A DNA stretch of 64,000 nucleotides from Synergistota bacterium (GTDB lineage Bacteria; Synergistota; Synergistia; Synergistales; 79-D21). The translations under genes were made by a program, and so were the position numbers. The notes beneath the pieces are model-generated. The model made no database searches and was not told the origin of the DNA. It was given only the letters and a program-made list of their open reading frames with translations. The stretch spans positions 44,983 through 108,982 of the forward strand of contig JALHIN010000002.1 of the NCBI GenBank assembly GCA_022839995.1, given 5' to 3'. Below, in pieces: positions 1 to 64,000 of this stretch (positions are counted from its first letter, which is position 1; every line of letters starts with the position of its first letter).

Positions 1-465
1 GGGAAACGAAAGCACCGCGACCGGGGAGACTTCCGATCCGCTCCCGGCTGTCGTAGGGATCATGACCGTCGGGAGCCCCCTTGAGGGTACCCGGTCGTTC
101 CCGGCCAGGTCTTCGATCCGCAGGTCGTGGACGGCCAGGATCGCGGCGATCTTCGTGAAATCCATGGTGCTGCCGCCTCCGAAGCCGATCAACAGGTCGT
201 ATTCTTCTTTTCGAATCCTGTCGGCTGCCCCGACGAGGATTTCCGCAGGCGGTTCCGGGGTCACTTCGCTGAAGATCCCGTAATCGAGCCCGGAGCGCTC
301 GAGCGGCTCCTTCACGGAAGCCAGAAGGGGTGAATTTCCGATGCTCGGCCCGGTTAGGACCAGGGGACGCCGGCAACCGAGGCGCGCTACGTACTCCGCA
401 ACCGTATCAACCGACCCGCTGCCGAACACCACGGTGTTCGGCGCGTTGAAAACGAATCCCTTCAC
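1..465 (-). CDS. Iron-containing (group III) alcohol dehydrogenase family protein, N-terminal 155 codons only; the rest lies beyond the window start
   Basis: Absent from the ORF track because it runs off the edge. Hand translation of the minus strand from GTG at 465 (GGGAGGG 7 nt upstream) gives VKGFVFNAPNTVVFGSGSVD...LIGFGGGSTMDFTKIAA...MIPTTAGSGSEVSP. These are the GGGSxxD and PTTAGxGSE motifs typical of Fe-ADHs. Confidence 0.7.
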   Translation of the reverse strand, partial: MKGFVFNAPNTVVFGSGSVDTVAEYVARLGCRRPLVLTGPSIGNSPLLASVKEPLERSGLDYGIFSEVTPEPPAEILVGAADRIRKEEYDLLIGFGGGSTMDFTKIAAILAVHDLRIEDLAGNDRVPSRGLPTVMIPTTAGSGSEVSPVAVLSFP

Positions 466-484
466 GTTTTTTCCCTCCCGGCAG

Positions 485-2365
485 CTACGCCACGACCTCT
501 TCCGCCCCCGCCTTCCGCGCGGCTTTTTTCCGTGCGTCGTGATTCAGGATCGTCTTCCTGACTCTCACCGAAAGCGGCGTAACCTCAACCAGTTCGTCTT
601 CCGCGATCCATTCCAGGGCCGAGTCAAGGGTCAGCCTCCTGGGGACATCCAGGATGACCGTGTTGTCCTTGGTGGCAGACCGGTGGTTCGTCACATGCTT
701 CTTCTTGGTGGGATTGCAAGGCAGATCGTTGGCCCTGGAATGTTCTCCAACGACCATCCCTTCATACACGCGATCCATCGGGGAAATGAAAAGGGTCCCT
801 CTTTCCTGCAGGTTCTCCAGCTGGTAGCTCGTTGCCTCGCCGGTGTCCATGCTCACCAGGGAACCCCGGTTCCTGCCCGCGACTTCGCCTCGCCACAGGT
901 CGTAGCCGATGAACCGGGAGGACATGATCCCGAGTCCTCGCGTGTCGGTCAGGAATTCGCTCCGGTATCCGATGAGCCCGCGCGTCGGGATGTTGAACTC
1001 CAGCCGCAAAAGCCCGGTTCCAAGGTTCTGGACGCTGGTGAACTCGCCTTTCCGTTTTGAAACTTTCTCGATCACGACTCCCTGGTGTTCCTCCGGGACA
1101 TCGATGATCAGCTGTTCGATCGGTTCCAGGAGGTTTCCCTGCTCATCCCTGGCCGTGATGACTTCCGGCCTTGACACGCAGAATTCCATCCCTTCCCTGC
1201 GCATTTCCTCGATCAGGATTGCCAGGTGCAGTTCACCCCGCCCGGAAACCTTGATCCCGTCCGGTCGGCCGATGTCCTCGACCCGCAGTGCGACGTTGAC
1301 CCGGGCCTCCCGCATCAATCGGTCCCGGATCTGCCTCAGGGTGACGGCACGGCCCTCCTTGCCTGAAAACGGGCCCGTGTTCACCAGGAAAAACATCGAA
1401 ACGGTCGGTTCTTCGATCGTCAGCGGCGGCAGAACGACATCCTGAATTTCCGTGGAGGCCAGTGTGTCGCCTATCCCGATCTCTTCCGGGCCCGCGATCC
1501 ATACGACATCCCCGGCCCCGACCTCTTCGACCTCGACAAGCTGTAGCCCCCGGGAAACCCACAGGTGCGTGACCTTCGCGCTTTCCATCCCGCAGACCTC
1601 CCACTTCTTGCGATCGGGACCCGCCCAGGCGGTACTCGTCCGGAGGATCGGATCGCCGGTGCGTATCCGTCCCTGCAGGACCTTCCCGCAACCGATCCTG
1701 CCGATGTAGTCATTCCAGGCCAACGTGGTGGCCTGGAGGAGAAAGGGTTTTTCCGGGTCCCCCGACGGGGGAGGAACGTTCTCCACGATGGTCTCGAAAA
1801 GGGCATCCATCCCCTTGCGTTCGTCTTTCTCCAGGTCCCGGACAAACCAGCCATGCAGGCCGGATCCGTATAGGACCGGGAAATCCGCCTGTTCCTCGGT
1901 TGCCCCAAGCTCGAAGAACAGGTCGAAGGTCGAGTTCAGGGCATTCTGCACCGAGGCATTCGGCCGGTCAACCTTGTTGACCACGACGATGGGTTTCAAG
2001 CCGGCCTTCAGGGCCCGCATCAGAACGTACCGCGTCTGGGGCATGGGGCCCTCGTTGGCGTCCACAAGCAAAAGGACCGAATCCACCATCGAAAGAACCC
2101 GTTCCACTTCTCCGGAAAAATCTGCGTGCCCGGGGGTGTCGATGATGTTGATCAGGGTGTCTCCCCATTCCACCGAGCAGTGCTTGGCCCGAATCGTGAT
2201 GCCCCTTTCCCGTTCGAGTTCGTTGTTGTCCATGACGCGTTCTTCCACCCGTGCGTTCTCCCGGAAAACGCGCGCGGCCCTGAAAATGGAATCCAGCAAC
2301 GTGGTTTTCCCGTGGTCGATGTGCGCAATGATGGCAACGTTCCTGATTTTCGCGAGGTCTCTCAT
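485..2365 (-). CDS. typA: Translational GTPase TypA/BipA
   Basis: 626-aa ORF. The N-terminus [19 protein letters not shown]...DTPGHADFSGEVER...NKVDRP carries GTPase motifs G1-G4, and length and domain order match BipA. Confidence 0.95.
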   Translation of the reverse strand: MRDLAKIRNVAIIAHIDHGKTTLLDSIFRAARVFRENARVEERVMDNNELERERGITIRAKHCSVEWGDTLINIIDTPGHADFSGEVERVLSMVDSVLLLVDANEGPMPQTRYVLMRALKAGLKPIVVVNKVDRPNASVQNALNSTFDLFFELGATEEQADFPVLYGSGLHGWFVRDLEKDERKGMDALFETIVENVPPPSGDPEKPFLLQATTLAWNDYIGRIGCGKVLQGRIRTGDPILRTSTAWAGPDRKKWEVCGMESAKVTHLWVSRGLQLVEVEEVGAGDVVWIAGPEEIGIGDTLASTEIQDVVLPPLTIEEPTVSMFFLVNTGPFSGKEGRAVTLRQIRDRLMREARVNVALRVEDIGRPDGIKVSGRGELHLAILIEEMRREGMEFCVSRPEVITARDEQGNLLEPIEQLIIDVPEEHQGVVIEKVSKRKGEFTSVQNLGTGLLRLEFNIPTRGLIGYRSEFLTDTRGLGIMSSRFIGYDLWRGEVAGRNRGSLVSMDTGEATSYQLENLQERGTLFISPMDRVYEGMVVGEHSRANDLPCNPTKKKHVTNHRSATKDNTVILDVPRRLTLDSALEWIAEDELVEVTPLSVRVRKTILNHDARKKAARKAGAEEVVA

Positions 2366-2437
2366 CTGACCGATCCTTCCAGATTGAAGTTTTCCCGGCC
2401 TGAACCGGACAAAGGATCATTATACTTCCAAGTGCAC

Positions 2438-2479
2438 AAAAAAAAAGCCGGAAGTTCGGCAAAACGCCGAAGTTCCGGC
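2438..2479 (-). terminator. Rho-independent terminator downstream of wrbA
   Basis: 14-bp stem GCCGGAAGTTCGGC / GCCGAAGTTCCGGC with one central mismatch and loop AAAAC. The A9 run on the + strand is a U-tract on the minus strand, just after the wrbA stop. Confidence 0.6.
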
Positions 2480-2491
2480 CAGTTCCCTGTT

Positions 2492-3130
2492 TTAAAGCTT
2501 TTCCAGGATCTCGACCCTCTTCGGGGCCAGTGCGGCTGCAAGGGAAGCGATGTATTTCCCTTGAAAACGCGCTCCCGCCAGGTCGATCTCCCCGGGGGAA
2601 CGCTCTCCGCTCGTTCCCGCGACCGTCGTCGCCCCGTAGGGACTCCCCCCGACGATCCCCTCGTTGTTCATCTGGCCCTTGAAAGCGTAGGGGAGGCCCG
2701 CGATCACCATTCCGTGGTGGAGCAGGGTCACTTGGAAACTGAGAATCGTCGACTCCTGCCCTCCATGCTGCGTGCCCGTACTGGTGAAAACCCCTCCGAC
2801 CTTCCCGACGAGAGCGCCCCGGACCCAAAGTCCGCCCGTCGCGTCCAGGAACGCTCTCATTTGGGCAGCCATGTTTCCAAAGCGCGTCGGCGTGCCGAAA
2901 ATCACCGCATCGGCTTCCTCCAGGTCCGAAACCGTGGCCACCGGGACATCCTCAAAGGCCTTCTGCGGCTCCAGGGCTCCCATCTTTTCAAGCACTTCCC
3001 TCGGGAGGGTTTCGGGAACCCGCCTGAGGACGACTTCGGTTCCGGGAACTTCGCCGGCCCCCGAAGCGACGGCCTGGGCCATGCGGAACACGTGACCATA
3101 CATCGAATAGAACAGGACGAGAACCTTCAT
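2492..3130 (-). CDS. wrbA: NAD(P)H:quinone oxidoreductase, WrbA-type flavodoxin-like protein
   Basis: [14 protein letters not shown]...[20 protein letters not shown]...GGSPYGATT aligns along its length with E. coli WrbA (from memory). I chose the ATG at 3130 because GGAGGAGGG lies 6 nt upstream; the ORF-track start at 3148 contains that RBS. Confidence 0.9.
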
Positions 3131-3198
3131 CCCATATCCCTCCTCCATGGCATTTAGCTCCCTACTTCATTTCAATGATAACACAGGAGGGTGTCGAT

Positions 3199-3236
3199 GA
3201 CGGAGGGGAAGGCCCATGGGGACCTTCCCCTCCGTC
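3199..3236 (-). terminator. Strong hairpin downstream of cysS (terminator-like, no clear U-tract)
   Basis: 14-bp perfect stem GACGGAGGGGAAGG / CCTTCCCCTCCGTC. The 10-nt loop CCCATGGGGA is itself partly palindromic. Confidence 0.3.
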
Positions 3237-3262
3237 CATTTCCCGTTTTCGGGCGTTCGCGG

Positions 3263-4678
3263 TCAGATCTGCTTCTTCCAGCGGGTTCCCTGGGGCGTGT
3301 CCTCCAGGATTACGCCTTGTTCAAGGAGTTCCGACCGGATCGCATCGGCCTTCTCGAAATCCTTCCGCTTTTTCGCCTCGGTTCTTTCGCGGACACGACT
3401 TTCGATCTCCTCGTCAGTCAAACCCGATTCCTGTTCCTTTCCGATTCCCAGGACACCGAGGATTTCATCGGCCTCCCTTAGGAAGGCCTCGGCTTCCCGG
3501 AGTTCTTCGAGGGCGGGAAGGGGAGATTCCCGTAAAGCGCTATTGATGGCCTTGACGGCCTCGAAGAGGGCGCCCAGGGCTCCGGCCGTGTTCAGGTCGT
3601 CATCCATCTCTTCCCGGAATCGCACCCTGTTCCTCTGGATCTCCGAAGCCAGGCCCCGCCCCGATTCACCACGGATCGATCCGGCAGCGATCGCCTCCTG
3701 CAAGGCTACCCAGCAGTTTCTCAGGCGCTCGACCGCCGCGGTTGCCTGCCGAAGGGAGTCATCGGAGAAGTTGATCGGGGACCGGTAGTGGGCGCTCAGC
3801 ATGAAAAGGCGGATCGCCAGGGGCGAAAACCGCTTCCGCAATTCCCGGGCCGTGAGGAAGTTCCCCAGGGATTTCGACATCTTCTCGTTGTCCATCAACA
3901 GGTACCCGTTGTGGACCCAGGTCCGGATGAAAGGTTTTCCCGTCGCCGCTTCCGCCTGAGCGATTTCGTTCTCGTGGTGCGGAAAGATGAGGTCGCTTCC
4001 TCCCGCGTGGATATCCGCCGTTTCTCCAAGGTATTTCATCGCCATCGCGCTGCATTCGATGTGCCAGCCAGGCCGCCCCGGACCCCAGGGGCTCTCCCAG
4101 AAGGGCTCGCCCTCTTTTCGGGCTTTCCAGAGGGCAAAATCCAGGGGGTGCCTCTTCCTCTCGTCCACTTCGATCCTGGCCCCCGACTGCAGTTCCTCCA
4201 GCGTTTGCTTCGAGAGCTTTCCATACTCCGGAAAGGTTGCGACCTCGAAATAGACGTCGCCGTCGGCCGTATAGGCGTGCCCGGTTCTGACCAGCCTTTC
4301 CACCAAGTCGAGGATTTCCGGGATATGCTCCGTCGCCTTCGGGTTTACCGTCGCCCTCCGGATTCCCAGGGCATCCGCGTCCTCGTAATAGGCCTCGATG
4401 AACCGGTCGGCCAGTTCTGCGACGGAGATCCCGAGTTCACGGGCCCGTTGGATCATCTTGTCGTCTATATCTGTAAAATTCTGGACGTAAGTGACTTTCA
4501 TTCCCGTGGATTCGAGGTACCGGCGCATCACGTCAAAGACGATGAACGGGCGGGCGTTGCCGATATGGAAAAAGTCGTAGACCGTCGGGCCGCAGACGTA
4601 GAAACGGACTTCTCCCGGGACGAGGGGCACGAATTCTTCTTTCTTCCGGGTCAGGTCGTTGTATAGCTTCATGGGCAT
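3263..4678 (-). CDS. cysS: Cysteine--tRNA ligase
   Basis: 471 aa. Class-I HIGH motif (FHIGNARP) and KMSKS motif (KMSKSLGN), with a typical CysRS N-terminus KLYNDLTRKKEEF. Confidence 0.95.
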   Translation of the reverse strand: MPMKLYNDLTRKKEEFVPLVPGEVRFYVCGPTVYDFFHIGNARPFIVFDVMRRYLESTGMKVTYVQNFTDIDDKMIQRARELGISVAELADRFIEAYYEDADALGIRRATVNPKATEHIPEILDLVERLVRTGHAYTADGDVYFEVATFPEYGKLSKQTLEELQSGARIEVDERKRHPLDFALWKARKEGEPFWESPWGPGRPGWHIECSAMAMKYLGETADIHAGGSDLIFPHHENEIAQAEAATGKPFIRTWVHNGYLLMDNEKMSKSLGNFLTARELRKRFSPLAIRLFMLSAHYRSPINFSDDSLRQATAAVERLRNCWVALQEAIAAGSIRGESGRGLASEIQRNRVRFREEMDDDLNTAGALGALFEAVKAINSALRESPLPALEELREAEAFLREADEILGVLGIGKEQESGLTDEEIESRVRERTEAKKRKDFEKADAIRSELLEQGVILEDTPQGTRWKKQI

Positions 4679-4779
4679 GCACCTCCGAATTCGTTGACTT
4701 GTTGGAGCTATCCTATACTATGCGGGAGGGGTTTTCCAGTTCGGGGAACAGGCACGACCCCCGAAACCGGAGGGATACT

Positions 4780-6243
4780 TTGCCGATCGACAACCTGAAG
4801 GACAAGATCCGAACGCTTCCCAACCGCCCTGGGGTTTACCTGATGCACGACGGCCAGGGGCGCGTGATCTATATCGGAAAGGCAAAATGCCTGAAGAAGC
4901 GGGTTTCCTCCTACCTGCGGCACGGTCGCTTTTCCTCCCCGCGGCTGAAAAAGCTGACCGAGTCCGTTTGCGACCTTTCCTTCATCCGCACGGAATCCGA
5001 GGCGGAAGCCCTGATTGTCGAATCCAGGCTGATCAAGAGGTACCAACCCTTCTTCAACGTCGACCTCAAGATGGGGGAGAGATACCCCTGGATCAAGCTT
5101 ACGAAGGAGCGCTTCCCTCGCATCGAGATCACCCGGGTTCGCGCTGATGACGGTGCGGCCTATTTCGGTCCCTTTACACGCGTGTTTGAATTACGCCAGC
5201 TCCTCCGGCTGATCGAGCGCCATTTCCCCCTGCGAACCTGCCGATCCGGGGAACCGGCTTCCCCGGTACCGGGGAGGCCCTGCGTGAGGCACGCCCTGCA
5301 GCGCTGCCTTGCCCCCTGCGTAGGCAACTGCACGGAAAGCCGGTACTCGGAGGTGGTCGCCGATCTGTCCCTTCTTCTGAGCGGGAAAGCGACCGACCTT
5401 GTCGAACGCCTCCGGGACAGAATGGACCAGGCGGCAGAGGGACTTCACTTCGAAGAGGCCGCGAGGCTAAGGGACACGATTCGTGCGGTCTGGCGGTATA
5501 CCCGCCAGAAACGGAACCGGGTCCTTCCGGAGGACCTGGACAAGGACACCTGGGAGGCTTTCCTCCGGTTGCAATCCCTTCTCCGCCTCGCTTCCGCCCC
5601 TTGGCGGATCGACTGTTTCGACATTTCCCACCTTTCCGGGAAGGAAACCTACGGGGTGGTCGTGGTGTTCGAGCAGGGAGTCCCGAACCCGTCCCTTTAC
5701 CGTAAATTTACGATCCGGGAAGTGGAAGGGGTGGATGACTTCCGATCCATCCAGGAAACACTTCGAAGACGATACCGCCGATCCCTGCAGGGGAATGACC
5801 CCCTTCCCCAGCTGATCGTCATTGACGGGGGAGCCCAGCAGCTGCGTTTTGCCGCCGCAGCCCTGGAAGAACTCGGCCTTGCGGAAATCCCGGCAGTGGC
5901 GCTGGCAAAACAGGAGGAAGCGGTATACACTCTTTTTGACGAGGCCCCGCTCCTGCCGGAAAAAGAGGATCCGGCCCTTCAGCTTCTCCAGAGGTTGAGG
6001 GATGAAGCTCACCGGTTTGCGGTTTCCGCCCATAAAAAAGGCCGGGACAGGAAAAACCGGAGGTCCATCCTGGAGGAAGTCCCTGGGGTCGGGAAAAAGC
6101 GGGCGGCGGCATTGTTGGCAAAGTTCGGGGACCTAGGCAGGATCGCGGCAAAGACACCCGAGGATTTGGCTTGTGCCGTGCCGGGGATGGGAGTCACCGT
6201 GGCCCGAAGGATCATCGACCACCTGGAGGAAGCAGAGAAATGA
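4780..6243 (+). CDS. uvrC: Excinuclease ABC subunit C (compact form)
   Basis: Contains a GIY-YIG domain (PGVYLMHDGQGRVIYIGKAKCLKKRVSSY), a UVR domain (GLHFEEAARLRDTI), an endonuclease domain (RIDCFDISH) and a C-terminal (HhH)2 (VPGVGKKRAAALL). The start is uncertain. TTG at 4780 has GGAGGG 4-5 nt upstream and gives a canonical N-terminal length; alternatives are ATG 4720 and TTG 4699. Confidence 0.85.
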   Translation: MPIDNLKDKIRTLPNRPGVYLMHDGQGRVIYIGKAKCLKKRVSSYLRHGRFSSPRLKKLTESVCDLSFIRTESEAEALIVESRLIKRYQPFFNVDLKMGERYPWIKLTKERFPRIEITRVRADDGAAYFGPFTRVFELRQLLRLIERHFPLRTCRSGEPASPVPGRPCVRHALQRCLAPCVGNCTESRYSEVVADLSLLLSGKATDLVERLRDRMDQAAEGLHFEEAARLRDTIRAVWRYTRQKRNRVLPEDLDKDTWEAFLRLQSLLRLASAPWRIDCFDISHLSGKETYGVVVVFEQGVPNPSLYRKFTIREVEGVDDFRSIQETLRRRYRRSLQGNDPLPQLIVIDGGAQQLRFAAAALEELGLAEIPAVALAKQEEAVYTLFDEAPLLPEKEDPALQLLQRLRDEAHRFAVSAHKKGRDRKNRRSILEEVPGVGKKRAAALLAKFGDLGRIAAKTPEDLACAVPGMGVTVARRIIDHLEEAEK

Positions 6244-7352
6244 AAGAATCCGGCAGGGAAACCGACGAACGGTATATGCGGATGGCCATCAGCCTAGCCG
6301 AGCGGGGTACGGGTTGCGTCAGCCCCAACCCCCGGGTCGGCTGCGTTCTCGTGAAAGACCAGTCGATCGTGGGGTGGGGCTACCACCGGCGCTACGGAGG
6401 TTCCCACGCGGAAATGGAAGCACTTCGAATGGCAGGGAGCCTGGCGGCGGGTGCTACCGCTTATGTTAACCTGGAGCCCTGCTCGCATTTCGGGAAAACG
6501 CCTCCCTGCGCACCTCAGCTTGTGGAAGCGGGAATCGTCCGCGTGGTCGCCGGAATGCGGGATCCAAATCCGCAGGTCAACGGAATGGGCCTTTCCTGCC
6601 TCGAAAAGTCGGGAGTTCAGACCCAAGTCGGAGTTCTCGAGGAAGAGTGCAGGTGGCTCAATCGGGGATTCATCCGCAGGGTAACGTTGAACCGGCCCTG
6701 GGTGACCGTAAAAGCGGCGATGAGCCTCGATGGGGACATCGCCCTCCAGGGCGGTGAGAGCAAATGGATCAGCGGGCCCCTTTCCAGAAGCAAGGCCCAC
6801 CTTCTCCGCTCGGAACACGATGCCGTCCTGGTCGGGGTTGGGACCATCCTTGCGGACGATCCGGAGTTGACGGTAAGGCTCGTGGAAGGGCAGTCCCCCC
6901 TGAGGGTCGTCCTGGATACCCAGTTGAGGACGCCCCCGAAAGCCAGGGTCGTGGGAGACGGGCGATGCCTCGTCCTGGGGTCGGAAACCGCTCCTTCGGA
7001 ACGCGTTTCCGCCCTCGAACAGGAAGGAGCCCGGGTCATCCTCCTGCCTCCTGACGAAAAAACGGGAAGACTCCCGGTTGATCGGGTCCTCGCCACCCTT
7101 GCCTCGGAGGGGGTATCGATGCTCCTGGTCGAAGGGGGGAGTTCAGTGATCAGCGCCTTCATCCAAGCCCGCGCGGTCGACGAATACTCTCTTTTCCTCG
7201 CCCCGACCCTTTTGGGGAGAGGCATCCAGCTGGCCGGCGAGATTTTGCTGGGCAGCATGGAAGAAGCCGTTTCCCTTTCGCCTGCAACGATCAAGCAGGT
7301 CGAGGGAGACCTGTGGCTGGAGGTCAAACCCAAATGTTCACCGGCCTTATAG
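6240..7352 (+). CDS. ribD: Bifunctional riboflavin biosynthesis protein RibD (pyrimidine deaminase/uracil reductase)
   Basis: CMP/dCMP deaminase zinc motif HAEMEAL...PCSHFGKTPPC plus a C-terminal reductase domain. The ATG at 6240 overlaps the uvrC stop (ATGA). Confidence 0.9.
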   Translation: MKESGRETDERYMRMAISLAERGTGCVSPNPRVGCVLVKDQSIVGWGYHRRYGGSHAEMEALRMAGSLAAGATAYVNLEPCSHFGKTPPCAPQLVEAGIVRVVAGMRDPNPQVNGMGLSCLEKSGVQTQVGVLEEECRWLNRGFIRRVTLNRPWVTVKAAMSLDGDIALQGGESKWISGPLSRSKAHLLRSEHDAVLVGVGTILADDPELTVRLVEGQSPLRVVLDTQLRTPPKARVVGDGRCLVLGSETAPSERVSALEQEGARVILLPPDEKTGRLPVDRVLATLASEGVSMLLVEGGSSVISAFIQARAVDEYSLFLAPTLLGRGIQLAGEILLGSMEEAVSLSPATIKQVEGDLWLEVKPKCSPAL

Positions 7353-8002
7353 AGGAAGTGGGGGCGGTCCTCCGGATCTTCCCGGCAGGAGACGTCACGG
7401 AAATGGAAATCCGGGCCCCGGGCATTTCAGCCGGGCTTTGCAAGGGAGCCTCGGTAGCCGTCATGGGAGCTTGCCTGACGGTGACGGCCCTCGGAAGGGA
7501 CTCCTTCACGGTCGAGATGATGGAGGAGACGGTCCGCAAGACGAAACTGGGCAGGCTGAAAACGAATTCTCCGGTCAACCTCGAAAGGGCAATGAGGCTG
7601 GGGGGACGGCTTGACGGCCACCTTGTGACCGGTCATATTGACGGCATCTGTTTTCTCGCCGAAATGGGAGGGCAAGGAAAAACCCGGCTTGCAACCTTCA
7701 CGGCTGAAAGGGAACTCACCCGGATGATCGTCCCGAAAGGCTCCGTTGCCCTGGACGGAGTCAGCCTGACGGTGATCGATTCCGATCCCGTAAGGGGCCT
7801 CTTTTCGGTCGGCCTGATCCCGGAAACCCTCCGGCGGACGACACTCGGCACCCTGGCCGTAAAAGACCCGGTCAATCTCGAAACCGACCTGATTGCGAAA
7901 TACGTCAGGCGCTTTGTCTTGCCTGCGGAAAACGATTCCCGGGGCGGATCGACCAGGGGAGAAATCACTTGGGAAACGCTCCGGGAAAACGGGTGGATCT
8001 AG
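7334..8002 (+). CDS. ribE: Riboflavin synthase
   Basis: Canonical N-terminus MFTGLIEEVG and an internal repeat (GHIDG...SVALDGVSLTV). The start is taken at the MFTG methionine inside ORF 7313-8002. Confidence 0.9.
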   Translation: MFTGLIEEVGAVLRIFPAGDVTEMEIRAPGISAGLCKGASVAVMGACLTVTALGRDSFTVEMMEETVRKTKLGRLKTNSPVNLERAMRLGGRLDGHLVTGHIDGICFLAEMGGQGKTRLATFTAERELTRMIVPKGSVALDGVSLTVIDSDPVRGLFSVGLIPETLRRTTLGTLAVKDPVNLETDLIAKYVRRFVLPAENDSRGGSTRGEITWETLRENGWI

Positions 8003-8027
8003 TTTTCTCCTCAAGGAGGCTTAACGC

Positions 8028-9290
8028 GTGATCTGTAAACCACAAGGATCTCTGTTTCACCCCATCGAAGAAGCCCTGGAAGATATCCGAATGGGCAGGA
8101 TGGTCATCGTCGTCGATGACGAGGACCGGGAAAACGAGGGCGATCTCGTGATGGCGGCGGAGCTGGCCCGCCCCGAAGACATCAATTTCATGATCACCTA
8201 CGCCCGAGGACTTTTGTGCGTTCCGATCACACTCGAACAGGCGCGTAGGCTGAAACTGGACCTCATGGTGAGGGAAAGCTCCGATCCTCACGGGACCGCT
8301 TTCACGGTCAGCGTGGACGCCAGGGAGGGAACAACGACCGGAATCAGCGCCGCAGAAAGGGCCCACACGGCGCGAGTCCTCGCAAGCCCCGACTCCAGGC
8401 CCGAGGACCTGAGGCGTCCCGGCCACGTCTTCCCCCTTGCCGCCAAGAAGGGAGGCGTCCTGAAACGGGCCGGGCATACCGAAGCCGCGGTAGACATGGC
8501 AAGGTTGGCCGGCTTAAACCCGGCCGGAGCGATCTGCGAGATCATGAACGAGGACGGGTCCATGGCCCGGCTGCCGCAATTGCTGGAATTCGCGGACCGT
8601 CACCATCTTCGGATCGTTTCGATCGAAGACCTTATCCGTTATCGCCACATGAGGGACAAGCTCGTCGAGAGGGTAGCCAGCGTCCGCCTCCCGACGCCTT
8701 TCGGAGAATTCGTAGCCCATGCCTACCACTTCGTCCTCGACGAAAACCAGGACTTGCTGCACATCGCCCTCGTCAGGGGCGATGTCGCGGGGCAGGAGAA
8801 CGTCTTGGTCCGCGTCCACTCGGAATGCTTCACCGGGGATGTCCTTGGCTCCCTTCGATGCGACTGCGGGCCACAGCTCCACAAGGCCATGGAAATCGTC
8901 CAGCAGGAAGGACGGGGAGTGGTCCTCTACATGCGGCAGGAAGGACGGGGCATCGGCCTTTTCCACAAGCTGAAAGCCTATGAACTCCAGGAAAAGGGGC
9001 TGGACACCGTGGAAGCGAACGTAGCCCTCGGGTACGATCCAGACCTGAGGGATTATGGCGTGGGAGCCCAGATCCTGGCAGACCTCGGCCTGAAAAGCAT
9101 CCGGATCCTGACGAACAACCCGAGAAAAATCGTCGGGCTCCAGGGTTACGGCCTGAAGATCACGGAAAGAGTACCCCTGGAGGTCGGTGCGAATCCTTTC
9201 AATGCCGTTTACCTCCAGGCAAAGCAGGAAAAGATGGGACACCTCCTGCATCTTGACGAACCCCCGGCCGAGGAAACCGAGGGAGACTAA
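8028..9290 (+). CDS. ribBA: Bifunctional 3,4-dihydroxy-2-butanone-4-phosphate synthase / GTP cyclohydrolase II
   Basis: 420 aa. DHBP synthase half ([13 protein letters not shown]) followed by a GCH-II half ([20 protein letters not shown]). Confidence 0.95.
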
Positions 9291-9324
9291 AAAGCCGCAT
9301 TCAGAAGAGGGGAGAGATCAGACA

Positions 9325-11078
<1,754 letters not shown>

Positions 11079-11219
11079 TTGAGAATTAGACGGACTCTTT
11101 CGGTTTCGTGCGGATTTCGTGTTTCGCCTTCGCCCGGCCGACTGCCGTTTATGGTAAAATGTCGCTGAGAACGGCCCTTGGGGGCCTGTTTGGTTGTGCC
11201 TTCAAAAGGGAGGAACCCC

Positions 11220-12962
11220 ATGTCTCCGGTCTTGGTGCAATGGAACACGCTCGCTCAGATCGGCCTAATCGGGCTTGTTGCACTTGCGTCCCAGCGCCTG
11301 CTGAGACGCTTCCTCGAGCGGGACCAGTACGACTACATGAAGGACATCCTTTTTGTGGCCTGCTGGCTCGTTTTCGGCCTCCTGTCGGAGAGCTCCACCA
11401 TCGGGCTTATCGTTTCCGCGGGCACTGCGGCCTGCCTGATCGGAATCTGCCAAAGGATCTTCCGGAGCCGTGACCTGAGATGGGCCTTCCTGGTCCTGGG
11501 GGCCTTCATCGCCCTTTTCGGCCCCAGGATCTTCTTTGTCGGGCTGCCCGAAGGGCGCTACCTTTACCTCTCTCCGCTTGTTTCCGTAATTGTCACCTCT
11601 CTCTGGATGGGGCTCTTCCCCCTGCTTCTCCAGGAGCTCGACCAGGTTCCCGGGCTGGCGGGGTTCCTGCTTGCAACCTGCTGGAGCCTCATCCTTCTCG
11701 TCAGCTTCCCGGCGACGCACTCCTTCTCGGAATCCTTCTACATCGGAGTGGCGGCGCTCCTTTTCCTGGCGGTCTTCTGGAGCCGCCACGGGCAAGTTTA
11801 CCGCAGGCTGGGAGAACCGTTGGCCGCAATGTGGGGAATGCTGGCCGCCAGCGCCTCGACGATCGGCGTCAGCAAGGGAGTCGCCTTCACCACTCTGATG
11901 ATCCTCCCCATCGGCCTGTTCGCGCTGCCGATCATGGAATTTTCCCTTCGTATCGTCAGCCGGGCCGTGGCGACCAACCCCCAGTCCGAGGTTTCCCTCT
12001 ACCGGAAGCTCTTGGACAGGGGGCTGGACCACCCGACCGCGGTTCGCCTGGTCGCAGGCATCTGTTCCTCCCTGGCTCTTTCCATTGCCCTCCTGCAGGT
12101 GGACCTGTACGTGCCGGCCGCCGCAACTGCAACCGGTGCGTTCGTCCTTTTCGTCCTGCCCGCCCTTCGAAAACTCTTGGCCCCGGCGAACCGGGAAAGC
12201 GAGCGAAACCCTTCCCTCTGGGGAATCCGGATCGACAACGTTTCCCTGAACTTCGCCGTTTCAAAGGTCAAATCCTGGATCGCCTACGGTAACCGAGGCT
12301 ACGTGATCATTACGCCCGACGCGCTCGCGACGCTGAGGACCCGCTACGACAGGCGCTACCGGGAGGTTGCCAGGGAAGCCGACCTTGTCCTGCCCGACGG
12401 CATGGGGTTAATCCAGGCGCTCAAGTTTCTCGGTTCCCCTGTTCAGCAAAGGATTCCGGGGGTCGAGTTCGTCGAGCAGCTGTGCCGCCTTTCCGCCTCC
12501 GAAAGGTGGCCTGTCTATTTCCTCGGGGCAAAAGAGGGGATCGCAAAAGCCGCAGCGGAAAAGCTCGCTGAAAAATATCCCGGGATGGTCGTGGCCGGGA
12601 CCCACCACGGCTATTTTCGAAAAGAGGAGGAGGAAGCTCTCTGCCGCGAAATCCGGGAAGCCGGTACCCGCATCCTCCTCGTGGGGCTTGGAGTCCCCCA
12701 GCAGGAATTGTTCATCCGAAGGAACCTTTCTTCCCTGGGGCATGTCGTCGCGATGGGCGTCGGGGGAAGCTTCGACGTCCTTTCCGGAAGACTTCGAAGG
12801 GCCCCGGTGTTCATGCAGAAGCTGGGCCTGGAATGGCTCTTCAGGCTTTGCCAGGAACCGAGGGCCCGCTTCCGGAAAGACCTTGGCCTGTTCCTGTTTG
12901 CCGTTCTCGTGCTGATGAAGCGGTGCGGTCTTGACCGCTGGAAGGACGCCGAAGAAGCATGA
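11220..12962 (+). CDS. Fusion protein: N-terminal polytopic membrane domain (degenerate MraY/WecA-like?) plus C-terminal WecB/TagA/CpsF (GT26) glycosyltransferase
   Basis: The C-terminal ~230 aa (LVLPDGMGLIQALKFLG...VYFLGAKEG...GTHHGYF...ILLVGLGVPQQELF...GVGGSFDVLSGRLRRAP...GLEWLFRLCQEPRARFRK) is a clear GT26 signature. The N-terminal ~340 aa is hydrophobic with many TM segments. The ATG at 11220 has AAGGGAGG upstream. Confidence 0.75.
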   Translation: MSPVLVQWNTLAQIGLIGLVALASQRLLRRFLERDQYDYMKDILFVACWLVFGLLSESSTIGLIVSAGTAACLIGICQRIFRSRDLRWAFLVLGAFIALFGPRIFFVGLPEGRYLYLSPLVSVIVTSLWMGLFPLLLQELDQVPGLAGFLLATCWSLILLVSFPATHSFSESFYIGVAALLFLAVFWSRHGQVYRRLGEPLAAMWGMLAASASTIGVSKGVAFTTLMILPIGLFALPIMEFSLRIVSRAVATNPQSEVSLYRKLLDRGLDHPTAVRLVAGICSSLALSIALLQVDLYVPAAATATGAFVLFVLPALRKLLAPANRESERNPSLWGIRIDNVSLNFAVSKVKSWIAYGNRGYVIITPDALATLRTRYDRRYREVAREADLVLPDGMGLIQALKFLGSPVQQRIPGVEFVEQLCRLSASERWPVYFLGAKEGIAKAAAEKLAEKYPGMVVAGTHHGYFRKEEEEALCREIREAGTRILLVGLGVPQQELFIRRNLSSLGHVVAMGVGGSFDVLSGRLRRAPVFMQKLGLEWLFRLCQEPRARFRKDLGLFLFAVLVLMKRCGLDRWKDAEEA

Positions 12963-13426
12963 AGACCGAAGCTCGGGAAATCATGCACAAAGACCTGACT
13001 GCCGTCACGGAAAACGATCGGGTCGAAGACGCCCTTCATGCCCTTTACAACCAAAGGCTGTCGGGCCTACCGGTCGTGAAGGAGGACTGGGTTCTCGTCG
13101 GCTTTCTTTCCGAAACCGATATCCTGAAAGCAGCCTTCCCGACCTACTTGGAATTTTTGGCTCAGAGCTCTTTCCTGGGCGATTCTGAAGGAGGGCTCGT
13201 CGAGCGTCTCGCTACAGTGGCAAACCGACTCGTTGGCGAACTGATGAATCCTCATCCCTATTTCGTCGAACCTACGGCAAGCCTGGTCACCGTAGCGGAC
13301 ATGATGATCCGGAAACGCATCAAGAGGTTGCCGGTAGTGGAAAACGGTCGTCTGGTGGGCATTATCGACCGGGGTGCTTTTTTTGAGCACATGATGGAGA
13401 AGAGGGGACATGATCGGAAAAGCTGA
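12959..13426 (+). CDS. CBS domain pair protein
   Basis: 155 aa with two CBS repeats (IMHKDLTAVTENDRVEDALHALYNQRLSGLPVV; VTVADMMIRKRIKRLPVVENGRLVGIIDR). The ATG overlaps the upstream stop (ATGA). Confidence 0.8.
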   Translation: MKTEAREIMHKDLTAVTENDRVEDALHALYNQRLSGLPVVKEDWVLVGFLSETDILKAAFPTYLEFLAQSSFLGDSEGGLVERLATVANRLVGELMNPHPYFVEPTASLVTVADMMIRKRIKRLPVVENGRLVGIIDRGAFFEHMMEKRGHDRKS

Positions 13427-13781
13427 ACAAAGGGAAACCCCCGAAGGGAAATGGCTTGCGGAAGCAGAAATCGAGGCCTGCAGGCAGGAGCTGGAGGCCT
13501 CTTTTTTGCGGGAGAAGGAGATCTTTGAGTTCAAACGCGCAGAAATCCTGGAACGTTTGGACCAGATGGAAAAGAACACGCTATCGGAAGTCGATGCGGA
13601 AAGATGCACGTTCGAAAACCGCAGGAACGACATCCTTTCCTCCCTTCGGGCCGAACTTGAGAAACGGTACGAAACGTTCCTTTCGCAGCTCCGCGCAGAG
13701 GAACTGGTCGCGGAACTTGCGCAGGAATGCGTGGATAGCCTTTTGACCTGCCATGCCCAAGTACGGGAGGGAATCGCTTGA
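13410..13781 (+). CDS. Coiled-coil protein, putative V/A-ATPase peripheral-stalk subunit (G/H-like)
   Basis: 123 aa, E/R/L-rich and predicted helical. It sits immediately 5' of subunit I with a 4-nt overlap, the position held by the small stalk subunit in Thermus-type atp operons. I recognise no motif. Confidence 0.45.
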   Translation: MIGKAEQRETPEGKWLAEAEIEACRQELEASFLREKEIFEFKRAEILERLDQMEKNTLSEVDAERCTFENRRNDILSSLRAELEKRYETFLSQLRAEELVAELAQECVDSLLTCHAQVREGIA

Positions 13782-15691
13782 TCCGCGAGATGGTCAGGCT
13801 CGCCGTTTGGGGATTGACCCCCCAGCGCTCGGAAGTCGTGGAAGCCTTGCACGACTTCGGTCTTCTTCACGTTGTGACCCCCGTTGAAGCCCACACCCCT
13901 TCCAAGGAAGAAGAAGCGTTGAGGTTCACCCGGGCCAAGGTCCTAGGTATGCTGGAAGCCATGGAATGGAAGGATTGGGGGCTGCTCACCGACGAGATCG
14001 TAGACCGGGCCCGTGATCGGGTCGACCTCGGGATCGAAGGTGTGGTGGCCGAAATCGACAGGAGCCTTGATGCTTTTCGCGGCAGGCTCGCGGCTCTTCT
14101 CGAGGAAAGGCGGCGTCTCAGCTTTTCCCTTGCCGAGCTGAAAAGGGCCCACCAGGTCGTTTTTCACTTCATTCCTTTCGTCACCGCAGAGGACAGCCCC
14201 GATAGGACCCTCTCTCTTTGGTGGGTCAAAAACGACCTTCTCCAGAAAACTCTTTCCGGCCTCAGGAGCCTGGTTCAGAAGGAAGAGTCAGCAGGTGAGG
14301 ACCCGAAAGATACGCTCCGCTACCACGTCCTGAACACCGAAAAGGAGCAGTCCGTCCTGGCGGTCAGTGCAGACCGCAACCTGGAGGAAAAGGTCGAAGG
14401 CTTCCTCCGCCAGAGGGGAGCCGTACGGTGGAAGGCCCCGGAAGGGTTTCAGAGGGAATCGACCCGAACTTCGCTGATGGCGGTGGAGGAAGGCCTCAAG
14501 GAAACGAACTCCCGCCTTGAGGAAATTGCCGAAGAAATCCGGCGGGCGAGGGAGGAGTGGGGGCCCAGGCTGGCTTCAGTCTACATCCTCCTGGACGAGC
14601 GGCTCGAGGAGACCCTCGTCGAATCCGGAAGCAAAACCCGAGGGGACACGTTTCTCATCGAAGGGTGGATCCCGTCCGATTCACTCGATCCGGTCGTCTC
14701 CCTGCTGAAATCGCGTTTCGGCGACAACGTGCTGGTCCAATGGCGCTACCCGTCCTCCGAAGAGTGGCACCGGGTTCCCACCCTCCTTTCAAACCCCTCT
14801 GCAACCCGTCCTTTCGAAGTCCTTCTCAAATTGATGCCCCACCCGCAATACAAGGGGGTCGACCCAACCAGTCTCGTAGCGGTCTTTTTCCCCTTCTTCG
14901 CAGGCTGCATGGTAGGAGACGCCGGTTACGGGGCCCTGATCGCGCTTTTGGGAAGGTGGCTTTCAAGGAGCACCAGGCATCCCCTCATTCCTCCCATCGG
15001 AAAGATCCTTCTTTGGGTTTCCGGGTGGAGCGTCGCCTGGGGAATCGCGTTCGGTGAAATCTTCGGCGATCTGGGTCACAGGCTTTTCCACATCCGGCCG
15101 TTATGGATCGAACGTTCTCACGCAGTCCTGCCGGTTTTGATCTTCACCGTCGCCTTGGGGTTCGCTCACATTTCCATCGGCCTTTTCATGGGATTCCTCG
15201 ATGGCCTCCGCAACAAGCATCGACATCTCTGGATGGAGAGGCTGGGTTCACTGATCGTTCTCTTTGCCCTTTTCGGATTGCTGCTCCTCGTACGCCTGAA
15301 TTTGCCGCGACCTTTCTTTTCGCTGAACGTCATCCTCCTGGTGATCGGTACGGCTCTTTTGCTTGTGGGAGGCAAGATCGGCGGGATCATCGAAACGTTC
15401 AGCGCCCTCGGGAACGTCCTGAGTTATGTCCGAATCGCGGCCATCGGCTTGTCCTCTGCCATCCTTGCGATCGTTGCCACGCGCTTCGTCGATGTCCTGG
15501 GCCTCTCCTTCCTCGGGATCCTGATGGCCCTGATCATCCACATCCTGAACTTCGTCCTGGCGATCGCCGGGTCGGGCCTCCACAGCGCCCGACTCCATTA
15601 CGTGGAATTTTTCAGCAAATTCTATCAGGGGGGCGGAAAGGAATTCCGGCCCTTCACAAGGAGGAGACTGTCTTGGAAAAAGCCCTCTTAG
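13778..15691 (+). CDS. atpI: V/A-type ATPase subunit I (a-subunit, stator/proton channel)
   Basis: 637 aa. Soluble N-terminal half plus a C-terminal multi-TM half containing the conserved Arg motif LSYVRIAAIGLSS. TTG start with GGGAGGG 6 nt upstream. Confidence 0.85.
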   Translation: MIREMVRLAVWGLTPQRSEVVEALHDFGLLHVVTPVEAHTPSKEEEALRFTRAKVLGMLEAMEWKDWGLLTDEIVDRARDRVDLGIEGVVAEIDRSLDAFRGRLAALLEERRRLSFSLAELKRAHQVVFHFIPFVTAEDSPDRTLSLWWVKNDLLQKTLSGLRSLVQKEESAGEDPKDTLRYHVLNTEKEQSVLAVSADRNLEEKVEGFLRQRGAVRWKAPEGFQRESTRTSLMAVEEGLKETNSRLEEIAEEIRRAREEWGPRLASVYILLDERLEETLVESGSKTRGDTFLIEGWIPSDSLDPVVSLLKSRFGDNVLVQWRYPSSEEWHRVPTLLSNPSATRPFEVLLKLMPHPQYKGVDPTSLVAVFFPFFAGCMVGDAGYGALIALLGRWLSRSTRHPLIPPIGKILLWVSGWSVAWGIAFGEIFGDLGHRLFHIRPLWIERSHAVLPVLIFTVALGFAHISIGLFMGFLDGLRNKHRHLWMERLGSLIVLFALFGLLLLVRLNLPRPFFSLNVILLVIGTALLLVGGKIGGIIETFSALGNVLSYVRIAAIGLSSAILAIVATRFVDVLGLSFLGILMALIIHILNFVLAIAGSGLHSARLHYVEFFSKFYQGGGKEFRPFTRRRLSWKKPS

Positions 15692-15891
15692 CCCTTGCTG
15701 CTTCGCTGGCAATCGGGATCCCGGCCCTGGCTACCGCCTACGCGCAGGCAAAGATCGGCTCCGCGGGAGCGGGTACGGTCGCCGAAAAACCGGAAACTTC
15801 CGGGACCATGATCATCCTGGAGGCGATCCCGGAAACGATCGTCATCCTGGGGTTCGTCGTCGCCATCATGATGATCCTCCAGCTTGCCTGA
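15673..15891 (+). CDS. atpK: V/A-type ATPase proteolipid subunit K (c-subunit), single 2-TM hairpin
   Basis: Hidden inside track ORF 15103-15891. TTG at 15673 gives (M)EKALLALAASLAIGIPALATAYAQAKIGSAGAG...IILEAIPETIVILGFVVAIMMIL. The AQAKIG and PET motifs match the Thermus proteolipid (from memory). Confidence 0.8.
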   Translation: MEKALLALAASLAIGIPALATAYAQAKIGSAGAGTVAEKPETSGTMIILEAIPETIVILGFVVAIMMILQLA

Positions 15892-15904
15892 GAACCGAGC
15901 AGAG

Positions 15905-16561
15905 ATGAGCCCCGAACGGGTTGGCGAAAACGATAGGGAAGCGCTGGAAGCTTTCAAGCGGGCGATCCGGCAGGAGTATGAAAGGAAGCTTGAAGCCCTG
16001 CGGGAAACCTACGAGCAGGAGTTTTCGGCCCTTGTCGCCGCCCGGAGAATGGAAGTCGAGCGGAAAGTCCTGGAGATCCGCCAGAAACAGCGGGACGAGT
16101 TTAACGCCACGCTCGCTCTTGACGCCCAAAACGCGCAAAGGGAGTTCCGAGCCCGGATTTTTGACGCCATCGAAGAAATTCTCGCCCGGGTCGAAGCAGA
16201 AGTTGCCCATCGACTGGAATCTCTTCGAAAGAAACCCGAGCTATACGGTCCTGTCCTCAACGCCCTCGTTCAGGAGGCGCTGGATGTCCTCGCGGCCCCG
16301 GGCGCCGAGGTCCGGTTCAAAACTGGCGAAGGGGACCTTGTCGCGAAGGATCCCCGAATCGTGAGGATCGAGGAAACCCCCGAGCTCGGTTGGGGGGGAG
16401 CCGTCGTCATCGAGGCGGAGAAGGGGACGCCTCTCGTGGACAATTCGCTGCAGACGCGTTGGGAAAGATACAGGCCGATCCTGGTAGAAAGACTATCCGG
16501 GCGGTTGGCCTCCCTCGTCGACCATGTCCAGCAACCGCTCTCCGAATTACGAGTATCTTAA
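15905..16561 (+). CDS. atpE: V/A-type ATPase subunit E
   Basis: Long N-terminal charged helix followed by a globular C-terminus (GGAVVIEAEKGTPLVDNSLQTRWE), and its position in the operon. The start could be ATG 15905 or TTG 15884. Confidence 0.8.
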   Translation: MSPERVGENDREALEAFKRAIRQEYERKLEALRETYEQEFSALVAARRMEVERKVLEIRQKQRDEFNATLALDAQNAQREFRARIFDAIEEILARVEAEVAHRLESLRKKPELYGPVLNALVQEALDVLAAPGAEVRFKTGEGDLVAKDPRIVRIEETPELGWGGAVVIEAEKGTPLVDNSLQTRWERYRPILVERLSGRLASLVDHVQQPLSELRVS

Positions 16562-17594
16562 TTCGCGGCTTCGGGCTCGCCTCGGTTCCTTCATCGAGCC
16601 TGCCGTATACAGGCGCCTTTCGCGAGGAACGATCCGCGAACTGGAACTCTTCCTTCTCGATTCCGCGTACGCGGAGAGCTACCGTGCCCACTTGGTTTCT
16701 CTCGAGACATCCCCCCTGGCCCGGATCGAAATGGCCGTTTCCCTGGGGATCGCGGAGCGTATCCGGACGACCGTCAACCTCGCCCAGGGAGAACCCCGGG
16801 AACTGATGAAAGTGGTGACGAACCGATCGGATCTTCACAACGCAAGGATGGTCCTTCGAGGCCTCGCCCTTGGACACGACCCTCTTAAAAAACCGAGCTG
16901 GCATGCGTACGGGGAGCTCAGTCCCGGATTCTTCGACTCGCTATGGAATTCGAAAAAGATCCTCGATGCCCGGGAAAAATGCCTCGCCAACGGGGACCCC
17001 TTGGCCCTGGCGCTGGGCGAAGCCCTTGAAGTGCGGCAAAGAGGGGAAACTCTACCGCTTGCCGAAAGGCACCTCCTCAACGCCTACCTGAGCTACCAGA
17101 ACGGTCACTTCCGCAAAATCGGGGGGACCGGAAGCCAAACCGCCCTTGAAGTCATGGGGCGCTCGGTCGACCTGTGGAACATCGGGATCTGGTTCAGGAA
17201 CCGGCGTGAAAAGGGAAAGGACAACAGCGAACCCATTCCGTTCCTGCAATTTGGCAAGTGGCTTTCGAACGAACGGCTCGAAACCAGCGATTCGGTGAGA
17301 GCGCTCGTCGGAGGCACCCCCTGGTTCGACGGGATCCGCGACCTCGGCATAGATCTCGAAACGGTCTCACCAAGGGTCCTGCAGCGGGAATTCAACTCCG
17401 CTTTCTGGCGGTGGCAATCGTTCCTCTACCGCAGGAACCTCCTCGGTTTCGAAGTGGCCGTTTCCTATCTCGCCAGGCTACTGCTGGAATGGCAAAACAT
17501 CAACATCCTTGCGGTGGGGCTGGCGCTCGGCCACAGCCCCGACGGAATCGCAGGACGTCTGATCGACGTCAGCGGGGAGGAGCGTTCCGGATGA
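16524..17594 (+). CDS. atpC: V/A-type ATPase subunit C (d-subunit)
   Basis: 356 aa, helical, with N-terminal NYEYLNSRLRARLG typical of subunit C, and its position in the operon. Confidence 0.8.
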   Translation: MSSNRSPNYEYLNSRLRARLGSFIEPAVYRRLSRGTIRELELFLLDSAYAESYRAHLVSLETSPLARIEMAVSLGIAERIRTTVNLAQGEPRELMKVVTNRSDLHNARMVLRGLALGHDPLKKPSWHAYGELSPGFFDSLWNSKKILDAREKCLANGDPLALALGEALEVRQRGETLPLAERHLLNAYLSYQNGHFRKIGGTGSQTALEVMGRSVDLWNIGIWFRNRREKGKDNSEPIPFLQFGKWLSNERLETSDSVRALVGGTPWFDGIRDLGIDLETVSPRVLQREFNSAFWRWQSFLYRRNLLGFEVAVSYLARLLLEWQNINILAVGLALGHSPDGIAGRLIDVSGEERSG

Positions 17595-17863
17595 AGAACC
17601 CCGGGTCGGATCATCGGGCAATCGTCCTCGGAGAGCAGATCTTTGTCGACCTTTGGGCCCTGCTGGGATTTGAAGGAGTCGTCTGTGAAGACCCCTCCTC
17701 TGTGGGGGAGATCCTGAAGACCTTGCTCGACGGAAGCGTCTCGCTGGTAGTCGTCGAAGAGGGCTGGTTCGAGAAAGTCCCCGAATTCGTGAGGAATCGG
17801 CTGTCGAAAATGCAGAAACCGGTCTGGGTCGCCTTTCCAGGCCTGAAATCATCTCTTGGTTGA
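17591..17863 (+). CDS. atpF: V/A-type ATPase subunit F
   Basis: 90 aa (AIVLGEQIFVDLWALLGFEGV...LVVVEEGWFEKVPEFV). The ATG overlaps the atpC stop (ATGA). It lies inside track ORF 17258-17863. Confidence 0.75.
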   Translation: MKNPGSDHRAIVLGEQIFVDLWALLGFEGVVCEDPSSVGEILKTLLDGSVSLVVVEEGWFEKVPEFVRNRLSKMQKPVWVAFPGLKSSLG

Positions 17864-17872
17864 GGTGAGGGC

Positions 17873-19633
17873 ATGACAAACGTAGGCAGTGTCGTCGGGA
17901 TCTCAGGCCCCGTTGTCCGTGCATCCGTCTCTTTCCCGGTCCGGATGTTCGAAATCGTCCGTGCAGGAAAAGAATCCCTTCTCGGGGAGGTCATCCGGAT
18001 TCGCGGCAACACGGTTGACATCCAGGTGTACGAAGAAACCTCCGGGATGAGGGTTGGGGAGCCCGTGGAATTTTCAGGCGAACTTCTCTCCGTGGAACTT
18101 GGACCGGGCCTTTTGGGAAGCGTCCTCGACGGAATCGGGCGCCCTCTCGCCCGTTTGCGTGAGGAAGGACTCTATATCAACCGGGGAGCAAATGTCCGAA
18201 CGCTCGATGAATCCAGAGAATGGCTGTTTTCGCCTTTGAAAAAGGCGGGAGACCCAGTCCGGCCGGGCGAACCCATCGGGATGGTGCCTGAAGGGACTCG
18301 AATCAGGCACAGGGTCATGTTGCCCCCCGACAGCCCCCCTGGGCGCATCGATTGGATCGCCCCCGAAAGCGGCGTCACCCTTCGTGATCCCCTATGCCGC
18401 CTGGAAAGCGGAAGGGAAATCCGTCTTTCCCATCGCTGGGAGGTCCGTAGAGGACGTCCCTTTGCTGCCAGGCTGCCCTTCAACAGGCCCCTCCTGACCG
18501 GCCAGCGCATCCTCGACACGCTTTTTCCCATGGCTCTCGGTGGGGCCGCAGTCATCCCAGGCGGGTTCGGAACCGGCAAGACGGTGACGCAGCAATCCCT
18601 CGCCAAGTGGTGCAATGCCGACATCATCGTGTATATCGGTTGCGGAGAACGGGGGAACGAAATGACCGAGGTCCTCGAGGAATTCCCGAACCTCATGGAT
18701 CCCTATTACAGCGTGCCCCTGATGGAACGGATGGTCCTGATCGCCAATACCTCGAACATGCCGGTGGCTGCACGCGAAGCCAGCATTTACCTTGGCATGA
18801 CGATCGCGGAGTTTTACAGGGACATGGGGTACGCTGTCGCGATCATGGCGGACTCCACCTCCCGCTGGGCCGAAGCCTTGCGGGAGATCGGCGGCAGGCT
18901 GGAGGAAATGCCCGGGGAAGAGGGGTACCCGGCCTATCTCGGAACCCGCCTGGCCCAATACTACGAAAGGGCAGGGAGAGTCAGGCCCCTTGGAGACCCG
19001 GAAACGGAAGGCTCCATCTCGGTCATCAACGCGGTCAGTCCTCCCGGCGGCGATTTTTCCGAACCCGTCACCCAATCCAGCCTGCGCCTTTCAGGGGCCT
19101 TCTGGGCTCTTGACAAGTCCCTGGCACAACAGCGGCATTTTCCTGCGATCAACTGGCAGAACAGCTACACGCTTTACGACGAGTCCCTCTCCGGCTTTTT
19201 CCGGCAAGAACTCGGAGAAGAGTGGAAGGCCTTACGTTTCTTCCTTTCCGAGCGGCTTTCGAAAGAGAAAGCCCTGCTGGAACTGGTCCAACTGGTGGGA
19301 CGGGACGGCCTTTCCGAACAGGACAAGTGGACCCTGAACCTTTCGGAACTCTTCCGCGTCGTCTACCTGCAGCAAAACGCGTTCGACAGCATAGACGCCT
19401 ATTGTTCGCTGCAAAAGATGAAGGGCCTCCTGGAAACGTTGAGGCACCTGGACGCCCTTGTCTCGGAAAGACTCGCCCAGGGAGTCCTTTTCGAACAGAT
19501 CTCGGAAATCCCCCTCAGGACCGGTCTCCTCAGGCTCAGGGGAATTCCTGACCTGGAGTTTCCCTCCAGCGCCGAGGCCTGGCTGGCAGAAATCCAGGGG
19601 ATTCTAGGTTCGATCGAGGTGGTCGTACGATGA
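17873..19633 (+). CDS. atpA: V/A-type ATPase catalytic subunit A
   Basis: 586 aa. Walker A PGGFGTGKTV, plus ANTSNMPVAAREASIY and the non-homologous insert typical of A subunits. Confidence 0.95.
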   Translation: MTNVGSVVGISGPVVRASVSFPVRMFEIVRAGKESLLGEVIRIRGNTVDIQVYEETSGMRVGEPVEFSGELLSVELGPGLLGSVLDGIGRPLARLREEGLYINRGANVRTLDESREWLFSPLKKAGDPVRPGEPIGMVPEGTRIRHRVMLPPDSPPGRIDWIAPESGVTLRDPLCRLESGREIRLSHRWEVRRGRPFAARLPFNRPLLTGQRILDTLFPMALGGAAVIPGGFGTGKTVTQQSLAKWCNADIIVYIGCGERGNEMTEVLEEFPNLMDPYYSVPLMERMVLIANTSNMPVAAREASIYLGMTIAEFYRDMGYAVAIMADSTSRWAEALREIGGRLEEMPGEEGYPAYLGTRLAQYYERAGRVRPLGDPETEGSISVINAVSPPGGDFSEPVTQSSLRLSGAFWALDKSLAQQRHFPAINWQNSYTLYDESLSGFFRQELGEEWKALRFFLSERLSKEKALLELVQLVGRDGLSEQDKWTLNLSELFRVVYLQQNAFDSIDAYCSLQKMKGLLETLRHLDALVSERLAQGVLFEQISEIPLRTGLLRLRGIPDLEFPSSAEAWLAEIQGILGSIEVVVR

Positions 19634-21021
19634 ACCTTTACCGTGAAGGGTACTGTTCGGTCCAGGGGATCGTGGGCCCTCTCCTGATGGTTTCCGGAGT
19701 CAGGGAAGCTGGGTTCGGGGAAAAGGTCCTGATCGAAACCCCGGAGGGGAAACGGACCGGGCAGGTTCTGCAGGTCGACGGCGACCTTTGCGCCATCCAG
19801 GTTTTCGAGGGAACGATGGGGCTCCATTCAGGCGGAACGACGGTGTGGCTGGAAAGGGATATCGTTCGGATGCCCGTGGGCCTTTCCCTCCTCGGGAGGG
19901 TCCTTGACGGGCGGGGACGCCCCGTCGACGGGAAACCCCTCGGCTTCATCGAAAAGACCATTCCGGTGAACGGGTTGCCCCTGAACCCCGTTGCCCGGAC
20001 AAGTCCCAATTCTTTTGTCGAAACCGGGATCTCCACGATCGACTTGATGAACACCCTCGTGAGGGGACAGAAGCTGCCGATCTTTTCGGGAGCCGGACTG
20101 CCTGCAAACCGCCTGGCCGCTCAGATCGTCCGTCAATCCCGGGTTCCCGGCAAGGAAACTTCCTTCGTCGTCGTCTTTGCCGCGATCGGCATCACAGCCC
20201 GAGAAGCCCGGTATTTTCTCGACGATTTCGAAACAACCGGGGCTTTGAACAACGGCGTGTTTTTCATCAATCTTGCCAGCGATTCGGCCGTCGAGCGCCT
20301 TCTGACCCCCAGGCTCGCCCTGAGCGTGGCGGAGTACTTTGCCTTTGAAAAGTCGTACGACGTCCTCGTCGTCATGACGGACATGCTGCATTATTGCGAA
20401 GCCTTGAGAGAGGTCAGCGCGGCGAGGGAGGAAGTCCCCGGCAGAAGGGGCTTTCCCGGTTACATGTACTCCGACCTCGCCAGCCTCTACGAAAGGGCAG
20501 GCTGCGTCCATGGAATCTCGGGCAGCGTGACGCAGATCCCCATCATCACGATGCCGGACGACGACATGACCCATCCTGTCGTCGACCTTTCCGGCTACAT
20601 CACGGAAGGGCAGATCGTCCTGGACAGGAGTCTCCACGACCGCGGCATCTATCCCCCGGTGAACGTGCTTCCAAGCCTGAGCCGGTTGATGAACAAGGGA
20701 ATCGGAAAAGGGAGGACGGTCGCAGAGCACCGTTCCATGGCAGACCAGCTGTACGCAGCCTATGCCCGTTCCCGCGAGCTTGAGCGGCTCAAGCTGATCG
20801 TGGGAGAAGAGGGACTTTCCGCTCTCGAACACCGTTACATCCGGTTTGGAACGGTATTCGAGAAGAATTTCGTGAACCAGGGTGAAACCAGAAGGGATCT
20901 CCGCGAATCCCTCGAGAAATCGTGGGAACCTTTGGCGGAACTGCCCCCTTCGGAACTTTACAGGCTTCCGGACGACCTTGTCGAAAGCCGCATGGGAAGG
21001 TCCGTGACCCTTCCATCATGA
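19630..21021 (+). CDS. atpB: V/A-type ATPase subunit B
   Basis: 463 aa. SGAGLPANRLAAQI (degenerate P-loop) and PGRRGFPGYMYSDLASLYERAG. ATGA overlap with atpA. Confidence 0.95.
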   Translation: MNLYREGYCSVQGIVGPLLMVSGVREAGFGEKVLIETPEGKRTGQVLQVDGDLCAIQVFEGTMGLHSGGTTVWLERDIVRMPVGLSLLGRVLDGRGRPVDGKPLGFIEKTIPVNGLPLNPVARTSPNSFVETGISTIDLMNTLVRGQKLPIFSGAGLPANRLAAQIVRQSRVPGKETSFVVVFAAIGITAREARYFLDDFETTGALNNGVFFINLASDSAVERLLTPRLALSVAEYFAFEKSYDVLVVMTDMLHYCEALREVSAAREEVPGRRGFPGYMYSDLASLYERAGCVHGISGSVTQIPIITMPDDDMTHPVVDLSGYITEGQIVLDRSLHDRGIYPPVNVLPSLSRLMNKGIGKGRTVAEHRSMADQLYAAYARSRELERLKLIVGEEGLSALEHRYIRFGTVFEKNFVNQGETRRDLRESLEKSWEPLAELPPSELYRLPDDLVESRMGRSVTLPS

Positions 21022-21713
21022 ACAGGCCTCCGACCAGGGACCAACTGCTATCGCTGAGACGGCAGATTGTCGTCGTCCAGTACGGCAAAATGCTCCTGGA
21101 AAAGAAGCGCGACGCGTTGATCCGGGCGATCGAGGAAGACCGACGGGTCTTTCGGGAGATCGAAAAGCAGTTCCTCGACCTTTGCGGGAAGCTTTCCTTT
21201 TCCTACTCCCTTGTCCGCATCTTCGACGGGAATTTCGCCCTTCGCGTCCTGAAACCGGTTTCACCCCCGCTGGCAATTCGGTCCACCGTTCACGTCCTGG
21301 TGGGGTGCCGCTACCCTCAGTTCCAAAGTCCGTACGAAGGGCTCGCAGCGGAGTCGGAAGGGCTGGCTTACGATCCCGCCCTGGCGTCCCTGAACCTGGA
21401 CGACCTGTTGAAACTGCTGGAAGAAGGGAAATGGCTGGTCTGGGAATTCATCAACAAGAAGGCAAAGCTCCAGGCCCTGGATCGTGAATTGAAAAAAACC
21501 CTCCAGAAAATCAACACCCTTCAGCATCTCCTGCTCCCCTCCCTCGAAAGGGACCTGAAGCGGATCCGGGAAACCCTTTCCGAAAGGGAGCGGCAGGAAC
21601 TCTTCACCATCAAGAGGCTTAGGACCAAGACGATCCGCAGGCAAAATCCGTTCAAGCCGGAAAGGATCCCCCAGGGATGTTCAACGAACCCTTCAAACCC
21701 GGCATCATCGTGA
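21018..21713 (+). CDS. atpD: V/A-type ATPase subunit D (central stalk)
   Basis: MNRPPTRDQLLSLRRQIVVVQYGKMLLEKKRDALI is a typical subunit D N-terminus. The ATG at 21018 overlaps the atpB stop. Confidence 0.85.
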   Translation: MNRPPTRDQLLSLRRQIVVVQYGKMLLEKKRDALIRAIEEDRRVFREIEKQFLDLCGKLSFSYSLVRIFDGNFALRVLKPVSPPLAIRSTVHVLVGCRYPQFQSPYEGLAAESEGLAYDPALASLNLDDLLKLLEEGKWLVWEFINKKAKLQALDRELKKTLQKINTLQHLLLPSLERDLKRIRETLSERERQELFTIKRLRTKTIRRQNPFKPERIPQGCSTNPSNPASS

Positions 21714-21868
21714 AACTCCGCAAACCTCACGCCTGCGGGAGCGACAGGTGGAGGATCGTCCTCGTGGGAGCGTTGCTCGAGCTGGAGTGTCTCGGATGCG
21801 GAAAGAGACAGGCCTTCGACCCACTCGACCTTCGACGCCTGGTCCGTAGCCGCGAGGGACGGCCGTGA
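21677..21868 (+). CDS. DUF951-family small protein
   Basis: 63 aa. The pattern FKPGIIVKLRKPHACGSDRWRIV...ECLGCGK resembles DUF951/YyzM-type proteins (from memory). Confidence 0.65.
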   Translation: MFNEPFKPGIIVKLRKPHACGSDRWRIVLVGALLELECLGCGKRQAFDPLDLRRLVRSREGRP

Positions 21869-22329
21869 AGCTCCTTTTTCTCAGCGTCGGCCGAATGAAG
21901 TCGGAGCCGCTAAGGGCAATCTTTTCGGAATATATCCATCGGATTTCCCGGCTCTGCCCCGTTTGCTGCGAAACCGTCCGGGAAAGCCGGGCAAGGGTTC
22001 CCCAAATCATGCGCGAAGAGGAAGGCGAACGGATCCTCAGGATGGTTTCAGAACGGGACACGGTCGTTCTCCTGGACGAACACGGGAAAATGATGCCCAG
22101 CCTTACCTATGCCAGGTGGTTATCGAATAGAATAGAATCGTCGGCGGGAAGGCTCTGCCTCGTTGTGGGGGGAGCCTACGGTGTTTCTTCCGCAGTTCGG
22201 GATAGGGCAGATGAAACCCTTGCCCTCTCTTCGATGACGTTTCCCCACGAACTCTGCCTCGTGATCCTGGCCGAGCAGGTTTACAGAGCGTTTTCGATCC
22301 TGGAGGGATCATCCTATCATCACGATTGA
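21865..22329 (+). CDS. rlmH: 23S rRNA (pseudouridine1915-N3)-methyltransferase RlmH
   Basis: 154 aa SPOUT fold: LLDEHGKMM...LVVGGAYGVS...LALSSMTFPHELCLVILAEQVYRA. Confidence 0.9.
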   Translation: MKLLFLSVGRMKSEPLRAIFSEYIHRISRLCPVCCETVRESRARVPQIMREEEGERILRMVSERDTVVLLDEHGKMMPSLTYARWLSNRIESSAGRLCLVVGGAYGVSSAVRDRADETLALSSMTFPHELCLVILAEQVYRAFSILEGSSYHHD

Positions 22330-22355
22330 AACCGAAAACCGAGGAGGGAAAACCG

Positions 22356-22664
22356 TTGAAATTCGACAAGATTCTCAAGCAAGCGCAAAAGATGCAGGCG
22401 GACATGGCCAGAATCCAGGAAGAACTGGCCAACGAGCGGATCGAGGGGTTGGCCGGAGGAGGGATGGTCAAAGCCACCGTGAACGGACAGGGGGACATCC
22501 TGGCGATCCACCTGGAGAGGGAAGTCATCGACCCGGAAGACAAGGAAATGCTGGAGGACCTGATCGTAGCGGCAATCAACGACGCCGTTAGGAAAAGCCG
22601 TGAAGTCGCCGGCCAGCGCATGAGCGGCATCACGGGCGGCATGGCTTTTCCCGGCCTAGTGTGA
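22356..22664 (+). CDS. ybaB: Nucleoid-associated protein YbaB/EbfC
   Basis: (M)KFDKILKQAQKMQADMARIQEEL...GGGMVKATVNGQGDILAIHL. TTG at 22356 has GAGGAGGG 7 nt upstream; the track start is 22326. Confidence 0.9.
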   Translation: MKFDKILKQAQKMQADMARIQEELANERIEGLAGGGMVKATVNGQGDILAIHLEREVIDPEDKEMLEDLIVAAINDAVRKSREVAGQRMSGITGGMAFPGLV

Positions 22665-23293
22665 CAGGGAAGGGATTCCGCTTGTCCTCGCCTTCGCCTA
22701 TCGAAAAACTGTCTTCTCTTCTGTGCCGTCTGCCCGGGATCGGAGAAAAAAGCGCCCGGAGGATCGTCTTCCACCTGATGGCTCAACCTGAAGAGTTTTG
22801 CCGGGAATTTGCCGAGGCGGTCCGCTCGCTCAAAGAACGCCTTCACCCGTGTCCGGAATGCGGGAACTATACCGAAGAGGACCCGTGTCCCATCTGTGGG
22901 GACCCTTTCCGTGACAGGACGGTGATGTGTGTCGTCGAAACCGCGGAGGACCTCGTTTGCCTGGAGCAGGCATCCGTATTCAGCGGACTCTACCAGGTCC
23001 TGGGGGGACGGGTTTCTCCGATGGACGGAGAGGAAATCGACCGTCGAATCCTGGAAACGCTTCAGCGCAGGATTCGTCAATATGGCGTCAAGGAGGTCAT
23101 CATCGCGACCAACCCCTGCGTGGAAGGAGACCTGACCTACTTCGCCGTCGTCGATGCCCTCAAGGGCAGCGGGGCTCGGCTTTCCAGGCTGGCTTACGGA
23201 CTTCCCGTCGGGGGAAGCATCGGGTACGCGGATCGGGTCACACTCCACGCTGCACTCGAAGCTCGACGGCAGGTCGCGGAAACGGGATCCTAA
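22661..23293 (+). CDS. recR: Recombination protein RecR
   Basis: PIEKLSSLLCRLPGIGEKSARRIVFHL (HhH), a C4 zinc finger CPECGNYTEEDPCPIC, and a Toprim domain. Confidence 0.9.
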   Translation: MTGKGFRLSSPSPIEKLSSLLCRLPGIGEKSARRIVFHLMAQPEEFCREFAEAVRSLKERLHPCPECGNYTEEDPCPICGDPFRDRTVMCVVETAEDLVCLEQASVFSGLYQVLGGRVSPMDGEEIDRRILETLQRRIRQYGVKEVIIATNPCVEGDLTYFAVVDALKGSGARLSRLAYGLPVGGSIGYADRVTLHAALEARRQVAETGS

Positions 23294-23326
23294 CCCGTCT
23301 TCCTCCAAGGAAGGAGTGATGAGAAC

Positions 23327-24490
23327 ATGGCAGAAGGGTTCGGCAGGATTTTGAAAGCGGGGACCCGCATCCTTTTCTCCCTTCTGGGAGGCGTTGCCGG
23401 GTACCAGGTCGCTCAGATCCTCCTGCGGCAGGGTTGGTGGAAGGGAGTATCCATGAGCCACATCGTGGCGATCAACCTCCTCTTTATCGGGTCCCTGTCC
23501 TTAGTCGGCTTTATCCTTAGCATTTATTTCGTTAAAGCGTTGGTCTTCATCGGAACCTTTTCGGAGCGCCAACTCCAATCCACAAGCTGGCACGATCTCT
23601 CCGTCTCCGTGATCGGCCTGATCGTTGGACTTCTGGTGGCAAACCTGATCGCACTGCCCTTTTCCGGGCTTCCCGCGGTCGGAAGCTACATTGCGGTGCT
23701 GCTGAACCTGACGCTCGGGTACTTGGGAGTACGGATCTTTTCGAGGCGCCGGGATGAAATCCTGAACATGTGGTCATCGCTCGGGGGATTGAAAGGGAAG
23801 CTGGTCTTTCGCGGAAAGAAAGGGAAACAGGCTCAATCCCAGGGCCAGGAAGACCTTTTCCTCGAGGAAAACCGTGAAACGCCCCCAAAAATCCTCGACA
23901 CGAGCGTGATCATCGACGGACGAATCCTGGATATCGCGAAGGCAGGGTTTCTTGAGGGCCCGATCGTCCTTCCGCGGTTTGTCCTGACCGAACTCCAGTC
24001 CGTTGCCGATTCGACCGATCCGATCAAGCGCTCCAGGGGCCGCAGAGGGTTCGATGTCGTCAGCGAGCTGCAGAAACTCAAGGAAGTGCAGGTCCAGGTC
24101 CTGGAAGTGACCTTGAAAGACCTGGGGCTCGAAGCGGTCGACGAAGCCCTGCTGGCATTGGCAAAACAGGCGGGAGGAAAAATCCTCACGACCGATTACA
24201 ACCTCAACATGAGGGCCCAGGTCGAAAAAGTCGTGGTTCTGAACGTCAACGACCTGTCCAACTCTCTCAAACCCGTCCTCCTACCGGGGGAGAGCCTCAC
24301 CGTGGACATTCTCCGGGAAGGCAAGGAACCCAACCAGGGAGTCGGATACCTGGAGGACGGAACGATGATCGTCGTAGAGGACGGACAGCGTCATATCGGA
24401 AGAAGGGTCGAGGTCTTCGTGACGTCCCTCCTGCAGACTTCGGCGGGCCGGATGATTTTCGGCCGGTTCGTGAGGGAGGTCCAGCGTTGA
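23327..24490 (+). CDS. Membrane-anchored PIN/TRAM domain protein (YacL-like)
   Basis: N-terminal TM segments, a PIN domain (ILDTSVIIDGRILDI...VLPRFVLTELQSVAD) and a C-terminal TRAM-like domain. Confidence 0.8.
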   Translation: MAEGFGRILKAGTRILFSLLGGVAGYQVAQILLRQGWWKGVSMSHIVAINLLFIGSLSLVGFILSIYFVKALVFIGTFSERQLQSTSWHDLSVSVIGLIVGLLVANLIALPFSGLPAVGSYIAVLLNLTLGYLGVRIFSRRRDEILNMWSSLGGLKGKLVFRGKKGKQAQSQGQEDLFLEENRETPPKILDTSVIIDGRILDIAKAGFLEGPIVLPRFVLTELQSVADSTDPIKRSRGRRGFDVVSELQKLKEVQVQVLEVTLKDLGLEAVDEALLALAKQAGGKILTTDYNLNMRAQVEKVVVLNVNDLSNSLKPVLLPGESLTVDILREGKEPNQGVGYLEDGTMIVVEDGQRHIGRRVEVFVTSLLQTSAGRMIFGRFVREVQR

Positions 24491-25647
24491 GGGAAGGCGT
24501 TTCCTTCATTGTCGTCGCAGCCGGAAAGGGCACTCGGTTTCGAGGGGGCGAACCGAAACAGTACGCCCTTGTTGCGGGTTATCCCCTCTGGAAATGGTCG
24601 GCGAAGATCGCCGATTCCCTTTTCTCGAAAGGGCTCGTCGATGAACTCGTCCTCGTGGTCCCTCCCGAAGGCCTCGAACGAGTTTCCGGTGAACTCCCGG
24701 GCCTGGGGGTGCCCGTCACACTCGAAACGGGAGGAAGCGAGAGGGGCATCTCCGTCATGAGAGGGCTGGCGGCGGCCCGAGGCAGGTTTGTCCTTGTTCA
24801 TGATGCCGCACGCCCCCTGGTTTCCGAGGAACTTTGCCGCAAGCTGATCGCCGAGGCAAGGAATGCCGGGGGTGCGATCCCGGTACTGCCCGTTACGGAC
24901 GCCTTGAAGCGCCTCCAAGGGAAAACCGTCACATCGGTCGGCAAGGAAGGGCTTTACCGGGCACAGACCCCGCAGGCCTTCGAGCGCGAGCCCCTGATGG
25001 CTGCGATGGCCGGCTTCGGCCCAAAAGCGGCCGACGAGTCCGAAGCCTGGATCGCAGCTGGAAGGCCGCTGGCGTTTGTCCCGGGCGAAACGGCCAATTT
25101 CAAGGTAACCTATCCCGAAGATCTTTCCCTGGCGGAGAAACTCCTTTCCGGAACCGTGGAATGGAGGACGGGGCATGGCTACGACGTTCATCCCCTCGTA
25201 CCGGGAAGGCCCCTCGTCCTCGGCGGCATCCGAATCCCATCCAGCCTCGGGCTCGAGGGACACTCGGACGCCGACTGTATTTGCCATTCGGCTTCCGATG
25301 CCCTCCTGGGAGCGGCGGGACTGCCGGATATCGGGACTCTTTTTCCGGCTTCGGATCCAAGTTTCAAAAACTTTTTCAGCCTCGACATCTTTCGGGACGC
25401 AGCGAAAAAGGTCCAGGCCGAAGGATGGGTTGTCCGGTGGCTCGACATCACCCTTGTGGCCCAGGTTCCCAAACTTGGACACTTCCTCGGCCAAATGCGT
25501 GCAACCATGGAGAAAGCCCTGGGGAGCCCTTCGGCAGGCCTTCGCCGGATCAACATCAAGGTCAAATCCGGAGAAGCGGTCGGTCCGGTCGGGGAAGGGA
25601 AATGCATGGAGTGTCACGCAATCGCCACGCTTTCAAGAAGGACTTGA
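24487..25647 (+). CDS. ispDF: Bifunctional IspD/IspF (MEP cytidylyltransferase / MEcPP synthase)
   Basis: IspD motif VAAGKGTRF at the N-terminus. IspF half RTGHGYDVHPL...GHSDADCICHSASDALLGAAGLPDIGTLFP. Confidence 0.9.
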   Translation: MREGVSFIVVAAGKGTRFRGGEPKQYALVAGYPLWKWSAKIADSLFSKGLVDELVLVVPPEGLERVSGELPGLGVPVTLETGGSERGISVMRGLAAARGRFVLVHDAARPLVSEELCRKLIAEARNAGGAIPVLPVTDALKRLQGKTVTSVGKEGLYRAQTPQAFEREPLMAAMAGFGPKAADESEAWIAAGRPLAFVPGETANFKVTYPEDLSLAEKLLSGTVEWRTGHGYDVHPLVPGRPLVLGGIRIPSSLGLEGHSDADCICHSASDALLGAAGLPDIGTLFPASDPSFKNFFSLDIFRDAAKKVQAEGWVVRWLDITLVAQVPKLGHFLGQMRATMEKALGSPSAGLRRINIKVKSGEAVGPVGEGKCMECHAIATLSRRT

Positions 25648-25735
25648 AACAAGCCGGGATTCTCTTCGGGAACTTGTCCCTGGGGGGATTTTCGGTTAGA
25701 CTTCCGCAAAGTGTCCACCGGGAGGTGCGAGAATC

Positions 25736-27208
25736 GTGTTGGAGAACCGCTTTGTTCCATATGAAGGATTTACGTTTGATGACCTTCTTCTTGTCCCGGA
25801 CTACAGCGAAGTCGTTCCCGCGATGGTCGATGTCCGGAGCTGGATCACTCCCCAGATCCCGCTGAATATTCCCCTCTGCAGTGCTGCCATGGATACCGTT
25901 ACCGAGGGAAGGCTGGCGATCGCCGTTGCACGAGAAGGTGGAATCGGGATCATCCACCGGAACATGACTCCCGAAGCACAGGTCCGTGAAATCGACAAGG
26001 TCAAGCGGTCGGAATCGGGAGTCATCGTGGATCCTTTCTTCCTTCCCCCAACGGCGGCAGTACAGGAAGCGGTTTCCCTCATGGAGCACTACCATATCTC
26101 GGGGGTTCCGATCGTCAACGAAAAGATGCAGCTGGTGGGGATCATCACAAACCGGGATCTCCGGTTCGTCACGGATTACACCCAGCCGGTTCAAAACGTC
26201 ATGACGAAGGAAAACCTGATCACCGCCCCGGTAGGGACAACCCTCGAGGACGCCAAGGCCATCCTCATGCGGCACAAGGTTGAAAAACTCCCGATCGTGG
26301 ATGGAAACGGAATCCTGAAAGGGTTGATCACCATCAAGGACATCCAGAAGGTCAAGGATTTCCCCAACGCCTGCAAGGATGTCCACGGACGCCTCCGTGT
26401 CGGTGCCGCGGTGGGAGTGGGCAGGGACGTCCCCGAGAGGGTTGAAACCCTCGTCAAGGGGGGAGCGGACCTCATCGTTGTCGATACGGCTCACGGTCAT
26501 TCCCGGTCCGTGATTGAAACCGTCCGGCAAATCCGGAAAAACTACCCCGATCTGCCGGTTGTAGCGGGAAACATCGCCACCGCGAGGGCCGCCGAGGCCC
26601 TCATCGAGGCGGGAGCGGATGCTGTCAAGGTCGGCGTCGGCCCCGGATCGATCTGCACGACCCGGGTGATCGCCGGAATCGGGGTTCCACAGGTCGCCGC
26701 AATCATGGAAGTGGCACCAGTAGCCCACCGCTTTGGGAAAAAGGTGATCGCCGACGGCGGGATCCGGTATTCGGGAGACGTCGTCAAGGCCCTCGCGGCC
26801 GGCGCGGATTGCGTCATGATCGGTTCCCTCTTTGCAGGCACCGAGGAGAGCCCCGGGGAAGAAGTCATTTACCGCGGCCGGTCCTATAAAAGCTACAGGG
26901 GAATGGGCTCCCTGGGAGCGATGAAGGAAGGCTGCAGCAAGGACCGGTATTTCCAGGAGGGGGTTACGGAGGAAAAGCTCGTCCCGGAAGGCATCGAAGG
27001 GCTCGTTCCCTACAAGGGAACCGCTGGCGCGGTGATCTTCCAGCTGGTCGGAGGATTACGATCCGGGATGGGATATGTCGGAGCCGCCACTATCGAGGAA
27101 CTGCACAGCAAGGCACGCTTCGTGAAAGTGACGGCCGCCTCGGTCAAGGAAAGCCACCCGCACGATGTCGTCATCACGAAGGAGGCTCCAAACTACTGGG
27201 CCGAATAG
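25736..27208 (+). CDS. guaB: IMP dehydrogenase
   Basis: 490 aa. [11 protein letters not shown], a CBS pair, and the catalytic loop [12 protein letters not shown]. Confidence 0.95.
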
Positions 27209-27307
27209 GGACTCGCGGGCCCACAGAACGGGGAAGCCCGGTCCCTTGAACCCCGAAGAGAAGGGTGTTATACTTCTTTTCGCGAATCATTCCGTTGCAG
27301 GATGCGT

Positions 27308-27340
27308 CGAAGAGTGGGCTCCGCCCACTCTTCGTTTTTT
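27308..27340 (+). terminator. Rho-independent terminator after guaB
   Basis: 12-bp perfect stem CGAAGAGTGGGC / GCCCACTCTTCG, loop TCC, followed by T6. Confidence 0.7.
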
Positions 27341-27358
27341 AAGAATGGGGGGAAACGC

Positions 27359-27835
27359 GTGAACCCGAACAGGGAACGACGGCTGAAGCTGTCAAGGGCC
27401 CTGGAGGAAGCCATCGACAAGGCTGGATACGACTGCCTCGAAATCCAGCTCACGCATGAAGGCGGGAGACCGATCCTTCGCATCGTCATCGACTCACCGG
27501 GCGGAATCGGGGTGGAAGACTGCGAAAAGGTGTCCAGGATCCTGAATGGCATGCAGGAAGAGATCGAGCCCTTTTTCCGGGGCAGGTATTACATGGAAGT
27601 GAGCTCTCCCGGAGTGGAACGGCCCCTGAAAAGAATCGAGGAATACCGGCGCTTCCAGGGGAAGATGGCGAAGGTCCAGCTCAGGGAAAGCATGAACGGG
27701 CAAAAGAACTTCAAGGGAAGAATCCAGGGCGTGGAAGGGGAATCGATTTCATTCATCACGTGCGAGGGGAAAGCGGTTGTTTTTCCCTTCGAAGCCATCC
27801 GGAAAGCGAACCTTGTCTACGAAGAAAATGAATAA
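27359..27835 (+). CDS. rimP: Ribosome maturation factor RimP
   Basis: Position 5' of nusA and sequence LEEAIDKAGYDCLEIQLTHEGGRPILRIVIDSPGGI...YMEVSSPGVERPL. GTG at 27359 lies downstream of the terminator, with GGGGGG 9 nt upstream. Confidence 0.85.
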   Translation: MNPNRERRLKLSRALEEAIDKAGYDCLEIQLTHEGGRPILRIVIDSPGGIGVEDCEKVSRILNGMQEEIEPFFRGRYYMEVSSPGVERPLKRIEEYRRFQGKMAKVQLRESMNGQKNFKGRIQGVEGESISFITCEGKAVVFPFEAIRKANLVYEENE

Positions 27836-27865
27836 AAGACTAGAGAACGGCGTTTTTGAGGAGGC

Positions 27866-29008
27866 ATGACCATGCAGCTCGGGAAAGATTTTATCAAGGC
27901 CTTGAAGCAGATCGAACAGGAAAAGGGGCTTTCCTCCGAGATCATCCTTTCGAGCCTCGAGGCCGCACTGATCTCGTCCTACCGGAAGCACAGGGGGGGC
28001 AACCAGAACGTCGAGGTCCACATCGAACCCGAAAACGGAGCGATGGTGCTCTACGAGGTCAAGCAGATCTGTGAAGAGGTTACGGACCCGGATACCCAGA
28101 TGACGCTGGCCGAGGGAGAGAAGATGGGGCTCCCTGACCTTGCGGTGGGAGACCTCGTCCGAATCGAGGTTTTCCCGGAAGATTTCGGGAGAATTGCCGC
28201 CCAGACCGCGAGACAGGTCATCCTTCAACGGATCAAGGACGCCGAAAGGCAGGTCATCTTCGAGGAGTTTTCGGATCGGATCGGGAACCTCGTCAACGGC
28301 GTCATCTTCAAATCTGAAGGGGACCAGGTCCTGGTTCGTCTGAACGAGCGAACCGAGGCGATCCTGCCCCGTGAGGAACGGATTCTGGCCGAAAGCTACA
28401 ACTCCGGGGATCGTATGAAATTCCTCCTCCTGGACGTTCGCCGGACCAGCAAGGGACCCCGGATCGTCGTTTCCCGCACGCACCCGGGATTGCTGCGCAG
28501 GCTGCTGGAGCTTGAGGTTCCCGAAATCCAGGAGGGAACCGTGGAGATCCGCGGGATCGTCCGCGAGGCGGGAGCAAGGGCAAAAGTAGCCGTTTCGACC
28601 CTCGACCCGAACGTAGACCCGGTGGGAGCCTGCGTCGGCAACAAGGGGGCCCGGATCAAGTCGATCAGCTCCGAGCTTCATGACGAACGCATCGACATCA
28701 TCATCTGGAGCAATGACCCGCTCCAGTTCGTCAGGAATTCGCTTTCGCCCGCAAAGATCGTCAAGGTGGAACCGGTCCTCGAATCGGAAAAATCGGTCAA
28801 GGTGTACGTACGCCCGGATCAACTCTCCCTTGCGATCGGAAAGGCAGGGCAGAATGTCCGCCTTGCCGCGCGGCTCACCGGTTGGAAGATCGACATCAAA
28901 GTCCTGGAACCGGAAAGGATGCCGACCCTTCAGGATCTTTTTGAAGATATAATCAAGGGAGAACCGAAAGAATTATGGCCCGAAGAGAAAACGGAGCGAG
29001 ACCAATAA
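27866..29008 (+). CDS. nusA: Transcription termination/antitermination factor NusA
   Basis: 380 aa with N-terminal, S1 and two KH domains (GACVGNKGARIKSI; AIGKAGQNVRLAARLTGWKIDI). Confidence 0.95.
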   Translation: MTMQLGKDFIKALKQIEQEKGLSSEIILSSLEAALISSYRKHRGGNQNVEVHIEPENGAMVLYEVKQICEEVTDPDTQMTLAEGEKMGLPDLAVGDLVRIEVFPEDFGRIAAQTARQVILQRIKDAERQVIFEEFSDRIGNLVNGVIFKSEGDQVLVRLNERTEAILPREERILAESYNSGDRMKFLLLDVRRTSKGPRIVVSRTHPGLLRRLLELEVPEIQEGTVEIRGIVREAGARAKVAVSTLDPNVDPVGACVGNKGARIKSISSELHDERIDIIIWSNDPLQFVRNSLSPAKIVKVEPVLESEKSVKVYVRPDQLSLAIGKAGQNVRLAARLTGWKIDIKVLEPERMPTLQDLFEDIIKGEPKELWPEEKTERDQ

Positions 29009-29280
29009 GGAGGACGCGCCCCCGGACCTGTGTCGGATGCGGTACCGAATCCCCGAAGAAGGGGTTGATTCGGGTTGTGCGAAAACCGGACGGTGGGGTT
29101 TCCATCGACCCGACTGGCAAAGCCCCGGGAAGGGGAGCCTACCTTTGTGCAAGCGCGGATTGCCTTAGGGAAGCCAAGAAGCGAAAAGCCCTTTCCCGCT
29201 GTCTCAAGGTCGTGATCCCCGAGTCCCTTTACGACGAACTGGAATCCTACATCGCCAACCTGCCCGAAAGGAAGGATTAG
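28975..29280 (+). CDS. ylxR: YlxR/RnpM (DUF448) RNA-binding protein
   Basis: RTCVGCG...GLIRVV...DPTGKAPGRGAYLC motif, and a conserved position after nusA. Confidence 0.85.
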   Translation: MARRENGARPIRRTRPRTCVGCGTESPKKGLIRVVRKPDGGVSIDPTGKAPGRGAYLCASADCLREAKKRKALSRCLKVVIPESLYDELESYIANLPERKD

Positions 29281-29283
29281 GAC

Positions 29284-29628
29284 TTGACGGAAAACGAGAA
29301 ACGGGCTTTCCTCCAGAAGCTCGGCCTTTGCAGGAGGGCGGGAGAGGCCATTATCGGGCAGGATCGGATTCGCTCTACAGTTTCCGAAGGAAAGGGACCG
29401 CTTTTGCTGTTTTTTACGAAAGATGCTTCCCCCACGGTGAGGAGACGGCTTGCGCCCTCAGGCCCGAGAAGTTCGGACCGGGCCGTGCTGCTGGAATCGA
29501 TTTCGCGCTGGGAACTCGGGGCCGCCCTGGGGCTTTCCGAAGCCCAGGTCGTGGCGCTTCCGGAAACCAGCCGCTTTGCCGAAATGCTCCTGGAGGACTT
29601 GAGACAGGAAGGTGATCGGATTGAGTAA
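29284..29628 (+). CDS. L7Ae-family RNA-binding protein (YlxQ-like)
   Basis: LGLCRRAGEAIIGQDRIRSTV...LLLFFTKDAS. Conserved position between ylxR and infB. TTG start. Confidence 0.75.
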   Translation: MTENEKRAFLQKLGLCRRAGEAIIGQDRIRSTVSEGKGPLLLFFTKDASPTVRRRLAPSGPRSSDRAVLLESISRWELGAALGLSEAQVVALPETSRFAEMLLEDLRQEGDRIE

Positions 29629-31606
29629 AATCAGGGTTTATGAACTCGCCAAGATGCTTGATGTACCGAACAAGGAGCTGATGGAAATCCTGCAGGCGCT
29701 GGATGTCGACGTAAAGACACACATGAGTTCCATCGACTCGGATGTCGCCCAGATCCTGGAGGAAACCGTCAGGGAGCGCCGAAAGAAAGAAGCAAAAGAA
29801 GAGAAACCCGCGGCTCCCGCCCCGGAGCCATTTCAGCCCGAAACCGTTGAAATCCCGGCAGGAATCACAATTCGAGAAGTTGCAGAGCGCCTCGGGCTGG
29901 GAACGGCCGAAGTGGTCAAGCACCTCGTCACGGCCGGCCTGATGCTCCCCGCAACGGCGAGGATCGACGAGGCCAGCCTCTCGAAGATCGAGGAACTGGC
30001 GGGGGTACATCTGAAACTCGTCCAGGAGGTAGTTCAGGAAGAACCGGTTCCCCCTACGGTGAAGAAAAAGAAAGCTCCTTCGCAGGGGCGCCTCGTCGAC
30101 CGGCCGCCGATCGTCACGGTCATGGGACATGTCGATCACGGGAAGACCACACTTCTCGACTACATCCGGAAAACCGCGGTTGCGGCCAGGGAAGCGGGAG
30201 GCATCACCCAGCACATAGGCGCGTCGGTGGTCGAACACGAAGGGAAGAAGATCGTTTTCCTGGACACGCCTGGACACGAAGCTTTTACCTCCATGCGAGC
30301 CCGGGGAGCCCAGGTCACGGATATTGCCGTCCTGGTGTGCGCCGCCGATGACGGGGTGATGCCCCAAACAGTGGAAGCACTGAATCACGCCAAGGCCGCC
30401 GGAGTGCCGATCATCGTGGCGGTCAACAAGATCGACAAGCCGGATGCCCGGCCAGACCGGGTTCGGCAGCAGCTCGCCGACCACGGGCTGATCCCGGAAG
30501 AGTGGGGAGGCGACACCGTTTTCGTCGATGTTTCGGCGAAAACGGGGCTAGGGATGGATCAGCTGCTCGAGATGATCCTCCTCGTTGCGGAAATGGCCGA
30601 ATTGAAAGCCAACCCAGACCAGGACGGCGAAGGGGTCATCGTCGAGGCCAAGCTGGACAAGGGCAAAGGACCCGTCGCCACGCTGATCGTCCAGAACGGG
30701 ACGCTGCACCGGGGGGATGTCATTCTTTGCGAGAGCACCTGCGGTCGTGTCCGAGGATTACTGGACGACCAGGGACGGTGGGTCGTCGAAGCGGGTCCCA
30801 GCACCCCAGTGGAGGTGTTGGGGCTGGAAAGCCTTCCGAGCCCGGGGGAGCGTTTCCGGAAAGCTCTCAATGAACGGGAGGCCAGGGATTGCATTGCAGC
30901 CCGGAACCAGGCCATCCGGGATGCCGAAAAGGGGACTGCCCGGAGGCTGACGCTGGAAGAGTTCTACCAGCAGCTTCGGGAAGGCGAAACCCACGTGTTC
31001 AGCTTGGTCCTCAAGTGCGATGTTCAGGGGTCCCTGGAGGCGCTCCGCGCATCGCTGCTCAAGCTTGGGACCGACGAGGTGGGCATCAACATCGTACACG
31101 AAGGCGTAGGCCGGATCTCCGAGTCGGACGTCATGCTGGCCGCCGCGTCAAAAGCGGTGATCATCGGCTTTAACGTCAGGCCCGATTCCAACGCGAAAAA
31201 AATCGCCGAGGCGGAAGGGATCGAAATTCGCCTTTACAACATTATCTACGACGTGATCGATGATATCCGATCGGCGATGGAAGGGATGCTCGCACCGGAA
31301 TTGAGGGAGAAAATTCTCGGGCAGGCCGAAATCCGGGCTTCCTTCAAGGTTCCGAAGGTCGGCAAGATCGCAGGATGCTACGTCCAGGAAGGAACGATCC
31401 GCAGAAACGGGAAAATCCGCCTGATTCGGGACGGAGTCGTTTACTGGGACGGCACCCTGTCAAGCCTAAAGCGGTTCAAGGATGACGTTCGAGAAGTGAC
31501 AAGCGGCTTCGAATGCGGGATGAGCTTCACGAACTTCCACGATTTCAAGGAAGGCGATCACGTAGAATGTTACGAAATCGTGGAGGAGAAACGCCACTTC
31601 AACTAG
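29612..31606 (+). CDS. infB: Translation initiation factor IF-2
   Basis: 664 aa. G domain [18 protein letters not shown]...[15 protein letters not shown]...NKIDK and the C-terminal beta-barrels. GTG start. Confidence 0.95.
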
Positions 31607-31638
31607 GCGGAGTTTCCTGCTATTTTGGGATCCTGCTC

Positions 31639-31938
31639 GTGGAGTTCCAGATCCCCTGGAGCCGGAGCCTCAAGGACCGCAGGCAGGTCGTCCGTTCGCT
31701 CCTCGAAAAACTCAGGAGAGGGGCCAATGTTTCTGCCTCTGACCTAGGTCCCGATGGTGCGTGGGCGAAAGTTTTCCTGGCCGTCGCCACATCGGCCAAC
31801 GACATCGGGCAGGTCAGATCGGTTCTGGACCAGGCAGAGGACTTCCTTCACAGGGAAGCCGAAAACCTGGATTTCGAAATGCTCGCCTCGCGAAGAAAGG
31901 TCGGTTCCTATGACGAGTTTTCGAATCGAGAGAATTAA
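31639..31938 (+). CDS. DUF503 (YlxP-like) protein
   Basis: (V)EFQIPWSRSLKDRRQVVRSLLEKLR matches the DUF503 N-terminal signature (xLxIPxSxSLKxKR). The start is uncertain; GTG at 31639 is the only canonical start after the infB stop. Confidence 0.6.
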   Translation: MEFQIPWSRSLKDRRQVVRSLLEKLRRGANVSASDLGPDGAWAKVFLAVATSANDIGQVRSVLDQAEDFLHREAENLDFEMLASRRKVGSYDEFSNREN

Positions 31939-32314
31939 TAAGGAATTGCTGAGAGAGATCTCCCAATTGCTACAAGGGCGCATCAAGAACGAATGGGCCA
32001 AGAAGGCCATCCTGACCGGCGTTGAGTGTTCCCGTGACCTCAGCACGGCAAAAGTGTACTTCACGACACTCGAAACAGCGGACCAGGAACCGGTAAGGAC
32101 CGGCCTGGAATCGGTCGAGGGCCTGATCCGCAGCATCCTCGGAAAAGAGATGAGGCTTCGAACCATCCCCGAGTTTCGGTTTATCGTCGACCTCAGCGAG
32201 GAGAAGGCAAGGGCGATGGATGCGGTTCTCGACCGCTTGAAGGGCGAAGCCGTGCAAGGCCGGAAACGTGAGACGGTAGAGGAGCCTGGAAAAGACAATG
32301 GAGAGGACGTGTAA
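31910..32314 (+). CDS. rbfA: Ribosome-binding factor A
   Basis: MTSFRIERINKELLREISQLL...VECSRDLSTAKVYF...IPEFRFIVD. The ATG at 31910 lies inside track ORF 31754-32314. Confidence 0.85.
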   Translation: MTSFRIERINKELLREISQLLQGRIKNEWAKKAILTGVECSRDLSTAKVYFTTLETADQEPVRTGLESVEGLIRSILGKEMRLRTIPEFRFIVDLSEEKARAMDAVLDRLKGEAVQGRKRETVEEPGKDNGEDV

Positions 32315-33287
32315 GGCCGCGTCCCCGGGGCCTTCTCCCCTCGCGGAGGCGGTTTCCGCGCTGCGCTGTTCTCCGGAGTGGTTCATCCTTTGCCACGAGC
32401 AGCCTGACGGAGACACCCTCGGATGTGGCAGTGCGTTGTTCATGTTCGGTCAAAAGCTGGGGAAGGCCGTTCGATGGGCGGGACCGGATCCCATCCCGGC
32501 TTCGTATGCGTTCCTTCCGGGGGCCGACAGGTATGAAACCCTACGGGAATTTTCCGCCTCGGGAAATGTCCTGTTGGTTTTCGTCGACACGTCGAACCCG
32601 GAAAGAACGCTCCGGGTAAAGGAAATGCCGGAACGTTTTTCGTTGAATATCGATCACCATGGCGACAACACACGTTTCGCCTCGATTAATCTCGTCGATC
32701 CCGCGGCGGGAGCAACCGCGGAACTGGTCTGGGAAATGCTCGCAGGGCTTGAGAAACCGCTGGACCGGAGTGTCGCGATCGGCCTTTACGCGGGCCTTGT
32801 CACCGATACGGGAAGGTTCGGTTATTCCTGTACGACACCCCGTTCTCACCGCATCGCAGCGGAACTTCTTGAAGCGGGTATCCTCCCTGAGGTGATGGAT
32901 CGGCTGTTGTACTCCAACTGGACCCCCGAGGCTCTTCGATTGAGGGGACGAGCTTTTTCCAGGCTGGACTACGACGGCGTCCGCGGAGTTGCCCTGACCT
33001 GGCTCACCAGGGCCGATTTCGAAGAAACCGGAGCCGATCCCTCCGAAACAGAGGGACTCGCCAGTGAACTGATGCGCATTCGGAATTCCCGGTTTTCCGC
33101 CGTTTTGATCGAGAACGACACCAGTGTCCGGGTCAGCCTGCGTTCGAGGGGGAGGCCTTCCGCAGCGGATATCGCCCACAGGCACGGCGGGGGAGGGCAC
33201 CCTAACGCCGCGGGCATGCAGTTGCCCCTTCCGCTCGAGGCGAGTCTCGAAACGCTAAAGGCAGAAATCCAGGAGAACGATGGCTGA
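32298..33287 (+). CDS. nrnA: DHH/DHHA1 phosphoesterase (NrnA-like oligoribonuclease/pAp phosphatase)
   Basis: Motifs HEQPDGDTLGC, DTSN, DHHGDN and GGGHPNAAG. Confidence 0.8.
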   Translation: MERTCKAASPGPSPLAEAVSALRCSPEWFILCHEQPDGDTLGCGSALFMFGQKLGKAVRWAGPDPIPASYAFLPGADRYETLREFSASGNVLLVFVDTSNPERTLRVKEMPERFSLNIDHHGDNTRFASINLVDPAAGATAELVWEMLAGLEKPLDRSVAIGLYAGLVTDTGRFGYSCTTPRSHRIAAELLEAGILPEVMDRLLYSNWTPEALRLRGRAFSRLDYDGVRGVALTWLTRADFEETGADPSETEGLASELMRIRNSRFSAVLIENDTSVRVSLRSRGRPSAADIAHRHGGGGHPNAAGMQLPLPLEASLETLKAEIQENDG

Positions 33288-34197
33288 CGGGATTCTTCTA
33301 CTGGACAAGCAGCCCGGGGAAACGAGCACGGGCTGTGTGGAAAAAGTCCGCAAGCTCTTCGGAAAGAAATGGAAAGCCGGGCACGGAGGGACCCTGGACA
33401 GTCCCGCTTCCGGATTGTTGGTCATCCTCGTAGGAACCGCCACTCGCCTGTGTCCCTTTGTCCAGGCCCTCCCGAAGGTTTACGAGGTTGCGGCACAACT
33501 AGGGGGGACTTCGGACACGGACGACGCTTCTGGTCACGTCCTGGAGAATCCGCCCGCGGTTTTCCCATCGGCAGAGACCTTCGATCGTGAACTATTGGAG
33601 TTTCTCGGGCTACGGATGCAGGTTCCCCCTGCAGTCTCTGCCATTCACGTCTCGGGGAAGCGAGCACACCGGCTCGCCCGTTCGGGGGAGAACCCGAAGC
33701 TCTTGCCGAGACCCGTAACAATCACGTCTTTTTCAGATGTGTCAGGCCCGGATTCGAGAGGAAGAGTCCGATTCAGGGTCATGTGCCACAAGGGAACGTA
33801 CGTTCGAAGCCTGGTTCGGGACCTAGGCATTCGCCTTGGCTGCGGGGCCTACGTCGTTTCTCTGAGAAGGATTTCGATCGGATCTTTCCGGATTGAAGAG
33901 GCCGATCCTGTGTCCTGCCTCTTCCGTCTAGGAGAGGACGCGGCCAGGGAACGTCTTCGTGACGTTGATGCCCTACTGGACCATTTTGTCGCCTATCGGG
34001 TTCCTCAAGAACTCGAAGGCGACATCCGGAACGGTAAGCCCGTTCCTTCTTCCTGCCTCCACAGGATTCACTGGGGGCTGATTCCTGAATCCGGGCACGT
34101 GGTGCTGCGAACTAAAAACCTCGCTTCCCTGGCCTTGTGGGAGCAACCCTCCCACTACAGGCCGGATATCGTCCTTTCCCTGGAGGATCGGGGATGA
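33280..34197 (+). CDS. truB: tRNA pseudouridine(55) synthase
   Basis: GILLLDKQPGETS...KAGHGGTLDSPASGLLVILVG (catalytic Asp motif). Confidence 0.9.
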   Translation: MADGILLLDKQPGETSTGCVEKVRKLFGKKWKAGHGGTLDSPASGLLVILVGTATRLCPFVQALPKVYEVAAQLGGTSDTDDASGHVLENPPAVFPSAETFDRELLEFLGLRMQVPPAVSAIHVSGKRAHRLARSGENPKLLPRPVTITSFSDVSGPDSRGRVRFRVMCHKGTYVRSLVRDLGIRLGCGAYVVSLRRISIGSFRIEEADPVSCLFRLGEDAARERLRDVDALLDHFVAYRVPQELEGDIRNGKPVPSSCLHRIHWGLIPESGHVVLRTKNLASLALWEQPSHYRPDIVLSLEDRG

Positions 34198-35135
34198 TCG
34201 CCGCAATCGGAGCCTTCGACGGCTTTCACGTGGGACACGCCAGGCTGTTCGAAACGGCCAGGGAGAGAGCCCTGCCGACCGCCTGCGAGTGGGGCGTCAT
34301 CACTTTCCATCCCCACCCACAGGCGCTTTTCGCCGGAAACGCTTTCCGGTACCTTTTCACCGAGCACGAAAGGGAAGCATTGGCACGGTACCGCCGCATT
34401 CCAAGGCTTGAAACCCTGCATTTCACGCGAGCGCTCGCGGATATGAAACCCTCCGAGTTCCTCGACTGGATCGGTCAAAGCTATGGAATCACCGGGTTGG
34501 TCGTCGGGGAGAATTTCCGCTTCGGAAGGGGGAGGACCGGTGACAGCCAGACCCTCCGGCAGGAGGGGATCGCCCGCCGGTGGTCTGTCGATATCCTGCC
34601 CCCCTTGCGAATGGGGAAAGAAACCGTGAGCAGCACCCTGATCCGGCAAAAAATCAGCCTTGGCGAAACCCGTTCGGCCGAACCCTTGCTGGGGCACCCC
34701 TTCTTTGTTACGGGAACGGTCATCCGAGGAGACCAGAGGGGTAGAAGACTGGGTTTTCCAACAGCCAACCTGGCTCTACCCGCCGAAAAACTCCTCCCGC
34801 AAAGAGGCGTTTACGCGGCTGGCGTCCTCCTGGAGAACCATTGGTGCCCGGCGGCGCTGAACATCGGTTTCAATCCGACTTTTGCGGGAATCCGCGCCTT
34901 GCGGGTCGAAGTCCATCTCATTGGTTTCGAAGGCGATCTCTACGGCCGCCACCTGACTGTGCTGTTCTTGGAACGGCTTCGGGGAGAACTCCAGTTCCCG
35001 GGTGTCCAGGAATTGATCCGCCGGATGCACGAGGACATTTCGGAGGCCGATGCCTCCTGGCGCCGGTACGCCAGCGGGCGTGAATCACAGCTGCAATGGC
35101 TCCATGAATGTCTCTCGATTCAAAGGAAGGATTGA
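34194..35135 (+). CDS. ribF: Bifunctional riboflavin kinase / FMN adenylyltransferase
   Basis: IGAFDGFHVGHARL (FAD synthetase) and a C-terminal riboflavin kinase domain GDQRGRRLGFPTANL...PTFAG...EVHLIGFEGDLYG. The ATG overlaps the truB stop. Confidence 0.9.
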   Translation: MIAAIGAFDGFHVGHARLFETARERALPTACEWGVITFHPHPQALFAGNAFRYLFTEHEREALARYRRIPRLETLHFTRALADMKPSEFLDWIGQSYGITGLVVGENFRFGRGRTGDSQTLRQEGIARRWSVDILPPLRMGKETVSSTLIRQKISLGETRSAEPLLGHPFFVTGTVIRGDQRGRRLGFPTANLALPAEKLLPQRGVYAAGVLLENHWCPAALNIGFNPTFAGIRALRVEVHLIGFEGDLYGRHLTVLFLERLRGELQFPGVQELIRRMHEDISEADASWRRYASGRESQLQWLHECLSIQRKD

Positions 35136-35160
35136 AGCACCTAGCCGCCCGTGGTAAGAT
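35132..35160 (+). promoter_or_regulatory. Putative sigma70-type promoter of the (now truncated) chromosomal tRNA-Arg copy
   Basis: TTGAAG (35132-35137), a 17-nt spacer, then TGgTAAGAT extended -10 (35152-60), ending 15 nt before tRNA position 1. Confidence 0.35.
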
Positions 35161-35222
35161 ATCCGTCGTTCCGGTGGGCCCGTAGCTCAGGTGGATAGAG
35201 CGACGGCCTCCTAAGCCGTAGG
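35146..35222 (+). repeat. attL: 77-bp direct repeat (copy 1)
   Basis: Base-for-base identical to 42070-42146. Comprises 30 bp of upstream sequence plus tRNA-Arg positions 1-47. Confidence 0.95.
35176..35222 (+). pseudogene. Truncated tRNA-Arg(CCU) remnant (5' 47 nt only)
   Basis: Acceptor 5' strand, D arm and anticodon arm are present. The sequence diverges after ...GCCGTAGG, so there is no T arm or 3' acceptor strand. Confidence 0.9.
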
Positions 35223-35280
35223 AGTGCGACGAAGGCCATAAACCCTTGCGGTCACTATATTGACGAACTTACCAAGGTTC

Positions 35281-35297
35281 TCAGGAGTGACGGCCTA
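35281..35297 (+). repeat. 17-bp element-internal repeat TCAGGAGTGACGGCCTA (copy 1, near attL)
   Basis: Identical to 41970-41986. Resembles the tRNA D-stem/anticodon-arm segment GAGCGACGGCCT(CCT)AAGC. Confidence 0.8.
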
Positions 35298-35350
35298 AGC
35301 ATTTTTATAATCGTTTCATATGTAAACTACACGCCCAATAAAGTTCATTT

Positions 35351-36424
35351 TTACCGTCCACTCGGGACCCCTTCGGGGGTCTTTTCTGTTTTCCGGGGGC
35401 GGCCTCTCTTGCCTACCTCATCGAGACCTTTTTCAAGTCGTTTTTGACGCCTTTCCAATAGACGGAAGACAGAATCATAACAAGATGGCGGTGTGTCGAA
35501 TTCGCGTATGAAATCCGGATCCGGCTCGTCCATTTGAGGTTTTTGGTGCCTGACCTTCCCAGGGTTGTGGAGCCACACATCCCCCGTTTGTGGGAACCCC
35601 CGATGCAAAGTCTGGGCCAGGAAACGTCTCTCTTCGGCTGTGATCTTCAGAATTCGGCTCATCCCGGCTTTATGCCCGATCATCCCGCAACGGGCACAAG
35701 TATAAAAAGCATCCTCTCCCGTCATATACCTGGCAAGCCGATAGACCACGAAACAGGCCGGGGTTTCTCTAGATTCCTCAAATAAAACCGGCCTTGTCTT
35801 CCTCAGTCTTCCCTTTAGCTCCATTTCCTGTGGAGGGATGGCTCGCAAGGTCGTCGGATAGGCCTTCATCAAGCGGTTTAGGTTCGCATATGCGGCTACC
35901 TTGCAACGTTCCCGTTGTTCTAAAGGCAGTTCTTCGTTCTTGCTCTTCTCATAATCTTCTACAACGAGACCGATTCCCTTCGAGAAAGAAAACCATGTGG
36001 CCAAATCCCCCAGGTGTGTGATTCCGGAAGGTACGTCCACCGCTCCCCAGGTCTCGCTGTCCGTTTCAGAGTGGATTCCAAAAAGGGCACACCTGGAAGC
36101 GATCTCCTTGCATTTCTCTTTGAATTCTTCCCGGTCCTGACAACGCGACAATTCCGCAATCAAATAAAAAAGGGGGACTTTGGCCGGCGTTTTCAATTCC
36201 TCCTCGGCCAACTCCTGGATTCCTTCTCGATCCTTCACGGAAAGAATTTCCTTGCCGTGATACGTAAGCAAAGCCGTCTCGCCGGTTTTAAGTTTGATTC
36301 TTCTGCTTTTCTTATCAGCCCCGTCCCTGAAGTCCCACAAGAGGTTGTCTCGGTCAACGCGATAGTAGAGGTTCTGGACCCTGATCGTCCCCTGTGGGCC
36401 TAATTCGTCAATAGATGAGTTCAT
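35351..36424 (-). CDS. Orphan 357-aa protein (element cargo), unknown function
   Basis: Long ORF with balanced composition, and GGGGGG 9 nt upstream of the ATG. C-terminal basic tail with an AT-hook-like GRPRK, and a single CARCG motif. I recognise no family. Confidence 0.6.
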   Translation of the reverse strand: MNSSIDELGPQGTIRVQNLYYRVDRDNLLWDFRDGADKKSRRIKLKTGETALLTYHGKEILSVKDREGIQELAEEELKTPAKVPLFYLIAELSRCQDREEFKEKCKEIASRCALFGIHSETDSETWGAVDVPSGITHLGDLATWFSFSKGIGLVVEDYEKSKNEELPLEQRERCKVAAYANLNRLMKAYPTTLRAIPPQEMELKGRLRKTRPVLFEESRETPACFVVYRLARYMTGEDAFYTCARCGMIGHKAGMSRILKITAEERRFLAQTLHRGFPQTGDVWLHNPGKVRHQKPQMDEPDPDFIREFDTPPSCYDSVFRLLERRQKRLEKGLDEVGKRGRPRKTEKTPEGVPSGR

Positions 36425-36496
36425 ATGTTTCTTTCCCCCCTATTTCGTATCATTTTACCATCAGCACCGCCAATAGAAAAGAAAGGAGGTGAAGAA

Positions 36497-36703
36497 ATGA
36501 CGATTCTTAGAGCCCTGAGGATGGAGCGTAGGCTCCCCATCGTAGAGATTGCCTTCCATGTGGGAATGGACGACGGGACCTACAGCAAGGCGGAGCGTGG
36601 GTTCAAGCGATTCCCTGAGCGGGTGCGGGAAAGAGTTGCCGGTTTCTTCGGTGTGGAACAGGGTGAGCTTTTCGAGGAGTCGGGCTATGCCCGAAAAAAC
36701 TAA
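36497..36703 (+). CDS. XRE/Cro-type helix-turn-helix regulator
   Basis: 68 aa: MTILRALRMERRLPIVEIAFHVGMDDGTYSKAERGFKRFPERV. AAAGGAGGTG lies 6 nt upstream of the ATG at 36497. It is divergent from the 357-aa gene. Confidence 0.7.
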   Translation: MTILRALRMERRLPIVEIAFHVGMDDGTYSKAERGFKRFPERVRERVAGFFGVEQGELFEESGYARKN

Positions 36704-37541
36704 CCCCCGGACGGGACCGGGGGAAAGAAAGGGTGAAAACTTTATGACAAACTATAACTGCAATGAGCATACAACCAGCAAGCCTATCATGTCAACCTTC
36801 GACGGGTCTCCGGTAGTGGTGGGAAGGTACGACGAGAAATCCCGCTCCTTCCTGAACATCGTGAAAGCATCGGACCGGTTCAGGACTCACGACGCCTACG
36901 GCTTCGACGAGCCCGCCGTGGAGGAGTTGAAGAAGTTGGGTTGCCTGGAGATCGAGCTACAGATTACCGGAGGCAACCGGTACCGGATCGATTTTCAGAC
37001 CTTCCTGAAGCAGGCCCGCCGGATCGATTGGCCTAAACGGGGTGAAACTCGCTTCCCAGCAAGGCTGTATGTTCCCATGAGCTTCTGGCAAGTCGTCCAG
37101 GATGAGGTTGAAATGCCGGCGGTCATGGAAGAGCCGTCTGGAATGGACGACGGGAACCAGGAAGGATTGCCTCTGGTTGAAGAGCCGGTTCTGGCTACGC
37201 TTTTTGACGAGAATTCCCTTCGTGCCGTGAACCTCCTGGTCATCGGCTGGGGGTGGATCGGTGGAGAAGCCAACGGCTATCCCCCGCGTTTTCGGGCCAC
37301 AATACATTGTGACCAGTGTTCCACGATGTTCGAATCCGAAGTTCCCCATTTCGATTCCTGTCCGAATTGTGGAGCTCCCACCAGGCAAATGCATTGTTGC
37401 TGTATAGATGTTCTTCCAATCCCTCCAAAGAGGAAATACGTTTTACAAAAAGAACACTTAATCATGGATTCCAAGAAAGAGGACGAATCTCTCGAAGTGA
37501 TCCTGGCCGCAAGGCCGGTTAAAGAAGGTGTGGCGGCATGA
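36687..37541 (+). CDS. Orphan protein with C-terminal Cys4 zinc ribbon (element cargo)
   Basis: CDQC-x13-CPNC followed by HCCC. The start could be ATG 36687 (GAGGAG 7 nt upstream) or ATG 36744. I recognise no family. Confidence 0.55.
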   Translation: MPEKTNPRTGPGERKGENFMTNYNCNEHTTSKPIMSTFDGSPVVVGRYDEKSRSFLNIVKASDRFRTHDAYGFDEPAVEELKKLGCLEIELQITGGNRYRIDFQTFLKQARRIDWPKRGETRFPARLYVPMSFWQVVQDEVEMPAVMEEPSGMDDGNQEGLPLVEEPVLATLFDENSLRAVNLLVIGWGWIGGEANGYPPRFRATIHCDQCSTMFESEVPHFDSCPNCGAPTRQMHCCCIDVLPIPPKRKYVLQKEHLIMDSKKEDESLEVILAARPVKEGVAA

Positions 37542-38335
37542 CCTCCACCCTTGAGGCCGAAAAGAGCTTCAGCCTCGACGAGGCCCTGAAGGTCTGCGAT
37601 TCCCTGCGGGCCCAGGGTCTTCCTGAAAGCGTCATCCAGAATTTCCAGAAATATGCTGGCTGTGACACCCCACCCCTGGAGCTTCTCCGACAGGAATTCG
37701 GCCTCCCTGTGCAAGCCATCGCCCAGGTAGGAAGATCCGCGGACGCCGAGATCCTCCTGACCCTCCAGGACGGTTCACAGGTGAGCCTCGGAAGCGTCAG
37801 CGACATTCACGCCTTCCGGAAGGTGAAGGAAAGGCTGTTCGCGGAAAACGGCCTGGTCCTTCGCTCGGGACTTCGTAAACAGTGGGACGGGATCCTGAAG
37901 GCCATTGCCCAGCTCAAGACCGTGATCGAGGCACCGGATGCGGACAGGGACCTTTTGATGACGGCCCTGAACGACATCTGGAGGAATTCCTTCCGGATCG
38001 GGGCCGAATACGTCCAAGGCAGCACGTCCCTCAGCCTGAACCTGGACGACGAACGAAACGAGGACGCCGTCGTCCTGACCCTGGAAACGTCCGAGAAAGG
38101 GCTCAAGACGCCCGCGGGCCGCCTGATCGTCCGGACCACGAGCATCATCCGCCGCCTGAGCCTCTGCGAGGTGGCCCAGGTGAGCCGGAAGGTCGTCACC
38201 AGGGAGTTGTGCAAGATCGGCTTCACGGCGATACGCGTGAACCTGGCAGGCAAAAGGATCGGGACAGGGGCCCGCGATCAGGTGAGGGCATGGGTTTCGC
38301 CTGCGGAATTCGACAGGGTGCTTAGGGGGCTGTGA
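37538..38335 (+). CDS. Orphan 265-aa protein (element cargo)
   Basis: ATGA overlap with the upstream ORF. The C-terminal segment SRKVVTRELCKIGFTAIRVNLAGKRIGTGARDQVRAWV is reminiscent of the C-terminal tails of phage/plasmid replication proteins, but it has no Walker A motif. Confidence 0.55.
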   Translation: MTSTLEAEKSFSLDEALKVCDSLRAQGLPESVIQNFQKYAGCDTPPLELLRQEFGLPVQAIAQVGRSADAEILLTLQDGSQVSLGSVSDIHAFRKVKERLFAENGLVLRSGLRKQWDGILKAIAQLKTVIEAPDADRDLLMTALNDIWRNSFRIGAEYVQGSTSLSLNLDDERNEDAVVLTLETSEKGLKTPAGRLIVRTTSIIRRLSLCEVAQVSRKVVTRELCKIGFTAIRVNLAGKRIGTGARDQVRAWVSPAEFDRVLRGL

Positions 38336-38336
38336 C

Positions 38337-38521
38337 CCCCTATAGTACCCCACTTTTTTTTCTTGCCGAAAAAGGGTCTGTCACACGTCATTCTGTCACA
38401 GAAGAAGGGAAAAACCTTGGTAGCACTACCTTCCACAAGTGACAGATTGTGACGAAAGAGAACCTTCTAAAGATAGTCCAGATTTTTAAGAAGAAAGAAA
38501 AGAAGTGGGGTACTATAGGGG
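38337..38521. repeat. Nested-palindrome/iteron module in the element's largest intergenic gap
   Basis: 19-bp perfect inverted repeat CCCCTATAGTACCCCACTT (38337-55) / AAGTGGGGTACTATAGGGG (38503-21). Inside it: TGTCAC at 38379 and 38394, GTGACA at 38439, GTGAC at 38449, a central GGTAGcaCTACC (38419-30), and flanking T9 and polypurine tracts. Confidence 0.85.
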
Positions 38522-38648
38522 CTTTTTGAATTATGAGAGCCCCTAAAGGGGAAGCGGGTGTGACCTGATGGGGGGTGTGGGTCTTCTACGGAGTTCTTGC
38601 TGTGAACCGGCGGTTTCCCCATTCTCATAGAAAGGGGCGGTCCAGGCT

Positions 38649-39158
38649 GTGAATCCCTTCGAGACAAGGCGAAAGCTTGCGGATCTGATCCAGGTGGTTG
38701 CGGAGCTTCATCCTCTAGGCGTGAACCTCCTGGAGAATCCCGTGGGGCTCGATGCGGCGGCATTGGCCGAGTGGGTGAAGGCCTTGGGTAGCGGTGGGGA
38801 AGCGGGCGGCTCCCGAAGGTCTCCGAATGAAAAGGCGAAGAGTCTGGAGAATCTCCTGGCTTCCTGTGTGGACCTCCTGGAGGAAATCGGAGGGTGGAGC
38901 AGGGTTGTAAGCGCGGTGAAGGTTCTGAAGCAGGGATACCCCGTCGATTGGAGGGTCTTCCGGGATTATTGGGACCTGACGGCATCGGTGGGGAAGTTCT
39001 CACGCCTTGGGAGCGAAACAATTATTGACCGAGTGGCCCGCAGGAACGGTGTGTCAGTCCCTACGGTGTACCGGAAGCGCGACCAGGTTCCTGAAAGGAT
39101 AGCGATAATCACGATGCGCTTGAATCCGGACGAAGGCCCGGGAAAAGTTTCGATCTAG
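38649..39158 (+). CDS. Orphan protein with C-terminal HTH (excisionase/resolvase-HTH-like)
   Basis: 169 aa. The C-terminal IIDRVARRNGVSVPTVYRKRDQV has the typical 'GVSxxTVYR' HTH pattern. GTG start with a weak RBS, so the start is uncertain. Confidence 0.5.
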   Translation: MNPFETRRKLADLIQVVAELHPLGVNLLENPVGLDAAALAEWVKALGSGGEAGGSRRSPNEKAKSLENLLASCVDLLEEIGGWSRVVSAVKVLKQGYPVDWRVFRDYWDLTASVGKFSRLGSETIIDRVARRNGVSVPTVYRKRDQVPERIAIITMRLNPDEGPGKVSI

Positions 39159-39170
39159 GAGGTGGCATGA

Positions 39171-39614
39171 ATGTTTGGAATGAGGCAGAACCAGGGTATT
39201 ACGTTGCAAAAGGGGAAGCTTGAAACGAATCGGCCGGCGGTGTGTCGTGTGGAAGTGACCCCTCCCCGGCGGAATCTTCCTGTTCTGTGGCGGATCTGTA
39301 ATCGGTGTGACCAGACCGGAATCGACAAGATGAAAGGGTTCCCTCAACGGTGCCCGGAATGCGGCGGAAAGGGAATCATCCTGACTGAAGACGGGAAGGC
39401 TATCCTGGAGCTTCTGGAAGTCGTGGAATCCCATTCTCCCGTGACGGACGGGCAGGTTCAGAAAGCGTTCGAGAAGGACCAGGCAGAACGACAGGAAAGG
39501 GAAAGGCAGAGAGAAGAGCAGCGGAAGGCGGAAGAGGAGCGAGAGAAGAAGGTGCGGAAAGCCTTGGAGAAATTGGTAAAGGCAGGCTTCAGCCCTGACG
39601 AACTCCTGCGGTGA
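39171..39614 (+). CDS. Orphan zinc-finger protein (CxxC...CxxCxGxG) with charged C-terminal tail
   Basis: CNRCDQTG...CPECGGKG (DnaJ-type finger pattern), then a QERERQREEQRKAEEEREKK tail. AGGAGGTG lies 6 nt upstream. Confidence 0.55.
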   Translation: MFGMRQNQGITLQKGKLETNRPAVCRVEVTPPRRNLPVLWRICNRCDQTGIDKMKGFPQRCPECGGKGIILTEDGKAILELLEVVESHSPVTDGQVQKAFEKDQAERQERERQREEQRKAEEEREKKVRKALEKLVKAGFSPDELLR

Positions 39615-39648
39615 GGGGAATTTTTACAATTTATTGAGCGTAAAAAAA

Positions 39649-39678
39649 GGGGGACACGAAAAAGCTGTCCCTTTTTTT
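39649..39678 (+). terminator. Rho-independent terminator ending the element's rightward operon
   Basis: Stem GGGACA/TGTCCC (extendable by G-U pairs), a 9-nt loop, then T7. An A7 run upstream makes it look bidirectional. Confidence 0.6.
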
Positions 39679-39857
39679 ATGCTTATATTATCTGTATGTA
39701 GTTATATTGTGTAGATAGATACTTTTGGAACATAAGGTTTTCCCCGATAGACAGTTTGAAGGATTGGGAAGATATTAACTACAAGAAGGAGAGCAAATCG
39801 CGTTAGGGCTTTAGTATTCATAACTAACACTATACATACTCAGAGGAGGGAATAGCA

Positions 39858-40393
39858 ATGAATGGCGTATCACATCTTGACGTTTTCCAACGGCTTTTGC
39901 TTTTAAACCAATTTATGATATTAAGGTTTTAGACGATGAAAACAAAGGTGATTACAAGCTAATGGAAGAGATTTTAAGAATGGGTTATGTTAAAGAGTAT
40001 GACGAAGTATTTTCTATTTATGAAGAGTTGCCGTTAGCTAGATGTAATAGAGTATGGGATATTTTATCGATGGCCGATGCCATTTATTTAGCCTGCGAGA
40101 CTGCGAGTAAAGAAGAAATCGAAGCTCTTGAGGAAGACCCTTGGTTCTTCAAGGGTTTTGATGGTAATAACGAGACGGCAGAACTACTTTATTGCAAGTT
40201 TATTATTGAAAAAATGGAACGGTTCACTCATCTTAAGAATAAAATGCCAAAGAATACTGACTTTAACACCCATTTTCCAACGAATTTTCGTTATGATCCT
40301 ATGCTTTCTATGTGGAAAAGCTTGCCGACAAGCGATCGCTGTAAATTATCCATGGAAAATGTAAAGAAAATATTGAATAGTTTAAATAAATAA
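39858..40393 (+). pseudogene. yfbU: YfbU (UPF0304) family gene interrupted by a 1-nt frameshift
   Basis: ATG at 39858 (AGAGGAGGG 7 nt upstream) reads MNGVSHLDVFQRLLLLNQFMIL, then hits TAG at 39930. Shifting frame at ~39923 continues KVLDDENKGDYKLMEEILRMGY... into track ORF 39962-40393. The joined sequence aligns colinearly with E. coli YfbU ([43 protein letters not shown]...YTHF) from memory. Confidence 0.7.
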
Positions 40394-40442
40394 TTGTTTA
40401 TTTATTGGACTTAATATTCATATTCGCAACTTTTGAGGACAC

Positions 40443-40475
40443 AAAAGGGCAAGCCCTCGCGGGCCTGCCCTTTTT
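40443..40475. terminator. Bidirectional rho-independent terminator between yfbU and the 121-aa gene
   Basis: Stem GGGCAAGCCC/GGGCCTGCCC (one mismatch), loop TCGC, flanked by A4 upstream and T5 downstream. Confidence 0.65.
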
Positions 40476-40487
40476 CTGACCTCACCG

Positions 40488-40853
40488 TTAGATTCTTTTC
40501 TCCAGGAGCTTAAGGATGCGTCCCACCTCCTTATCCTGCCCCGAGATCTTCTGCACCGTGACCAGGACGCTGTGGGCGAGCTTCAGAAGATCCGCGGCTA
40601 TGTCGATCTTCGGGTCCTTCAGCATGGCCTCCATGACACCCCAGGCCTTGCTGTTCAAACGCTGTTCCACATCCTCCAGGAGTTCCTTGATCTTCGGATC
40701 ATCGAGGGGGTCCCCGATTTCCCGCAAAAGTTCCTCGTGGTTTTTCTGTGCTTCCTCCAGGAGAGCATCGAGGTTCGGGGCGGTGCTTTCCAGGTCCTCC
40801 AGAAGGTGTTCGAAACGGTCCTTTTGCTTTTGTGTGGCTCTTCTCATTGTCAT
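40488..40853 (-). CDS. Orphan acidic all-helical 121-aa protein downstream of the integrase
   Basis: AAGGAGGG RBS; the second ATG (40847) has the better spacing. K/E/D/L-rich. I recognise no family. Confidence 0.55.
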   Translation of the reverse strand: MTMRRATQKQKDRFEHLLEDLESTAPNLDALLEEAQKNHEELLREIGDPLDDPKIKELLEDVEQRLNSKAWGVMEAMLKDPKIDIAADLLKLAHSVLVTVQKISGQDKEVGRILKLLEKRI

Positions 40854-40951
40854 TCCCTCCTTCGACTTCTCAGGACGCCCTAGGAACCCCTTGTCATGGT
40901 TGCCGGCGGGTAGTTCCTTCCTCTTCGCGATTGATGACCGCTTCTGAAGGC

Positions 40952-41911
40952 TCAGCGACGGGCATCCCCCCTTTGCAGGGACCTGAGACGGGGCTTCCCC
41001 TCGGTTTTCAGCAAGCTGTTAAGCGGGCTGGCCTTGGAGTGTGCTTCCCTGAGGTCGTCATCGGACAGGGCAAGATAGCGTTTCGTCATGTCCAGGTTGG
41101 AATGGCCCATTTCCCTTTGAAGGGCGAAGAGGTTTCCGTTGTTCCTCAGGAACATGATGGCGTGACAATGGCGGAGGTCGTAAGGGCTGATCTTCACTCC
41201 AAGGCGTTTTCCGTACACCTTCTTTAACCGGTAGCCCCAGGAGTTGATCCGGTAGGATTCGCCTTCGTCGCTGCAGAAGATCGGAGATCCCTGCCAAGCC
41301 TCTGGACGGACGGCAAGCAGGCGAGAGATGGCCTGGCTGCAAATCCTGGAAATGACGAGGGTTCGGGCCCTTCGAGTCTTCGAGACTTCCGGGCGGATAT
41401 GAACCTCAAAGCCCGCAGGATTGAAGTCGCAGGGGTAGAGTTGGAGGGCTTCCCCCGGGCGGATCCCCGTATCGAGTTGGAGAAGGAGCAGGGCCTTGTC
41501 CCGTAGACCGGCGAAGGTCCCCGTATCCGGGAGATCGAGAAGCCGCTGGAGCACGTCGGGGGCGATCCGCACGATGCGGGGCTCGGCGTGCCTGGCCTTT
41601 ATCCCCTCGATCGGGTTCTGGTGGAGCAATCCTTCTTCCCTGGCCCAGTCGAAGAAGACCTTGAGATACTTCCTTCTTATATTGAATGTGGCCGGTGCCA
41701 CATTTTCCCCCAGGTACCGGTAGACACAGGCGTTCAGCGTGGACGTTCCCCAGGCCTCGGGGTAGCGTGTGAAGAAGCGGACGACATGGACCCGATAGTC
41801 CTTCAGCGTCCTGTCTGAAAGGCCGGTGGCCGTCCTCCACAGAAGAAAGGCCTCCAGGGCATCCTCCCAGGTCTCATAGCACGGCTTTCGAAGCGGAACA
41901 ACGTTTTGCAT
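40952..41911 (-). CDS. int: Tyrosine-type site-specific recombinase/integrase
   Basis: 319 aa. N-terminal SAM-like core-binding domain and a catalytic domain with R (DTGIRPGE), HxxR (YDLRHCHA), H (MGHSNL) and Y (TKRYL). Confidence 0.9.
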   Translation of the reverse strand: MQNVVPLRKPCYETWEDALEAFLLWRTATGLSDRTLKDYRVHVVRFFTRYPEAWGTSTLNACVYRYLGENVAPATFNIRRKYLKVFFDWAREEGLLHQNPIEGIKARHAEPRIVRIAPDVLQRLLDLPDTGTFAGLRDKALLLLQLDTGIRPGEALQLYPCDFNPAGFEVHIRPEVSKTRRARTLVISRICSQAISRLLAVRPEAWQGSPIFCSDEGESYRINSWGYRLKKVYGKRLGVKISPYDLRHCHAIMFLRNNGNLFALQREMGHSNLDMTKRYLALSDDDLREAHSKASPLNSLLKTEGKPRLRSLQRGDARR

Positions 41912-41969
41912 GATCCTCCCCTCGCTTTCTTAAGTTCCGCAAGGGAGAGGCTTAGTCCGGAAGGCTTGT

Positions 41970-41986
41970 TCAGGAGTGACGGCCTA
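41970..41986 (+). repeat. 17-bp element-internal repeat TCAGGAGTGACGGCCTA (copy 2, near attR)
   Basis: Identical to 35281-35297. Confidence 0.8.
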
Positions 41987-42055
41987 CCCGTTTGACCTAT
42001 TGGAAATGGCCAGTGGAGGAGTGGGACGGTTCACAGACTTTGGAGGGAGAAAACG

Positions 42056-42084
42056 TTGCCCGGACGGAACGCCCGTGGTAAGAT
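42056..42084 (+). promoter_or_regulatory. Putative promoter of the intact tRNA-Arg, with the -35 on element-side DNA
   Basis: TTGCCC (42056-61), a 17-nt spacer, then TGgTAAGAT (42076-84). The -10 lies within the repeat and the -35 lies outside it. Confidence 0.35.
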
Positions 42085-42146
42085 ATCCGTCGTTCCGGTG
42101 GGCCCGTAGCTCAGGTGGATAGAGCGACGGCCTCCTAAGCCGTAGG
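42070..42146 (+). repeat. attR: 77-bp direct repeat (copy 2)
   Basis: Identical to 35146-35222. Confidence 0.95.
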
Positions 42147-42176
42147 TCGCCAGTTCGAGTCTGGCCGGGCCCGCCA
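42100..42176 (+). tRNA. tRNA-Arg (anticodon CCU), CCA encoded
   Basis: Hand-folded cloverleaf: acceptor GGGCCCG/CGGGCCC, D arm GCTC/GAGC, anticodon arm ACGGC-CTCCTAA-GCCGT, T arm GCCAG-TTCGAGT-CTGGC, discriminator G, CCA. Confidence 0.9.
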
Positions 42177-42178
42177 TC

Positions 42179-42198
42179 GCCCTGAAAAGGGCTTTTTT
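42179..42198 (+). terminator. Small terminator-like hairpin after tRNA-Arg
   Basis: GCCCT-GAAA-AGGGC followed by T6. Confidence 0.4.
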
Positions 42199-42233
42199 CT
42201 TTGCCTGCAGGTTCAAGGCGAAAGGGAGTCGGC

Positions 42234-42752
42234 GTGCTGAAACGATCGGGTTTCTTTCTTTTTTTCCTCTTTTTTCTGGCACTTTGTTCCTCCCTCTACA
42301 ACTGGCCGGCAACAGTGATGGAAATTAGGCTAGAAAACGGCCCAATCCTTTTTTCCGACGCTGTCCCGGAAGGCTGGTCGATCAAAAGCCAAATCGTCCA
42401 CTCTTTGGAGCGCACGCCGGTCGAAGACGAATACCGGGTTGTCGGAGGGCGGATTTGGCAGTGGGAGGAACGGTTTCGCTCCAACAACGCTGGGCTTCCG
42501 ACAGTCGAACCATCATGCGGGCGTTTCCTTTCATCAAAGGAATGGTTTGTCATTCGAGGGGGAAGAAATCGCTGGGAATCCCTCGACTATCGGATCGGCA
42601 CTTCCTCGCTCGGAAAGAACGTCCTTGTGTTGGAGGGGTACGGTGCGGCCGTCGTCCACGAAAGGTTTGCCGGGCAAAGGATACGGTTGCAATCAAGAAC
42701 CCGTCCACTTGGAAAAATCTTTCCGGTTTTAAACCTGTTCGATTTCCGTTAG
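42234..42752 (+). CDS. DUF1850 domain protein (TRAP-transporter associated)
   Basis: N-terminal TM segment plus VHSLERTPVEDEYRVVGGRIWQWEERFRSNNAGLP, and its position 5' of a fused TRAP permease. GTG at 42234 has AAGGGAG upstream. Confidence 0.7.
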   Translation: MLKRSGFFLFFLFFLALCSSLYNWPATVMEIRLENGPILFSDAVPEGWSIKSQIVHSLERTPVEDEYRVVGGRIWQWEERFRSNNAGLPTVEPSCGRFLSSKEWFVIRGGRNRWESLDYRIGTSSLGKNVLVLEGYGAAVVHERFAGQRIRLQSRTRPLGKIFPVLNLFDFR

Positions 42753-42798
42753 ACTGTTCCTGAACCAACGAACTCTTTTCTGGAAGTGGGGGATCCTC

Positions 42799-44787
42799 TT
42801 GATTGGAGAAGGAAAGGAAAACATTGTCGCCGGGGGAACCGAAAAAATCGACCTCGACGAGATCATGCGGAAATACGATGTGGAGGCCCGCTTCAGGACA
42901 CTATCAGGCAAGCAGGCCCTCTTGGTGACGGCCATCGCGATGGCCATGTCGCTTTTCCATCTCTATACCTCCGGGATGGGACTTCTGCTGGCAATCAAAC
43001 AGGGAGCCGTTCACCTGTCGTTTGCCCTTTCTCTCATTTTTTTGCTTTATCCGGCGACCAACAAGGGCAGAAAAGACATCATCCCCTGGTACGACATGGC
43101 GCTGGCAGCCGTTTCGGCCTTCTCTTCTCTTTACCTCGTCCTGTTCTTCGATCAGCTCGTCATGCGGGCAGGTCTGCCAACGACCCTGGACCTGGCCATG
43201 GGCTTCGTCCTGATCGCCCTGCTCCTGGAGGCCACACGCAGGGTTTCGAACCCCATCCTGCCCGGAATCGCCATCTTCAGCCTCCTCTACTGCTATTTCG
43301 GCCGTTACATGCCGGACATGTTTGCCCACAGGGGATTCGACATCCCAAGGATCATCAACCACATGTACTTGGGGACAGAGGGTATTTTCGGGGTTCCGCT
43401 GGGAGTTTCGTCCACTTTCGTCTTCATGTTCATCCTGTTCGGGACCTTCCTTGAACAGACGGGGATGGGAAAATTCATCATCGACCTCGCCATGGCCATC
43501 GCAGGTTGGTCCACAGGCGGACCGGCCAAGGTCGCTGTAGTCAGTTCGGGCCTGATGGGGACAATTTCCGGTTCCTCGGTGGCAAACGTCTGCACAACGG
43601 GAATGTTCACGATCCCCCTCATGAAGAGCGTCGGGTACAAGCCTTACTTTGCGGGAGCTGTCGAAGCGGTTGCTTCCACGGGCGGGCAGATCATGCCGCC
43701 GGTCATGGGAGCTGCAGCCTTCATCATGGCGGAATTTCTGGGCGTGCCGTACATCAAGGTCGCACTGGCAGCGATCATTCCGGCCCTCCTTTACTACCTG
43801 GCCGTCATCGTCCAGGTTCACCTGGAAGCCTCCCGCCTCGGACTCAAAGGGTTGCCCAGGGAACAGCTGCCGCGCATCTGGGGACTTCTGAAAACGAGAG
43901 GCCAACTTTTGATCCCTCTAATCGGGATCGTCTATTTCCTGCTGTCCGGGTACACCCCCATCAAGGCCGCTTTTTACGGGATCCTCCTCAACATCGTGTG
44001 TTCCTACCTGAACAAGGAAACCGCCCTGACGCTGCCCAAGTACAAGAGCGCCCTTGAGAACGGGGCCAGGACCGCCCTAGGGGTGGCGGCGGCCTGCGCT
44101 ACCGTCGGCATGGTCGTAGGCATGGCGACCCTGACGGGCCTAGGACTCAGGATCGCGGGAGCCATCGTGGAAATCGCCCACGGGAGCCTCATCATCACGC
44201 TGATCATGACGATGATCACCAGTATCCTCCTCGGTGCAGGACTCCCGACAACGGCGAACTTTATCGTCACGAGCACCATGGCCGCACCAGCCCTCTTCGC
44301 CCTTGGCGTTCCTCCGATCGCGGCCTACATGTTCGTCCTGTACTTTGGAATTGCTGCCGACCTGAGCCCGCCCGTTGCTTTGGCCGCCTATGCGGGTGCC
44401 GGGATCGCAGGAGACGACCCGATGAAGACGGGATTCACGGCCATGAAGCTTGCGCTGGCGGGCTTCCTGGTTCCCTACATTTACGTTTACAACCCCATGC
44501 TGGTTCTCGTGAATATCGAACCGGTCAGCCTGACGATCAGCGTCGTAACGGCCATTATCGGGGTCTTCCTCCTTGGGATTGGAACAATCGGCTTCTACAA
44601 GGCACCCGTAAACGGATTGTTCCGCATCCTCGCGATTATTGGAGCCCTGGGCCTGATGACGCCAGGCATCAAATCGGACATCGCGGGACTTTCAATCCTG
44701 GTTGGCCTGCACTTCTTCCAGGTGATGAAGGCCAGAAAGATTCGCGGCTCGTCGGACACGATCAACCAAGCAAACTCCGACGCCTAG
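42799..44787 (+). CDS. TRAP transporter fused permease (4TM/12TM, TAXI-type)
   Basis: 662 aa, highly hydrophobic. Typical N-terminus ...RFRTLSGKQALLVTAIAMAMSLFHLYTSG and a DctM-like body. Confidence 0.9.
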   Translation: MIGEGKENIVAGGTEKIDLDEIMRKYDVEARFRTLSGKQALLVTAIAMAMSLFHLYTSGMGLLLAIKQGAVHLSFALSLIFLLYPATNKGRKDIIPWYDMALAAVSAFSSLYLVLFFDQLVMRAGLPTTLDLAMGFVLIALLLEATRRVSNPILPGIAIFSLLYCYFGRYMPDMFAHRGFDIPRIINHMYLGTEGIFGVPLGVSSTFVFMFILFGTFLEQTGMGKFIIDLAMAIAGWSTGGPAKVAVVSSGLMGTISGSSVANVCTTGMFTIPLMKSVGYKPYFAGAVEAVASTGGQIMPPVMGAAAFIMAEFLGVPYIKVALAAIIPALLYYLAVIVQVHLEASRLGLKGLPREQLPRIWGLLKTRGQLLIPLIGIVYFLLSGYTPIKAAFYGILLNIVCSYLNKETALTLPKYKSALENGARTALGVAAACATVGMVVGMATLTGLGLRIAGAIVEIAHGSLIITLIMTMITSILLGAGLPTTANFIVTSTMAAPALFALGVPPIAAYMFVLYFGIAADLSPPVALAAYAGAGIAGDDPMKTGFTAMKLALAGFLVPYIYVYNPMLVLVNIEPVSLTISVVTAIIGVFLLGIGTIGFYKAPVNGLFRILAIIGALGLMTPGIKSDIAGLSILVGLHFFQVMKARKIRGSSDTINQANSDA

Positions 44788-44816
44788 GCCCAGGAACTGA
44801 AAATCGAAGGTGCCTT

Positions 44817-44844
44817 GCCGCCCCGAGCGGAAGCTCGGGGCGGC
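44817..44844 (+). terminator. Hairpin after the TRAP permease (weak U-tract)
   Basis: 12-bp perfect stem GCCGCCCCGAGC/GCTCGGGGCGGC, loop GGAA, followed by ATAACCCCTTTC. Confidence 0.4.
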
Positions 44845-44869
44845 ATAACCCCTTTCAGGAGGTTTATCT

Positions 44870-47659
44870 ATGCCGGAGGATTACAAGAATACGCTCAACC
44901 TGCCCCAGACAGATTTCCCGATGAGAGCCAACCTTGCCACGAGGGAACCCGGTTTCCTGAAGATGTGGACGGAGATGGACCTTTATGGGAAACTGATGTC
45001 CAGAACCGACGGGAAACCCCTTTTCATCCTTCATGACGGCCCACCGTACGCCAACGCGAACATCCACATCGGAACCGCCTTCAACAAGATCCTGAAGGAC
45101 TTTATCCCCAAATACAAGTGGATGCAGGGATACCGGGCCCCCTACATCCCCGGCTGGGATACTCACGGCCTCCCGATTGAGCTGCGGGTCCTGAAAGAAG
45201 AGGGGGCTACCAAAGAATCCATTGACCCTGTGGTGTTGAGATCGAAATGCACCGCCTATGCCAGCCGTTTCATCGACATCCAGCGGGAAGAATTCAAGCG
45301 GCTGGGTGTTCTGGGCGACTGGAACCACCCCTACGTCACGTTTACGCCGGAATACGAGGCTGCCCAGCTCGGCGCTTTTGCCGACATGGTGGAGAAGGGG
45401 TTCGTCTACAAGGGTTTCAAGACCGTCTATTGGTGCACGGATTGCCAAACCGCACTCGCCGCAGCTGAAATCGAGTACGAGGACGAATCTTCCCCGTCGA
45501 TTTTTGTCTCCTATCCGATGGCCGATGCTGGAGAAAGGTTCGAGGCTTTAGCCGGAAAAGATGTTTTTGTCATCATTTGGACAACGACACCCTGGACGCT
45601 TCCGGCAAGCATGGCCGTGGCCCTTCAGCCGGACTACGAATACGTCTTCGCCCCTGCGGGCGGCAACGTTTACCTCCTGGCCGCCGAACTTCTGAGTTCT
45701 GTCGAACAGGAAACCGGCTTGGCTTTCTCCGAACCCATCCTTCGCTGCAAGGGTCGAGAACTGGAAGGGCTTGTCGCGATCCACCCGTTTTATGATGAAC
45801 GAAAAGTCCCCCTGGTCCTCGCCGACTATGTCACCCTGGATTCCGGCAGCGGTTGTGTGCATACCGCCCCTGGACACGGTGTCGAAGACTTCGAAACCGG
45901 GATCCGGTACGGCCTGGAAATTTACAACCCGGTCGACCCGACAGGCCGATTCCTCCCCGAAACGCCGCTCGTCGGCGGACTTTCACTGGAGAAGGGAAGC
46001 GAACGGGTCTTCGAGCTTCTCCTCGAAAAAGGGCGCCTGCTGGGCAAAGGAAGAATCCTGCACTCCTATCCGCATTGCTGGAGATGCAAGCAACCCATCA
46101 TCTTCCGTGCGACAGAACAATGGTTCGTCGCGGTTTCTGAATTCCGCAAGGAAGCCCTTGAAGCAATCGACCGAGTCGAGTGGATCCCCGACTGGGGGAA
46201 AGAGCGAATTTCGAACATGGTCAGGGACCGATCCGACTGGTGCATCAGCCGCCAGAGGGTCTGGGGAGTTCCCATCCCTGCCTTTTATTGCGAGGATTGC
46301 GGGGAACTGATCCTGACGCCAGACAGAATCCGCCTTGTGCAGGAAAAGGTGCGCCAGGAGGGAAGCAGCATCTGGTGGAAGGCCGCTCCTGATGAACTGC
46401 TCGGCGATCGCGCGGTCTGTGACAAGTGCGCTTCCGCGAAATTGCGGAAGGAGACCGACATCATGGATGTCTGGTTCGATTCCGGATCGAGCCACATCGC
46501 CGTCCTGGAAACCCGTCCCGAGCTCCGCTGGCCGGCAGACCTCTACCTGGAGGGGAGCGATCAGCATCGGGGGTGGTTCCAGACGTCCCTCCTGAATGCC
46601 GTCGCGACTCGAGGCAATGCGCCTTTTCGGTCCGTGCTGACCCACGGCTTCATCGTCGACGGGGAAGGCCGAAAGATGTCGAAATCCCTGGGCAATACCG
46701 TCAGCCCCCAGGAGGTGATCGAGAAATACGGTGCCGACATCCTCAGGCTATGGGTAGCCTCCACGGATTACCGCAACGATATCCGGATCTCGCAAACCAT
46801 CATTGACAATCTTGTGGAGATGTACCGGCGCATCCGCAACACCTACCGGTACCTTCTCAGCAACGTGTTCGACTTCCAACCGGAAAGGGATTCCGTTTCT
46901 CCCGAGGAAATGGACGAGATGGACCGTTGGATCCTTTCGAGGCTGCAGGCGGTGACCGATCGAGTGACCCAGGGCTTCGAACGTTTCGAATTCCATATCC
47001 CGACCTTTGTCGTCTATCAATTCTGCGTCAATGAACTTTCCGCGTTCTACCTGGACGTCAGCAAGGACCGCCTTTATGCGTCCGCTGCCGCGGAAAGAAC
47101 CCGCCGGAGCTGTCAAACTGTTCTCTGGAAACTGCTCCATGTTCTTGTCCGCGCCCTGGCCCCGGTGCTGAGCTTCACGACCGAAGAAACATGGCAGGCC
47201 ATGAGGACCATCGACAGCGGCCTCCCAGAAAGCGTTTTTCTGGCCGATTGGCCCAAAGTCGAACCGAAATGGACTAACCAGGAACTGGAAGCGAAGTGGG
47301 AAGGGATCCTCTCGGTCCGAGGAGGATTTTGCCGTGCCCTGGAAGCCGCCAGGGGCAAGGGTCTGATCGGAAAAAGCCTCGAGGCAGAGATCGCGGTGCT
47401 TGAAGCCCCGGAAAAGATTCGCGGCACACTCCTCTCTGCAACGGAAGAGGACTGGGAAATGATCTGCATCGTATCCACCTTCCGAATGGACGCCGAATCA
47501 GCGGATGATTACGATCTCATCTTCGACGACGATGAGACAGGTCTCCGGGTGGGCATCCGAAAAGCCCGCGGGACGGCCTGTCCCAGGTGCTGGAGGATCT
47601 CCGCCGAATCTGGCGAAAATGGACTTTGCACTCGCTGTTCACGGGTGGTGGCCGGTTGA
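44870..47659 (+). CDS. ileS: Isoleucine--tRNA ligase
   Basis: 929 aa. HIGH-type motif (PPYANANIHIGTAFN), KMSKS (KMSKSLGN), an editing domain, and C-terminal zinc-binding CPRC...CTRC. Confidence 0.95.
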   Translation: MPEDYKNTLNLPQTDFPMRANLATREPGFLKMWTEMDLYGKLMSRTDGKPLFILHDGPPYANANIHIGTAFNKILKDFIPKYKWMQGYRAPYIPGWDTHGLPIELRVLKEEGATKESIDPVVLRSKCTAYASRFIDIQREEFKRLGVLGDWNHPYVTFTPEYEAAQLGAFADMVEKGFVYKGFKTVYWCTDCQTALAAAEIEYEDESSPSIFVSYPMADAGERFEALAGKDVFVIIWTTTPWTLPASMAVALQPDYEYVFAPAGGNVYLLAAELLSSVEQETGLAFSEPILRCKGRELEGLVAIHPFYDERKVPLVLADYVTLDSGSGCVHTAPGHGVEDFETGIRYGLEIYNPVDPTGRFLPETPLVGGLSLEKGSERVFELLLEKGRLLGKGRILHSYPHCWRCKQPIIFRATEQWFVAVSEFRKEALEAIDRVEWIPDWGKERISNMVRDRSDWCISRQRVWGVPIPAFYCEDCGELILTPDRIRLVQEKVRQEGSSIWWKAAPDELLGDRAVCDKCASAKLRKETDIMDVWFDSGSSHIAVLETRPELRWPADLYLEGSDQHRGWFQTSLLNAVATRGNAPFRSVLTHGFIVDGEGRKMSKSLGNTVSPQEVIEKYGADILRLWVASTDYRNDIRISQTIIDNLVEMYRRIRNTYRYLLSNVFDFQPERDSVSPEEMDEMDRWILSRLQAVTDRVTQGFERFEFHIPTFVVYQFCVNELSAFYLDVSKDRLYASAAAERTRRSCQTVLWKLLHVLVRALAPVLSFTTEETWQAMRTIDSGLPESVFLADWPKVEPKWTNQELEAKWEGILSVRGGFCRALEAARGKGLIGKSLEAEIAVLEAPEKIRGTLLSATEEDWEMICIVSTFRMDAESADDYDLIFDDDETGLRVGIRKARGTACPRCWRISAESGENGLCTRCSRVVAG

Positions 47660-47682
47660 GCGGCAAGAAATGGGGGAGCCCT

Positions 47683-48699
47683 ATGATTCCAGGGCTCCCT
47701 TCGTTTTCACCGAAGGGAAACAGGGGGGGAGCCCCGGACCTGGATGAAAGCGACGCAGGCCCCCTCCAGGAAGAAAGCTGCGAAACGTTTCAGGTCCTGC
47801 CCGAAGAGACGGGAACCCGGCTGGATGTCTTGGTCAGCAGGCGCCTCGGGTTGACTCGAAGCTACGCTAACCGGCTGGTCCGAAAAGGCAAAATCCGCCT
47901 TTCTTCGGGACAAGCTCCCAAGCCGGCGCTGAAGCTCAACGAGGGCGTTCAGGTGGAAGTTCTCGTCCAGGAGATCGAGAACCTGGACCTCGTCCCAGAA
48001 CCCGTTGACTTCGGGGTCGTCTATGAGGACGAAGACATCCTCGTGGTGGATAAACCCGCCGGACTGGTCGTCCACCCTGCACCGGGTCACTGGACCGGTA
48101 CTCTTGTCCACGGACTTCTTTACCGGGATCCGAAAATCGGCTTGATCAACCGGGTCCTCCGGCCCGGCATCGTCCATCGGCTCGATTCAACCACGTCTGG
48201 TCTCATGGTCGTCGCTCGGACCAGCGAGGCCTTGGATAAGCTGGTCCTTTCCTTCAAATCGAGGGCCGTAGAGAAAAAATACCTGGCGCTCGTCTGGGGA
48301 TCTTTCAGGAGTCCGGAAGGAAAGATCGAAGAACCGATCGGAAGGGATCCAGTCCATCGCCTCAGGATGGCGGTTGTCCCCGACGGAAGGGATTCCCTGA
48401 CGGAGTATCGTGTGCTTGTCCGCTACAGGGAAGGGTTCTCCCTGGTCGAGTGCGACTTGAAGACGGGCCGTACGCACCAAATACGGGTACACCTTCGGCA
48501 CATCGGACACCCGCTCGTAGGGGATGTCCTTTACGCCCCAAGGAAAACTTCTCCTCTTCCAAACGAGCGTGTGTTCTTGCACTCGTGGCAACTGACGATT
48601 CCCCACCCCCGCGACGGGAGAAGACTCTCATTCCGGGTTCCTTTACCCGCAGACCTCACGGAGATCCTGAGAAACCTTCATCCGGAAGGCGCGCGGTAA
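47683..48699 (+). CDS. rluD: RluA-family 23S rRNA pseudouridine synthase (RluD-like)
   Basis: S4 domain (RLDVLVSRRLGLTRSYANRLVRKGKIRL) and the catalytic HRLDSTTSGLMVVA. The start is taken at ATG 47683, after the ileS stop. Confidence 0.85.
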   Translation: MIPGLPSFSPKGNRGGAPDLDESDAGPLQEESCETFQVLPEETGTRLDVLVSRRLGLTRSYANRLVRKGKIRLSSGQAPKPALKLNEGVQVEVLVQEIENLDLVPEPVDFGVVYEDEDILVVDKPAGLVVHPAPGHWTGTLVHGLLYRDPKIGLINRVLRPGIVHRLDSTTSGLMVVARTSEALDKLVLSFKSRAVEKKYLALVWGSFRSPEGKIEEPIGRDPVHRLRMAVVPDGRDSLTEYRVLVRYREGFSLVECDLKTGRTHQIRVHLRHIGHPLVGDVLYAPRKTSPLPNERVFLHSWQLTIPHPRDGRRLSFRVPLPADLTEILRNLHPEGAR

Positions 48700-50302
48700 C
48701 GGTCAGTACCTCTGAATGGGAAACAATCACTTCTCCAGGGTTGTCCGCCCCCGTCGGTTTCACGTGCCGTTTTTCCGTCATTTCCACAATGGTCGAAGGG
48801 TTCGTTCGGGCTTTGCTGAAGAAGGCCGCGATTGAGGCAGCGGCTTCGACGACTTGCCGGGGCACCGGCCTCTTCCCCGTTTTCAGGATGACATGAGCAC
48901 CCGGGATCCCCTTTGCATGGAACCAGAGGTCTTCTGGAGAGGCGAGACGGAAGGTGACTTCCCTGTTGCTTTTTGCGCTCGTACCGACGAAAACCGGGAA
49001 ACCGCCGATGTCGAAACGTCGCACGCCGGAGATTCCTTTTGCCGTTTTCTTCCCCGCGGGATACGGTTTCCCGCCGCGGTTGGCCCTCTCGCCGATGGAA
49101 AGAGCTTCCGACAGGAGTTCATCCTGTTCGAGGCACCGGATTTCCTGCTCGGTCTTAAGGATTTCTCTTTGGACCCTTTCTTTCTTTTCCTTCCCCTTGC
49201 GGTAACGCCTGAAGCAGGCCTGGGCGTTTTCGATTCTAGAAAGGCGAGGATCAACCGGGATGAGTATCGTTTGTTCTCCGTGCTCTCCCCAGAAACGTGC
49301 CTCGACTTCACGGGCACCGTCAGGCAACTCTTCACTGCCGGCAAGGAGGGCTTCCCCCCTTTGTTTCCAGAGCTCGGCCAGTTCGCATTCGGCCAACTGG
49401 ACCCGGAGTCCCTCGAGACGGTGTTGAAGCTGCCGGACCTTTCTTCCGGCCGAGGCACAGCGCCTCCCCCCCTCGGTCCCGGAAGCCCGGTCCAACAAAC
49501 CCTCAGCGATCCGGGAACCGGCAGCCTCGAGGGGAGTGCCTTCGAGTTTCTCGGCTCCCGGAAGGAGGACGGGAAAAACCAGGAACGATTTTCCGAAACG
49601 CTGCGGGAGAAAATTTCCCGTCGACGGGCGATGGTCCGCCGAGTACAGGCTTTTCAAATACCCGCCTGGATCTTCCAATGTTTGCCAGTTCGATTGCAGA
49701 CATTCGATCAGGCCCTTTCCGATCCCCCTCAAAGCCTTTAGCGTGGCTGGCGATAGGTCATCCGGCCATTCTCGAGGCGCCATTCCCCCCACCTCCGGAG
49801 GCGGGAGATAGGAAAAGCCCGGCCGATTCCGGTTCGGCGCTTCCCCGGCCGGTTTTGAGCCTCTTGCGGCTTCAATCACCTGCCGTTTTTCATCGGCCAG
49901 GACCAGGTTCGAGAATCTCATCGACGCTTCCAGGATCAGCATCCGCTCCCTGGAAATACCGAGCCCGACCGGCTTGACGAATTTCATCAAAAGGACACGA
50001 TCCGCGTTCAGTTGTTCCGCTCCAGCCAGGACGGCACCCGACAAGTGACTCTTCAGGGCAAGAAGGATGGGGGGGCTGTGGATTGCCCCCTGTCGGAGGC
50101 GATCGACCGTTTCCCTTTTGACGCTCCCGCAACCGCAGTTTTCCGGGTGCCACGAACAGAGCAGCCAGCCCCTGGGGTGAAGATCCAGGGCGATCCAGAA
50201 ATCCGCCCCCTCGACACGGCGCACCCTCGTCCCGATCCAGAAATTCCCCATTTCAACCGACCATGCCCTTACCGTTTCGGGACCAATCTTCACGGTTGTC
50301 AC
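48656..50302 (-). CDS. rqcH: NFACT-family ribosome quality control protein RqcH (FbpA-like)
   Basis: 548 aa. NFACT-N domain, coiled coil, and NFACT-R/DUF814 (GFPVFVGTSAKSNREVTF...DLWFHAKGIPGAHVILK). Confidence 0.85.
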   Translation of the reverse strand: MTTVKIGPETVRAWSVEMGNFWIGTRVRRVEGADFWIALDLHPRGWLLCSWHPENCGCGSVKRETVDRLRQGAIHSPPILLALKSHLSGAVLAGAEQLNADRVLLMKFVKPVGLGISRERMLILEASMRFSNLVLADEKRQVIEAARGSKPAGEAPNRNRPGFSYLPPPEVGGMAPREWPDDLSPATLKALRGIGKGLIECLQSNWQTLEDPGGYLKSLYSADHRPSTGNFLPQRFGKSFLVFPVLLPGAEKLEGTPLEAAGSRIAEGLLDRASGTEGGRRCASAGRKVRQLQHRLEGLRVQLAECELAELWKQRGEALLAGSEELPDGAREVEARFWGEHGEQTILIPVDPRLSRIENAQACFRRYRKGKEKKERVQREILKTEQEIRCLEQDELLSEALSIGERANRGGKPYPAGKKTAKGISGVRRFDIGGFPVFVGTSAKSNREVTFRLASPEDLWFHAKGIPGAHVILKTGKRPVPRQVVEAAASIAAFFSKARTNPSTIVEMTEKRHVKPTGADNPGEVIVSHSEVLTVTARLPDEGFSGSP

Positions 50303-50392
50303 CCCCCGTTTCCCGATATCATAGCAGGGGTAGCCCCGTTACCCTTGACAAGAACCCCCGCCCTCTCTAAAATGGTCGACGTCGCATTGAGC

Positions 50393-50467
50393 GGGGCTGT
50401 GGCGCAGTGGGAGCGCGATTCCTTCGCACGGAATAGGCCAGGGGTTCGAATCCCCTCAGCTCCACCA
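50393..50467 (+). tRNA. tRNA-Ala (CGC)
   Basis: Hand fold: acceptor GGGGCTG/CAGCTCC with the G3:U70 identity pair, anticodon loop TTCGCAC, T loop TTCGAAT, CCA encoded. Confidence 0.85.
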
Positions 50468-50503
50468 GGATATCGATCTTGACTCTGTTATCATAGAGAG
50501 CGT

Positions 50504-50581
50504 CGGGGCGTAGCGCAGCCTGGTCAGCGCACCTGCTTTGGGAGCAGGGTGTCGAAGGTTCGAATCCTTTCGCCCCGACCA
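50504..50581 (+). tRNA. tRNA-Pro (UGG)
   Basis: Acceptor CGGGGCG/CGCCCCG, anticodon arm CCTGC-TTTGGGA-GCAGG, T loop TTCGAAT, CCA. Confidence 0.85.
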
Positions 50582-50602
50582 CCCTGAAGCTTAGCGGAAA
50601 AC

Positions 50603-50679
50603 GCGGGAATAGCTCAGCTGGCTAGAGCGATGGCCTTCCAAGCCGTAGGTCGCGGGTTCGAATCCCGTTTCCCGCTCCA
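50603..50679 (+). tRNA. tRNA-Gly (UCC)
   Basis: Acceptor GCGGGAA/TTCCCGC, anticodon loop CTTCCAA, discriminator U, CCA. Confidence 0.85.
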
Positions 50680-50690
50680 AAGAAATATAG

Positions 50691-50767
<77 letters not shown>

Positions 50768-50793
50768 CTTGGGAACAATGAAGGATTGGAGCC

Positions 50794-50871
50794 GGTGAGC
50801 GTAGCTCAATTGGTCAGAGCACTGGACTGTGGCTCCAGTGGTTGGGGGTTCAAGTCCCCTCGCTCACCCCA
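50794..50871 (+). tRNA. tRNA-His (GUG) with encoded G-1
   Basis: An extra 5' G opposite discriminator C, acceptor GTGAGCG/CGCTCAC, anticodon loop CTGTGGC, CCA. Confidence 0.85.
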
Positions 50872-50888
50872 AATTGAAGGCGGGACGT

Positions 50889-50964
50889 GCGCCCGTAGCT
50901 CAGTGGACAGAGCGGCGGACTTCGGATCCGTTGGTCGCGGGTTCAAATCCTGCCGGGCGCGCCA
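50889..50964 (+). tRNA. tRNA-Arg (UCG)
   Basis: Acceptor GCGCCCG/CGGGCGC, anticodon arm GCGGA-CTTCGGA-TCCGT, CCA. Confidence 0.8.
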
Positions 50965-50995
50965 GCCAATATAAAACCGAATATCGAGTTGCTGT

Positions 50996-51071
50996 GGACC
51001 GTTAGCTCAACTGGCAGAGCACCTGACTCTTAATCAGGGGGTTACAGGTTCGATTCCTGTACGGTCCACCA
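50996..51071 (+). tRNA. tRNA-Lys (CUU)
   Basis: Acceptor GGACCGT/ACGGTCC, anticodon arm CCTGA-CTCTTAA-TCAGG, CCA. Confidence 0.85.
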
Positions 51072-51082
51072 TTTTTTTTCCG

Positions 51083-51167
51083 GCGAGAGTGGTGGAACTG
51101 GTAGACACGCTGGACTTAGGATCCAGTGGCGAAAGCCTTGCGGGTTCAAGTCCCGCCTCTCGCACCA
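51083..51167 (+). tRNA. tRNA-Leu (UAG), long variable arm
   Basis: Acceptor GCGAGAG/CTCTCGC, anticodon loop CTTAGGA, variable arm TGGCGAAAGCCTTGC, CCA. Confidence 0.85.
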
Positions 51168-51355
51168 GGGAAGTTCCATCCCGGAAACGCCTTGAACCAA
51201 ACAGCACGGGGTGTCATGTCGAAGAGAACCCACCGACTTCCAAGGGGATCCGGGGGGTTCTTTCATTCTGTGCTTCGGATCCCAAGCCATGTGATATACT
51301 CTTCACGCCTGAGCCCAAACATTAAATGAAGTGAACCTGAAAGGAGTTGTGACGG

Positions 51356-52732
51356 TTGAAAACCGAGATCATTTCACAAGAGGGCAACAAACAGCGGATC
51401 CGGGCAACGATCGATGCCCAGGAATTCCAGAAAGCTTTGAACACGGTCGTCGGCGAACTGTCCCGCAAGGCCAACATCAAGGGGTTCCGAAAGGGGAAGG
51501 TCCCAAGGAATGTCCTGGAGATGTACTTCGGCCGCGAAGGCATTTATTCCGAAGCGCTGGAGAAGGTCCTGCCTGCGGCCATGGGGGAAATCGTCGAGGA
51601 ATACGACCTCAGCCTGATCAGCGAGCCCGAAGTCGACCTTGAAGGAGAAGTGGAAGAGGGGAAGCCGGTCACCGCGGTGTTCACGTTTGAAGTCCGCCCG
51701 GAGGTGATCCTGCCGGACCTGGCCTCGATCGTCGTTGAAAAGCCGGTTGTCGAGGTGACGGACGCCATGGTGGACGAGGCCGTAGAGCAGATCCGCCTCC
51801 GGCATTCCGAGCTGAAGCCGGTGGAGAACCGGACTTCAAGGGAAGGCGACGCGGTTTCCGTGGAATACACCACCCAGATCGTGGAGGAGGGCAAGGAGAA
51901 CACCGCTTCCTCGCCGCAAACCACGACCATTCAGCTTGACCCCGAATCCCTGCGGGAAGAACTGAAAAACGCCCTGACCGGAAAGAACATCGGGGACGAG
52001 GAATCGGTGGAAATCACCATCGAAGCCGAGCATCCCGATCCTTCCATTGCCGGGAAAACGCTGCGCTACAACTTGAAAGTCAAGGAAATCCTCGAACGAA
52101 TCCTGCCCGAACTCGACGAGGCTTTTGTCCGGAAGACCTCGCAGGATCGGCTCACGAGCCTTGAGGAGTTCAGAAAGGAAGTTGCCGAACGGATCGAAGA
52201 GCAGATCCGCCGGGACGTGCAGAACGCCATGGAGGCGAATGCCCTTTCAAAGCTCCGGGACGCGGCCCAGGTAACGGTACCGGAGACGTTGATCGAGCGA
52301 CAGGTCGCGTCCATGAAGGAAGAGGAAGCGGCCCAGATCAAGAAGCAGTTCAACCTTTCCATGGAAGAATATCTCGACAAGAACGGGATCAAACCGGAGA
52401 CCTTCGAACAAAGCATTCGTGAACGGGCAGAACGGATCGTCCGACAGACGCTGATCCTGGAAGCGCTGGCGGACGAACGCTCGATCGAGGTCGTTTCCCA
52501 GGACATCGAGGCGGAGATCCAAAACCTGGCAGATTCCCTAAGAGCCGATCCTGAGCGGATTCGCTCCCTCCTGTTCAAGGACCGGGAGCGGATGACGGAC
52601 TTTCTCCACCGCATCCGCATGAACAAGGCCATCAGCCAGCTTCTTTCCGAGGTCACGATCAAGGAAGTGTTTCCCAACTCCGCGGCAAACGGGACCGAAC
52701 CCTCTTCCACCGCGAGCGGGGAAAATTCCTGA
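51356..52732 (+). CDS. tig: Trigger factor
   Basis: 458 aa. The ribosome-binding signature GFRKGKVPRNV is near the N-terminus. TTG start. Confidence 0.9.
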   Translation: MKTEIISQEGNKQRIRATIDAQEFQKALNTVVGELSRKANIKGFRKGKVPRNVLEMYFGREGIYSEALEKVLPAAMGEIVEEYDLSLISEPEVDLEGEVEEGKPVTAVFTFEVRPEVILPDLASIVVEKPVVEVTDAMVDEAVEQIRLRHSELKPVENRTSREGDAVSVEYTTQIVEEGKENTASSPQTTTIQLDPESLREELKNALTGKNIGDEESVEITIEAEHPDPSIAGKTLRYNLKVKEILERILPELDEAFVRKTSQDRLTSLEEFRKEVAERIEEQIRRDVQNAMEANALSKLRDAAQVTVPETLIERQVASMKEEEAAQIKKQFNLSMEEYLDKNGIKPETFEQSIRERAERIVRQTLILEALADERSIEVVSQDIEAEIQNLADSLRADPERIRSLLFKDRERMTDFLHRIRMNKAISQLLSEVTIKEVFPNSAANGTEPSSTASGENS

Positions 52733-52750
52733 ATGACGGGAGGTGTCGGC

Positions 52751-53338
52751 ATGTCGTCCATTCTCGTCCCGATGGTCATCGAGCAAACCGGCAGAGGAGA
52801 ACGCTCCTACGACATTTACAGCCGCCTTCTGAAAGACAGGATCGTCTTCATCGGCCAGGAAATCGACGATCACGTGGCAAACATCGTCATCGCGCAGCTT
52901 CTTTTCCTTGAAAGCGAGGACCCGGACAAGGATATCTACCTTTACATCAACAGCCCCGGGGGGATCGTCACTGCTGGCCTTGCGATCTACGACACGATGC
53001 AGTACGTCAAGTGCCCGGTCTCGACCATTTGCGTGGGTCAGGCCTCCAGCATGGCCGCCGTCCTGCTCGCCGCCGGGGAGAAGGACAAGCGGATCGCCCT
53101 CCCGAATGCACGGATCATGATCCACCAACCCCTCGGCGGAGCCCAGGGGCAAGCCACCGACATCGATATCCAGGCGCGGGAAATCCTCCGGGTCAAGCAG
53201 ACGGTAAACGGCATCCTCGCGAAACATACCGGACAATCCATCGACAAGATCACGCTCGACACCGACCGGGATTTCTTCATGTCGGCAGAGGAAGCCAAAA
53301 CCTACGGGATCATCGACCGCATCATCGAGAAACGCTAG
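52751..53338 (+). CDS. clpP: ATP-dependent Clp protease proteolytic subunit
   Basis: [28 protein letters not shown]...[11 protein letters not shown]...IMIHQPLGG (Ser-His-Asp triad context). GGGAGG lies 7 nt upstream of the ATG at 52751. Confidence 0.95.
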
Positions 53339-53366
53339 GATGCAGATCCAGCGCAGGACCTCTGCG

Positions 53367-53403
53367 GAAGGGGAGAGGAGCGCCTCTCCCCTTCTGCTTT
53401 TTT
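53367..53403 (+). terminator. Terminator/attenuator hairpin between clpP and clpX
   Basis: 12-bp perfect stem GAAGGGGAGAGG/CCTCTCCCCTTC, loop AGCG, followed by TGCTTTTTT. Confidence 0.6.
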
Positions 53404-53473
53404 CCGGCATGCGATAGACTATGATATTGTTCCCGGCTTCAGGAAAACTGAAGCTGAAGAGGGGAGGACCATC

Positions 53474-54757
53474 ATGTTCCAACAGGATGACGGAAACGGC
53501 CGAAAACGGAAGAACCTACGCTGCTCGTTCTGCGGCAAGGCGCAGGACGAGGTGGGTCGGTTGATTTCCGGACCCGGCGTCACGATTTGCAACGAATGCG
53601 TGCATCTTTGCAACCTCATTCTGAAAGAAGAACTTGAGGAACCACGGCAAGAGGCCTCGGGCCTCCCGTTTGCAACGGGAAAGATCCCGAATCCCAGGGA
53701 AATCTTCCGTTTCCTGGACAACTATGTCGTGGGGCAAACCCTGGCGAAAAAGATCCTTTCAGTGGCGGTTTACAACCATTACCGCCGGATTCAGAGCAAC
53801 GCCGAGGGCCAGGATGACGTTGAGATGCAGAAAAGCAATGTCGTTCTGATCGGCCCGACCGGAAGCGGGAAAACCCTGCTGGCCCAAAGCATGGCCCGGT
53901 TCCTGAAGGTTCCTTTTGCCATGGCGGACGCCACGACATTGACCGAGGCAGGGTACGTGGGTGAAGACGTGGAAAACATCCTCGTCCGGCTTCTCCAGGC
54001 GGCCGACTACGATTTGAAGGCCGCCGAGCGTGGGATCATCTACCTGGACGAAGTCGACAAGATCGGGCGAAAATCCGAATCCGCCTCCATCACCCGCGAC
54101 GTTTCAGGAGAGGGCGTACAGCAGGCCCTTCTCCGGATTCTCGAAGGCACGGTTGCCAACGTTCCCCCCAAGGGGGGCCGGAAGCATCCATACCAGGACT
54201 TCATCCAGATGGATACCCGGAATATTCTCTTCGTCTGCGGGGGATCCTTCGAGGGACTGGAGGAGATCATCGCCAACCGGATCAACAAGAAGACCATCGG
54301 TTTCGGCGGGACGGTCCTGAGCAACGACAAGCGGGCCCGGTACGAACTCCTCTCACACGTGCAGCCGGAGGACCTCGTCACCTTCGGGTTCATCCCGGAG
54401 TTCGTCGGCAGGCTGGCGATTTTCGCTCCTCTGGAGGGACTCGACGAAGAAGCCCTGGTACGGATCCTTCGCGAGCCCAAGAACGCCCTGATCCGGCAAT
54501 ACGAGAAAGCGTTCGAGCTCGAGGGAGTTCGCCTTCACTGCACCGACGAAGCGGTGAGGAGCATTGCCCGCCTTGCAGCAAAACGAAACACCGGGGCCAG
54601 GGGATTGCGTTCGATCCTGGAGTCGATCATGCTCGACCTGATGTTTGACCTCCCCTCGAAATCCGCGGAGATCGCCAGCGTCACAATCACGCGGGAAACG
54701 GTGGAGGAGGGCGCCCCTCCTTTGTTCGAACCCAAAACTGGCAAGGAGGTCGCCTGA
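53474..54757 (+). CDS. clpX: ATP-dependent Clp protease ATP-binding subunit ClpX
   Basis: Zinc-binding N-terminus CSFCGK...CNEC, Walker [12 protein letters not shown], and the pore loop GYVGEDV. Confidence 0.95.
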
Positions 54758-54760
54758 TCC

Positions 54761-57109
54761 ATGAGGCGAGTCGCTCCCAGGCGGAAATTGCCGGTTCTCC
54801 CTCTCAGGGACACCGTCCTTTTCCCCGGCCTGATGATCCCTCTCTTCGTCGGGAGGCCGAGGTCCCTCAAAGCGCTGGAATCTGCCTCGACAAGGGGAAG
54901 GCGCGTCGTCGTGGTCGCCCAAAAGAACTCGAAGGAAGAGGATCCTGCCGAAGAAGACCTCTACGAGCTGGGAACGCTGGCTTCCGTCCTGCAGACGGCC
55001 AGGCTGCCGGATGGGACCGTCAAGGTTTTGCTGGAAGGCTTATCCCGCGTCCAGATCGAGGAGTTCGATATTTCCGAAGAAAAGATCGAAGCTTGGGTGC
55101 TGCCCGTCCCTTCCCAAAAGGAAGACTTCGAGGATCAGCCTCTTCGGCGTGCACTCCTGGACCAGTTTGAAAAGCTCGCATCCTACAGCAGCAAGATTCC
55201 GGACGAAATCCCCGGATCCCTCTTCGAGATCGAGGGGCTTTCCATGCTTGCGGATGTGATCGCTTCCCACGTGGACCTCAAGGTGGAAGAAAAGCAGCGA
55301 ATCCTGGAAATGGCTGATCCCGTGACCAAATCCGAGTCTCTCCTGAAGTTCCTGATACGGGAAACGGAGATCCTCCAGCTGGAAAGCGAAATCCACGAGC
55401 GTGTCCGCCAGGAAATCGACCGGACTCACCGCGAGTATTACTTGAAGGAACAGATGAAAGTGATCCAGACCGAGCTGGATTCCCGACAGGGATTGAGCGA
55501 GGTCGACGAACTGGCGGGGAGGATCCGTAACAGCGGGATGCCTGCCGAAGTGGAGGAAAAAGCCCTCCATGAGCTTGACCGTTTCTCCAAGATGCCCCCC
55601 GTGTCGGCTGAAGCGACGGTAGCCAGATCCTACATCGAGTGGCTGATCGAACTTCCGTGGAGCAAAACATCCCGGGACCGCTTGGACATTCGTCTTGCAA
55701 AAACCGTTCTGGACGCGGATCACTACGGTTTGGACGAAGTCAAGGAAAGGATCCTGGAGTTCCTAGCCGTAAGAAAACTCGCCCCAAAGGATGCCCGTTC
55801 CCAGGTCATCTGTTTTGTCGGCCCCCCGGGTGTCGGGAAAACCTCCCTGGGCCGGTCCATCGCGAAAGCGATGGACCGGAAGTTCGTCCAGATGTCTCTC
55901 GGGGGCATTCGGGACGAAGCGGAGATCCGGGGACACCGGCGAACCTATGTTGGAGCTCTGCCGGGAAGAATTTTGCAGAAGATCCGCCAGGCGGGCACCC
56001 GGAATCCGGTACTCCTTCTGGACGAGATCGACAAGGTGGGGACCGATTTTCGGGGCGACCCGTCCTCTGCCCTGCTCGAAGTACTCGATCCCGAGCAGAA
56101 TTCCGCCTTTACGGACCATTTCCTCGAGGTCCCCTTCAACCTTGGCCAGACGCTTTTCATCACGACGGCAAACGTGACCCATACGATCCCAGCCCCGTTG
56201 CTTGACAGGATGGAAATCATCCGGATCCCTGGCTATGCCACCGAAGAGAAGGTCCAGATCGCTCAACGGCACTTGTGGCCGAAGGTATTACGGTCAAGCG
56301 GACTGGATCGGGAAACCGTCACGCTCGAAACCGAAACCCTGAGGGTGATTGTGGAGCGCTACACCAGCGAATCCGGGGTCCGGGAACTCGAGCGCCTCCT
56401 TTTCCGAATCGCCCGGAAGCTGGCGAGGAGGATCCTCGAAAACGGCGGCTCCAGGGGGGCGAAGAGAAGGCAAGAACCGATCCGGATCGATGCCACGGAC
56501 CTGCCGGAATACCTGGGGGCTCCCAGGAAAAGCCATCCATCCCTGCCCGAATACGACCAGGTGGGAGCGGCGGTCGGACTGGCCTGGACCGAGGCCGGAG
56601 GCGAAGCCCTCGTCGTTGAAAGCGTCACCATGAAGGGAAAGGGTGGACTTACCTTAACGGGCAACCTTGGGGAGATCATGCAGGAATCGGCTACCGCAGC
56701 CATGGGATACCTTCGCTCGACGGCCGGAAAGTGGGGCCTTGACGAAGTCGCTTGGCAAAACCTGGACACCCACGTCCATGTCCCGGAAGGGGCGATCCCC
56801 AAGGACGGACCTTCGGCGGGAATCACGATTGCCACCGCGCTGCTTTCCTCGCTCAGCGGCAGGCCCATCCGCCACGACGTTGCGATGACAGGGGAGATCA
56901 CCTTGCGCGGAAAGGTGCTTCCCGTCGGGGGGATCAAGGAAAAAGTGCTCGCAGCGAAACGTTACGGGATCCGGGACCTGATCCTCCCGGCCGCCAACCA
57001 GGCGGATTGGGAGGAATTGCCCGAATGGATCCGGGAAAACATGAAGGTATCGTTTGTCTCGTCCGCAGACGATGTCTTTCGCCTAGCACTCAAGGGAGAA
57101 GTTTCCTGA
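54761..57109 (+). CDS. lon: Lon protease (LonA)
   Basis: 782 aa. LON N-terminal domain ([14 protein letters not shown]), Walker [12 protein letters not shown], and the protease Ser motif [10 protein letters not shown]. Confidence 0.95.
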
Positions 57110-57714
57110 TGCCCCGGCAATGGATCTATGAAGAGGCCATAACGGCCTTTCTCGAAAACCAGCTGCCGCCGTTCGGCCTGCCGGAGATCACGGTCCTGGG
57201 CAGGTCGAACGTCGGAAAGTCCAGCCTGATCAACAAGCTGGCGGCCAGATCGATCGCCCGTTCCAGCGCAACCCCCGGCAAGACACGGAGCATCAACTTT
57301 TTCAGGTTCCGCGGGAAACACGCCTTTTACCTCGTGGATCTCCCCGGTTACGGGTATTCCGCAGTTTCCCAGGATACCCGCCGTTCCTGGAAACGCCTGA
57401 TCGAAACCTACATGGCACGGAACTCGGCGATCCTGCACCTGCACCTTGTGGATTTCAGGCATGGCTACCTCAAGACCGATGAAGCCCTGAGGACATGGCT
57501 CGCTTGCCAGGAAGCCCCAACTGTGACCGTCTTCACAAAGGCCGACAAGATCCCCAAAGGGAAGTGGAAAGCGCTCCTGTCCAATTATTGCAGGGGAGCG
57601 GAGTGCGCATTTGTCACGTCGGCCGAAACCGGAGCCGGTGTTGACGACCTCCGGCATTTTCTGGAAGATTACGTCGACCGTTCGCTTGGAGGCGACGGTC
57701 GCGAGGAGGAATGA
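57109..57714 (+). CDS. engB: Ribosome biogenesis GTPase YihA/EngB
   Basis: GRSNVGKSSLINKL...DLPGYGYS...TKADK. The ATG overlaps the lon stop. It lies inside track ORF 56752-57714. Confidence 0.85.
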   Translation: MPRQWIYEEAITAFLENQLPPFGLPEITVLGRSNVGKSSLINKLAARSIARSSATPGKTRSINFFRFRGKHAFYLVDLPGYGYSAVSQDTRRSWKRLIETYMARNSAILHLHLVDFRHGYLKTDEALRTWLACQEAPTVTVFTKADKIPKGKWKALLSNYCRGAECAFVTSAETGAGVDDLRHFLEDYVDRSLGGDGREEE

Positions 57715-60383
57715 CGATGAGTGAGACCCGCGGCAATCTTGGAAAATCCTACGATCCCAGGCCCATCGAGGACAAGTGGTACGCCTGGTGGCTCGAGCGT
57801 CGGCTCTTCGAAGGCAACCCCGACGCTGAGAAACCTCCCTTCAGCATCGTCATCCCGCCGCCCAACGTGACGGGATCGCTCCACATGGGGCACGCATTGA
57901 ACAACACCCTACAGGACATCCAGTGCCGATACAAGAGAATGCAGGGGTACGATGTCCTTTGGCTTCCCGGAACAGACCACGCTGGCATTGCGACCCAAAA
58001 CGTCGTCGAGCGGCACCTCGCGAACCAGGGAATCTCACGCCACGACCTCGGGCGGGAGGCATTCGTGGACAAAGTCTGGGAATGGAAGGAACAGTACGGG
58101 AACCGGATCGTGAACCAGCTGAAGAAACTCGGGGCCTCCTGCGACTGGAACCGGGAACGGTTCACGATGGACGAGGGGCTTTCCAAGGCGGTGCGGGCCG
58201 TTTTTGTCCGCCTTTACAAGGAAGGGTTGATCTACAGGGGCAAATACATCATCAACTGGTGTCCCCGCTGCCAGACGGCCCTCTCCGATCTGGAAGTCGA
58301 ACACCAGGAATCCAGCGGCAACCTCTACCACGTCCTGTACCGTTTCGTCGATGCAGACGGAGGTGTAACCGTTGCCACCACCAGGCCGGAAACCATTCTC
58401 GGCGATGTGGCCATCGCGATCCATCCGCGTGACGAGAAGAATCGCGACCTTGTGGGACGGTCCGTCCTCGTGCCTCTTGTCGGAAGGGTAATCCCGATCA
58501 TCGAGGATCCGATGGTGGATCCCGAATTCGGCACCGGGTGCGTCAAAATCACCCCCGCCCATGACCCCAACGACTTCCTCGTGGGTCAGAGACATGGACT
58601 GGAGTCGATCCAGGTCATCGATTCCGAAGGCAAAATGAACGAATCCGCCGGGAAATACTGCGGGTTGGACCGGTTCGAGGCGAGGAAGGCAGTTCTCAGC
58701 GACCTTGATTCCCAGGGCAACCTGCTTCGGGTCGAAGAACACCTCCATTCCGTCGGCCAATGCTACCGGTGCCGTACCGTCGTTGAGCCCTACCTCTCGG
58801 AACAATGGTTCGTCAAGGCAAAACCCCTCGCCGAAGCCGGTGTTGAAGCCGTCAAGGCCGGGCGGATCCGGTTCGTCCCGGAACAATGGACCGGCACCTA
58901 CTACCAGTGGATGGAGGAGATCCGTGATTGGTGCATCTCCCGCCAGCTCTGGTGGGGTCATCGCATTCCTGCCTGGAGCTGTCCGTCCTGCGGGCACATT
59001 ACCGTTTCGGAAACGGATCCCGACCGGTGCGAATCCTGCGGTTGCGAGACAATCCTCCAGGACGAAGACGTCCTCGACACCTGGTTCAGCAGCGCCCTCT
59101 GGCCCTTTTCCACCCTCGGATGGCCGGAACAAACGCCGGAGCTTTCCCGGTACTACCCGACAAGCCTCCTCGTGACAGGATTCGACATCATCTTTTTCTG
59201 GGTTGCCCGGATGATCATGATGGGACTGCACTTCATGAAAGAAGTTCCCTTCAGGGACACCTACATCCACGCTCTCGTCCGGGACGAGACCGGCCAGAAA
59301 ATGAGCAAGTCAAAGGGGAACGTGATCGACCCCCTGGACATCATCGACCAGTATGGAGCCGACGCGCTCCGGCTGACACTTGCCGCCCTTACCGTCCAGG
59401 GAAGGGATATCCTGTTGAGCACGAACCGCATCGAAACCTTCCGGTTCTTCCTCAACAAGCTCTGGAACGCCAGTCGGCTTGCCTTGGCTTCCCTCGAAGG
59501 GAAGACGAGAGACCGCAGAATCGAACCCCTCTCTCTCCGCCTTCACGACCGATGGATCCTGACGCGCCTCGACGAAGTCATCCTCGAAACCACGCGCGAT
59601 TTGGATGGCTATTTCTTCGGAGAGGCCGCCAAACTGCTTTATGACTTCGTTTGGGGAGAACTCTGCGACTGGTACCTGGAGATGGCCAAGCCCGCCTTGA
59701 GGGGAGAGGAAGGAGAGAGCCGAAAGGAAACAACGCAGGGAGTCCTTTGCCGGGTTTTCGAATCCGTGCTCAAGCTGCTGCATCCCTTCATCCCCTTCCT
59801 GACGGAAGAGCTGTGGCATGCCTTCAACTTCTCCGACCGTTCCATGCAGGAGGAGGAATGGCCGAAACCGGACGGGGAAGAGAAGGGATCGCCGGTTTGC
59901 CTGGAGCAGATGGCCGCTTTCCAGGAGGCAGTCCGCGCGATCCGCAACCTCAGGGCGGAGGCCCGGTTGGCACCGCAAAAAACAGCCCCCCTCGTCCGTG
60001 CCGACCTGAAAGAGGGGCTTGAGCCCCTTTTCCGGGAAAATTCAGACCTCTTAAAACTCCTTTGCCGAATCGAGCGTTTTGAAATCACTTCCCGGAATGC
60101 CCCTTCCCCCGGGAAAAGCCTAAGCGCGGTCCTGCCTCAGGGCTCTTTCTACCTCGAGGTCGAGGGACTCATCGACATCGATGCGGAAATCGGGCGCCTC
60201 AAGCAGGAAATGGACAAGCTCGCAGCAGACCTGGAACGCTCCAGGGCCAAGCTGGCGAACGTCCAATTCGTCACGAACGCACCCGCCGAAGTCGTAGGGA
60301 AAGAAAGGGAGCGCCTGCAGGAAGGAGAAGCCAGGATCCTGCGAATCAAAGAAAACATCCAAAGCTTGAGCGTGGGTGAGTAA
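57711..60383 (+). CDS. valS: Valine--tRNA ligase
   Basis: 890 aa. PPPNVTGSLHMGHAL (HIGH), KMSKSKGNV (KMSKS) and a C-terminal coiled coil. Confidence 0.95.
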   Translation: MTMSETRGNLGKSYDPRPIEDKWYAWWLERRLFEGNPDAEKPPFSIVIPPPNVTGSLHMGHALNNTLQDIQCRYKRMQGYDVLWLPGTDHAGIATQNVVERHLANQGISRHDLGREAFVDKVWEWKEQYGNRIVNQLKKLGASCDWNRERFTMDEGLSKAVRAVFVRLYKEGLIYRGKYIINWCPRCQTALSDLEVEHQESSGNLYHVLYRFVDADGGVTVATTRPETILGDVAIAIHPRDEKNRDLVGRSVLVPLVGRVIPIIEDPMVDPEFGTGCVKITPAHDPNDFLVGQRHGLESIQVIDSEGKMNESAGKYCGLDRFEARKAVLSDLDSQGNLLRVEEHLHSVGQCYRCRTVVEPYLSEQWFVKAKPLAEAGVEAVKAGRIRFVPEQWTGTYYQWMEEIRDWCISRQLWWGHRIPAWSCPSCGHITVSETDPDRCESCGCETILQDEDVLDTWFSSALWPFSTLGWPEQTPELSRYYPTSLLVTGFDIIFFWVARMIMMGLHFMKEVPFRDTYIHALVRDETGQKMSKSKGNVIDPLDIIDQYGADALRLTLAALTVQGRDILLSTNRIETFRFFLNKLWNASRLALASLEGKTRDRRIEPLSLRLHDRWILTRLDEVILETTRDLDGYFFGEAAKLLYDFVWGELCDWYLEMAKPALRGEEGESRKETTQGVLCRVFESVLKLLHPFIPFLTEELWHAFNFSDRSMQEEEWPKPDGEEKGSPVCLEQMAAFQEAVRAIRNLRAEARLAPQKTAPLVRADLKEGLEPLFRENSDLLKLLCRIERFEITSRNAPSPGKSLSAVLPQGSFYLEVEGLIDIDAEIGRLKQEMDKLAADLERSRAKLANVQFVTNAPAEVVGKERERLQEGEARILRIKENIQSLSVGE

Positions 60384-61734
60384 GGATTTGAAAGACGGAC
60401 AAGCTTCGGAAGCAGACCGGTACCACCTGATCGAACGGCGGATTCTCGGGCTCTCTTCCCCTGGAATCCGCCCGGGCCTTTCCCGCATGGCCCGTTTGTG
60501 CTCCCTCCTGGGGCACCCGGAAAGGTCCTTTCCCGCGATTCACGTTGTTGGAACCAACGGGAAGGGCTCTGTCTGTGCGTCCGTCGATTCGATCCTTAGG
60601 GAATCCGGATACCAAACCGCCCGTTACACCAGCCCGCACCTGGAACATCTCGGCGAGCGTCTGACATTCGATGGCCAACCTCTTTCTCCTTCGATCTGGG
60701 AGGAAGCCCTTGACCAGGTCGCCGGGGTTATCCGCACGGACCGGATGCTCTCGGGGGACCCCCCCTCTTTTTTCGAAACCCTGACCGCGGCGGCATTCCT
60801 TTGCATCGCCCGCGGGAATCGGGATTTTGCAGTGATTGAGGCCGGGTTGGGAGGAAGGTTGGACGCCACGAACCTTCTCGGCAAGGTTCAGATGACCGTT
60901 TTTACTTCCATCGGGCTCGACCACGAAGATATCCTCGGTTGCGGCCTGGAAAAAATCGCAAGAGAAAAATTCGCGGCCCTTCGTCCAAACGTCCCGGCCG
61001 TTTCCGCAACCAACGGAGCTTTTCTGGATGATCTCGCCGATCAAACCGCAAAAAGGCTCGGTTCCCCTCTTTGCCTTCTGGGAAGGGACGCAAGGGTGAT
61101 CCCCCATAGAACAGGGAAACGGGGATCGTCCTTTGTCCTCTGCAGGAGAGGCTTTTCTCCACTGGAGCTTTCCACCCCCCTCCTCGGGAAACACCAGGTG
61201 GAAAACGCCGCCCTTTCGGCGCTTGCCTGCCTTGGCCTGGCAGATGAAGGACACCGGATCACGGAGGTCTCCATCCGGGAAGGTTTGAAGAAAACCTCCT
61301 GGCCGGGGCGAATGGAGATCGTCGCCCTCGACCCTCCCGTCGTTCTTGACGGTGCCCACAATCCCCAGGGTGCGGAGATGCTTTCGAGGAACATCCGGGC
61401 CCTGTGGCCCGAAACCCCGGTCTCGCTGGTCATGGCGGCGATGAAGGACAAGGACCTGAACGGGATGCTCCAGGCCCTGTCCGGCTTGGGTGGGGATCTT
61501 TTCTGCACCGAGGTCCCCGGCATGGACCGTTCCGAGACAGCCCGGGGGTTGGCGGAAAAAGCCCTTTCCCTGTCCTGGCCGGGGTCAGTCAAGGTTTTCG
61601 GGAACCCGGAAGAAGCCCTTCTCGAGGCCTCGAAATCCGCCCCGCTCGTGCTCTGCACCGGAAGTCTCTACTTCATCGGCCGGATTCGCCGCTTCCTGAT
61701 CGAAAAGCGGAACTCCACCAAGGATCGGACATGA
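60376..61734 (+). CDS. folC: Bifunctional folylpolyglutamate synthase / dihydrofolate synthase
   Basis: Mur-ligase P-loop VVGTNGKGSV, and SPHLEHLGERL. Confidence 0.85.
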   Translation: MSKDLKDGQASEADRYHLIERRILGLSSPGIRPGLSRMARLCSLLGHPERSFPAIHVVGTNGKGSVCASVDSILRESGYQTARYTSPHLEHLGERLTFDGQPLSPSIWEEALDQVAGVIRTDRMLSGDPPSFFETLTAAAFLCIARGNRDFAVIEAGLGGRLDATNLLGKVQMTVFTSIGLDHEDILGCGLEKIAREKFAALRPNVPAVSATNGAFLDDLADQTAKRLGSPLCLLGRDARVIPHRTGKRGSSFVLCRRGFSPLELSTPLLGKHQVENAALSALACLGLADEGHRITEVSIREGLKKTSWPGRMEIVALDPPVVLDGAHNPQGAEMLSRNIRALWPETPVSLVMAAMKDKDLNGMLQALSGLGGDLFCTEVPGMDRSETARGLAEKALSLSWPGSVKVFGNPEEALLEASKSAPLVLCTGSLYFIGRIRRFLIEKRNSTKDRT

Positions 61735-62525
61735 GCTTCGGGCCTATCGCGATCCATAACGGGCAGCGTATCCAAAGGATCCGACCCCCGAAGGAACTGG
61801 AAGGTCTTCTTGAAGCCTCCCTCTTTCTCCGAGGCCCTGTCATGGACAGGGCCGGGGGAGACCCGGAAACAGCCTGGCAGGAGCTTGGAGGCCCTGCTGC
61901 CGGCATTCCGCTGATTGCCCCGATCCAGGTCCACGGGACGGCCATTCTCGAGGAAGCGGAACTCTGGACGCTCCCAAGCCGTCCCAAGGCAGATGGAATC
62001 CTGCTGTCCAAGGGGAAGTGTGCAGGTAGCCTCCGTTTCGCGGATTGCTTTCCGCTGCTTCTTGCCTCTTGTCATCCAAGGCCATGGGCGCTGATGCTCC
62101 ACGCCGGGTTCGAGGGAACCGCAAAAGGAATCCTTTCTTGTGCCGTGGATTTTTTGCGGTCGCGAACCCCGGGATTTCGGCCAGACAGGATGGCTGCCTG
62201 GATCGGGCCTGGAATCGGCCCCTGCTGCTATGAGAGGAAAAAGAACCAGGATGCGAAAACCGCGCTGGGGATGACCAACCTTCCCCGCTCATGCTGGACC
62301 GACCTCGGGGATCGTGTCCGTTTCGACATCCGGGAAGCCATACGAATCCAGCTTCTTACCGTCGGCCTGCCCGAGGAGCGGATTTTCACTCACGGCCTCT
62401 GCACTTCCTGCAATCCGCATTTGCTGTATTCCTACCGAAACGGGGACCGGACCTGCAGGACGTTTTTTGTCGTCCGCTCGGGTCCCGCAGTCCACAACCT
62501 CCACCCCTGGTGGGAAAATATATAG
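61731..62525 (+). CDS. pgeF: YfiH/PgeF (DUF152) family purine nucleoside phosphorylase / polyphenol oxidase-like protein
   Basis: QVHGT...ADGILL...ADCFPLLL...HAGFEGTAKGI...GPGIGPCCYE...CTSC..YSYR. The ATG overlaps the folC stop. It lies inside track ORF 61404-62525. Confidence 0.8.
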   Translation: MSFGPIAIHNGQRIQRIRPPKELEGLLEASLFLRGPVMDRAGGDPETAWQELGGPAAGIPLIAPIQVHGTAILEEAELWTLPSRPKADGILLSKGKCAGSLRFADCFPLLLASCHPRPWALMLHAGFEGTAKGILSCAVDFLRSRTPGFRPDRMAAWIGPGIGPCCYERKKNQDAKTALGMTNLPRSCWTDLGDRVRFDIREAIRIQLLTVGLPEERIFTHGLCTSCNPHLLYSYRNGDRTCRTFFVVRSGPAVHNLHPWWENI

Positions 62526-62573
62526 GGAGTCAGTCTACAGGGATGCAATCCCAGCGACCCGGGGAGTGATTGA

Positions 62574-63545
62574 ATGGAACCCGTGAGAGTCGGAGTCATT
62601 GGTGTTGGCCATCTAGGGCACCACCATGCAAGGGTTTACACGGAGCTTTTCGGCACGCAGCTCGTGGGGGTCGTCGACCTCGATGAGGAGAGAGCTGCCA
62701 CCATCGGAGAAGGGCTGGGCGTCCCTTACTTCACGAGTCTTGACCGTTTCTTCGAACATGCCCGGCCGGATGCCGTCAGTGTCGTCGTCCCGACCGTCCA
62801 GCACTACGAAGTGGCCCGCCAGGCGCTCGAGAGAGGCCTTCACGTCCTCATCGAAAAACCGGTGACGACGACGGTTCTCGAGGCGGAAGACCTCCTGAAG
62901 CTTGCGGCGGGAAAGAACCTGGTCCTGCAGGTGGGGCATATCGAGAGGTTCAACAGCGCGGTGCAATACCTGAGCAACGTGGTCCGGGAACCGATCTTCC
63001 TGCAGTCCAACAGGCTGGGGCCTTTTACGAACCGCATTTCCGATGTCGGCGTGGTGCTGGACCTGATGATCCACGATATCGACATCATGCTTTCCCTTGT
63101 CAGGGCAGACATCGTCAACATCAACGCAATGGGAAGGTGCATTCGTTCGGACCACGAGGATGTCGCTTCCGCCCAAATCGAATTCTCCAACGGGACGATG
63201 GCCCACATCCTGGTCAGCCGGGTTTCGGAAAGAAGGATGCGGCAGCTGGAAATCATGGAACCCGAGCGGTACCTGACCATCGATTACCAGGCACAGGAAG
63301 TTTCGATCCACCGCTGTCTGAACCAGCAGGGCAGCGGGCTCGTCGAGGTGATCGAGCATCCTGTCTTCCCCAAGCGTGAACCGCTCAAGCTTGAGCTCCA
63401 TCACTTCATTTCCTGCGTCAAGGAGGGGCGGCAACCCCTCGTGGGCATCATGGACGGCAAGAGGGCGCTCGAGGTGGCGATCTCGGTGCTGCGGCAGATC
63501 CACGTCCAGAAGCAGGCGGGTTCGATGCACTCCGCACAGTCCTGA
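62574..63545 (+). CDS. Gfo/Idh/MocA family NAD(P)-dependent oxidoreductase
   Basis: N-terminal Rossmann motif VRVGVIGVGHLGHHHARVY and EKPV in the mid-region. Confidence 0.8.
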   Translation: MEPVRVGVIGVGHLGHHHARVYTELFGTQLVGVVDLDEERAATIGEGLGVPYFTSLDRFFEHARPDAVSVVVPTVQHYEVARQALERGLHVLIEKPVTTTVLEAEDLLKLAAGKNLVLQVGHIERFNSAVQYLSNVVREPIFLQSNRLGPFTNRISDVGVVLDLMIHDIDIMLSLVRADIVNINAMGRCIRSDHEDVASAQIEFSNGTMAHILVSRVSERRMRQLEIMEPERYLTIDYQAQEVSIHRCLNQQGSGLVEVIEHPVFPKREPLKLELHHFISCVKEGRQPLVGIMDGKRALEVAISVLRQIHVQKQAGSMHSAQS

Positions 63546-63577
63546 GGGATGCCTGCGGCACATGAAAGGGCCTGGAA

Positions 63578-63618
63578 CGGAGGAGGGGAGTGGACAACCT
63601 TCCCCTCCTCCGTTTTTC
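63578..63618 (+). terminator. Rho-independent terminator after the oxidoreductase gene
   Basis: 12-bp perfect stem CGGAGGAGGGGA/TCCCCTCCTCCG, an 11-nt loop, followed by T5. Confidence 0.65.
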
Positions 63619-63672
63619 TGCTATGATTCCGGTGGTCTGCGCTTTTCAAACCCTTGCCGGGAGGTGGTCGGC

Positions 63673-63885
63673 ATGTCCGGTGTAAACCTGCAGGCACTCG
63701 TCGCCCTGGTCTGTTTTCTCCTTTGCCTGCTGATCGCAAGGGCGGTGATGAACATCCAAAGGGGGCAATGGCCCGGTGGGCAGATGTGGGTTCTGTATCT
63801 CCGCACACTCCTCGGCTTTCTCTTCGCGGCAGCCATCACCCTGGCCTTTTACGCCTTCGCGGGAATCGACCTTCTTCATCGCTGA
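63673..63885 (+). CDS. Possible small 2-TM membrane protein
   Basis: 70 aa: MSGVNLQALVALVCFLLCLLIARAV...LRTLLGFLFAAAITLAFYAF. The ATG lies inside track ORF 63376-63885. There is no family match and only a weak RBS (GGAGGTGG 4 nt upstream). Confidence 0.35.
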   Translation: MSGVNLQALVALVCFLLCLLIARAVMNIQRGQWPGGQMWVLYLRTLLGFLFAAAITLAFYAFAGIDLLHR

Positions 63886-64000
63886 AGAGGTCGGCCGGTA
63901 CGGCTCGTTGGCCGGCAATTTCCCCGGTTCCAAACCTTCCGAGGTTTGACCCGGATACCGGGAGCTTTTATGATTCGATTGCTTTTCAGTTTCCGGTCCA

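Follow-up and report, generated by a model that had tools for sequence, protein, structure and literature searches.

A tRNA-Arg(CCU)-integrated island with a putative replication module and one exchangeable cargo slot, probably a mobile element of a previously undescribed Synergistaceae family

Introduction

The genome of a Synergistota bacterium carries an insert of about 6.9 kb at a tRNA-Arg(CCU) gene, located in a 64,000-nucleotide stretch of DNA that was analysed as a whole and is called the window here. An earlier note made from the letters alone described it as an integrative element whose cargo matches no characterised system. This raises the question of what kind of element the insert is, whether it moves and what its genes might do. 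Our analysis indicates that it is probably a mobile island that integrates site-specifically, cannot transmit itself and belongs to a previously undescribed Synergistaceae family. Small elements that combine an integrase with replication functions are a known kind to which this family belongs; the family itself has not been described before.

Results

A repeat search identified one 77-nt repeat family with two copies that are 100% identical, attL at 35146-35222 and attR at 42070-42146 (both plus strand, spacing 6924), which enclose an insert of 6.85 kb. ARAGORN and Rfam placed the intact tRNA-Arg(CCU) gene, anticodon CCT in DNA, at 42100-42176 of the plus strand (68.2 bits), and the repeat therefore consists of 30 bp of tRNA-upstream DNA followed by tRNA positions 1-47. 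The right repeat runs on into the complete tRNA, which stands at the integrase-side end of the element, and the left one is a truncated tRNA copy. The insertion uses the tRNA gene on its 5' side and duplicates an identity block of 74-77 bp, from -30 to +47 of the tRNA, that the integrase gene adjoins. To the left of the insert lie ribF/truB/nrnA/rbfA/infB, and to its right DUF1850/DctM/ileS. An assembly artefact was rejected as the source of the repeat, since the same layout with repeats of 75-77 bp was found in independent NCBI, JGI, ENA and Logan assemblies.

Reading by eye, we found a -10-like box TGnTAAGAT in attL at 35155-35160 and a host -35-like TTGAAG at 35132-35137 that overlaps the stop codon of ribF. 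The promoter-like region of the re-formed tRNA (42056-42084, plus strand) combines an element-derived -35-like TTGCCC (42056-42061), a 17-nt spacer and a -10-like TAAGAT within the repeat (42079-42084); these boxes, likewise read by eye, are weak matches with 8 of 12 consensus positions, below the threshold of the promoter scan. The element appears to carry its own -35 box for the tRNA and, because the element enters the tRNA gene from its 5' side, this new box would keep the tRNA expressed. Inward of attL, a terminator-like hairpin with a T-run (35364-35395, plus strand) could block read-through from the orphaned tRNA promoter, antisense to ORF1.

The integrase gene (40952-41911, minus strand, 319 aa) encodes a tyrosine recombinase (PF00589, 5e-20; PHROG_1, 2e-45). 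The earlier note had listed R, HxxR, H and Y as all present. We found the first, third and fourth of these as R151, H270 and Y279, whereas box II does not read HxxR but Y244-D-L-R247-H248. Close to both ends lies a sub-terminal direct repeat, TCAGGAGTGACGGCCTA at 35281-35304 and its 88% identical partner at 41970-41993 (both plus strand), and the TCAGGAGTGACGGCCTA sequence recurs beside attL in the four variants compared. These repeats are candidate arm-type integrase-binding sites, which would probably assist the integrase in recombining attP with attB.

Empty ribF-tRNA-DUF1850 sites were found in 10 metagenome contigs, and pairs of occupied and empty sites come from the same species-level host, as judged by flank identities of 94.9% (L008/L020), 98.5% (L017/L018) and 95.5% (L019/L027). 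At least five element variants occupy this site. It is filled, with the repeats present, in L004, L007, L008 and L033, and is also occupied in L034, where the locus ends inside the element and only the left repeat is visible. The repeats are perfect or near-perfect in all variants. Between hosts, per-gene identity is 84-99% in the backbone compared with 68-80% in the flanking genes, which argues for a recent crossing of species boundaries by the element. The search found no insert-free locus for the species to which the window belongs, and both of the nearest contigs, L026 and L029 (94% flank identity), have an occupied site. Among the 16 metagenome contigs with the att core there was neither an attP junction nor a circular contig. 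A 6907-bp Logan contig was rejected as a circle, since its length is exactly that of the interior with 2 x 30 nt added, as results when a k=31 graph breaks at the repeat.

Because of the empty sites in conspecific populations, the several variants at one site and a backbone far closer than the flanks, we conclude that the island is real and mobile, recently or still. The same observations, including insert-free loci of the type that the earlier note had proposed to look for in relatives, bear out its view of a recent or still mobile integrative element in tRNA-Arg(CCU). Its description of the site also agrees with the repeat search, ARAGORN, Rfam and annotation, namely identical 77-bp repeats of which only the right one reaches a full cloverleaf, and core genes on either side (ribF to the left; DUF1850/TRAP and ileS to the right).

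The conserved backbone comprises the integrase with ORF8, an XRE regulator facing ORF1, and ORF3, ORF4, an origin-like region, ORF5 and ORF6. This compact order is present with intact ORFs in at least five variants and is kept even in the distant L016, with identities of 56% for the integrase, 66% for ORF8, 42% for ORF4, 37% for ORF3 and 31% for ORF5; ORF6 was found in the close variants and has no homologue in L016. The XRE/Cro-type HTH regulator (36497-36703, plus strand, 68 aa; PF13560, 6e-6; phrog_7241) opens the rightward operon and is transcribed divergently from ORF1 (35351-36424, minus strand, 357 aa). ORF1 is a hypervariable backbone slot, being 28% identical to the L033 allele next to genes of 94-97% identity, and among 5.8 billion proteins it had near-identical matches only. 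At its C-terminus are CxxCG..G...GM and a basic tail that resembles an AT-hook (GKRGRPRK..KTPEGV). The divergent pair may form a switch between maintenance and activation, in which ORF1 would be the fast-evolving specificity or sensor component.

ORF3 (36744-37541, plus strand, 265 aa; 284 aa if started at 36687 as by the gene caller) ends in a stop codon that overlaps the start of ORF4. A beta-rich domain at its N-terminus (~aa 10-118) is conserved and is followed by a linker that varies and by a C4 zinc ribbon; the predicted model of ORF3 is poor (pLDDT 56) and gave no significant match in a fold search. Conserved AEP catalytic residues were not found in ORF3, where only D55 and D95 are invariant and no His is. 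In L032, a sister element at the same att site, a homologue of the ORF3 N-domain lies immediately 5' of a DnaG-Zn/Toprim/AAA_25 primase-helicase, and replication modules are swapped among such sisters.

ORF4 (37538-38335, plus strand, 265 aa) is homologous to the C-terminal domain of AEP primase-polymerases and forms a stand-alone protein. A full HMMER search of 1.84 billion representatives returned 21 matches, many onto the C-terminal part of longer proteins, and half of the ten matches scanned have Prim-Pol+PriCT_1, NrS-1 HBD or RepB_primase_C domains 5' of the matched part. ORF4 aligns with the C-terminal ~200 residues of these enzymes by sequence (E 2e-7 to 8e-4), and its predicted model (pLDDT 75.8) matches phage primases (E 8e-12 to 2e-7), with no significant match in the PDB. 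ORF4 is the putative origin-binding initiator. The earlier note had seen no primase; this holds for a catalytic domain but misses the homology of ORF4 to the primase-polymerase C-terminal domain.

Immediately 3' of ORF4 lies a conserved intergenic element (38336-38648) with an outer 24-nt inverted repeat (arms 38337-38360 and 38498-38521), five TGTGAC/GTCACA iterons and A/T tracts. Five of the window's 20 TGTGAC hexamers fall within 340 bp here, and the region is 90-96% conserved. The layout is repeated in the distant L016, and a one-base difference between elements is mirrored in both arms of the inverted repeat. The region looks like a replication origin and is a candidate for one; it could instead be an operator/promoter region or a structured RNA (RNA fold z-score -5.8). 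We propose that the excised circle replicates from this region, which ORF3 and ORF4 would mark as origin. The element encodes no catalytic primase or helicase, so these enzymes would be borrowed from the host or a helper.

ORF5 (38649-39158, plus strand, 169 aa) has a weak C-terminal HTH (aa ~110-143), and in ORF6 (39171-39614, plus strand, 147 aa) a DnaJ/anti-TRAP-type CxxCxGxG zinc ribbon is combined with a coiled, charged tail. ORF8 (40488-40847, minus strand, 119 aa), immediately 3' of the integrase gene on the same strand, is acidic and helical. Within it, the DNA segment 40527-40665 is 90.6% identical to L016, with few synonymous changes and an inverted repeat GATCTTCTG...CAGAAGATC, and is a candidate for either a cis site or a recombination tract next to the cargo slot.

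The variable slot itself (39615-40487) lies between ORF6 and ORF8, with terminator-like hairpins on either side, and forms a patch of 36-39% GC in the window. Its cassettes differ among L004, L007/L008, L016 and L033. Relatives carry type II R-M (PADLOC, 5e-141 and 1e-127) or an MTase with HerA and a 443 aa protein; the slot of L016 holds an MTase-Mrr fusion and a P-loop giant protein, and that of L033 a DUF4160 gene. Judged by this gene content, the family swaps anti-phage genes in one fixed slot. In the window it holds a low-GC, Kamadhenu-like YfbU-domain gene (39858-40393, plus strand; main ORF 39962-40393; PF03887, 5e-27) that is frameshifted. The first ~22 codons (39858-39923) are out of frame, and their frame stops at 39930-39932; after a one-base insertion a 178-aa ORF results, which scores 126.9 instead of 95.4 bits against PF03887. 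As this is the sole cargo gene here, the host may gain nothing from the present copy.

An XRE HTH and a YfbU-family ORF had been recognised in the interior by the earlier note, to which we add the frameshift, and a motif scan of all element ORFs confirmed that a Walker A motif is absent from each of them, as had been said of the cargo. Its main claim of a cargo that matches no characterised system does not stand. Comparison with relatives showed that six of the seven supposed cargo ORFs are conserved backbone, among them ORF4, which can be placed with replication proteins. YfbU has a precedent in Kamadhenu (PMC11381338), and the relatives' slots hold ordinary type II R-M or further cassettes of defence type. 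The two guesses offered for the cargo, a replication and regulation set or defence, were each partly right, for different genes.

Discussion

Searches of Pfam, PHROGs, NCBIfam and PADLOC gave no match to capsid, terminase, portal, relaxase or T4SS families, as the earlier note had stated, and its view that the insert is no prophage, ICE, IS element or classical satellite family was upheld by the profile searches. Moreover, no helper, pac/cos site or oriT was identified, and no relatives of the element were found in IMG/VR, GenBank phages, or phage and plasmid collections. Transfer would rely on an outside vehicle, for which we favour a helper phage, that is, a satellite lifestyle, over a conjugative element or vesicles.

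Specifically, the island could be a PICI- or PICMI-type phage satellite, a reading that is possible but less likely than not. A Synergistaceae helper phage, perhaps sensed by the hypervariable ORF1, would derepress the element, which would then excise, replicate and enter helper capsids with no recognisable packaging genes of its own. The Stl repressors of SaPIs are divergent, and a regulator as variable as ORF1, next to strongly conserved genes, resembles them in this; ORF4 also has a weak local fold match to SaPIbov1 Rep (prob 0.85, E 0.18). A size of 6.9-13 kb, the terminal integrase, the divergent regulators, the replication module with its adjoining origin-like region and the defence hotspot all fit, as does a spread that outpaced host divergence. 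PICMIs exist without terS, sid, ppi or a visible pac/cos site (PMC10803314), and defence hotspots occur in P4-like satellites (PMC9122126). However, this likeness is purely architectural: no helper is known, profile searches found no terS, capsid-remodelling gene, AlpA or Xis-like protein, and IMG/VR and GenBank phages hold no relative. We consider it somewhat less probable that the island is an integrative plasmid like the tycheposons, which times its own excision and replication and disperses passively by vesicles, transformation or generalised transduction. The parts list is the same (tRNA-targeting tyrosine recombinase, replication module, cargo, no transfer genes), the swapped modules of the sister elements agree with it, and an enrichment of tycheposons in vesicles and capsids has been described (bioRxiv 10.1101/2020.12.28.424599), but the sequence fits the satellite model equally well.

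An integrative mobilizable element, lacking its own relaxase and recognised by a conjugative element of the community at a short oriT, seems improbable to us. The absence of packaging genes and the spread between species are in line with it, and 40527-40665 would be a possible oriT, as a segment of ~100-139 nt there stays conserved across elements otherwise 40-70% diverged, with its inverted repeat and suppressed synonymous change. Against this, profile searches found no relaxase, coupling protein or MobI-like auxiliary gene, none of 72,556 plasmids showed similarity, and the folding of the segment as ssDNA is not unusual (z-scores -1.5 and -1.7). That the insert is a decayed prophage or an old fixed island which just retains its repeats is very improbable and already contradicted. 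The closest phage integrase (Moorella phage) is 38% identical, YfbU has a PHROG family and its copy here is a pseudogene; but profile searches found no structural or lysis gene fragments in the element, and the compact order of intact ORFs, the well-preserved repeats, the conspecifics with empty sites and the closeness of the backbone relative to the flanks all speak against decay.

The mobile, non-self-transmissible island that we favour most resembles satellite-like or tycheposon-like "hitchers" in its architecture. Tycheposons as described adjoin a tRNA and have partial tRNA repeats, and they share with it a tRNA-targeting tyrosine recombinase, a replication module with exchangeable cargo, the absence of transfer machinery, presence/absence polymorphism and several element types at one tRNA site (Hackl et al., bioRxiv 10.1101/2020.12.28.424599). 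However, their hosts are marine cyanobacteria and not anaerobic Synergistaceae; here, homologues of the backbone proteins are not detectable beyond the family, the replication module has no catalytic primase or helicase, and insertion is on the 5' side, apparently bringing a replacement -35 box. P4-like satellites are integrated in tRNA genes, as is the island. They further resemble it in a size of ~10 kb, a conserved backbone, a single hotspot that swaps defence systems and a primase-type replication protein (PMC9122126, PMC8628076), whereas homologues of psu, sid, delta, epsilon and alpha, a cos site and a P2-like helper are absent here and ORF4 corresponds to the primase C-terminal domain only. 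With PICMIs and PICIs the island shares small size, an integrase, few core excision and replication genes and defence cargo, with PICMIs also the absence of capsid-remodelling and terS genes (PMC10803314), and with PICIs divergent regulators by a replication gene with an adjoining origin, a candidate one in the island. In contrast, PICMIs occupy a site beside fis in Vibrionaceae and employ AlpA (PMC10803314), and homologues of AlpA, Stl, Pri-Rep, TerS and Ppi are absent here.

Single proteins point to further relatives. ORF4 aligns by sequence and predicted fold with AEP primase-polymerases (Prim-Pol + PriCT_1; NrS-1-type; RepB_primase_C) but stands alone, without their Prim-Pol catalytic domain. 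Kamadhenu is a validated single-gene antiphage system with a YfbU domain and abortive-infection activity (PMC11381338), for which PADLOC 2023 contains no model. Its protein of ~180 aa resembles the repaired YfbU product in domain and length and in being a single-gene system on a mobile element (PMC11381338); the copy here is frameshifted. For the insertion itself, the arg2A-VII islands of Klebsiella offer a parallel in the rare use of the 5' side of a tRNA-Arg gene with a repeat over the 5' part of the tRNA (bioRxiv 10.1101/2020.11.02.365908). Their repeat covers the acceptor stem's 5' half and the D arm only (bioRxiv 10.1101/2020.11.02.365908), whereas the repeat described here spans -30 to position 47, passing through the anticodon arm, and also contains the -10 box.

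An insertion that moves between related hosts

The element is bounded by a perfect 77-nt direct repeat at 35146-35222 and 42070-42146, which a repeat search of the window returned as a single family. ARAGORN and Rfam placed a tRNA-Arg(CCT) gene at 42100-42176; the repeat therefore combines 30 bp of upstream DNA with tRNA positions 1-47, and the right copy alone runs on into a full tRNA. The left flank is formed by the infB-rbfA-nrnA-truB-ribF block and the right flank by a DUF1850 gene, a DctM-type TRAP permease and ileS. By looking up identical proteins and scanning metagenomes once with the att core, we gathered 30-odd related loci. Elements inserted between ribF and tRNA-Arg/DUF1850 were present in L004 (JGI), L007 (GCA_041447345.1), L008-L015 (JGI, NCBI, ENA and Logan) and L033, with flanking repeats of 75 bp in the relatives (75-77 bp across the occupied loci). 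L034 is occupied too; this locus ends within the element, so that the left repeat alone is visible. Moreover, ten metagenome contigs showed the empty site, with ribF, one complete tRNA and DUF1850 and nothing between them. None of these empty contigs belongs to the window's own species. Three of the ten pair with occupied contigs of the same species-level host: L008 with the empty L020 (flank identity 94.9%), L017 with L018 (98.5%) and L019 with L027 (95.5%).

Compared with L004, L007 and L008, the genes flanking the element in the window are 68-80% identical, gene by gene, whereas the backbone genes of the element are 84-99% identical (for instance ORF4 93-96%, int 91-96% and the HTH gene about 95%). 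An old fixed island would have diverged with its host, which this element has not done. We conclude that the element is an insertion, that it is polymorphic and that it moves between species. The family was found in Synergistaceae only, namely in two GTDB species representatives and in metagenomes from activated sludge, sediment and other JGI/ENA assemblies. The attP junction, in which the right end is joined to the left end (expected form ...GTTGCCCGGACGGAA, the 77 bp, then AGTGCGACGAAGGCC...), occurred in none of 16 assembled contigs; the expected attB form is ribF, the 77 bp, then TCGCCAGTTCGAG. A Logan contig of 6907 bp was considered as a circular form and rejected. Both of its ends are halves of the repeat, with 30 nt on either side of the interior, and its length is that of the interior plus 2 x (k-1), the outcome that an assembly graph with k=31 is bound to give.

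The earlier note on this DNA had described the identical repeats, the completion of the tRNA in the right copy only and the core-gene flanks, and on all three the repeat search, ARAGORN, Rfam and the flanking genes agree with it. It had named an assembly artefact of the repeat and an ancient fixed block as the outcomes that would overturn its reading, and both are excluded. The empty site that it had suggested looking for exists in the ten contigs. Overall, its observation is confirmed and its interpretation is partly supported.

Integration at the 5' side of the tRNA gene

The integrase matched PF00589 (5e-20) and PHROG_1 (2e-45), and its gene starts 158 bp from attR. The catalytic residues R151, R247, H248, H270 and Y279 were found; box II reads YDLRH and not HxxR, as had been stated earlier. 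The insertion lies on the 5' side of the tRNA, with the partial tRNA (1-47) at the far end and the intact gene beside int, and thus mirrors the usual arrangement of tRNA islands. A similar case was described in Klebsiella, where an island upstream of a tRNA-Arg gene was noted as an exception (bioRxiv 10.1101/2020.11.02.365908).

Reading the junctions by eye, we found an extended -10-like box, TGgTAAGAT, within the repeat 15 nt ahead of the tRNA. At empty sites and at attL, a -35-like TTGAAG stands 17 nt upstream in host DNA, where it overlaps the ribF stop codon. At attR, the element supplies TTGCCC at the same 17-nt spacing; this hexamer sits in AACGTTGCC, a block that all the element types seen have conserved at their right ends. 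From these motifs, whose match to the consensus is weak (8/12), we infer that the element swaps in its own -35 box and so keeps the tRNA expressed. A hairpin with a T-run on the + strand at 35364-35395 could halt transcription entering from the orphaned host promoter at attL. Besides, the repeat search revealed two direct copies of the 17-nt sequence TCAGGAGTGACGGCCTA within the element, one at 59 nt from attL and the other at 77-100 nt from attR. In attP these copies would flank the core like arm-type integrase sites, and they are candidate sites of this kind.

Above the Rfam threshold, only the tRNA was found in the element. A sub-threshold tRNA match (23.9 bits, 35176-35256) covers the truncated tRNA at attL and adjoining element DNA and probably reflects no more than the 5' two-thirds of the tRNA that remain there. 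Elsewhere in the window, a cluster of eight tRNA genes lies on the + strand at 50393-51167 (Ala-CGC, Pro-TGG, Gly-TCC, Arg-TCT, His-GTG, Arg-TCG, Lys-CTT, Leu-TAG).

A conserved backbone with one exchangeable slot

Nine ORFs lie between the repeats: a tyrosine integrase, an XRE HTH protein and a YfbU-domain ORF, all three as previously noted, and six ORFs without family assignment. By aligning element variants we separated backbone from cargo. The backbone comprises the ORF1 slot (35351-36424, - strand), the XRE HTH gene (36497-36703), ORF3 (36744-37541), ORF4 (37538-38335), a 313-bp intergenic region after ORF4, ORF5 (38649-39158) and ORF6 (39171-39614), and, beyond a variable slot between ORF6 and ORF8, ORF8 (40488-40847, - strand) and int (40952-41911, - strand). 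The distant member L016, a 13.4-kb Logan contig, has the same gene order at identities of 56% for Int, 66% for ORF8 (C-terminal 74 aa), 42% for ORF4, 37% for ORF3 and 31% for ORF5. With PADLOC and NCBIfam, no backbone gene was matched except the integrase.

Each variant has its own content in the slot that separates ORF6 from ORF8. The window carries YfbU only. The L007/L008 group carries an EcoRI-type methylase and a GmrSD_N/HNH endonuclease (PADLOC MTase_II 1e-127, REase_II 5e-141), and L004 (2166-6420) a Dam-type methylase, a HerA/DUF87 ATPase and a 443-aa protein that has a CxxC...CxxC motif and belongs to no family; PADLOC named no defence system in this three-gene cassette beyond its parts. 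An N6_N4 methylase-Mrr fusion occupies the slot in L016, and DUF4160 with small ORFs in L033. L016 has two further genes at 3890-8307, which separate its ORF5 homologue from the origin-like intergenic region. They encode a 1267-aa P-loop protein (GLSGVGKT) without Pfam match followed by a 184-aa protein, and may represent a STAND-like defence pair at a second cargo position. Since the slot content is exchanged among variants while the backbone is conserved, the real cargo of the window copy is one gene.

This gene is a single YfbU-domain gene (PF03887, 5e-27, and 1e-36 once its frame is repaired), which scored just below the 90-bit cutoff of NF003936 (6e-25, 88.4 bits). The earlier note had assigned it to the correct family and missed that its reading frame (39858-40393) is not intact: a one-base frameshift splits the first ~22 codons from the rest. 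One inserted base joins this fragment to the YfbU ORF to give 178 aa, raises the Pfam score from 95.4 to 126.9 bits and covers profile positions 5-165. We take the frameshift to be real because the identical 143-aa gene call occurs on the Logan contig L002, which is reported in four samples. The gene lies in a patch of 36-39% GC in an element of otherwise 55-60% GC. Low GC and frameshift together suggest a recent gain from a low-GC donor followed by inactivation. Kamadhenu, a single-gene system with a YfbU domain, has abortive-infection activity in Lactococcus (PMC11381338; PMC13064643). The earlier statement that no characterised system matches the cargo is not upheld, as most of the genes it referred to are backbone and the sole cargo gene has a characterised relative.

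A putative initiator pair and candidate origin

In a word-indexed search of 5.8 billion proteins, ORF4 yielded near-identical matches only. A full HMMER pass over 1.84 billion representatives gave 21 matches, including the L016 copy (P0006, 44%) and several stand-alone proteins of ~220-300 aa; many were longer proteins (about 460-590 aa) aligned over their C-terminal ~200 residues. Ten of the 21 were scanned against Pfam for domains upstream of the matching part, which were Prim-Pol and PriCT_1 in P0007 and P0008, the NrS-1 polymerase HBD in P0013 and RepB_primase_C in P0017 and P0019; the other five had no Pfam match. Two remote stand-alone relatives, P0021 and P0022, were considered for their gene context and set aside, their contigs being too short to inform. 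The AlphaFold model of ORF4 (pLDDT 75.8, 12-sequence alignment) ends in a winged-helix-like segment. It had no significant match in the PDB, the most sensible weak one being the SaPIbov1 replication initiator (prob 0.85, E 0.18). Against a viral structure set, it matched a 215-aa phage protein (E 8e-12) and phage primases of 572 aa and 592 aa (E 1e-7 and 2e-7). From its sequence and predicted fold, we regard ORF4 as a free-standing version of the non-catalytic C-terminal domain of AEP primase-polymerase replication proteins. The reported absence of a primase gene thus stands for the catalytic domain, as neither ORF3 nor ORF4 matched PF09250, and fails in that ORF4 is related to the non-catalytic end of a primase. 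A Walker A motif is absent from all element ORFs, as had been observed before.

ORF3, which overlaps the start of ORF4, combines a C4 zinc ribbon with an N-terminal domain that is strongly conserved. It contains no conserved DxD/H/D set, and its model is weak (pLDDT 56, N-domain ~75) and without significant structural match. Its best PDB match was Hjc (E 0.1); a PD-(D/E)xK nuclease was rejected, as neither L016 nor L032 conserves the acidic residues. Sequence searches of the PDB with ORF1, ORF3, ORF4 and ORF5 found nothing. For ORF3, gene neighbourhood gives the best hint at function. The same att site hosts a third element type in L032 (1-6864) and L019, comprising a 314-aa integrase, an 84-aa ORF, a 618-aa DnaG-zinc-finger/Toprim/AAA_25 primase-helicase, a 370-aa protein encoded in the ORF1 slot and a 170-aa protein homologous to the ORF3 N-domain (38% identity). 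The gene for this 170-aa protein lies directly upstream of the primase-helicase. The ORF3 domain therefore travels with two unrelated types of replication protein, and one att/int family has exchanged its replication module.

The intergenic region after ORF4 is 90-96% conserved, folds far better than shuffled sequences (z-score -5.8) and contains a 24-nt inverted repeat with arms 137 nt apart. The window as a whole (64 kb) has 20 TGTGAC hexamers, five of them within this region. In L016, where the proteins are 31-42% identical, all three TGTGAC copies of the 13.4-kb locus stand at corresponding places. The arms of the outer inverted repeat in L016 are one base off those of the window (TATAG vs TATTAG), and the change is mirrored in the other arm, which argues that the palindrome itself is functional. 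We read this region as a candidate origin and ORF3 and ORF4 as its putative recognition proteins; an operator or a structured RNA is a possible alternative. In the reading as an origin, ORF3 and ORF4 would borrow a primase and a helicase from host or helper, because the window type encodes no NTPase.

ORF1 and ORF8

The ORF1 proteins of the window (35351-36424) and L033 (8645-9682) are 28% identical (E 2e-19), while the neighbouring genes are 94-97% identical. In L007/L008 the slot holds a 417-439-aa protein without detectable similarity, and in L016 and L032 yet another type; the family has four allele classes or more. Conservation is higher towards the C-terminus, with CxxC followed by GM(S/T) in the window, L033 and L016 and an AT-hook-like tail (KRGRPRK...KTPEGV in the window and L033, ...RKKTPEGV in L016); the L007/L008 type has a CxxC...CxxC zinc ribbon and a different basic tail instead. 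Profile comparison of the allele groups reached 15-17% probability only and was limited to the zinc-finger region, and homology between types is shown for window and L033 only. A DNA-binding and fast-swapping protein that is transcribed divergently from a Cro-like gene would fit a determinant of immunity or of helper sensing, and ORF1 may be one.

ORF5 has a weak C-terminal HTH, and ORF6 a DnaJ/anti-TRAP-type zinc ribbon with a charged tail; profile searches with alignments of ORF4, ORF5, ORF6 and ORF8 returned weak HTH or zinc-ribbon matches only. ORF8 directly follows int on the same strand. One segment of it (40527-40665, ~100-139 nt) hardly varies in any family member, and even to the distant L016 (11854-11992) its identity is 90.6%. 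It shows a synonymous change in just 7 of 44 conserved codons and holds a 9-bp inverted repeat, GATCTTCTG...CAGAAGATC. Either the segment is a candidate cis site for packaging, transfer or recombination, or it marks recent recombination at the border of the cargo slot.

Spread and comparison with known systems

The element contains no structural, packaging or conjugation genes that would explain its transfer. Among three conceivable vehicles we favour a helper phage, as a tentative proposal. PICMI satellites can be without every recognisable packaging function (PMC10803314). No helper was identified for the element: the ORF4 protein gave no tblastn match in phages, the element DNA showed no similarity to 50,697 phage records, and IMG/VR scans with ORF3, its N-domain profile, the conserved ORF8 segment, the iteron block and the att core were empty. 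Tycheposons have the same parts list and are enriched in vesicles and capsids (bioRxiv 10.1101/2020.12.28.424599), a precedent that also bears on passive or vesicle dispersal, which we consider unlikely. Mobilisation by an oriT alone appears still more improbable; the ORF8 segment is a candidate transfer site, Pfam, PHROGs and NCBIfam revealed no relaxase, T4SS or coupling protein, and the element DNA had no match in a plasmid collection.

Islands that combine an integrase, replication genes and swappable defence genes ('hitchers') are now thought to be a major and under-counted class of mobile DNA, and those studied come almost all from Proteobacteria, Firmicutes and marine cyanobacteria. To our knowledge, no satellite has been described in Synergistota. 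The element possibly defines a new family of helper-dependent hitchers in this phylum, of which phage satellites would be the most likely kind. ORF3 and ORF4 would then be an enzyme-free initiator pair co-opting the primase and helicase of helper or host, the hypervariable ORF1 a helper-sensing switch, the ultra-conserved ~100-nt site in ORF8 a cis-acting packaging or transfer signal, and insertion at the 5' side together with a built-in replacement promoter the integration signature of the family. The family carries the hitcher pattern into Synergistaceae of anaerobic digesters and sediments and shows a seldom described way of inserting where a tRNA gene has its promoter. The backbone of the family is in essence orphan, with ORF1, ORF3 and ORF4 lacking close relatives outside the family among 5.8 billion proteins. 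Its parts form a compact set open to testing: the candidate origin and its putative, enzyme-free initiator pair, a regulator that is hypervariable, and a defence slot with defined position. This slot can be used to find new antiphage genes, such as the MTase, HerA and 443-aa cassette of L004 or the 1267-aa P-loop protein of L016.

By the tests run, the element falls outside PICI, P4-like elements, PICMI, ICE/IME and prophages. Pfam and PHROG searches found neither the PICI/SaPI packaging or capsid-redirection genes (terS, ppi, cpm) nor the P4-like core genes psu, sid, delta, epsilon and alpha, nor any capsid, portal, terminase, tail or lysis gene of a prophage. Where PICIs have a primase/replicase with a helicase next to an iteron origin, the element has a homologue of the primase C-terminal domain only, no NTPase, and an iteron/inverted-repeat region directly downstream of this homologue. 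PICMI are defined by integration next to fis, an AlpA regulator and occurrence in Vibrionaceae (PMC10803314), whereas this element uses tRNA-Arg, occurs in Synergistaceae and has no Pfam match to AlpA. It agrees with tRNA islands in its catalytic tyrosine recombinase beside the att site, its tRNA-bearing direct repeats and the empty related sites. It agrees with tycheposons, as these have been described, in combining a tRNA-targeting tyrosine recombinase, a replication module and cargo without transfer genes. The element reveals no new kind of system. It works as do other small islands of the satellite/tycheposon class, which replicate, bear an integrase and have a defence hotspot, and it is set apart from them by its orphan backbone, its hypervariable ORF1, its putatively enzyme-free replication pair and an insertion at the 5' side with apparent promoter replacement.

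Follow-up and report, generated by a model that had tools for sequence, protein, structure and literature searches.

A conserved, palindrome-framed repeat module behind a Prim-Pol-related gene as a candidate replication origin of Synergistaceae integrative islands

Introduction

In replicons of the ColE2 and P4 type, a plasmid- or satellite-specific primase/initiator binds a short origin beside its own gene by means of a C-terminal DNA-binding domain. The origin of the SaPI islands is situated immediately downstream of rep; its A+T-rich region is flanked on either side by two or more iterons, which point in opposite directions and are read by the C-terminal winged helix of the initiator (PMC9371898). 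In plasmid pRN1, replication depends on a stem-loop of about 100 nt that follows the Prim-Pol replication gene and is the origin candidate; a stem-loop origin has also been proposed for the Bordetella phages BIP-1/BPP-1, and similar stem-loops follow related phage genes (PMC4234260). The oriV of RSF1010 carries two inverted priming signals of 40 nt, and each strand presents the same sequence (PMC8567376).

Here we describe a module of inverted and direct repeats in a stretch of 64,000 nucleotides of Synergistota DNA (hereafter the window), for which a sequence-only reading had proposed a replication origin, a multi-operator or a structured RNA. The module is a real, conserved cis-element, and on balance it is likely to be the replication origin of the 6.9-kb element that carries it, or at least the DNA site of an initiator-like protein.

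Results

The integrative element and its genes

The module lies in an integrative element of 6.9 kb bounded by a perfect 77-bp direct repeat, with a repeat spacing of 6,924 bp. The left boundary, attL (35146-35222, + strand), consists of the 5′ half of a tRNA-Arg(CCT) copy plus 30 nt upstream and matches 42070-42146 perfectly; this second repeat copy, attR (+ strand), falls within the intact tRNA-Arg(CCT) (tRNA-Arg at 42100-42176). The element encodes a 357-aa protein of unknown function (- strand), a 68-aa HTH protein, a zinc-ribbon protein and a 265-aa protein, then comes the module, and past it a 169-aa protein, a 147-aa zinc protein, a YfbU-domain protein, a 121-aa protein (- strand) and a tyrosine integrase (40952-41911, - strand; Phage_integrase E 5e-20, phrog_1 E 1.8e-45). 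Domain and family searches recognised no primase, helicase, polymerase or ATPase among the proteins of the element, and neither relaxase, terminase nor invertase was found in the window element, whose integrase is the sole recombinase.

The first gene of the conserved cassette (36497-36703, + strand) encodes the HTH protein, which is of Cro/CI type (HTH_31, E 5.7e-6) and is 68 aa long in the relatives too. It is followed by the zinc-ribbon gene (36744-37541, + strand), whose product is likewise 265 aa long and of unknown function, and whose stop overlaps the start of the next gene. The zinc-ribbon protein gave no family match above threshold, and its AF2 model is poor (pLDDT 55), with a fold that matches zinc-ribbon folds only and is uninformative. 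Neither BLASTP nor hhalign revealed any similarity to Prim-Pol, and the idea that this protein is a hidden Prim-Pol was rejected. Downstream of the module, the 169-aa gene (38649-39158, + strand) shows a weak HTH_7 match with a possible C-terminal HTH and stands outside the conserved module, and the 147-aa zinc protein contains an anti-TRAP-like motif with weak anti-TRAP and antiterminator-Q-like matches.

Architecture of the module

As the sequence-only reading had described, a perfect 19-bp inverted repeat (38337-38355 / 38503-38521) encloses 147 nt and frames a module of 185 bp that starts 1 nt past the stop of the 265-aa gene. The left arm, CCCCTATAGTACCCCACTT (38337-38355), has its exact reverse complement at 38503-38521, and with one mismatch the inverted repeat reaches 24 nt at 96% (38337-38360 / 38498-38521), the left arm being perfect up to 38355 and the right arm from 38503 on. 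The left-arm core TAGTACCCC is invariant in all relatives, including the contig L137 described below. Taken together with 38334-38340, the left arm holds two CCCC blocks, GACCCCC and GTACCCC, 11 bp apart, with GGGGTAC and TAGGGGC on the right. A TGTGAC site on the + strand (38331-38336) overlaps the TGA stop codon of the 265-aa gene, also in L137 and in the relative L010, and an extra + strand copy lies beyond the arms (38559-38564), with TGTGAA copies at 38601 and 38648.

Inside the arms, two direct TCTGTCACA repeats (38377-38400; copies at 38377-85 and 38392-400), which read TGTGACAGA on the - strand, stand 15 bp apart, and two oppositely oriented sites on the + strand, aGTGACAGA and TTGTGACGA, are found 10 bp apart at 38438-38455. 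The motif GTGAC is present on the - strand at 38380 and 38395 and on the + strand at 38439 (as GTGACA) and 38449; the direct repeats and both inverted half-sites had been read correctly. The spacer between the two TGTGAC sets is moderately A+T-rich (42-45% G+C), and the A+T-richest block lies off-centre, to the right: by sliding G+C, positions 38450-38500 have 30-33% G+C versus 58% for the window, and this block, which includes the invariant CTAAAGATAGTCCAGATTTTTA and a purine run, is a candidate DNA-unwinding region. Overall G+C is 42% in the module and 53% in the element. Past the right arm, a CTTTTT run and the second half of a hairpin follow (38522-38548, + strand); the right arm also forms part of this hairpin (38513-38523 / 38538-38548), and L010 and L137 likewise have T4-T5 behind the arm.

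Some particulars of the sequence-only reading needed correction. Its T9 tract at 38354-62 is in fact a T8 tract (38354-38361) followed by C, with an A5 run at 38370-38374, and its 18-nt all-purine run exists at 38488-38505, one base off from 38489-38506. The non-coding gap that holds the module (38336-38648, 313 nt) had been taken as the longest of the element, but 39615-39961 is longer, at 347 nt. The small central palindrome GGTAGcaCTACC at 38419-30 is present but is not conserved in the relatives, which have GGTAAC...CTACC or GATAAC...CTCAC at this site, and it is probably incidental.

The module stands out clearly from chance. A 17-nt arm sequence is found in only two places in the window, both of them the arms, while shuffled sequences gave a mean of 0.01 matches, and the inverted repeat ranks top among those within 400 bp in the whole 64 kb. 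By our own estimate, a perfect 19-bp inverted repeat within 400 bp would be expected by chance in 64 kb with a probability of about 1e-4. Five of the 20 TGTGAC copies in the window lie inside 38320-38660, where about 0.1 would be expected (Poisson P about 1e-7, own estimate), and TCTGTCACA with one mismatch allowed showed no window-wide enrichment. The predicted folding of the 185 nt is far more stable than expected, with z of -9.1 for RNA of the + strand, -7.8 for RNA of the - strand and -7.1 for DNA, and the arms close the predicted fold in the window, L010, L137 and L140 (z -7.1 to -3.0).

Conservation among close relatives

Homologues of the 265-aa and 169-aa proteins are only a handful among 5.8 billion clustered proteins, and their contigs derive from Synergistaceae/Synergistales MAGs and metagenomes; a scan of genome contigs with the 265-aa protein alignment returned only two near-identical Synergistaceae MAGs. 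The island-bearing Synergistaceae are known here only from metagenome-derived assemblies, and public datasets that contain the element include SRR11085567, DRR358090, and JGI 3300028916 and 3300019861. In relatives whose contigs cover the flanks, the element occupies the same site, between ribF and a DUF1850 gene. Its conserved core extends from the HTH gene through the 147-aa gene, and the region from the core to the integrase varies, carrying GmrSD and an EcoRI-type methylase, Gp49/HTH and SecB, or a D12 methylase and DUF87. The cargo of the islands at this one hotspot differs, including restriction-modification, toxin-antitoxin and YfbU.

The repeats proved to be conserved in related elements, a check that the sequence-only reading had suggested, with the module at the stop codon of the 265-aa gene in 18/18 related loci (17 close loci plus L137). 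It starts 1 nt past the stop codon in the window, in 17/17 close loci and in L137, and the orientation of its interior relative to both flanks is identical in all 17 close assemblies, described as independent. From the upstream stop to the module the distance is 0-23 nt, and from the module to the next gene 126 to 530 nt. Invariant islands among the close relatives are the arms, CTGTCACACGTCATT, TTGTGAC and CTAAAGATAGTCCAGATTTTTA; TTGTGAC is the second + strand site, whereas the first is variable and reads ATGACA in some. The interior diverges somewhat faster than the upstream coding sequence (78% versus 89% identity in L010), and both L010 and L137 retain the 15-bp spacing of the direct repeats. 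An uncompensated T>C is found in L014 and L010, where it affects the left arm but not the right. Across the relatives, which are very similar to one another, RNAalifold returned an unfavourable covariation term of +2.23 kcal/mol, so that the suggested check of arm covariation gave no support for an RNA structure.

Searches for DNA similarity to plasmids or phages returned none, and no terminal overlap marking circular or episomal contigs of the element was seen. Scanning viral contigs for the arm-pair pattern produced 3 chance matches and one unrelated palindromic array. A metagenome scan with a 15-mer of the arm recovered at least 120 stretches, almost all of them chance matches, and among the matches listed only L085 shares both module and flank. 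An arm-like CCCCCTAT at the HTH promoter (36436) is confined to the lineage of the window and L014 and was rejected as probably due to chance.

The 265-aa protein upstream of the module

The gene directly 5′ of the module (37538-38335, + strand) encodes a 265-aa candidate initiator or origin-binding protein. It has no match in Pfam, PHROG or NCBIfam, and nothing significant in the PDB by sequence or profile. A phmmer search against 1.84 billion representatives gave 21 matches, including Prim-Pol+PriCT_1 proteins of 480-492 aa (E 1.8e-7 and 4.5e-7), which align to the query via their C-terminal ~200 residues, and a protein with the NrS-1 polymerase helix-bundle domain (NrS-1-HBD). By these alignments, the 265-aa protein shares ancestry with the part of Prim-Pol/PriCT_1 replication proteins that is C-terminal and non-catalytic. 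In its AF2 model (pLDDT 82), the C-terminus forms a winged-helix-like helix-helix-beta-hairpin unit, in which the family alignment shows a conserved L-x3-GF ... W pattern, and the protein is thus predicted to end in a winged helix.

Foldseek against the viral models of BFVD matched the 265-aa protein to a 572-aa 'DNA primase small subunit' (E 1.4e-6), and against the PDB nothing was significant, SaPIbov1 Rep scoring E 0.39. Neither tblastn of the 265-aa protein against phage records nor a scan of viral contigs with its alignment found anything. On contig L141, a 275-aa Prim-Pol+PriCT_1 gene overlaps the start of a 241-aa homologue of the 265-aa protein; the genes are split there as they are in the window, and the primase half is present.

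The module in more distant homologues

An exhaustive phmmer search identified P0011, which is 44% identical to the 265-aa protein, on contig L137. There the gene order is HTH gene, a 37%-identical zinc-ribbon protein, the 265-aa homologue and the module. The L137 arms are AAAAAGCCTCTATTAGTACCCC and GGGGTACTAATAGGCGGTTTTT; apart from an extra base in the left arm (TATAG>TATTAG), which is matched by an extra complementary base in the right arm (CTATAG>CTAATAG), the core of the arms is conserved, and their outer 4-5 bp are not fully complementary. Two GTCACA sites exactly 15 bp apart and an inverted GTGACA follow in the same motif order as in the window, and a TGTGAC overlaps the stop codon. In place of the T8 tract, L137 has A7 runs on the same strand, unable to pair with the opposite purine run; that an A/T tract is kept on either strand (T8 in the window, A7 in L137) agrees better with a feature of the DNA duplex than with one of a transcript. 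Past the module come a terminator-like hairpin (AGAACG..CGTTCT TTTAT), about 320 nt of non-coding sequence and unrelated genes, and among the downstream genes compared there is no counterpart of the 169-aa or 147-aa gene. As the module persists in L137 next to unrelated downstream genes, it belongs with the upstream gene and not with the downstream ones.

The regions past the stop codon were also read descriptively, by eye and by repeat search, in six loci including L137. Inverted sets of short repeats, or an inverted repeat around direct repeats, were present at or near the stop in four of the five more-distant homologues. In L141, GCCACG-TGA-GCCACGGTATCCACG is followed by an A+T-richer spacer and then by CCGTGGATT three times plus more copies; the motif CCACG is present three to four times ahead of the spacer and CGTGG three times behind it, and 12 of the 27 CCACG/CGTGG copies of the locus fall within 370 bp. 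In L147, TGACCCCAG and TGTCCCCAG overlap the stop and are followed by an A+T-rich spacer with T6 and several inverted GGGGAC copies. L146 has GTCACAT three times at 9-bp spacing, 23 nt past the stop, with an inverted ATGTGAC in the end of the gene, and its repeat core GTCACA is that of the window. In L140, inverted arms of 33 nt containing TATATA surround direct AAGCGTCRCA repeats. The case is weak in L138, where a fused Prim-Pol gene is followed by an A+T-rich stretch with two CCCTATATAT copies. These loci also suggest that each window arm may be read as a pair of CCCC blocks one helical turn apart, in which it resembles the L147 repeats.

Discussion

Evidence for an origin and a possible mechanism

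Of the three functions that the sequence-only reading had offered, an origin is the best supported, an operator is the weaker one and a structured RNA is left without positive support. The reading as an origin or docking site follows from the position of the module, which begins directly behind a gene akin to the C-terminal region of plasmid and phage Prim-Pol replication proteins. It is supported because the module stays with the 265-aa gene when the downstream genes change, and because distant homologues bear analogous sets of inverted repeats at the same position. The HTH and zinc-finger proteins, which had been named as possible binders, are real neighbours of the module, but the best candidate binder is the 265-aa protein. 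Nevertheless, this protein could be a mere DNA-binding regulator that shares a domain with replication proteins.

If the module is an origin, Int-mediated excision would come first, after which the 265-aa protein could bind the repeated sites on both sides, the candidate motif classes that it would read being TGTGAC or the CCCC blocks. Melting of the A+T-rich block, or extrusion of the arms as a stem-loop, might be assisted by the A-tracts and negative supercoiling. Since the same arm sequence runs 5′ to 3′ on each strand, an opened origin would look alike to both strands, a symmetry that would permit two-sided loading or priming. Helicase, primase and polymerase would be supplied by the host, a helper element or the zinc-ribbon partner, and such outside replication proteins would be needed because none is recognisable in the element.

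A broader scenario is conceivable, though doubtful: the tRNA-Arg islands of uncultured Synergistaceae, with their swappable and mostly defence-type cargo, might have a minimal replicon of three parts, namely an origin-binding domain that has separated from Prim-Pol replicases and stands alone, a zinc-ribbon partner, and an origin framed by a palindrome, in which inverted short repeats as in SaPI occur together with an extrudable stem-loop as in pRN1. Priming and unwinding would then come from a new zinc-ribbon activity, the host or a helper.

Alternative functions

The module might, with rather low probability, be an operator or regulatory hub: one of three proteins, the Cro/CI-type HTH protein, the 265-aa or the 169-aa protein, would occupy its sites and regulate transcription of the downstream genes (169 aa, 147 aa and cargo) or read-through from the upstream operon. 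Its position between two co-directional genes and the several DNA-binding proteins encoded close by would suit such a role. Furthermore, GTGACA and GTGACG resemble -35 hexamers, and a weak -10 element, GATAGT (38472-77), lies 17 nt past 38449-54 in an invariant block; by our own reading, the L010 counterpart of the GTGACG/GATAGT pair would score 9/12. However, a consensus scan found no sigma-70-like promoter in the gap, and neither class of motif recurs conservedly at the promoter of the HTH operon. In addition, L137 keeps the module beside unrelated downstream genes, with a terminator-like hairpin 3′ of it, and among the relatives it is the start at or near the upstream stop that is constant, whereas the distance to the next gene varies as given above.

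An RNA function appears improbable. Transcripts of the upstream operon would then end in the structured module, the 19-bp arms and CUUUUU making up a long-range intrinsic terminator or attenuator, with alternative pairings among 38321-31, the arms and 38538-48. The + strand does fold better than the - strand (-77.1 versus -73.1 kcal/mol), with a closing stem of 28 bp including G-U pairs, but any DNA inverted repeat folds well on either strand. The T4-T5 run kept directly past the right arm, the four CCCCTA-type blocks of alternating orientation and the weak anti-TRAP and antiterminator-Q-like matches of the 147-aa protein would also agree with attenuation. An intrinsic terminator consists of a G+C-rich stem, a loop of few nucleotides and a U tract. 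The 'loop' of 147 nt is far beyond known intrinsic terminators, and a terminator scan was negative at the module. No Rfam family was found: tRNAs alone match in the window, and within 38250-38720 the top score, 18.7 bits where the threshold is 70, belongs to an unrelated lncRNA model. Comparison among relatives also speaks against an RNA, since the covariation term lends it no real support, the arm substitutions in L014 and L010 are uncompensated, and the inner stem extension between the T8 tract and the purine run is lost in L137, where A-runs face the purine run.

It is very unlikely that the module is another kind of mobile-element DNA site, namely an oriT, a pac/cos signal by which a helper phage would package the element, or a segment invertible by a recombinase. 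Invertible switches typically have inverted repeats around 100-800 bp, and oriT regions are marked by inverted repeats as well; the element encodes a tyrosine recombinase, and in L141 a small-terminase gene follows the homologous region. Nevertheless, the window element has no relaxase, terminase or invertase and no promoter is predicted inside the module, and an invertible switch was rejected because the 17 close loci all show a single orientation, with L137 keeping the identical motif order. A MITE inserted into the intergenic gap, of no use to the element, would have perfect terminal inverted repeats, a length of 185 bp and a G+C content below the surroundings, as seen here, but this explanation is scarcely credible and was rejected, because the module lacks a target-site duplication (flanks GCTGTGA / CTTTTTG), is single-copy in the window and, down to 44% protein identity, sits after the same gene in every homologous copy found, the copies elsewhere being orthologous (L085 alone among the listed arm 15-mer matches shares module and flank) and the viral-contig matches being due to chance.

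Implications

If the origin reading is true, it would provide a concrete and testable pair of origin and initiator for uncharacterised Synergistaceae integrative islands. It would also give an origin-recognition role to an unannotated C-terminal region that is common to many Prim-Pol/PriCT_1 proteins, and it predicts that the origins belonging to such proteins could be located by a search for short repeats in inverted orientation where the gene ends. Practical benefits are modest, consisting of origin annotation and possibly a replicon part for organisms without genetic tools. The current view of replication initiation is unchanged, and a replication specialist would not be surprised.

Comparison with known systems

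The module is most likely an origin or initiator-binding site that follows a known general design; what is new is the setting, and the candidate initiator is unusual in being truncated. The resemblance to SaPI/PICI lies in a module directly 3′ of the candidate initiator gene (1 nt away, with one TGTGAC overlapping the stop), in short sites placed two per side in opposite orientation, where SaPI repeats have 5-6 nt, and in a small integrative island with int and a Cro/CI-type regulator. However, SaPI Rep, an SF3/SF6 helicase, loads itself and has a primase as its partner, whereas the protein here has 265 aa and neither was found, and it shows no sequence similarity and no significant fold similarity to SaPI Rep (E 0.39). 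Also unlike in SaPI, the window repeats are framed by perfect 19-bp arms, and the A+T-richest block is off-centre.

The IncQ oriV, which the module resembles in composition, combines initiator-binding repeats, an A+T-rich segment and two inverted copies of one priming signal. Its ssiA/ssiB signals, however, are 40 nt long, form their own hairpins and are read by the RepB' primase, and a RepA helicase and RepC are encoded with it, while no homologues of the IncQ Rep proteins were found in the element. In contrast to the 3.5 direct 20-bp iterons of IncQ, the window repeats have 6-9 nt, and the 19-nt arms are without an internal hairpin. The initiators of the ColE2/P4 type differ from the 265-aa protein in that they include the catalytic domain of a primase, and in sequence and layout their origins show no relation to the module.

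In pRN1 of the Sulfolobus plasmids, the replication operon comprises a small repressor and a Prim-Pol-type protein with a C-terminal winged helix. Neither the Prim-Pol nor the SF3 helicase domain is present in the window protein, and the pRN1 origin, unlike the window module, is described as free of iterons. Whereas the pRN family keeps the structure and not the sequence, the window module and its relatives keep the sequences of arms and sites, and no covariation was seen among these closely related loci. The layout nevertheless resembles that of pRN1, in that a stem-loop-capable region, here of 185 nt and starting 1 nt past the stop, follows a gene whose product is homologous, by sequence, to the C-terminal part of Prim-Pol.

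Integration site and element boundaries

A perfect direct repeat of 77 bp borders the 6.9-kb integrative element (window 35146-42146). Since this repeat is a duplicate of the 5' half of tRNA-Arg(CCT) together with the 30 nt upstream, the integration target appears to be the 5' part or the anticodon region of this tRNA gene. The integrase gene adjoins the intact tRNA-Arg(CCT) copy. Elsewhere in the window, eight tRNA genes (Ala, Pro, Gly, Arg, His, Arg, Lys, and Leu) are clustered on the + strand at 50393-51167.

Repeats within the element

Two sequences are alike in 12 of 14 bases: GGCTGTGACCCCCT, where the 265-aa gene stops (38328-38341), and GGCTGTGAATCCCT, where the 169-aa gene begins with GTG (38645-38658). 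Additional copies of TGTGAA are located at 38601 and 38648. A perfect 17-nt inverted repeat, whose copies are 3.7 kb apart, links the end of the zinc-ribbon gene (37515-37531) with the interior of the integrase gene (41215-41231), being read in a different frame in each. This pair is probably due to chance, since it is not kept in the relatives, the + copy having three mismatches in L001 and L007. The viral-contig scan also retrieved an array (L143, IMGVR_UViG_3300028653_000298, 100-400) whose palindromic units, GGGGTACTACAAT..ATTGTAGTACCCC, are separated by TTCTAAAATTAGAA. This array is unrelated to the palindromic module following the 265-aa gene and was found solely through the common TAGTACCCC.

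Cargo hotspot

The segment from the 147-aa gene to the integrase is a cargo hotspot. In the window (39615-40900) it contains YfbU, and among the close relatives it contains a GmrSD-like HNH gene and an EcoRI-type methylase in L001 (7858-10034), with the same pair in L007, DUF4160, Gp49/HTH toxin-antitoxin-like genes and SecB in L010 (4365-6253), and a D12 methylase with a DUF87 ATPase in L014 (7178-11432). A promoter scan of the window element placed four of its five promoter-like sites at 39687-39942. In the distant relative L137, a 1267-aa protein without a Pfam match (3890-7693) is encoded downstream of the module.

End of the core operon and the 147-aa protein

Directly past the 147-aa gene lies an inverted repeat of 15 nt (AGCGTAAAAAAAGGG / CCCTTTTTTTATGCT, window 39637-39683), which looks like a two-way terminator ending the core operon. 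The 147-aa protein itself (39171-39614) is kept in the close relatives, and no counterpart was found among the genes compared in L137. Its lysine/glutamate-rich tail shows a weak match to the N-terminal domain of H-NS, and a weak antiterminator-Q match was also obtained. The protein also has a CxxCxGxG zinc motif, matched to the anti-TRAP family (E 1e-8).

Follow-up and report, generated by a model that had tools for sequence, protein, structure and literature searches.

Tyrosine recombinases exchange strands conservatively, with no DNA duplicated, within a short overlap common to attP and attB. The overlap is typically 6–8 bp long. For islands at tRNA genes, the counts given in the Islander paper are 3760 islands with a 3′ tDNA fragment versus 159 with a 5′ fragment (4%; 159/3919) (PMC4383910). 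Two further papers, where they touch on target orientation, rate 5′ use as the less frequent or a seldom seen case, with Zhao & Williams 2002 and Williams 2002 as their sources (PMC6563490, PMC8371274). In the anticodon-loop class of sites, as Williams 2002 is summarised in passages of two of these sources, the crossover lies in the 7-nt loop and the stem forms the inverted core sites (PMC4383910, PMC8371274). A 5′-sided target is also described for the pTN3-like integrases of Thermococcales (archaea), whose attB is a tRNA 5′ half and which restore an uninterrupted tRNA (PMC8371274). In those systems a "suicidal" integrase gene spans attP and is split on integration, and the tRNA is reportedly expressed from the integrase promoter (PMC8371274).

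Here we describe a locus in the window, a 64,000-nt stretch of a Synergistota genome (GCA_022839995.1, JALHIN010000002.1:44983-108982; positions are counted from its first letter). Like the 5′-fragment islands of Islander, it is a tyrosine-integrase island between an intact tRNA gene and an upstream cognate 5′ fragment. In terms of the Islander criteria, we observed an intact tRNA gene with an end fragment in the same orientation (nt 1–47, not internal), a tyrosine integrase within the interval, a 5′ fragment upstream of the tDNA at 6.9 kb (range 2–200 kb), and an interval missing from relatives (five empty sites). The 5′ part of the gene is displaced, with the regenerated gene downstream of the element, as in the 5′-restoring ("reversed target orientation") class. 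The arrangement is already a documented minority class, to which this locus adds a clean example. In the present locus the repeated block stops inside the promoter, with the −10 common and the −35 swapped while TTG and the 17-nt spacing are kept, and the host phylum is Synergistota. In contrast to the pTN3-like systems, the integrase gene here is unsplit, with 158 nt between it and the block, and diverges from a tRNA gene that has its own promoter copy.

A repeated block spans part of the promoter and the 5′ part of tRNA-Arg(CCT)

ARAGORN called a single intact tRNA-Arg(CCT) gene (Table 1). A repeat finder returned a direct repeat of 77 nt, 100% identical, with copy starts 6924 bp apart and 6,847 bp between the copies, which defines an element of ~6.85 kb. 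Chance origin of a 77-nt perfect repeat in 64 kb is far excluded. The block consists of 30 nt of upstream sequence plus nt 1–47 of the tRNA gene (positions numbered by hand from the ARAGORN call and the sequence). The anticodon stem is formed by nt 28–32/40–44 and the loop, CTCCTAA, by nt 33–39 (42132–42138); the repeat stops 3 nt beyond the stem. ARAGORN called no tRNA at the attL copy (35146–35222).

Both repeat copies contain the extended −10 TGgTAAGAT (35152–60 and 42076–84). The −35 hexamer is TTGCCC on the right (42056–61) and TTGAAG on the left (35132–37, overlapping the ribF stop codon), and exactly 17 nt separate each from TAAGAT. An initial annotation had drawn the block with the same limits, just past the anticodon stem, had placed the intact gene at the integrase-proximal right end, and had located both −35 hexamers, the extended −10 and the 17-nt spacing; the repeat finder, the position of the integrase facing the tRNA gene and all coordinates agreed with it. 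A simple sigma-70 scan called neither tRNA promoter (8/12 and 7/12 matches versus a threshold of 9/12). We accepted the putative tRNA promoter because its hexamers and spacing are kept across the empty sites, not for consensus strength.

Table 1. Positions in the window of the attachment-site features and genes of the element
Feature	Coordinates	Strand	Remarks
Ancestral tRNA-Arg(CCT) promoter (putative), orphaned at attL	35132..35160	+	TTGAAG, 17-nt spacer, extended −10; same in five empty sites with differing spacers
attL block copy	35146..35222	+	30 nt upstream + displaced tRNA nt 1–47 (35176–35222)
Left arm (P′)	35223..35363	.	Holds CCCTTGCGG (35243–51) and TCAGGAGTGACGGCCTA (35281–97); conserved in L003, L165
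357-aa backbone gene, left end	35351..36424	-	ORF; segment 35223–36424 has 98.8% nucleotide identity to L165
Intrinsic terminator (predicted)	35364..35393	+ only	8-bp stem GGGACCCC/GGGGTCTT, T-rich tail; 141 nt past truncated tRNA
92-aa HTH_31 protein, 330-aa and 265-aa genes	36425..38335	+	93–97% nucleotide identity to L165, L003
169-aa gene and 147-aa anti-TRAP-like zinc ribbon gene	38649..39614	+	PF15777 E = 1.1e-8; both conserved in L165, L003
Variable cargo slot	39615..40487	+	Low G+C; YfbU-domain protein 39962–40393
121-aa gene directly downstream of integrase	40488..40853	-	Conserved beside int in L165, L166
Tyrosine integrase (int), 319 aa	40952..41911	-	PF00589 E = 5e-20; phrog_1 integrase E = 1.8e-45
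Right arm (P)	41912..42069	.	CCGCAAGGG (41937–45), TCAGGAGTGACGGCCTA (41970–86), −35 TTGCCC (42056–61)
attR block copy	42070..42146	+	Extended −10 (42076–84), leader, tRNA nt 1–47; probable crossover 42132–38
Regenerated intact tRNA-Arg(CCT)	42100..42176	+	ARAGORN call; sequence equals the tRNA of all five empty-site relatives
Native intrinsic terminator (predicted) of tRNA gene, chromosomal DNA	42179..42202	+	Kept in empty sites

Empty sites in relatives

The locus is flanked by infB, rbfA, a DHH phosphoesterase gene, truB and ribF on the left and by DUF1850, a TRAP DctM gene and ileS on the right. A RibF scan with one genome per species gave seven Synergistaceae/Synergistales loci, and we observed an empty site in five of these (L001, L008, L002, L004 and L005). 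In the five relatives, tRNA-Arg(CCT) lies 41–44 bp past ribF and in the same orientation as in the window, rather than in an opposite orientation or another context. The upstream sequence of the empty sites reads TTGAA(G/C), 17 nt, TGGTAA(G/T)AT, with spacer bases that vary between species. TTGCCC was present and identical in 3/3 element copies and in no empty site. The left block copy continues the ancestral sequence; unrelated DNA precedes the right copy.

Because the left copy matches the empty sites, the element lies on the 5′ side of the tRNA gene. Because the empty sites carry TTGAA(G/C), the comparison identifies TTGAAG as the ancestral −35, kept at the left copy, and TTGCCC as element DNA. 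The initial annotation had likewise read TTGAAG as chromosomal, and all five relatives agree. It had also assigned the whole right-hand promoter and the first 47 nt of the intact gene to the element; on sequence comparison, the −35 of the intact gene is element-derived, and its 5′ part probably is. At 50393–51167, 8 kb downstream, is an eight-tRNA cluster (Ala, Pro, Gly, Arg, His, Arg, Lys, Leu), whose position is conserved in L001, L002, L004 and L008.

Expression of the tRNA had been proposed to depend on element sequence. This was overstated, as the left and right promoters share TTG, the 17-nt spacing, the extended −10 and the leader, and differ only in the other three bases of the −35. 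In promoters with an extended −10, the −35 is known to matter little. Viewed as an element-supplied promoter, the right-hand copy has a TTGCCC that is element DNA and an extended −10 within the shared block, and the consensus scan calls none. The locus shows how much promoter such an element must carry, with a shared block that ends just upstream of the extended −10. The tRNA had further been described as reading a rare codon. We observed that AGG makes up 59/265 Arg codons (22%) in eight host genes of the window (29612–47659) and 48/173 (28%) in the element genes (35351–41911). The "rare codon" label is carried over from E. coli and does not apply here. Since AGG is common, restoring the tRNA gene becomes more important, not less. 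We set aside the idea of an AGG-rich element that needs tRNA-Arg(CCT), which 28% in the element versus 22% in the host supports weakly.

Horizontal spread and element content

L003 and L165 each carry a further copy of the element at this site, with 76-bp repeats that end at tRNA nt 47. L003 is a different species (RibF 75% identical), and L165 is a JGI metagenome contig with host flanks identical to those of L003. L165 and L166 come from samples JGI 3300050333 and SRR17288838. The element backbone in L003 and L165 had 91–99% nucleotide identity to the window copy, versus only 71–82% for the flanking ribF, DUF1850, dctM and ileS. Because the backbone is far closer than the host genes, it must have moved horizontally in the recent past, and these identities indicate an element that spreads horizontally. 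Vertical inheritance with repeated loss was ruled out, since the element is more alike across hosts than the host genes are. With five empty sites, three element variants and two host species, the locus is a well-controlled natural example. From a practical point of view it is a small island with cargo, of an ordinary kind.

The cargo varies among the three copies, in a slot bounded by the 121-aa gene and the anti-TRAP-like gene. In the window, G+C drops sharply at 39500–40500 (36–39% versus ~58% in the surroundings), and the L165 slot encodes a D12 methyltransferase, a DUF87 ATPase and a 443-aa protein. The left-end gene of L003 differs from the 357-aa gene of the window, whose product had no match in Pfam, PHROGs, NCBIfam, PADLOC or PDB sequences. 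Searches of all backbone proteins against the same five sets returned only HTH_31, the anti-TRAP-like zinc ribbon and YfbU. The 121-aa protein had no family match in Pfam or NCBIfam; it is a candidate that may act as an accessory or directionality factor.

Both arms of the element contain short repeats. The 17-mer TCAGGAGTGACGGCCTA has one direct copy per arm (2 matches versus 0.16 expected in the window), and the 9-mer CCGCAAGGG of the right arm recurs inverted as CCCTTGCGG in the left. GCAAGGGA is invariant upstream of int across the clade of the window integrase. These three sets of sequences may be binding sites for accessory proteins. We also observed a 24-nt inverted repeat (CCCCTATAGTACCCCACTTTTTTT/AAAAGAAGTGGGGTACTATAGGGG; 38337–38360/38498–38521; 96% complementary, arms 137 nt apart) in the intergenic DNA that follows the 265-aa gene, perhaps an origin, an operator or a miniature insertion.

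A simple tyrosine integrase

The integrase is the sole Phage_integrase-domain ORF and the sole recombinase between the repeats. Its start codon faces the tRNA gene; 158 nt separate it from the right repeat copy, and the tRNA 5′ end is 188 nt away. R137, K178, R247, H248, H270 and Y279 were invariant in an alignment with 40 homologues. The protein is of the simple Xer-like type, in which we detected no separate arm-binding domain. It shares the simple two-domain tyrosine recombinase layout of the chromosome-dimer resolvases XerC and XerD, its best NCBIfam matches, but scored well below the NCBIfam cut-offs for both (90 bits versus 335 for XerC, 82 versus 330 for XerD). XerC and XerD have a housekeeping context, whereas this integrase gene belongs to an island that spreads horizontally and has a tRNA repeat at its ends.

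A scan of the minus strand from 41905 to 42180 (P arm and tRNA region) for a sigma-70-like int promoter with a match of at least 8/12 found none. Excision to a circle would bring int to ~0.4 kb downstream of the 357-aa gene, both on one strand, and int might depend on circularisation for its expression.

Proposed integration and crossover

Our data point with high probability to a small integrative element that was inserted by its own tyrosine integrase at the tRNA-Arg(CCT) gene after ribF, with an attP-borne block restoring the 5′ part of the gene. Conservative site-specific recombination would insert the element into tRNA-Arg(CCT). The attP would carry a 75–77-bp copy of the target, containing the extended −10, the leader and tRNA nt 1–47, and the predicted attP junction reads ...GTTGCCCGGACGGAAC, the 75-bp block, then AGTGCGACGAAGG... 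As this attP block matches the gene from the extended −10 through the anticodon stem-loop, the element would land on the 5′ side of the gene. The long identity block beside the overlap would then be the element's replacement for the displaced gene part. The intact gene would be a hybrid, in which the element gives the TTGCCC −35 and the chromosome gives the rest of the tRNA; with an anticodon-loop crossover, the element would also give the −10, the leader and approximately the first 35 nt of the tRNA. The chromosomal promoter and a dead 47-nt tRNA stub would have been pushed 6.9 kb upstream, to attL.

We compared the block with repeats at related loci. Eleven same-orientation relatives had exact or near-exact repeats that start between tRNA nt −79 and 29 (nt 8–29 in 8/11) and reach the 3′ end or beyond. 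In the tRNA-Lys remnant of L131, element DNA gives way to tRNA sequence precisely at the 5′ edge of the anticodon stem. The window block is the mirror image of the relatives' blocks: it holds the whole anticodon stem-loop and ends past the stem, and theirs start at or before nt 29. From this mirror-image block and the junctions of the relatives we infer a crossover in the anticodon loop (42132–38).

One base does not follow this model. Base −29 (35147 and 42071) is G in both copies of the window host and A in both copies of the L003/L165 host; it tracks the host and not the relatedness of the elements, which an anticodon-loop crossover does not predict. The pattern, from two host species only, may be coincidence or the result of conversion between the repeats after integration. 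It keeps two minor alternatives alive. In one of these, the same element and integrase would exchange strands in the promoter/leader (about −29 to −1); attR would then have an entirely chromosomal tRNA body, and the dead attL stub would hold the nt 1–47 that the element brought. The match of the attR base −29 to the host in both species fits this, as does an inverted 7-mer, CGGAACG (42064–70)/CGTTCCG (42091–97), that brackets the −10 region in attR. The 7-mers are, however, 20 nt apart, too far for a 6–8-bp overlap, the junctions of the family relatives lie at or before the anticodon stem, and nothing would select for the element's perfect 47-nt tRNA segment. With the −29 evidence restricted to two host species, we consider this exchange unlikely. 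In the other, the 76–77-bp copies are both host DNA produced by target-site duplication, and the element has no tRNA sequence and replaces only the −35. Two repeat copies that are always 100% identical, an edge base −29 that follows the host and an attP sequence that was not recovered (0 matches to the attL/attP junction pattern in viral_contigs) would all agree with a duplication. The only recombinase of the element, however, is a tyrosine integrase, a conservative enzyme that duplicates no DNA, and the relatives' repeats range from 49 to 171 bp and are always anchored on the tRNA end that needs restoring. Variable lengths anchored in this way argue for attP-borne gene segments and not for a fixed staggered cut, which makes target-site duplication very improbable.

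The element could also be a decayed remnant, fixed and immobile, whose arrangement is a historical scar without present function. The same viral_contigs search detected no circular form, the Pfam, PHROGs, NCBIfam and PADLOC searches recognised no excisionase, replication or transfer genes, and the minus-strand scan of 41905–42180 gave no sigma-70-like int promoter. Against decay, the integrase ORF is intact with all catalytic residues, the repeats are perfect, five relatives have clean empty sites, and three cargo variants occur in two host species with a backbone identity of 91–99% versus 71–82% for host genes. A dead remnant is thus distinctly unlikely. Insertion by the element's own integrase, with an attP-borne block that restores the 5′ part of the gene, remains our preferred reading.

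The orphaned promoter and the attL terminator

The initial annotation had the left promoter firing into the element, antisense to the 357-aa gene. The conserved terminator at 35364–35393 does not favour such read-through: a transcript from attL would stop there after ~225 nt. The terminator consists of GGGACCCCTTCGGGGGTCTT then TTCTGTTTTC and lacks a U-tail when read on the minus strand. Its overlap with the minus-strand 357-aa ORF is confined to the last ~13 codons. The hairpin and T-tail were present in all three element copies, including L165 and L003 (11223–11252), despite the different adjoining gene of L003. The hairpin appeared in both the MFE and the centroid fold, and the attL RNA as a whole was not unusually structured (z = −0.75 versus shuffles). 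To judge from its sequence and position, the terminator looks like an insulator against the orphaned tRNA promoter.

Since the terminator is in the P′ arm, a unit of promoter, tRNA 5′ half and terminator would exist in the excised circle too. This raises a bolder scenario that we regard as fairly unlikely: the family would have switched repeatedly between 3′- and 5′-restoring attP through the two-fold symmetry of the anticodon stem-loop, and the 5′-restoring attP would be a transcribed unit (promoter, tRNA 5′ half, terminator) whose ~225-nt tRNA-half RNA has a role of its own. Both parts, the switching of orientation and the transcribed attP unit, are compatible with the data. If true, the attachment site would be transcribed in the circle and at attL, and the RNA could act, for example, in regulation or insulation of the element.

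Orientation of tRNA targets in the integrase family

We surveyed 80 metagenome loci and closer homologues of the window integrase. The usual 3′-side arrangement was observed for 31 integrase copies, with the tRNA gene 83–281 nt upstream in the same orientation. A reversed arrangement, with the tRNA 5′ end facing the int start, was observed for 20 copies, one of which (L131) has a 5′-truncated tRNA-Lys. After removal of near-duplicates, ~13 reversed versus ~26 usual groups remained; about one third of the loci beside a tRNA gene are reversed. In a quick neighbour-joining tree without support values, the reversed loci form whole clades. The clade of the window integrase (62–97% identical to it) is reversed wherever a tRNA gene is present, with Arg-CCT, Gly-CCC (L161) and Arg-CCG (L162, L169) as targets and a constant int-to-tRNA distance of 187–192 nt. 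In most reversed cases, a sigma-70-like promoter was called in the int–tRNA spacer, no more than ~65 nt before the tRNA gene.

We searched for the distal 5′ fragment at the other reversed loci with exact 12/13-mers and blastn-short in 3–11 kb flanks (L095, L096, L098, L124, L131, L135, L136, L139, L155, L156, L160, L161, L162, L169, L081, L102 and L194) and found none. The fragment is confirmed for the three Arg-CCT elements, and the other loci are placed by orientation and adjacency. The initial annotation had called the 5′-restoring arrangement uncommon. This holds overall, where it is a minority (159 versus 3760 in Islander; PMC4383910), but the arrangement looks frequent in this integrase family. 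The same annotation would have given way to an integrase clade routinely found with 5′-side duplications, and this is at least partly so: the window clade is reversed wherever a tRNA gene is present, with the distal fragment itself seen in the Arg-CCT elements only.

The 3′-restoring relatives include L091 and L112 (tRNA-Trp), L101 (tRNA-His) and L140 (tRNA-Leu), with integrases of ~305–320 aa and 40–53% amino-acid identity. Desulfofundulus kuznetsovii DSM 6115 and Desulfofundulus sp. TPOSR also encode members of the family (homologues P0026 and P0057). Like the window element, the 3′-restoring relatives have a tRNA gene near the start of int (83–281 nt upstream) and long blocks that include the anticodon stem-loop. 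They differ in that the tRNA gene is parallel to int and the block runs from nt 8–29 to the 3′ end, of which the window is the mirror image. With both orientations common, the family is a good system for the evolution of attP orientation and target choice. For genome annotation, 5′ fragments need to be provided for in island finders and tRNA callers.

Other loci of the family

At L081 (8657–10933) and L102 (2075–4344), a tRNA-Leu(CAA) gene lies between two family integrases, the upstream one divergent from it (reversed type) and the downstream one parallel to it (usual type), which suggests an island on either side of this single gene. At L131 (9600–9810), int adjoins a tRNA-Lys(TTT) remnant whose 5′ half is missing, with tRNA-Glu after it. 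Either int stands at the distal end of an island of the usual type and the remnant is its displaced 3′ fragment, or the insertion left the gene unrestored. Two family integrases lie head to head, ~350 bp apart, at L087 (5047–7221) and L088 (580–2754), with no tRNA called between them.

The L167 integrase, a member of the window clade (64% identical), adjoins no tRNA gene. We observed a ~125-bp imperfect repeat with a 41-bp exact core there (1315–1437 and 6182–6305), located 70–190 bp upstream of int and again 4.9 kb further, which brackets ankyrin-repeat and Mrr-like nuclease genes. The islands of close integrase relatives at L161–L163, L168 and L169 carry defence-like cargo, namely SIR2 with a DUF87 (HerA-like) ATPase, a 1968-aa DUF4011 helicase, DUF4747, DUF3800 and Mrr-methyltransferase fusions. 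Several of these islands contain an HTH_17 gene followed by a second, unrelated integrase.
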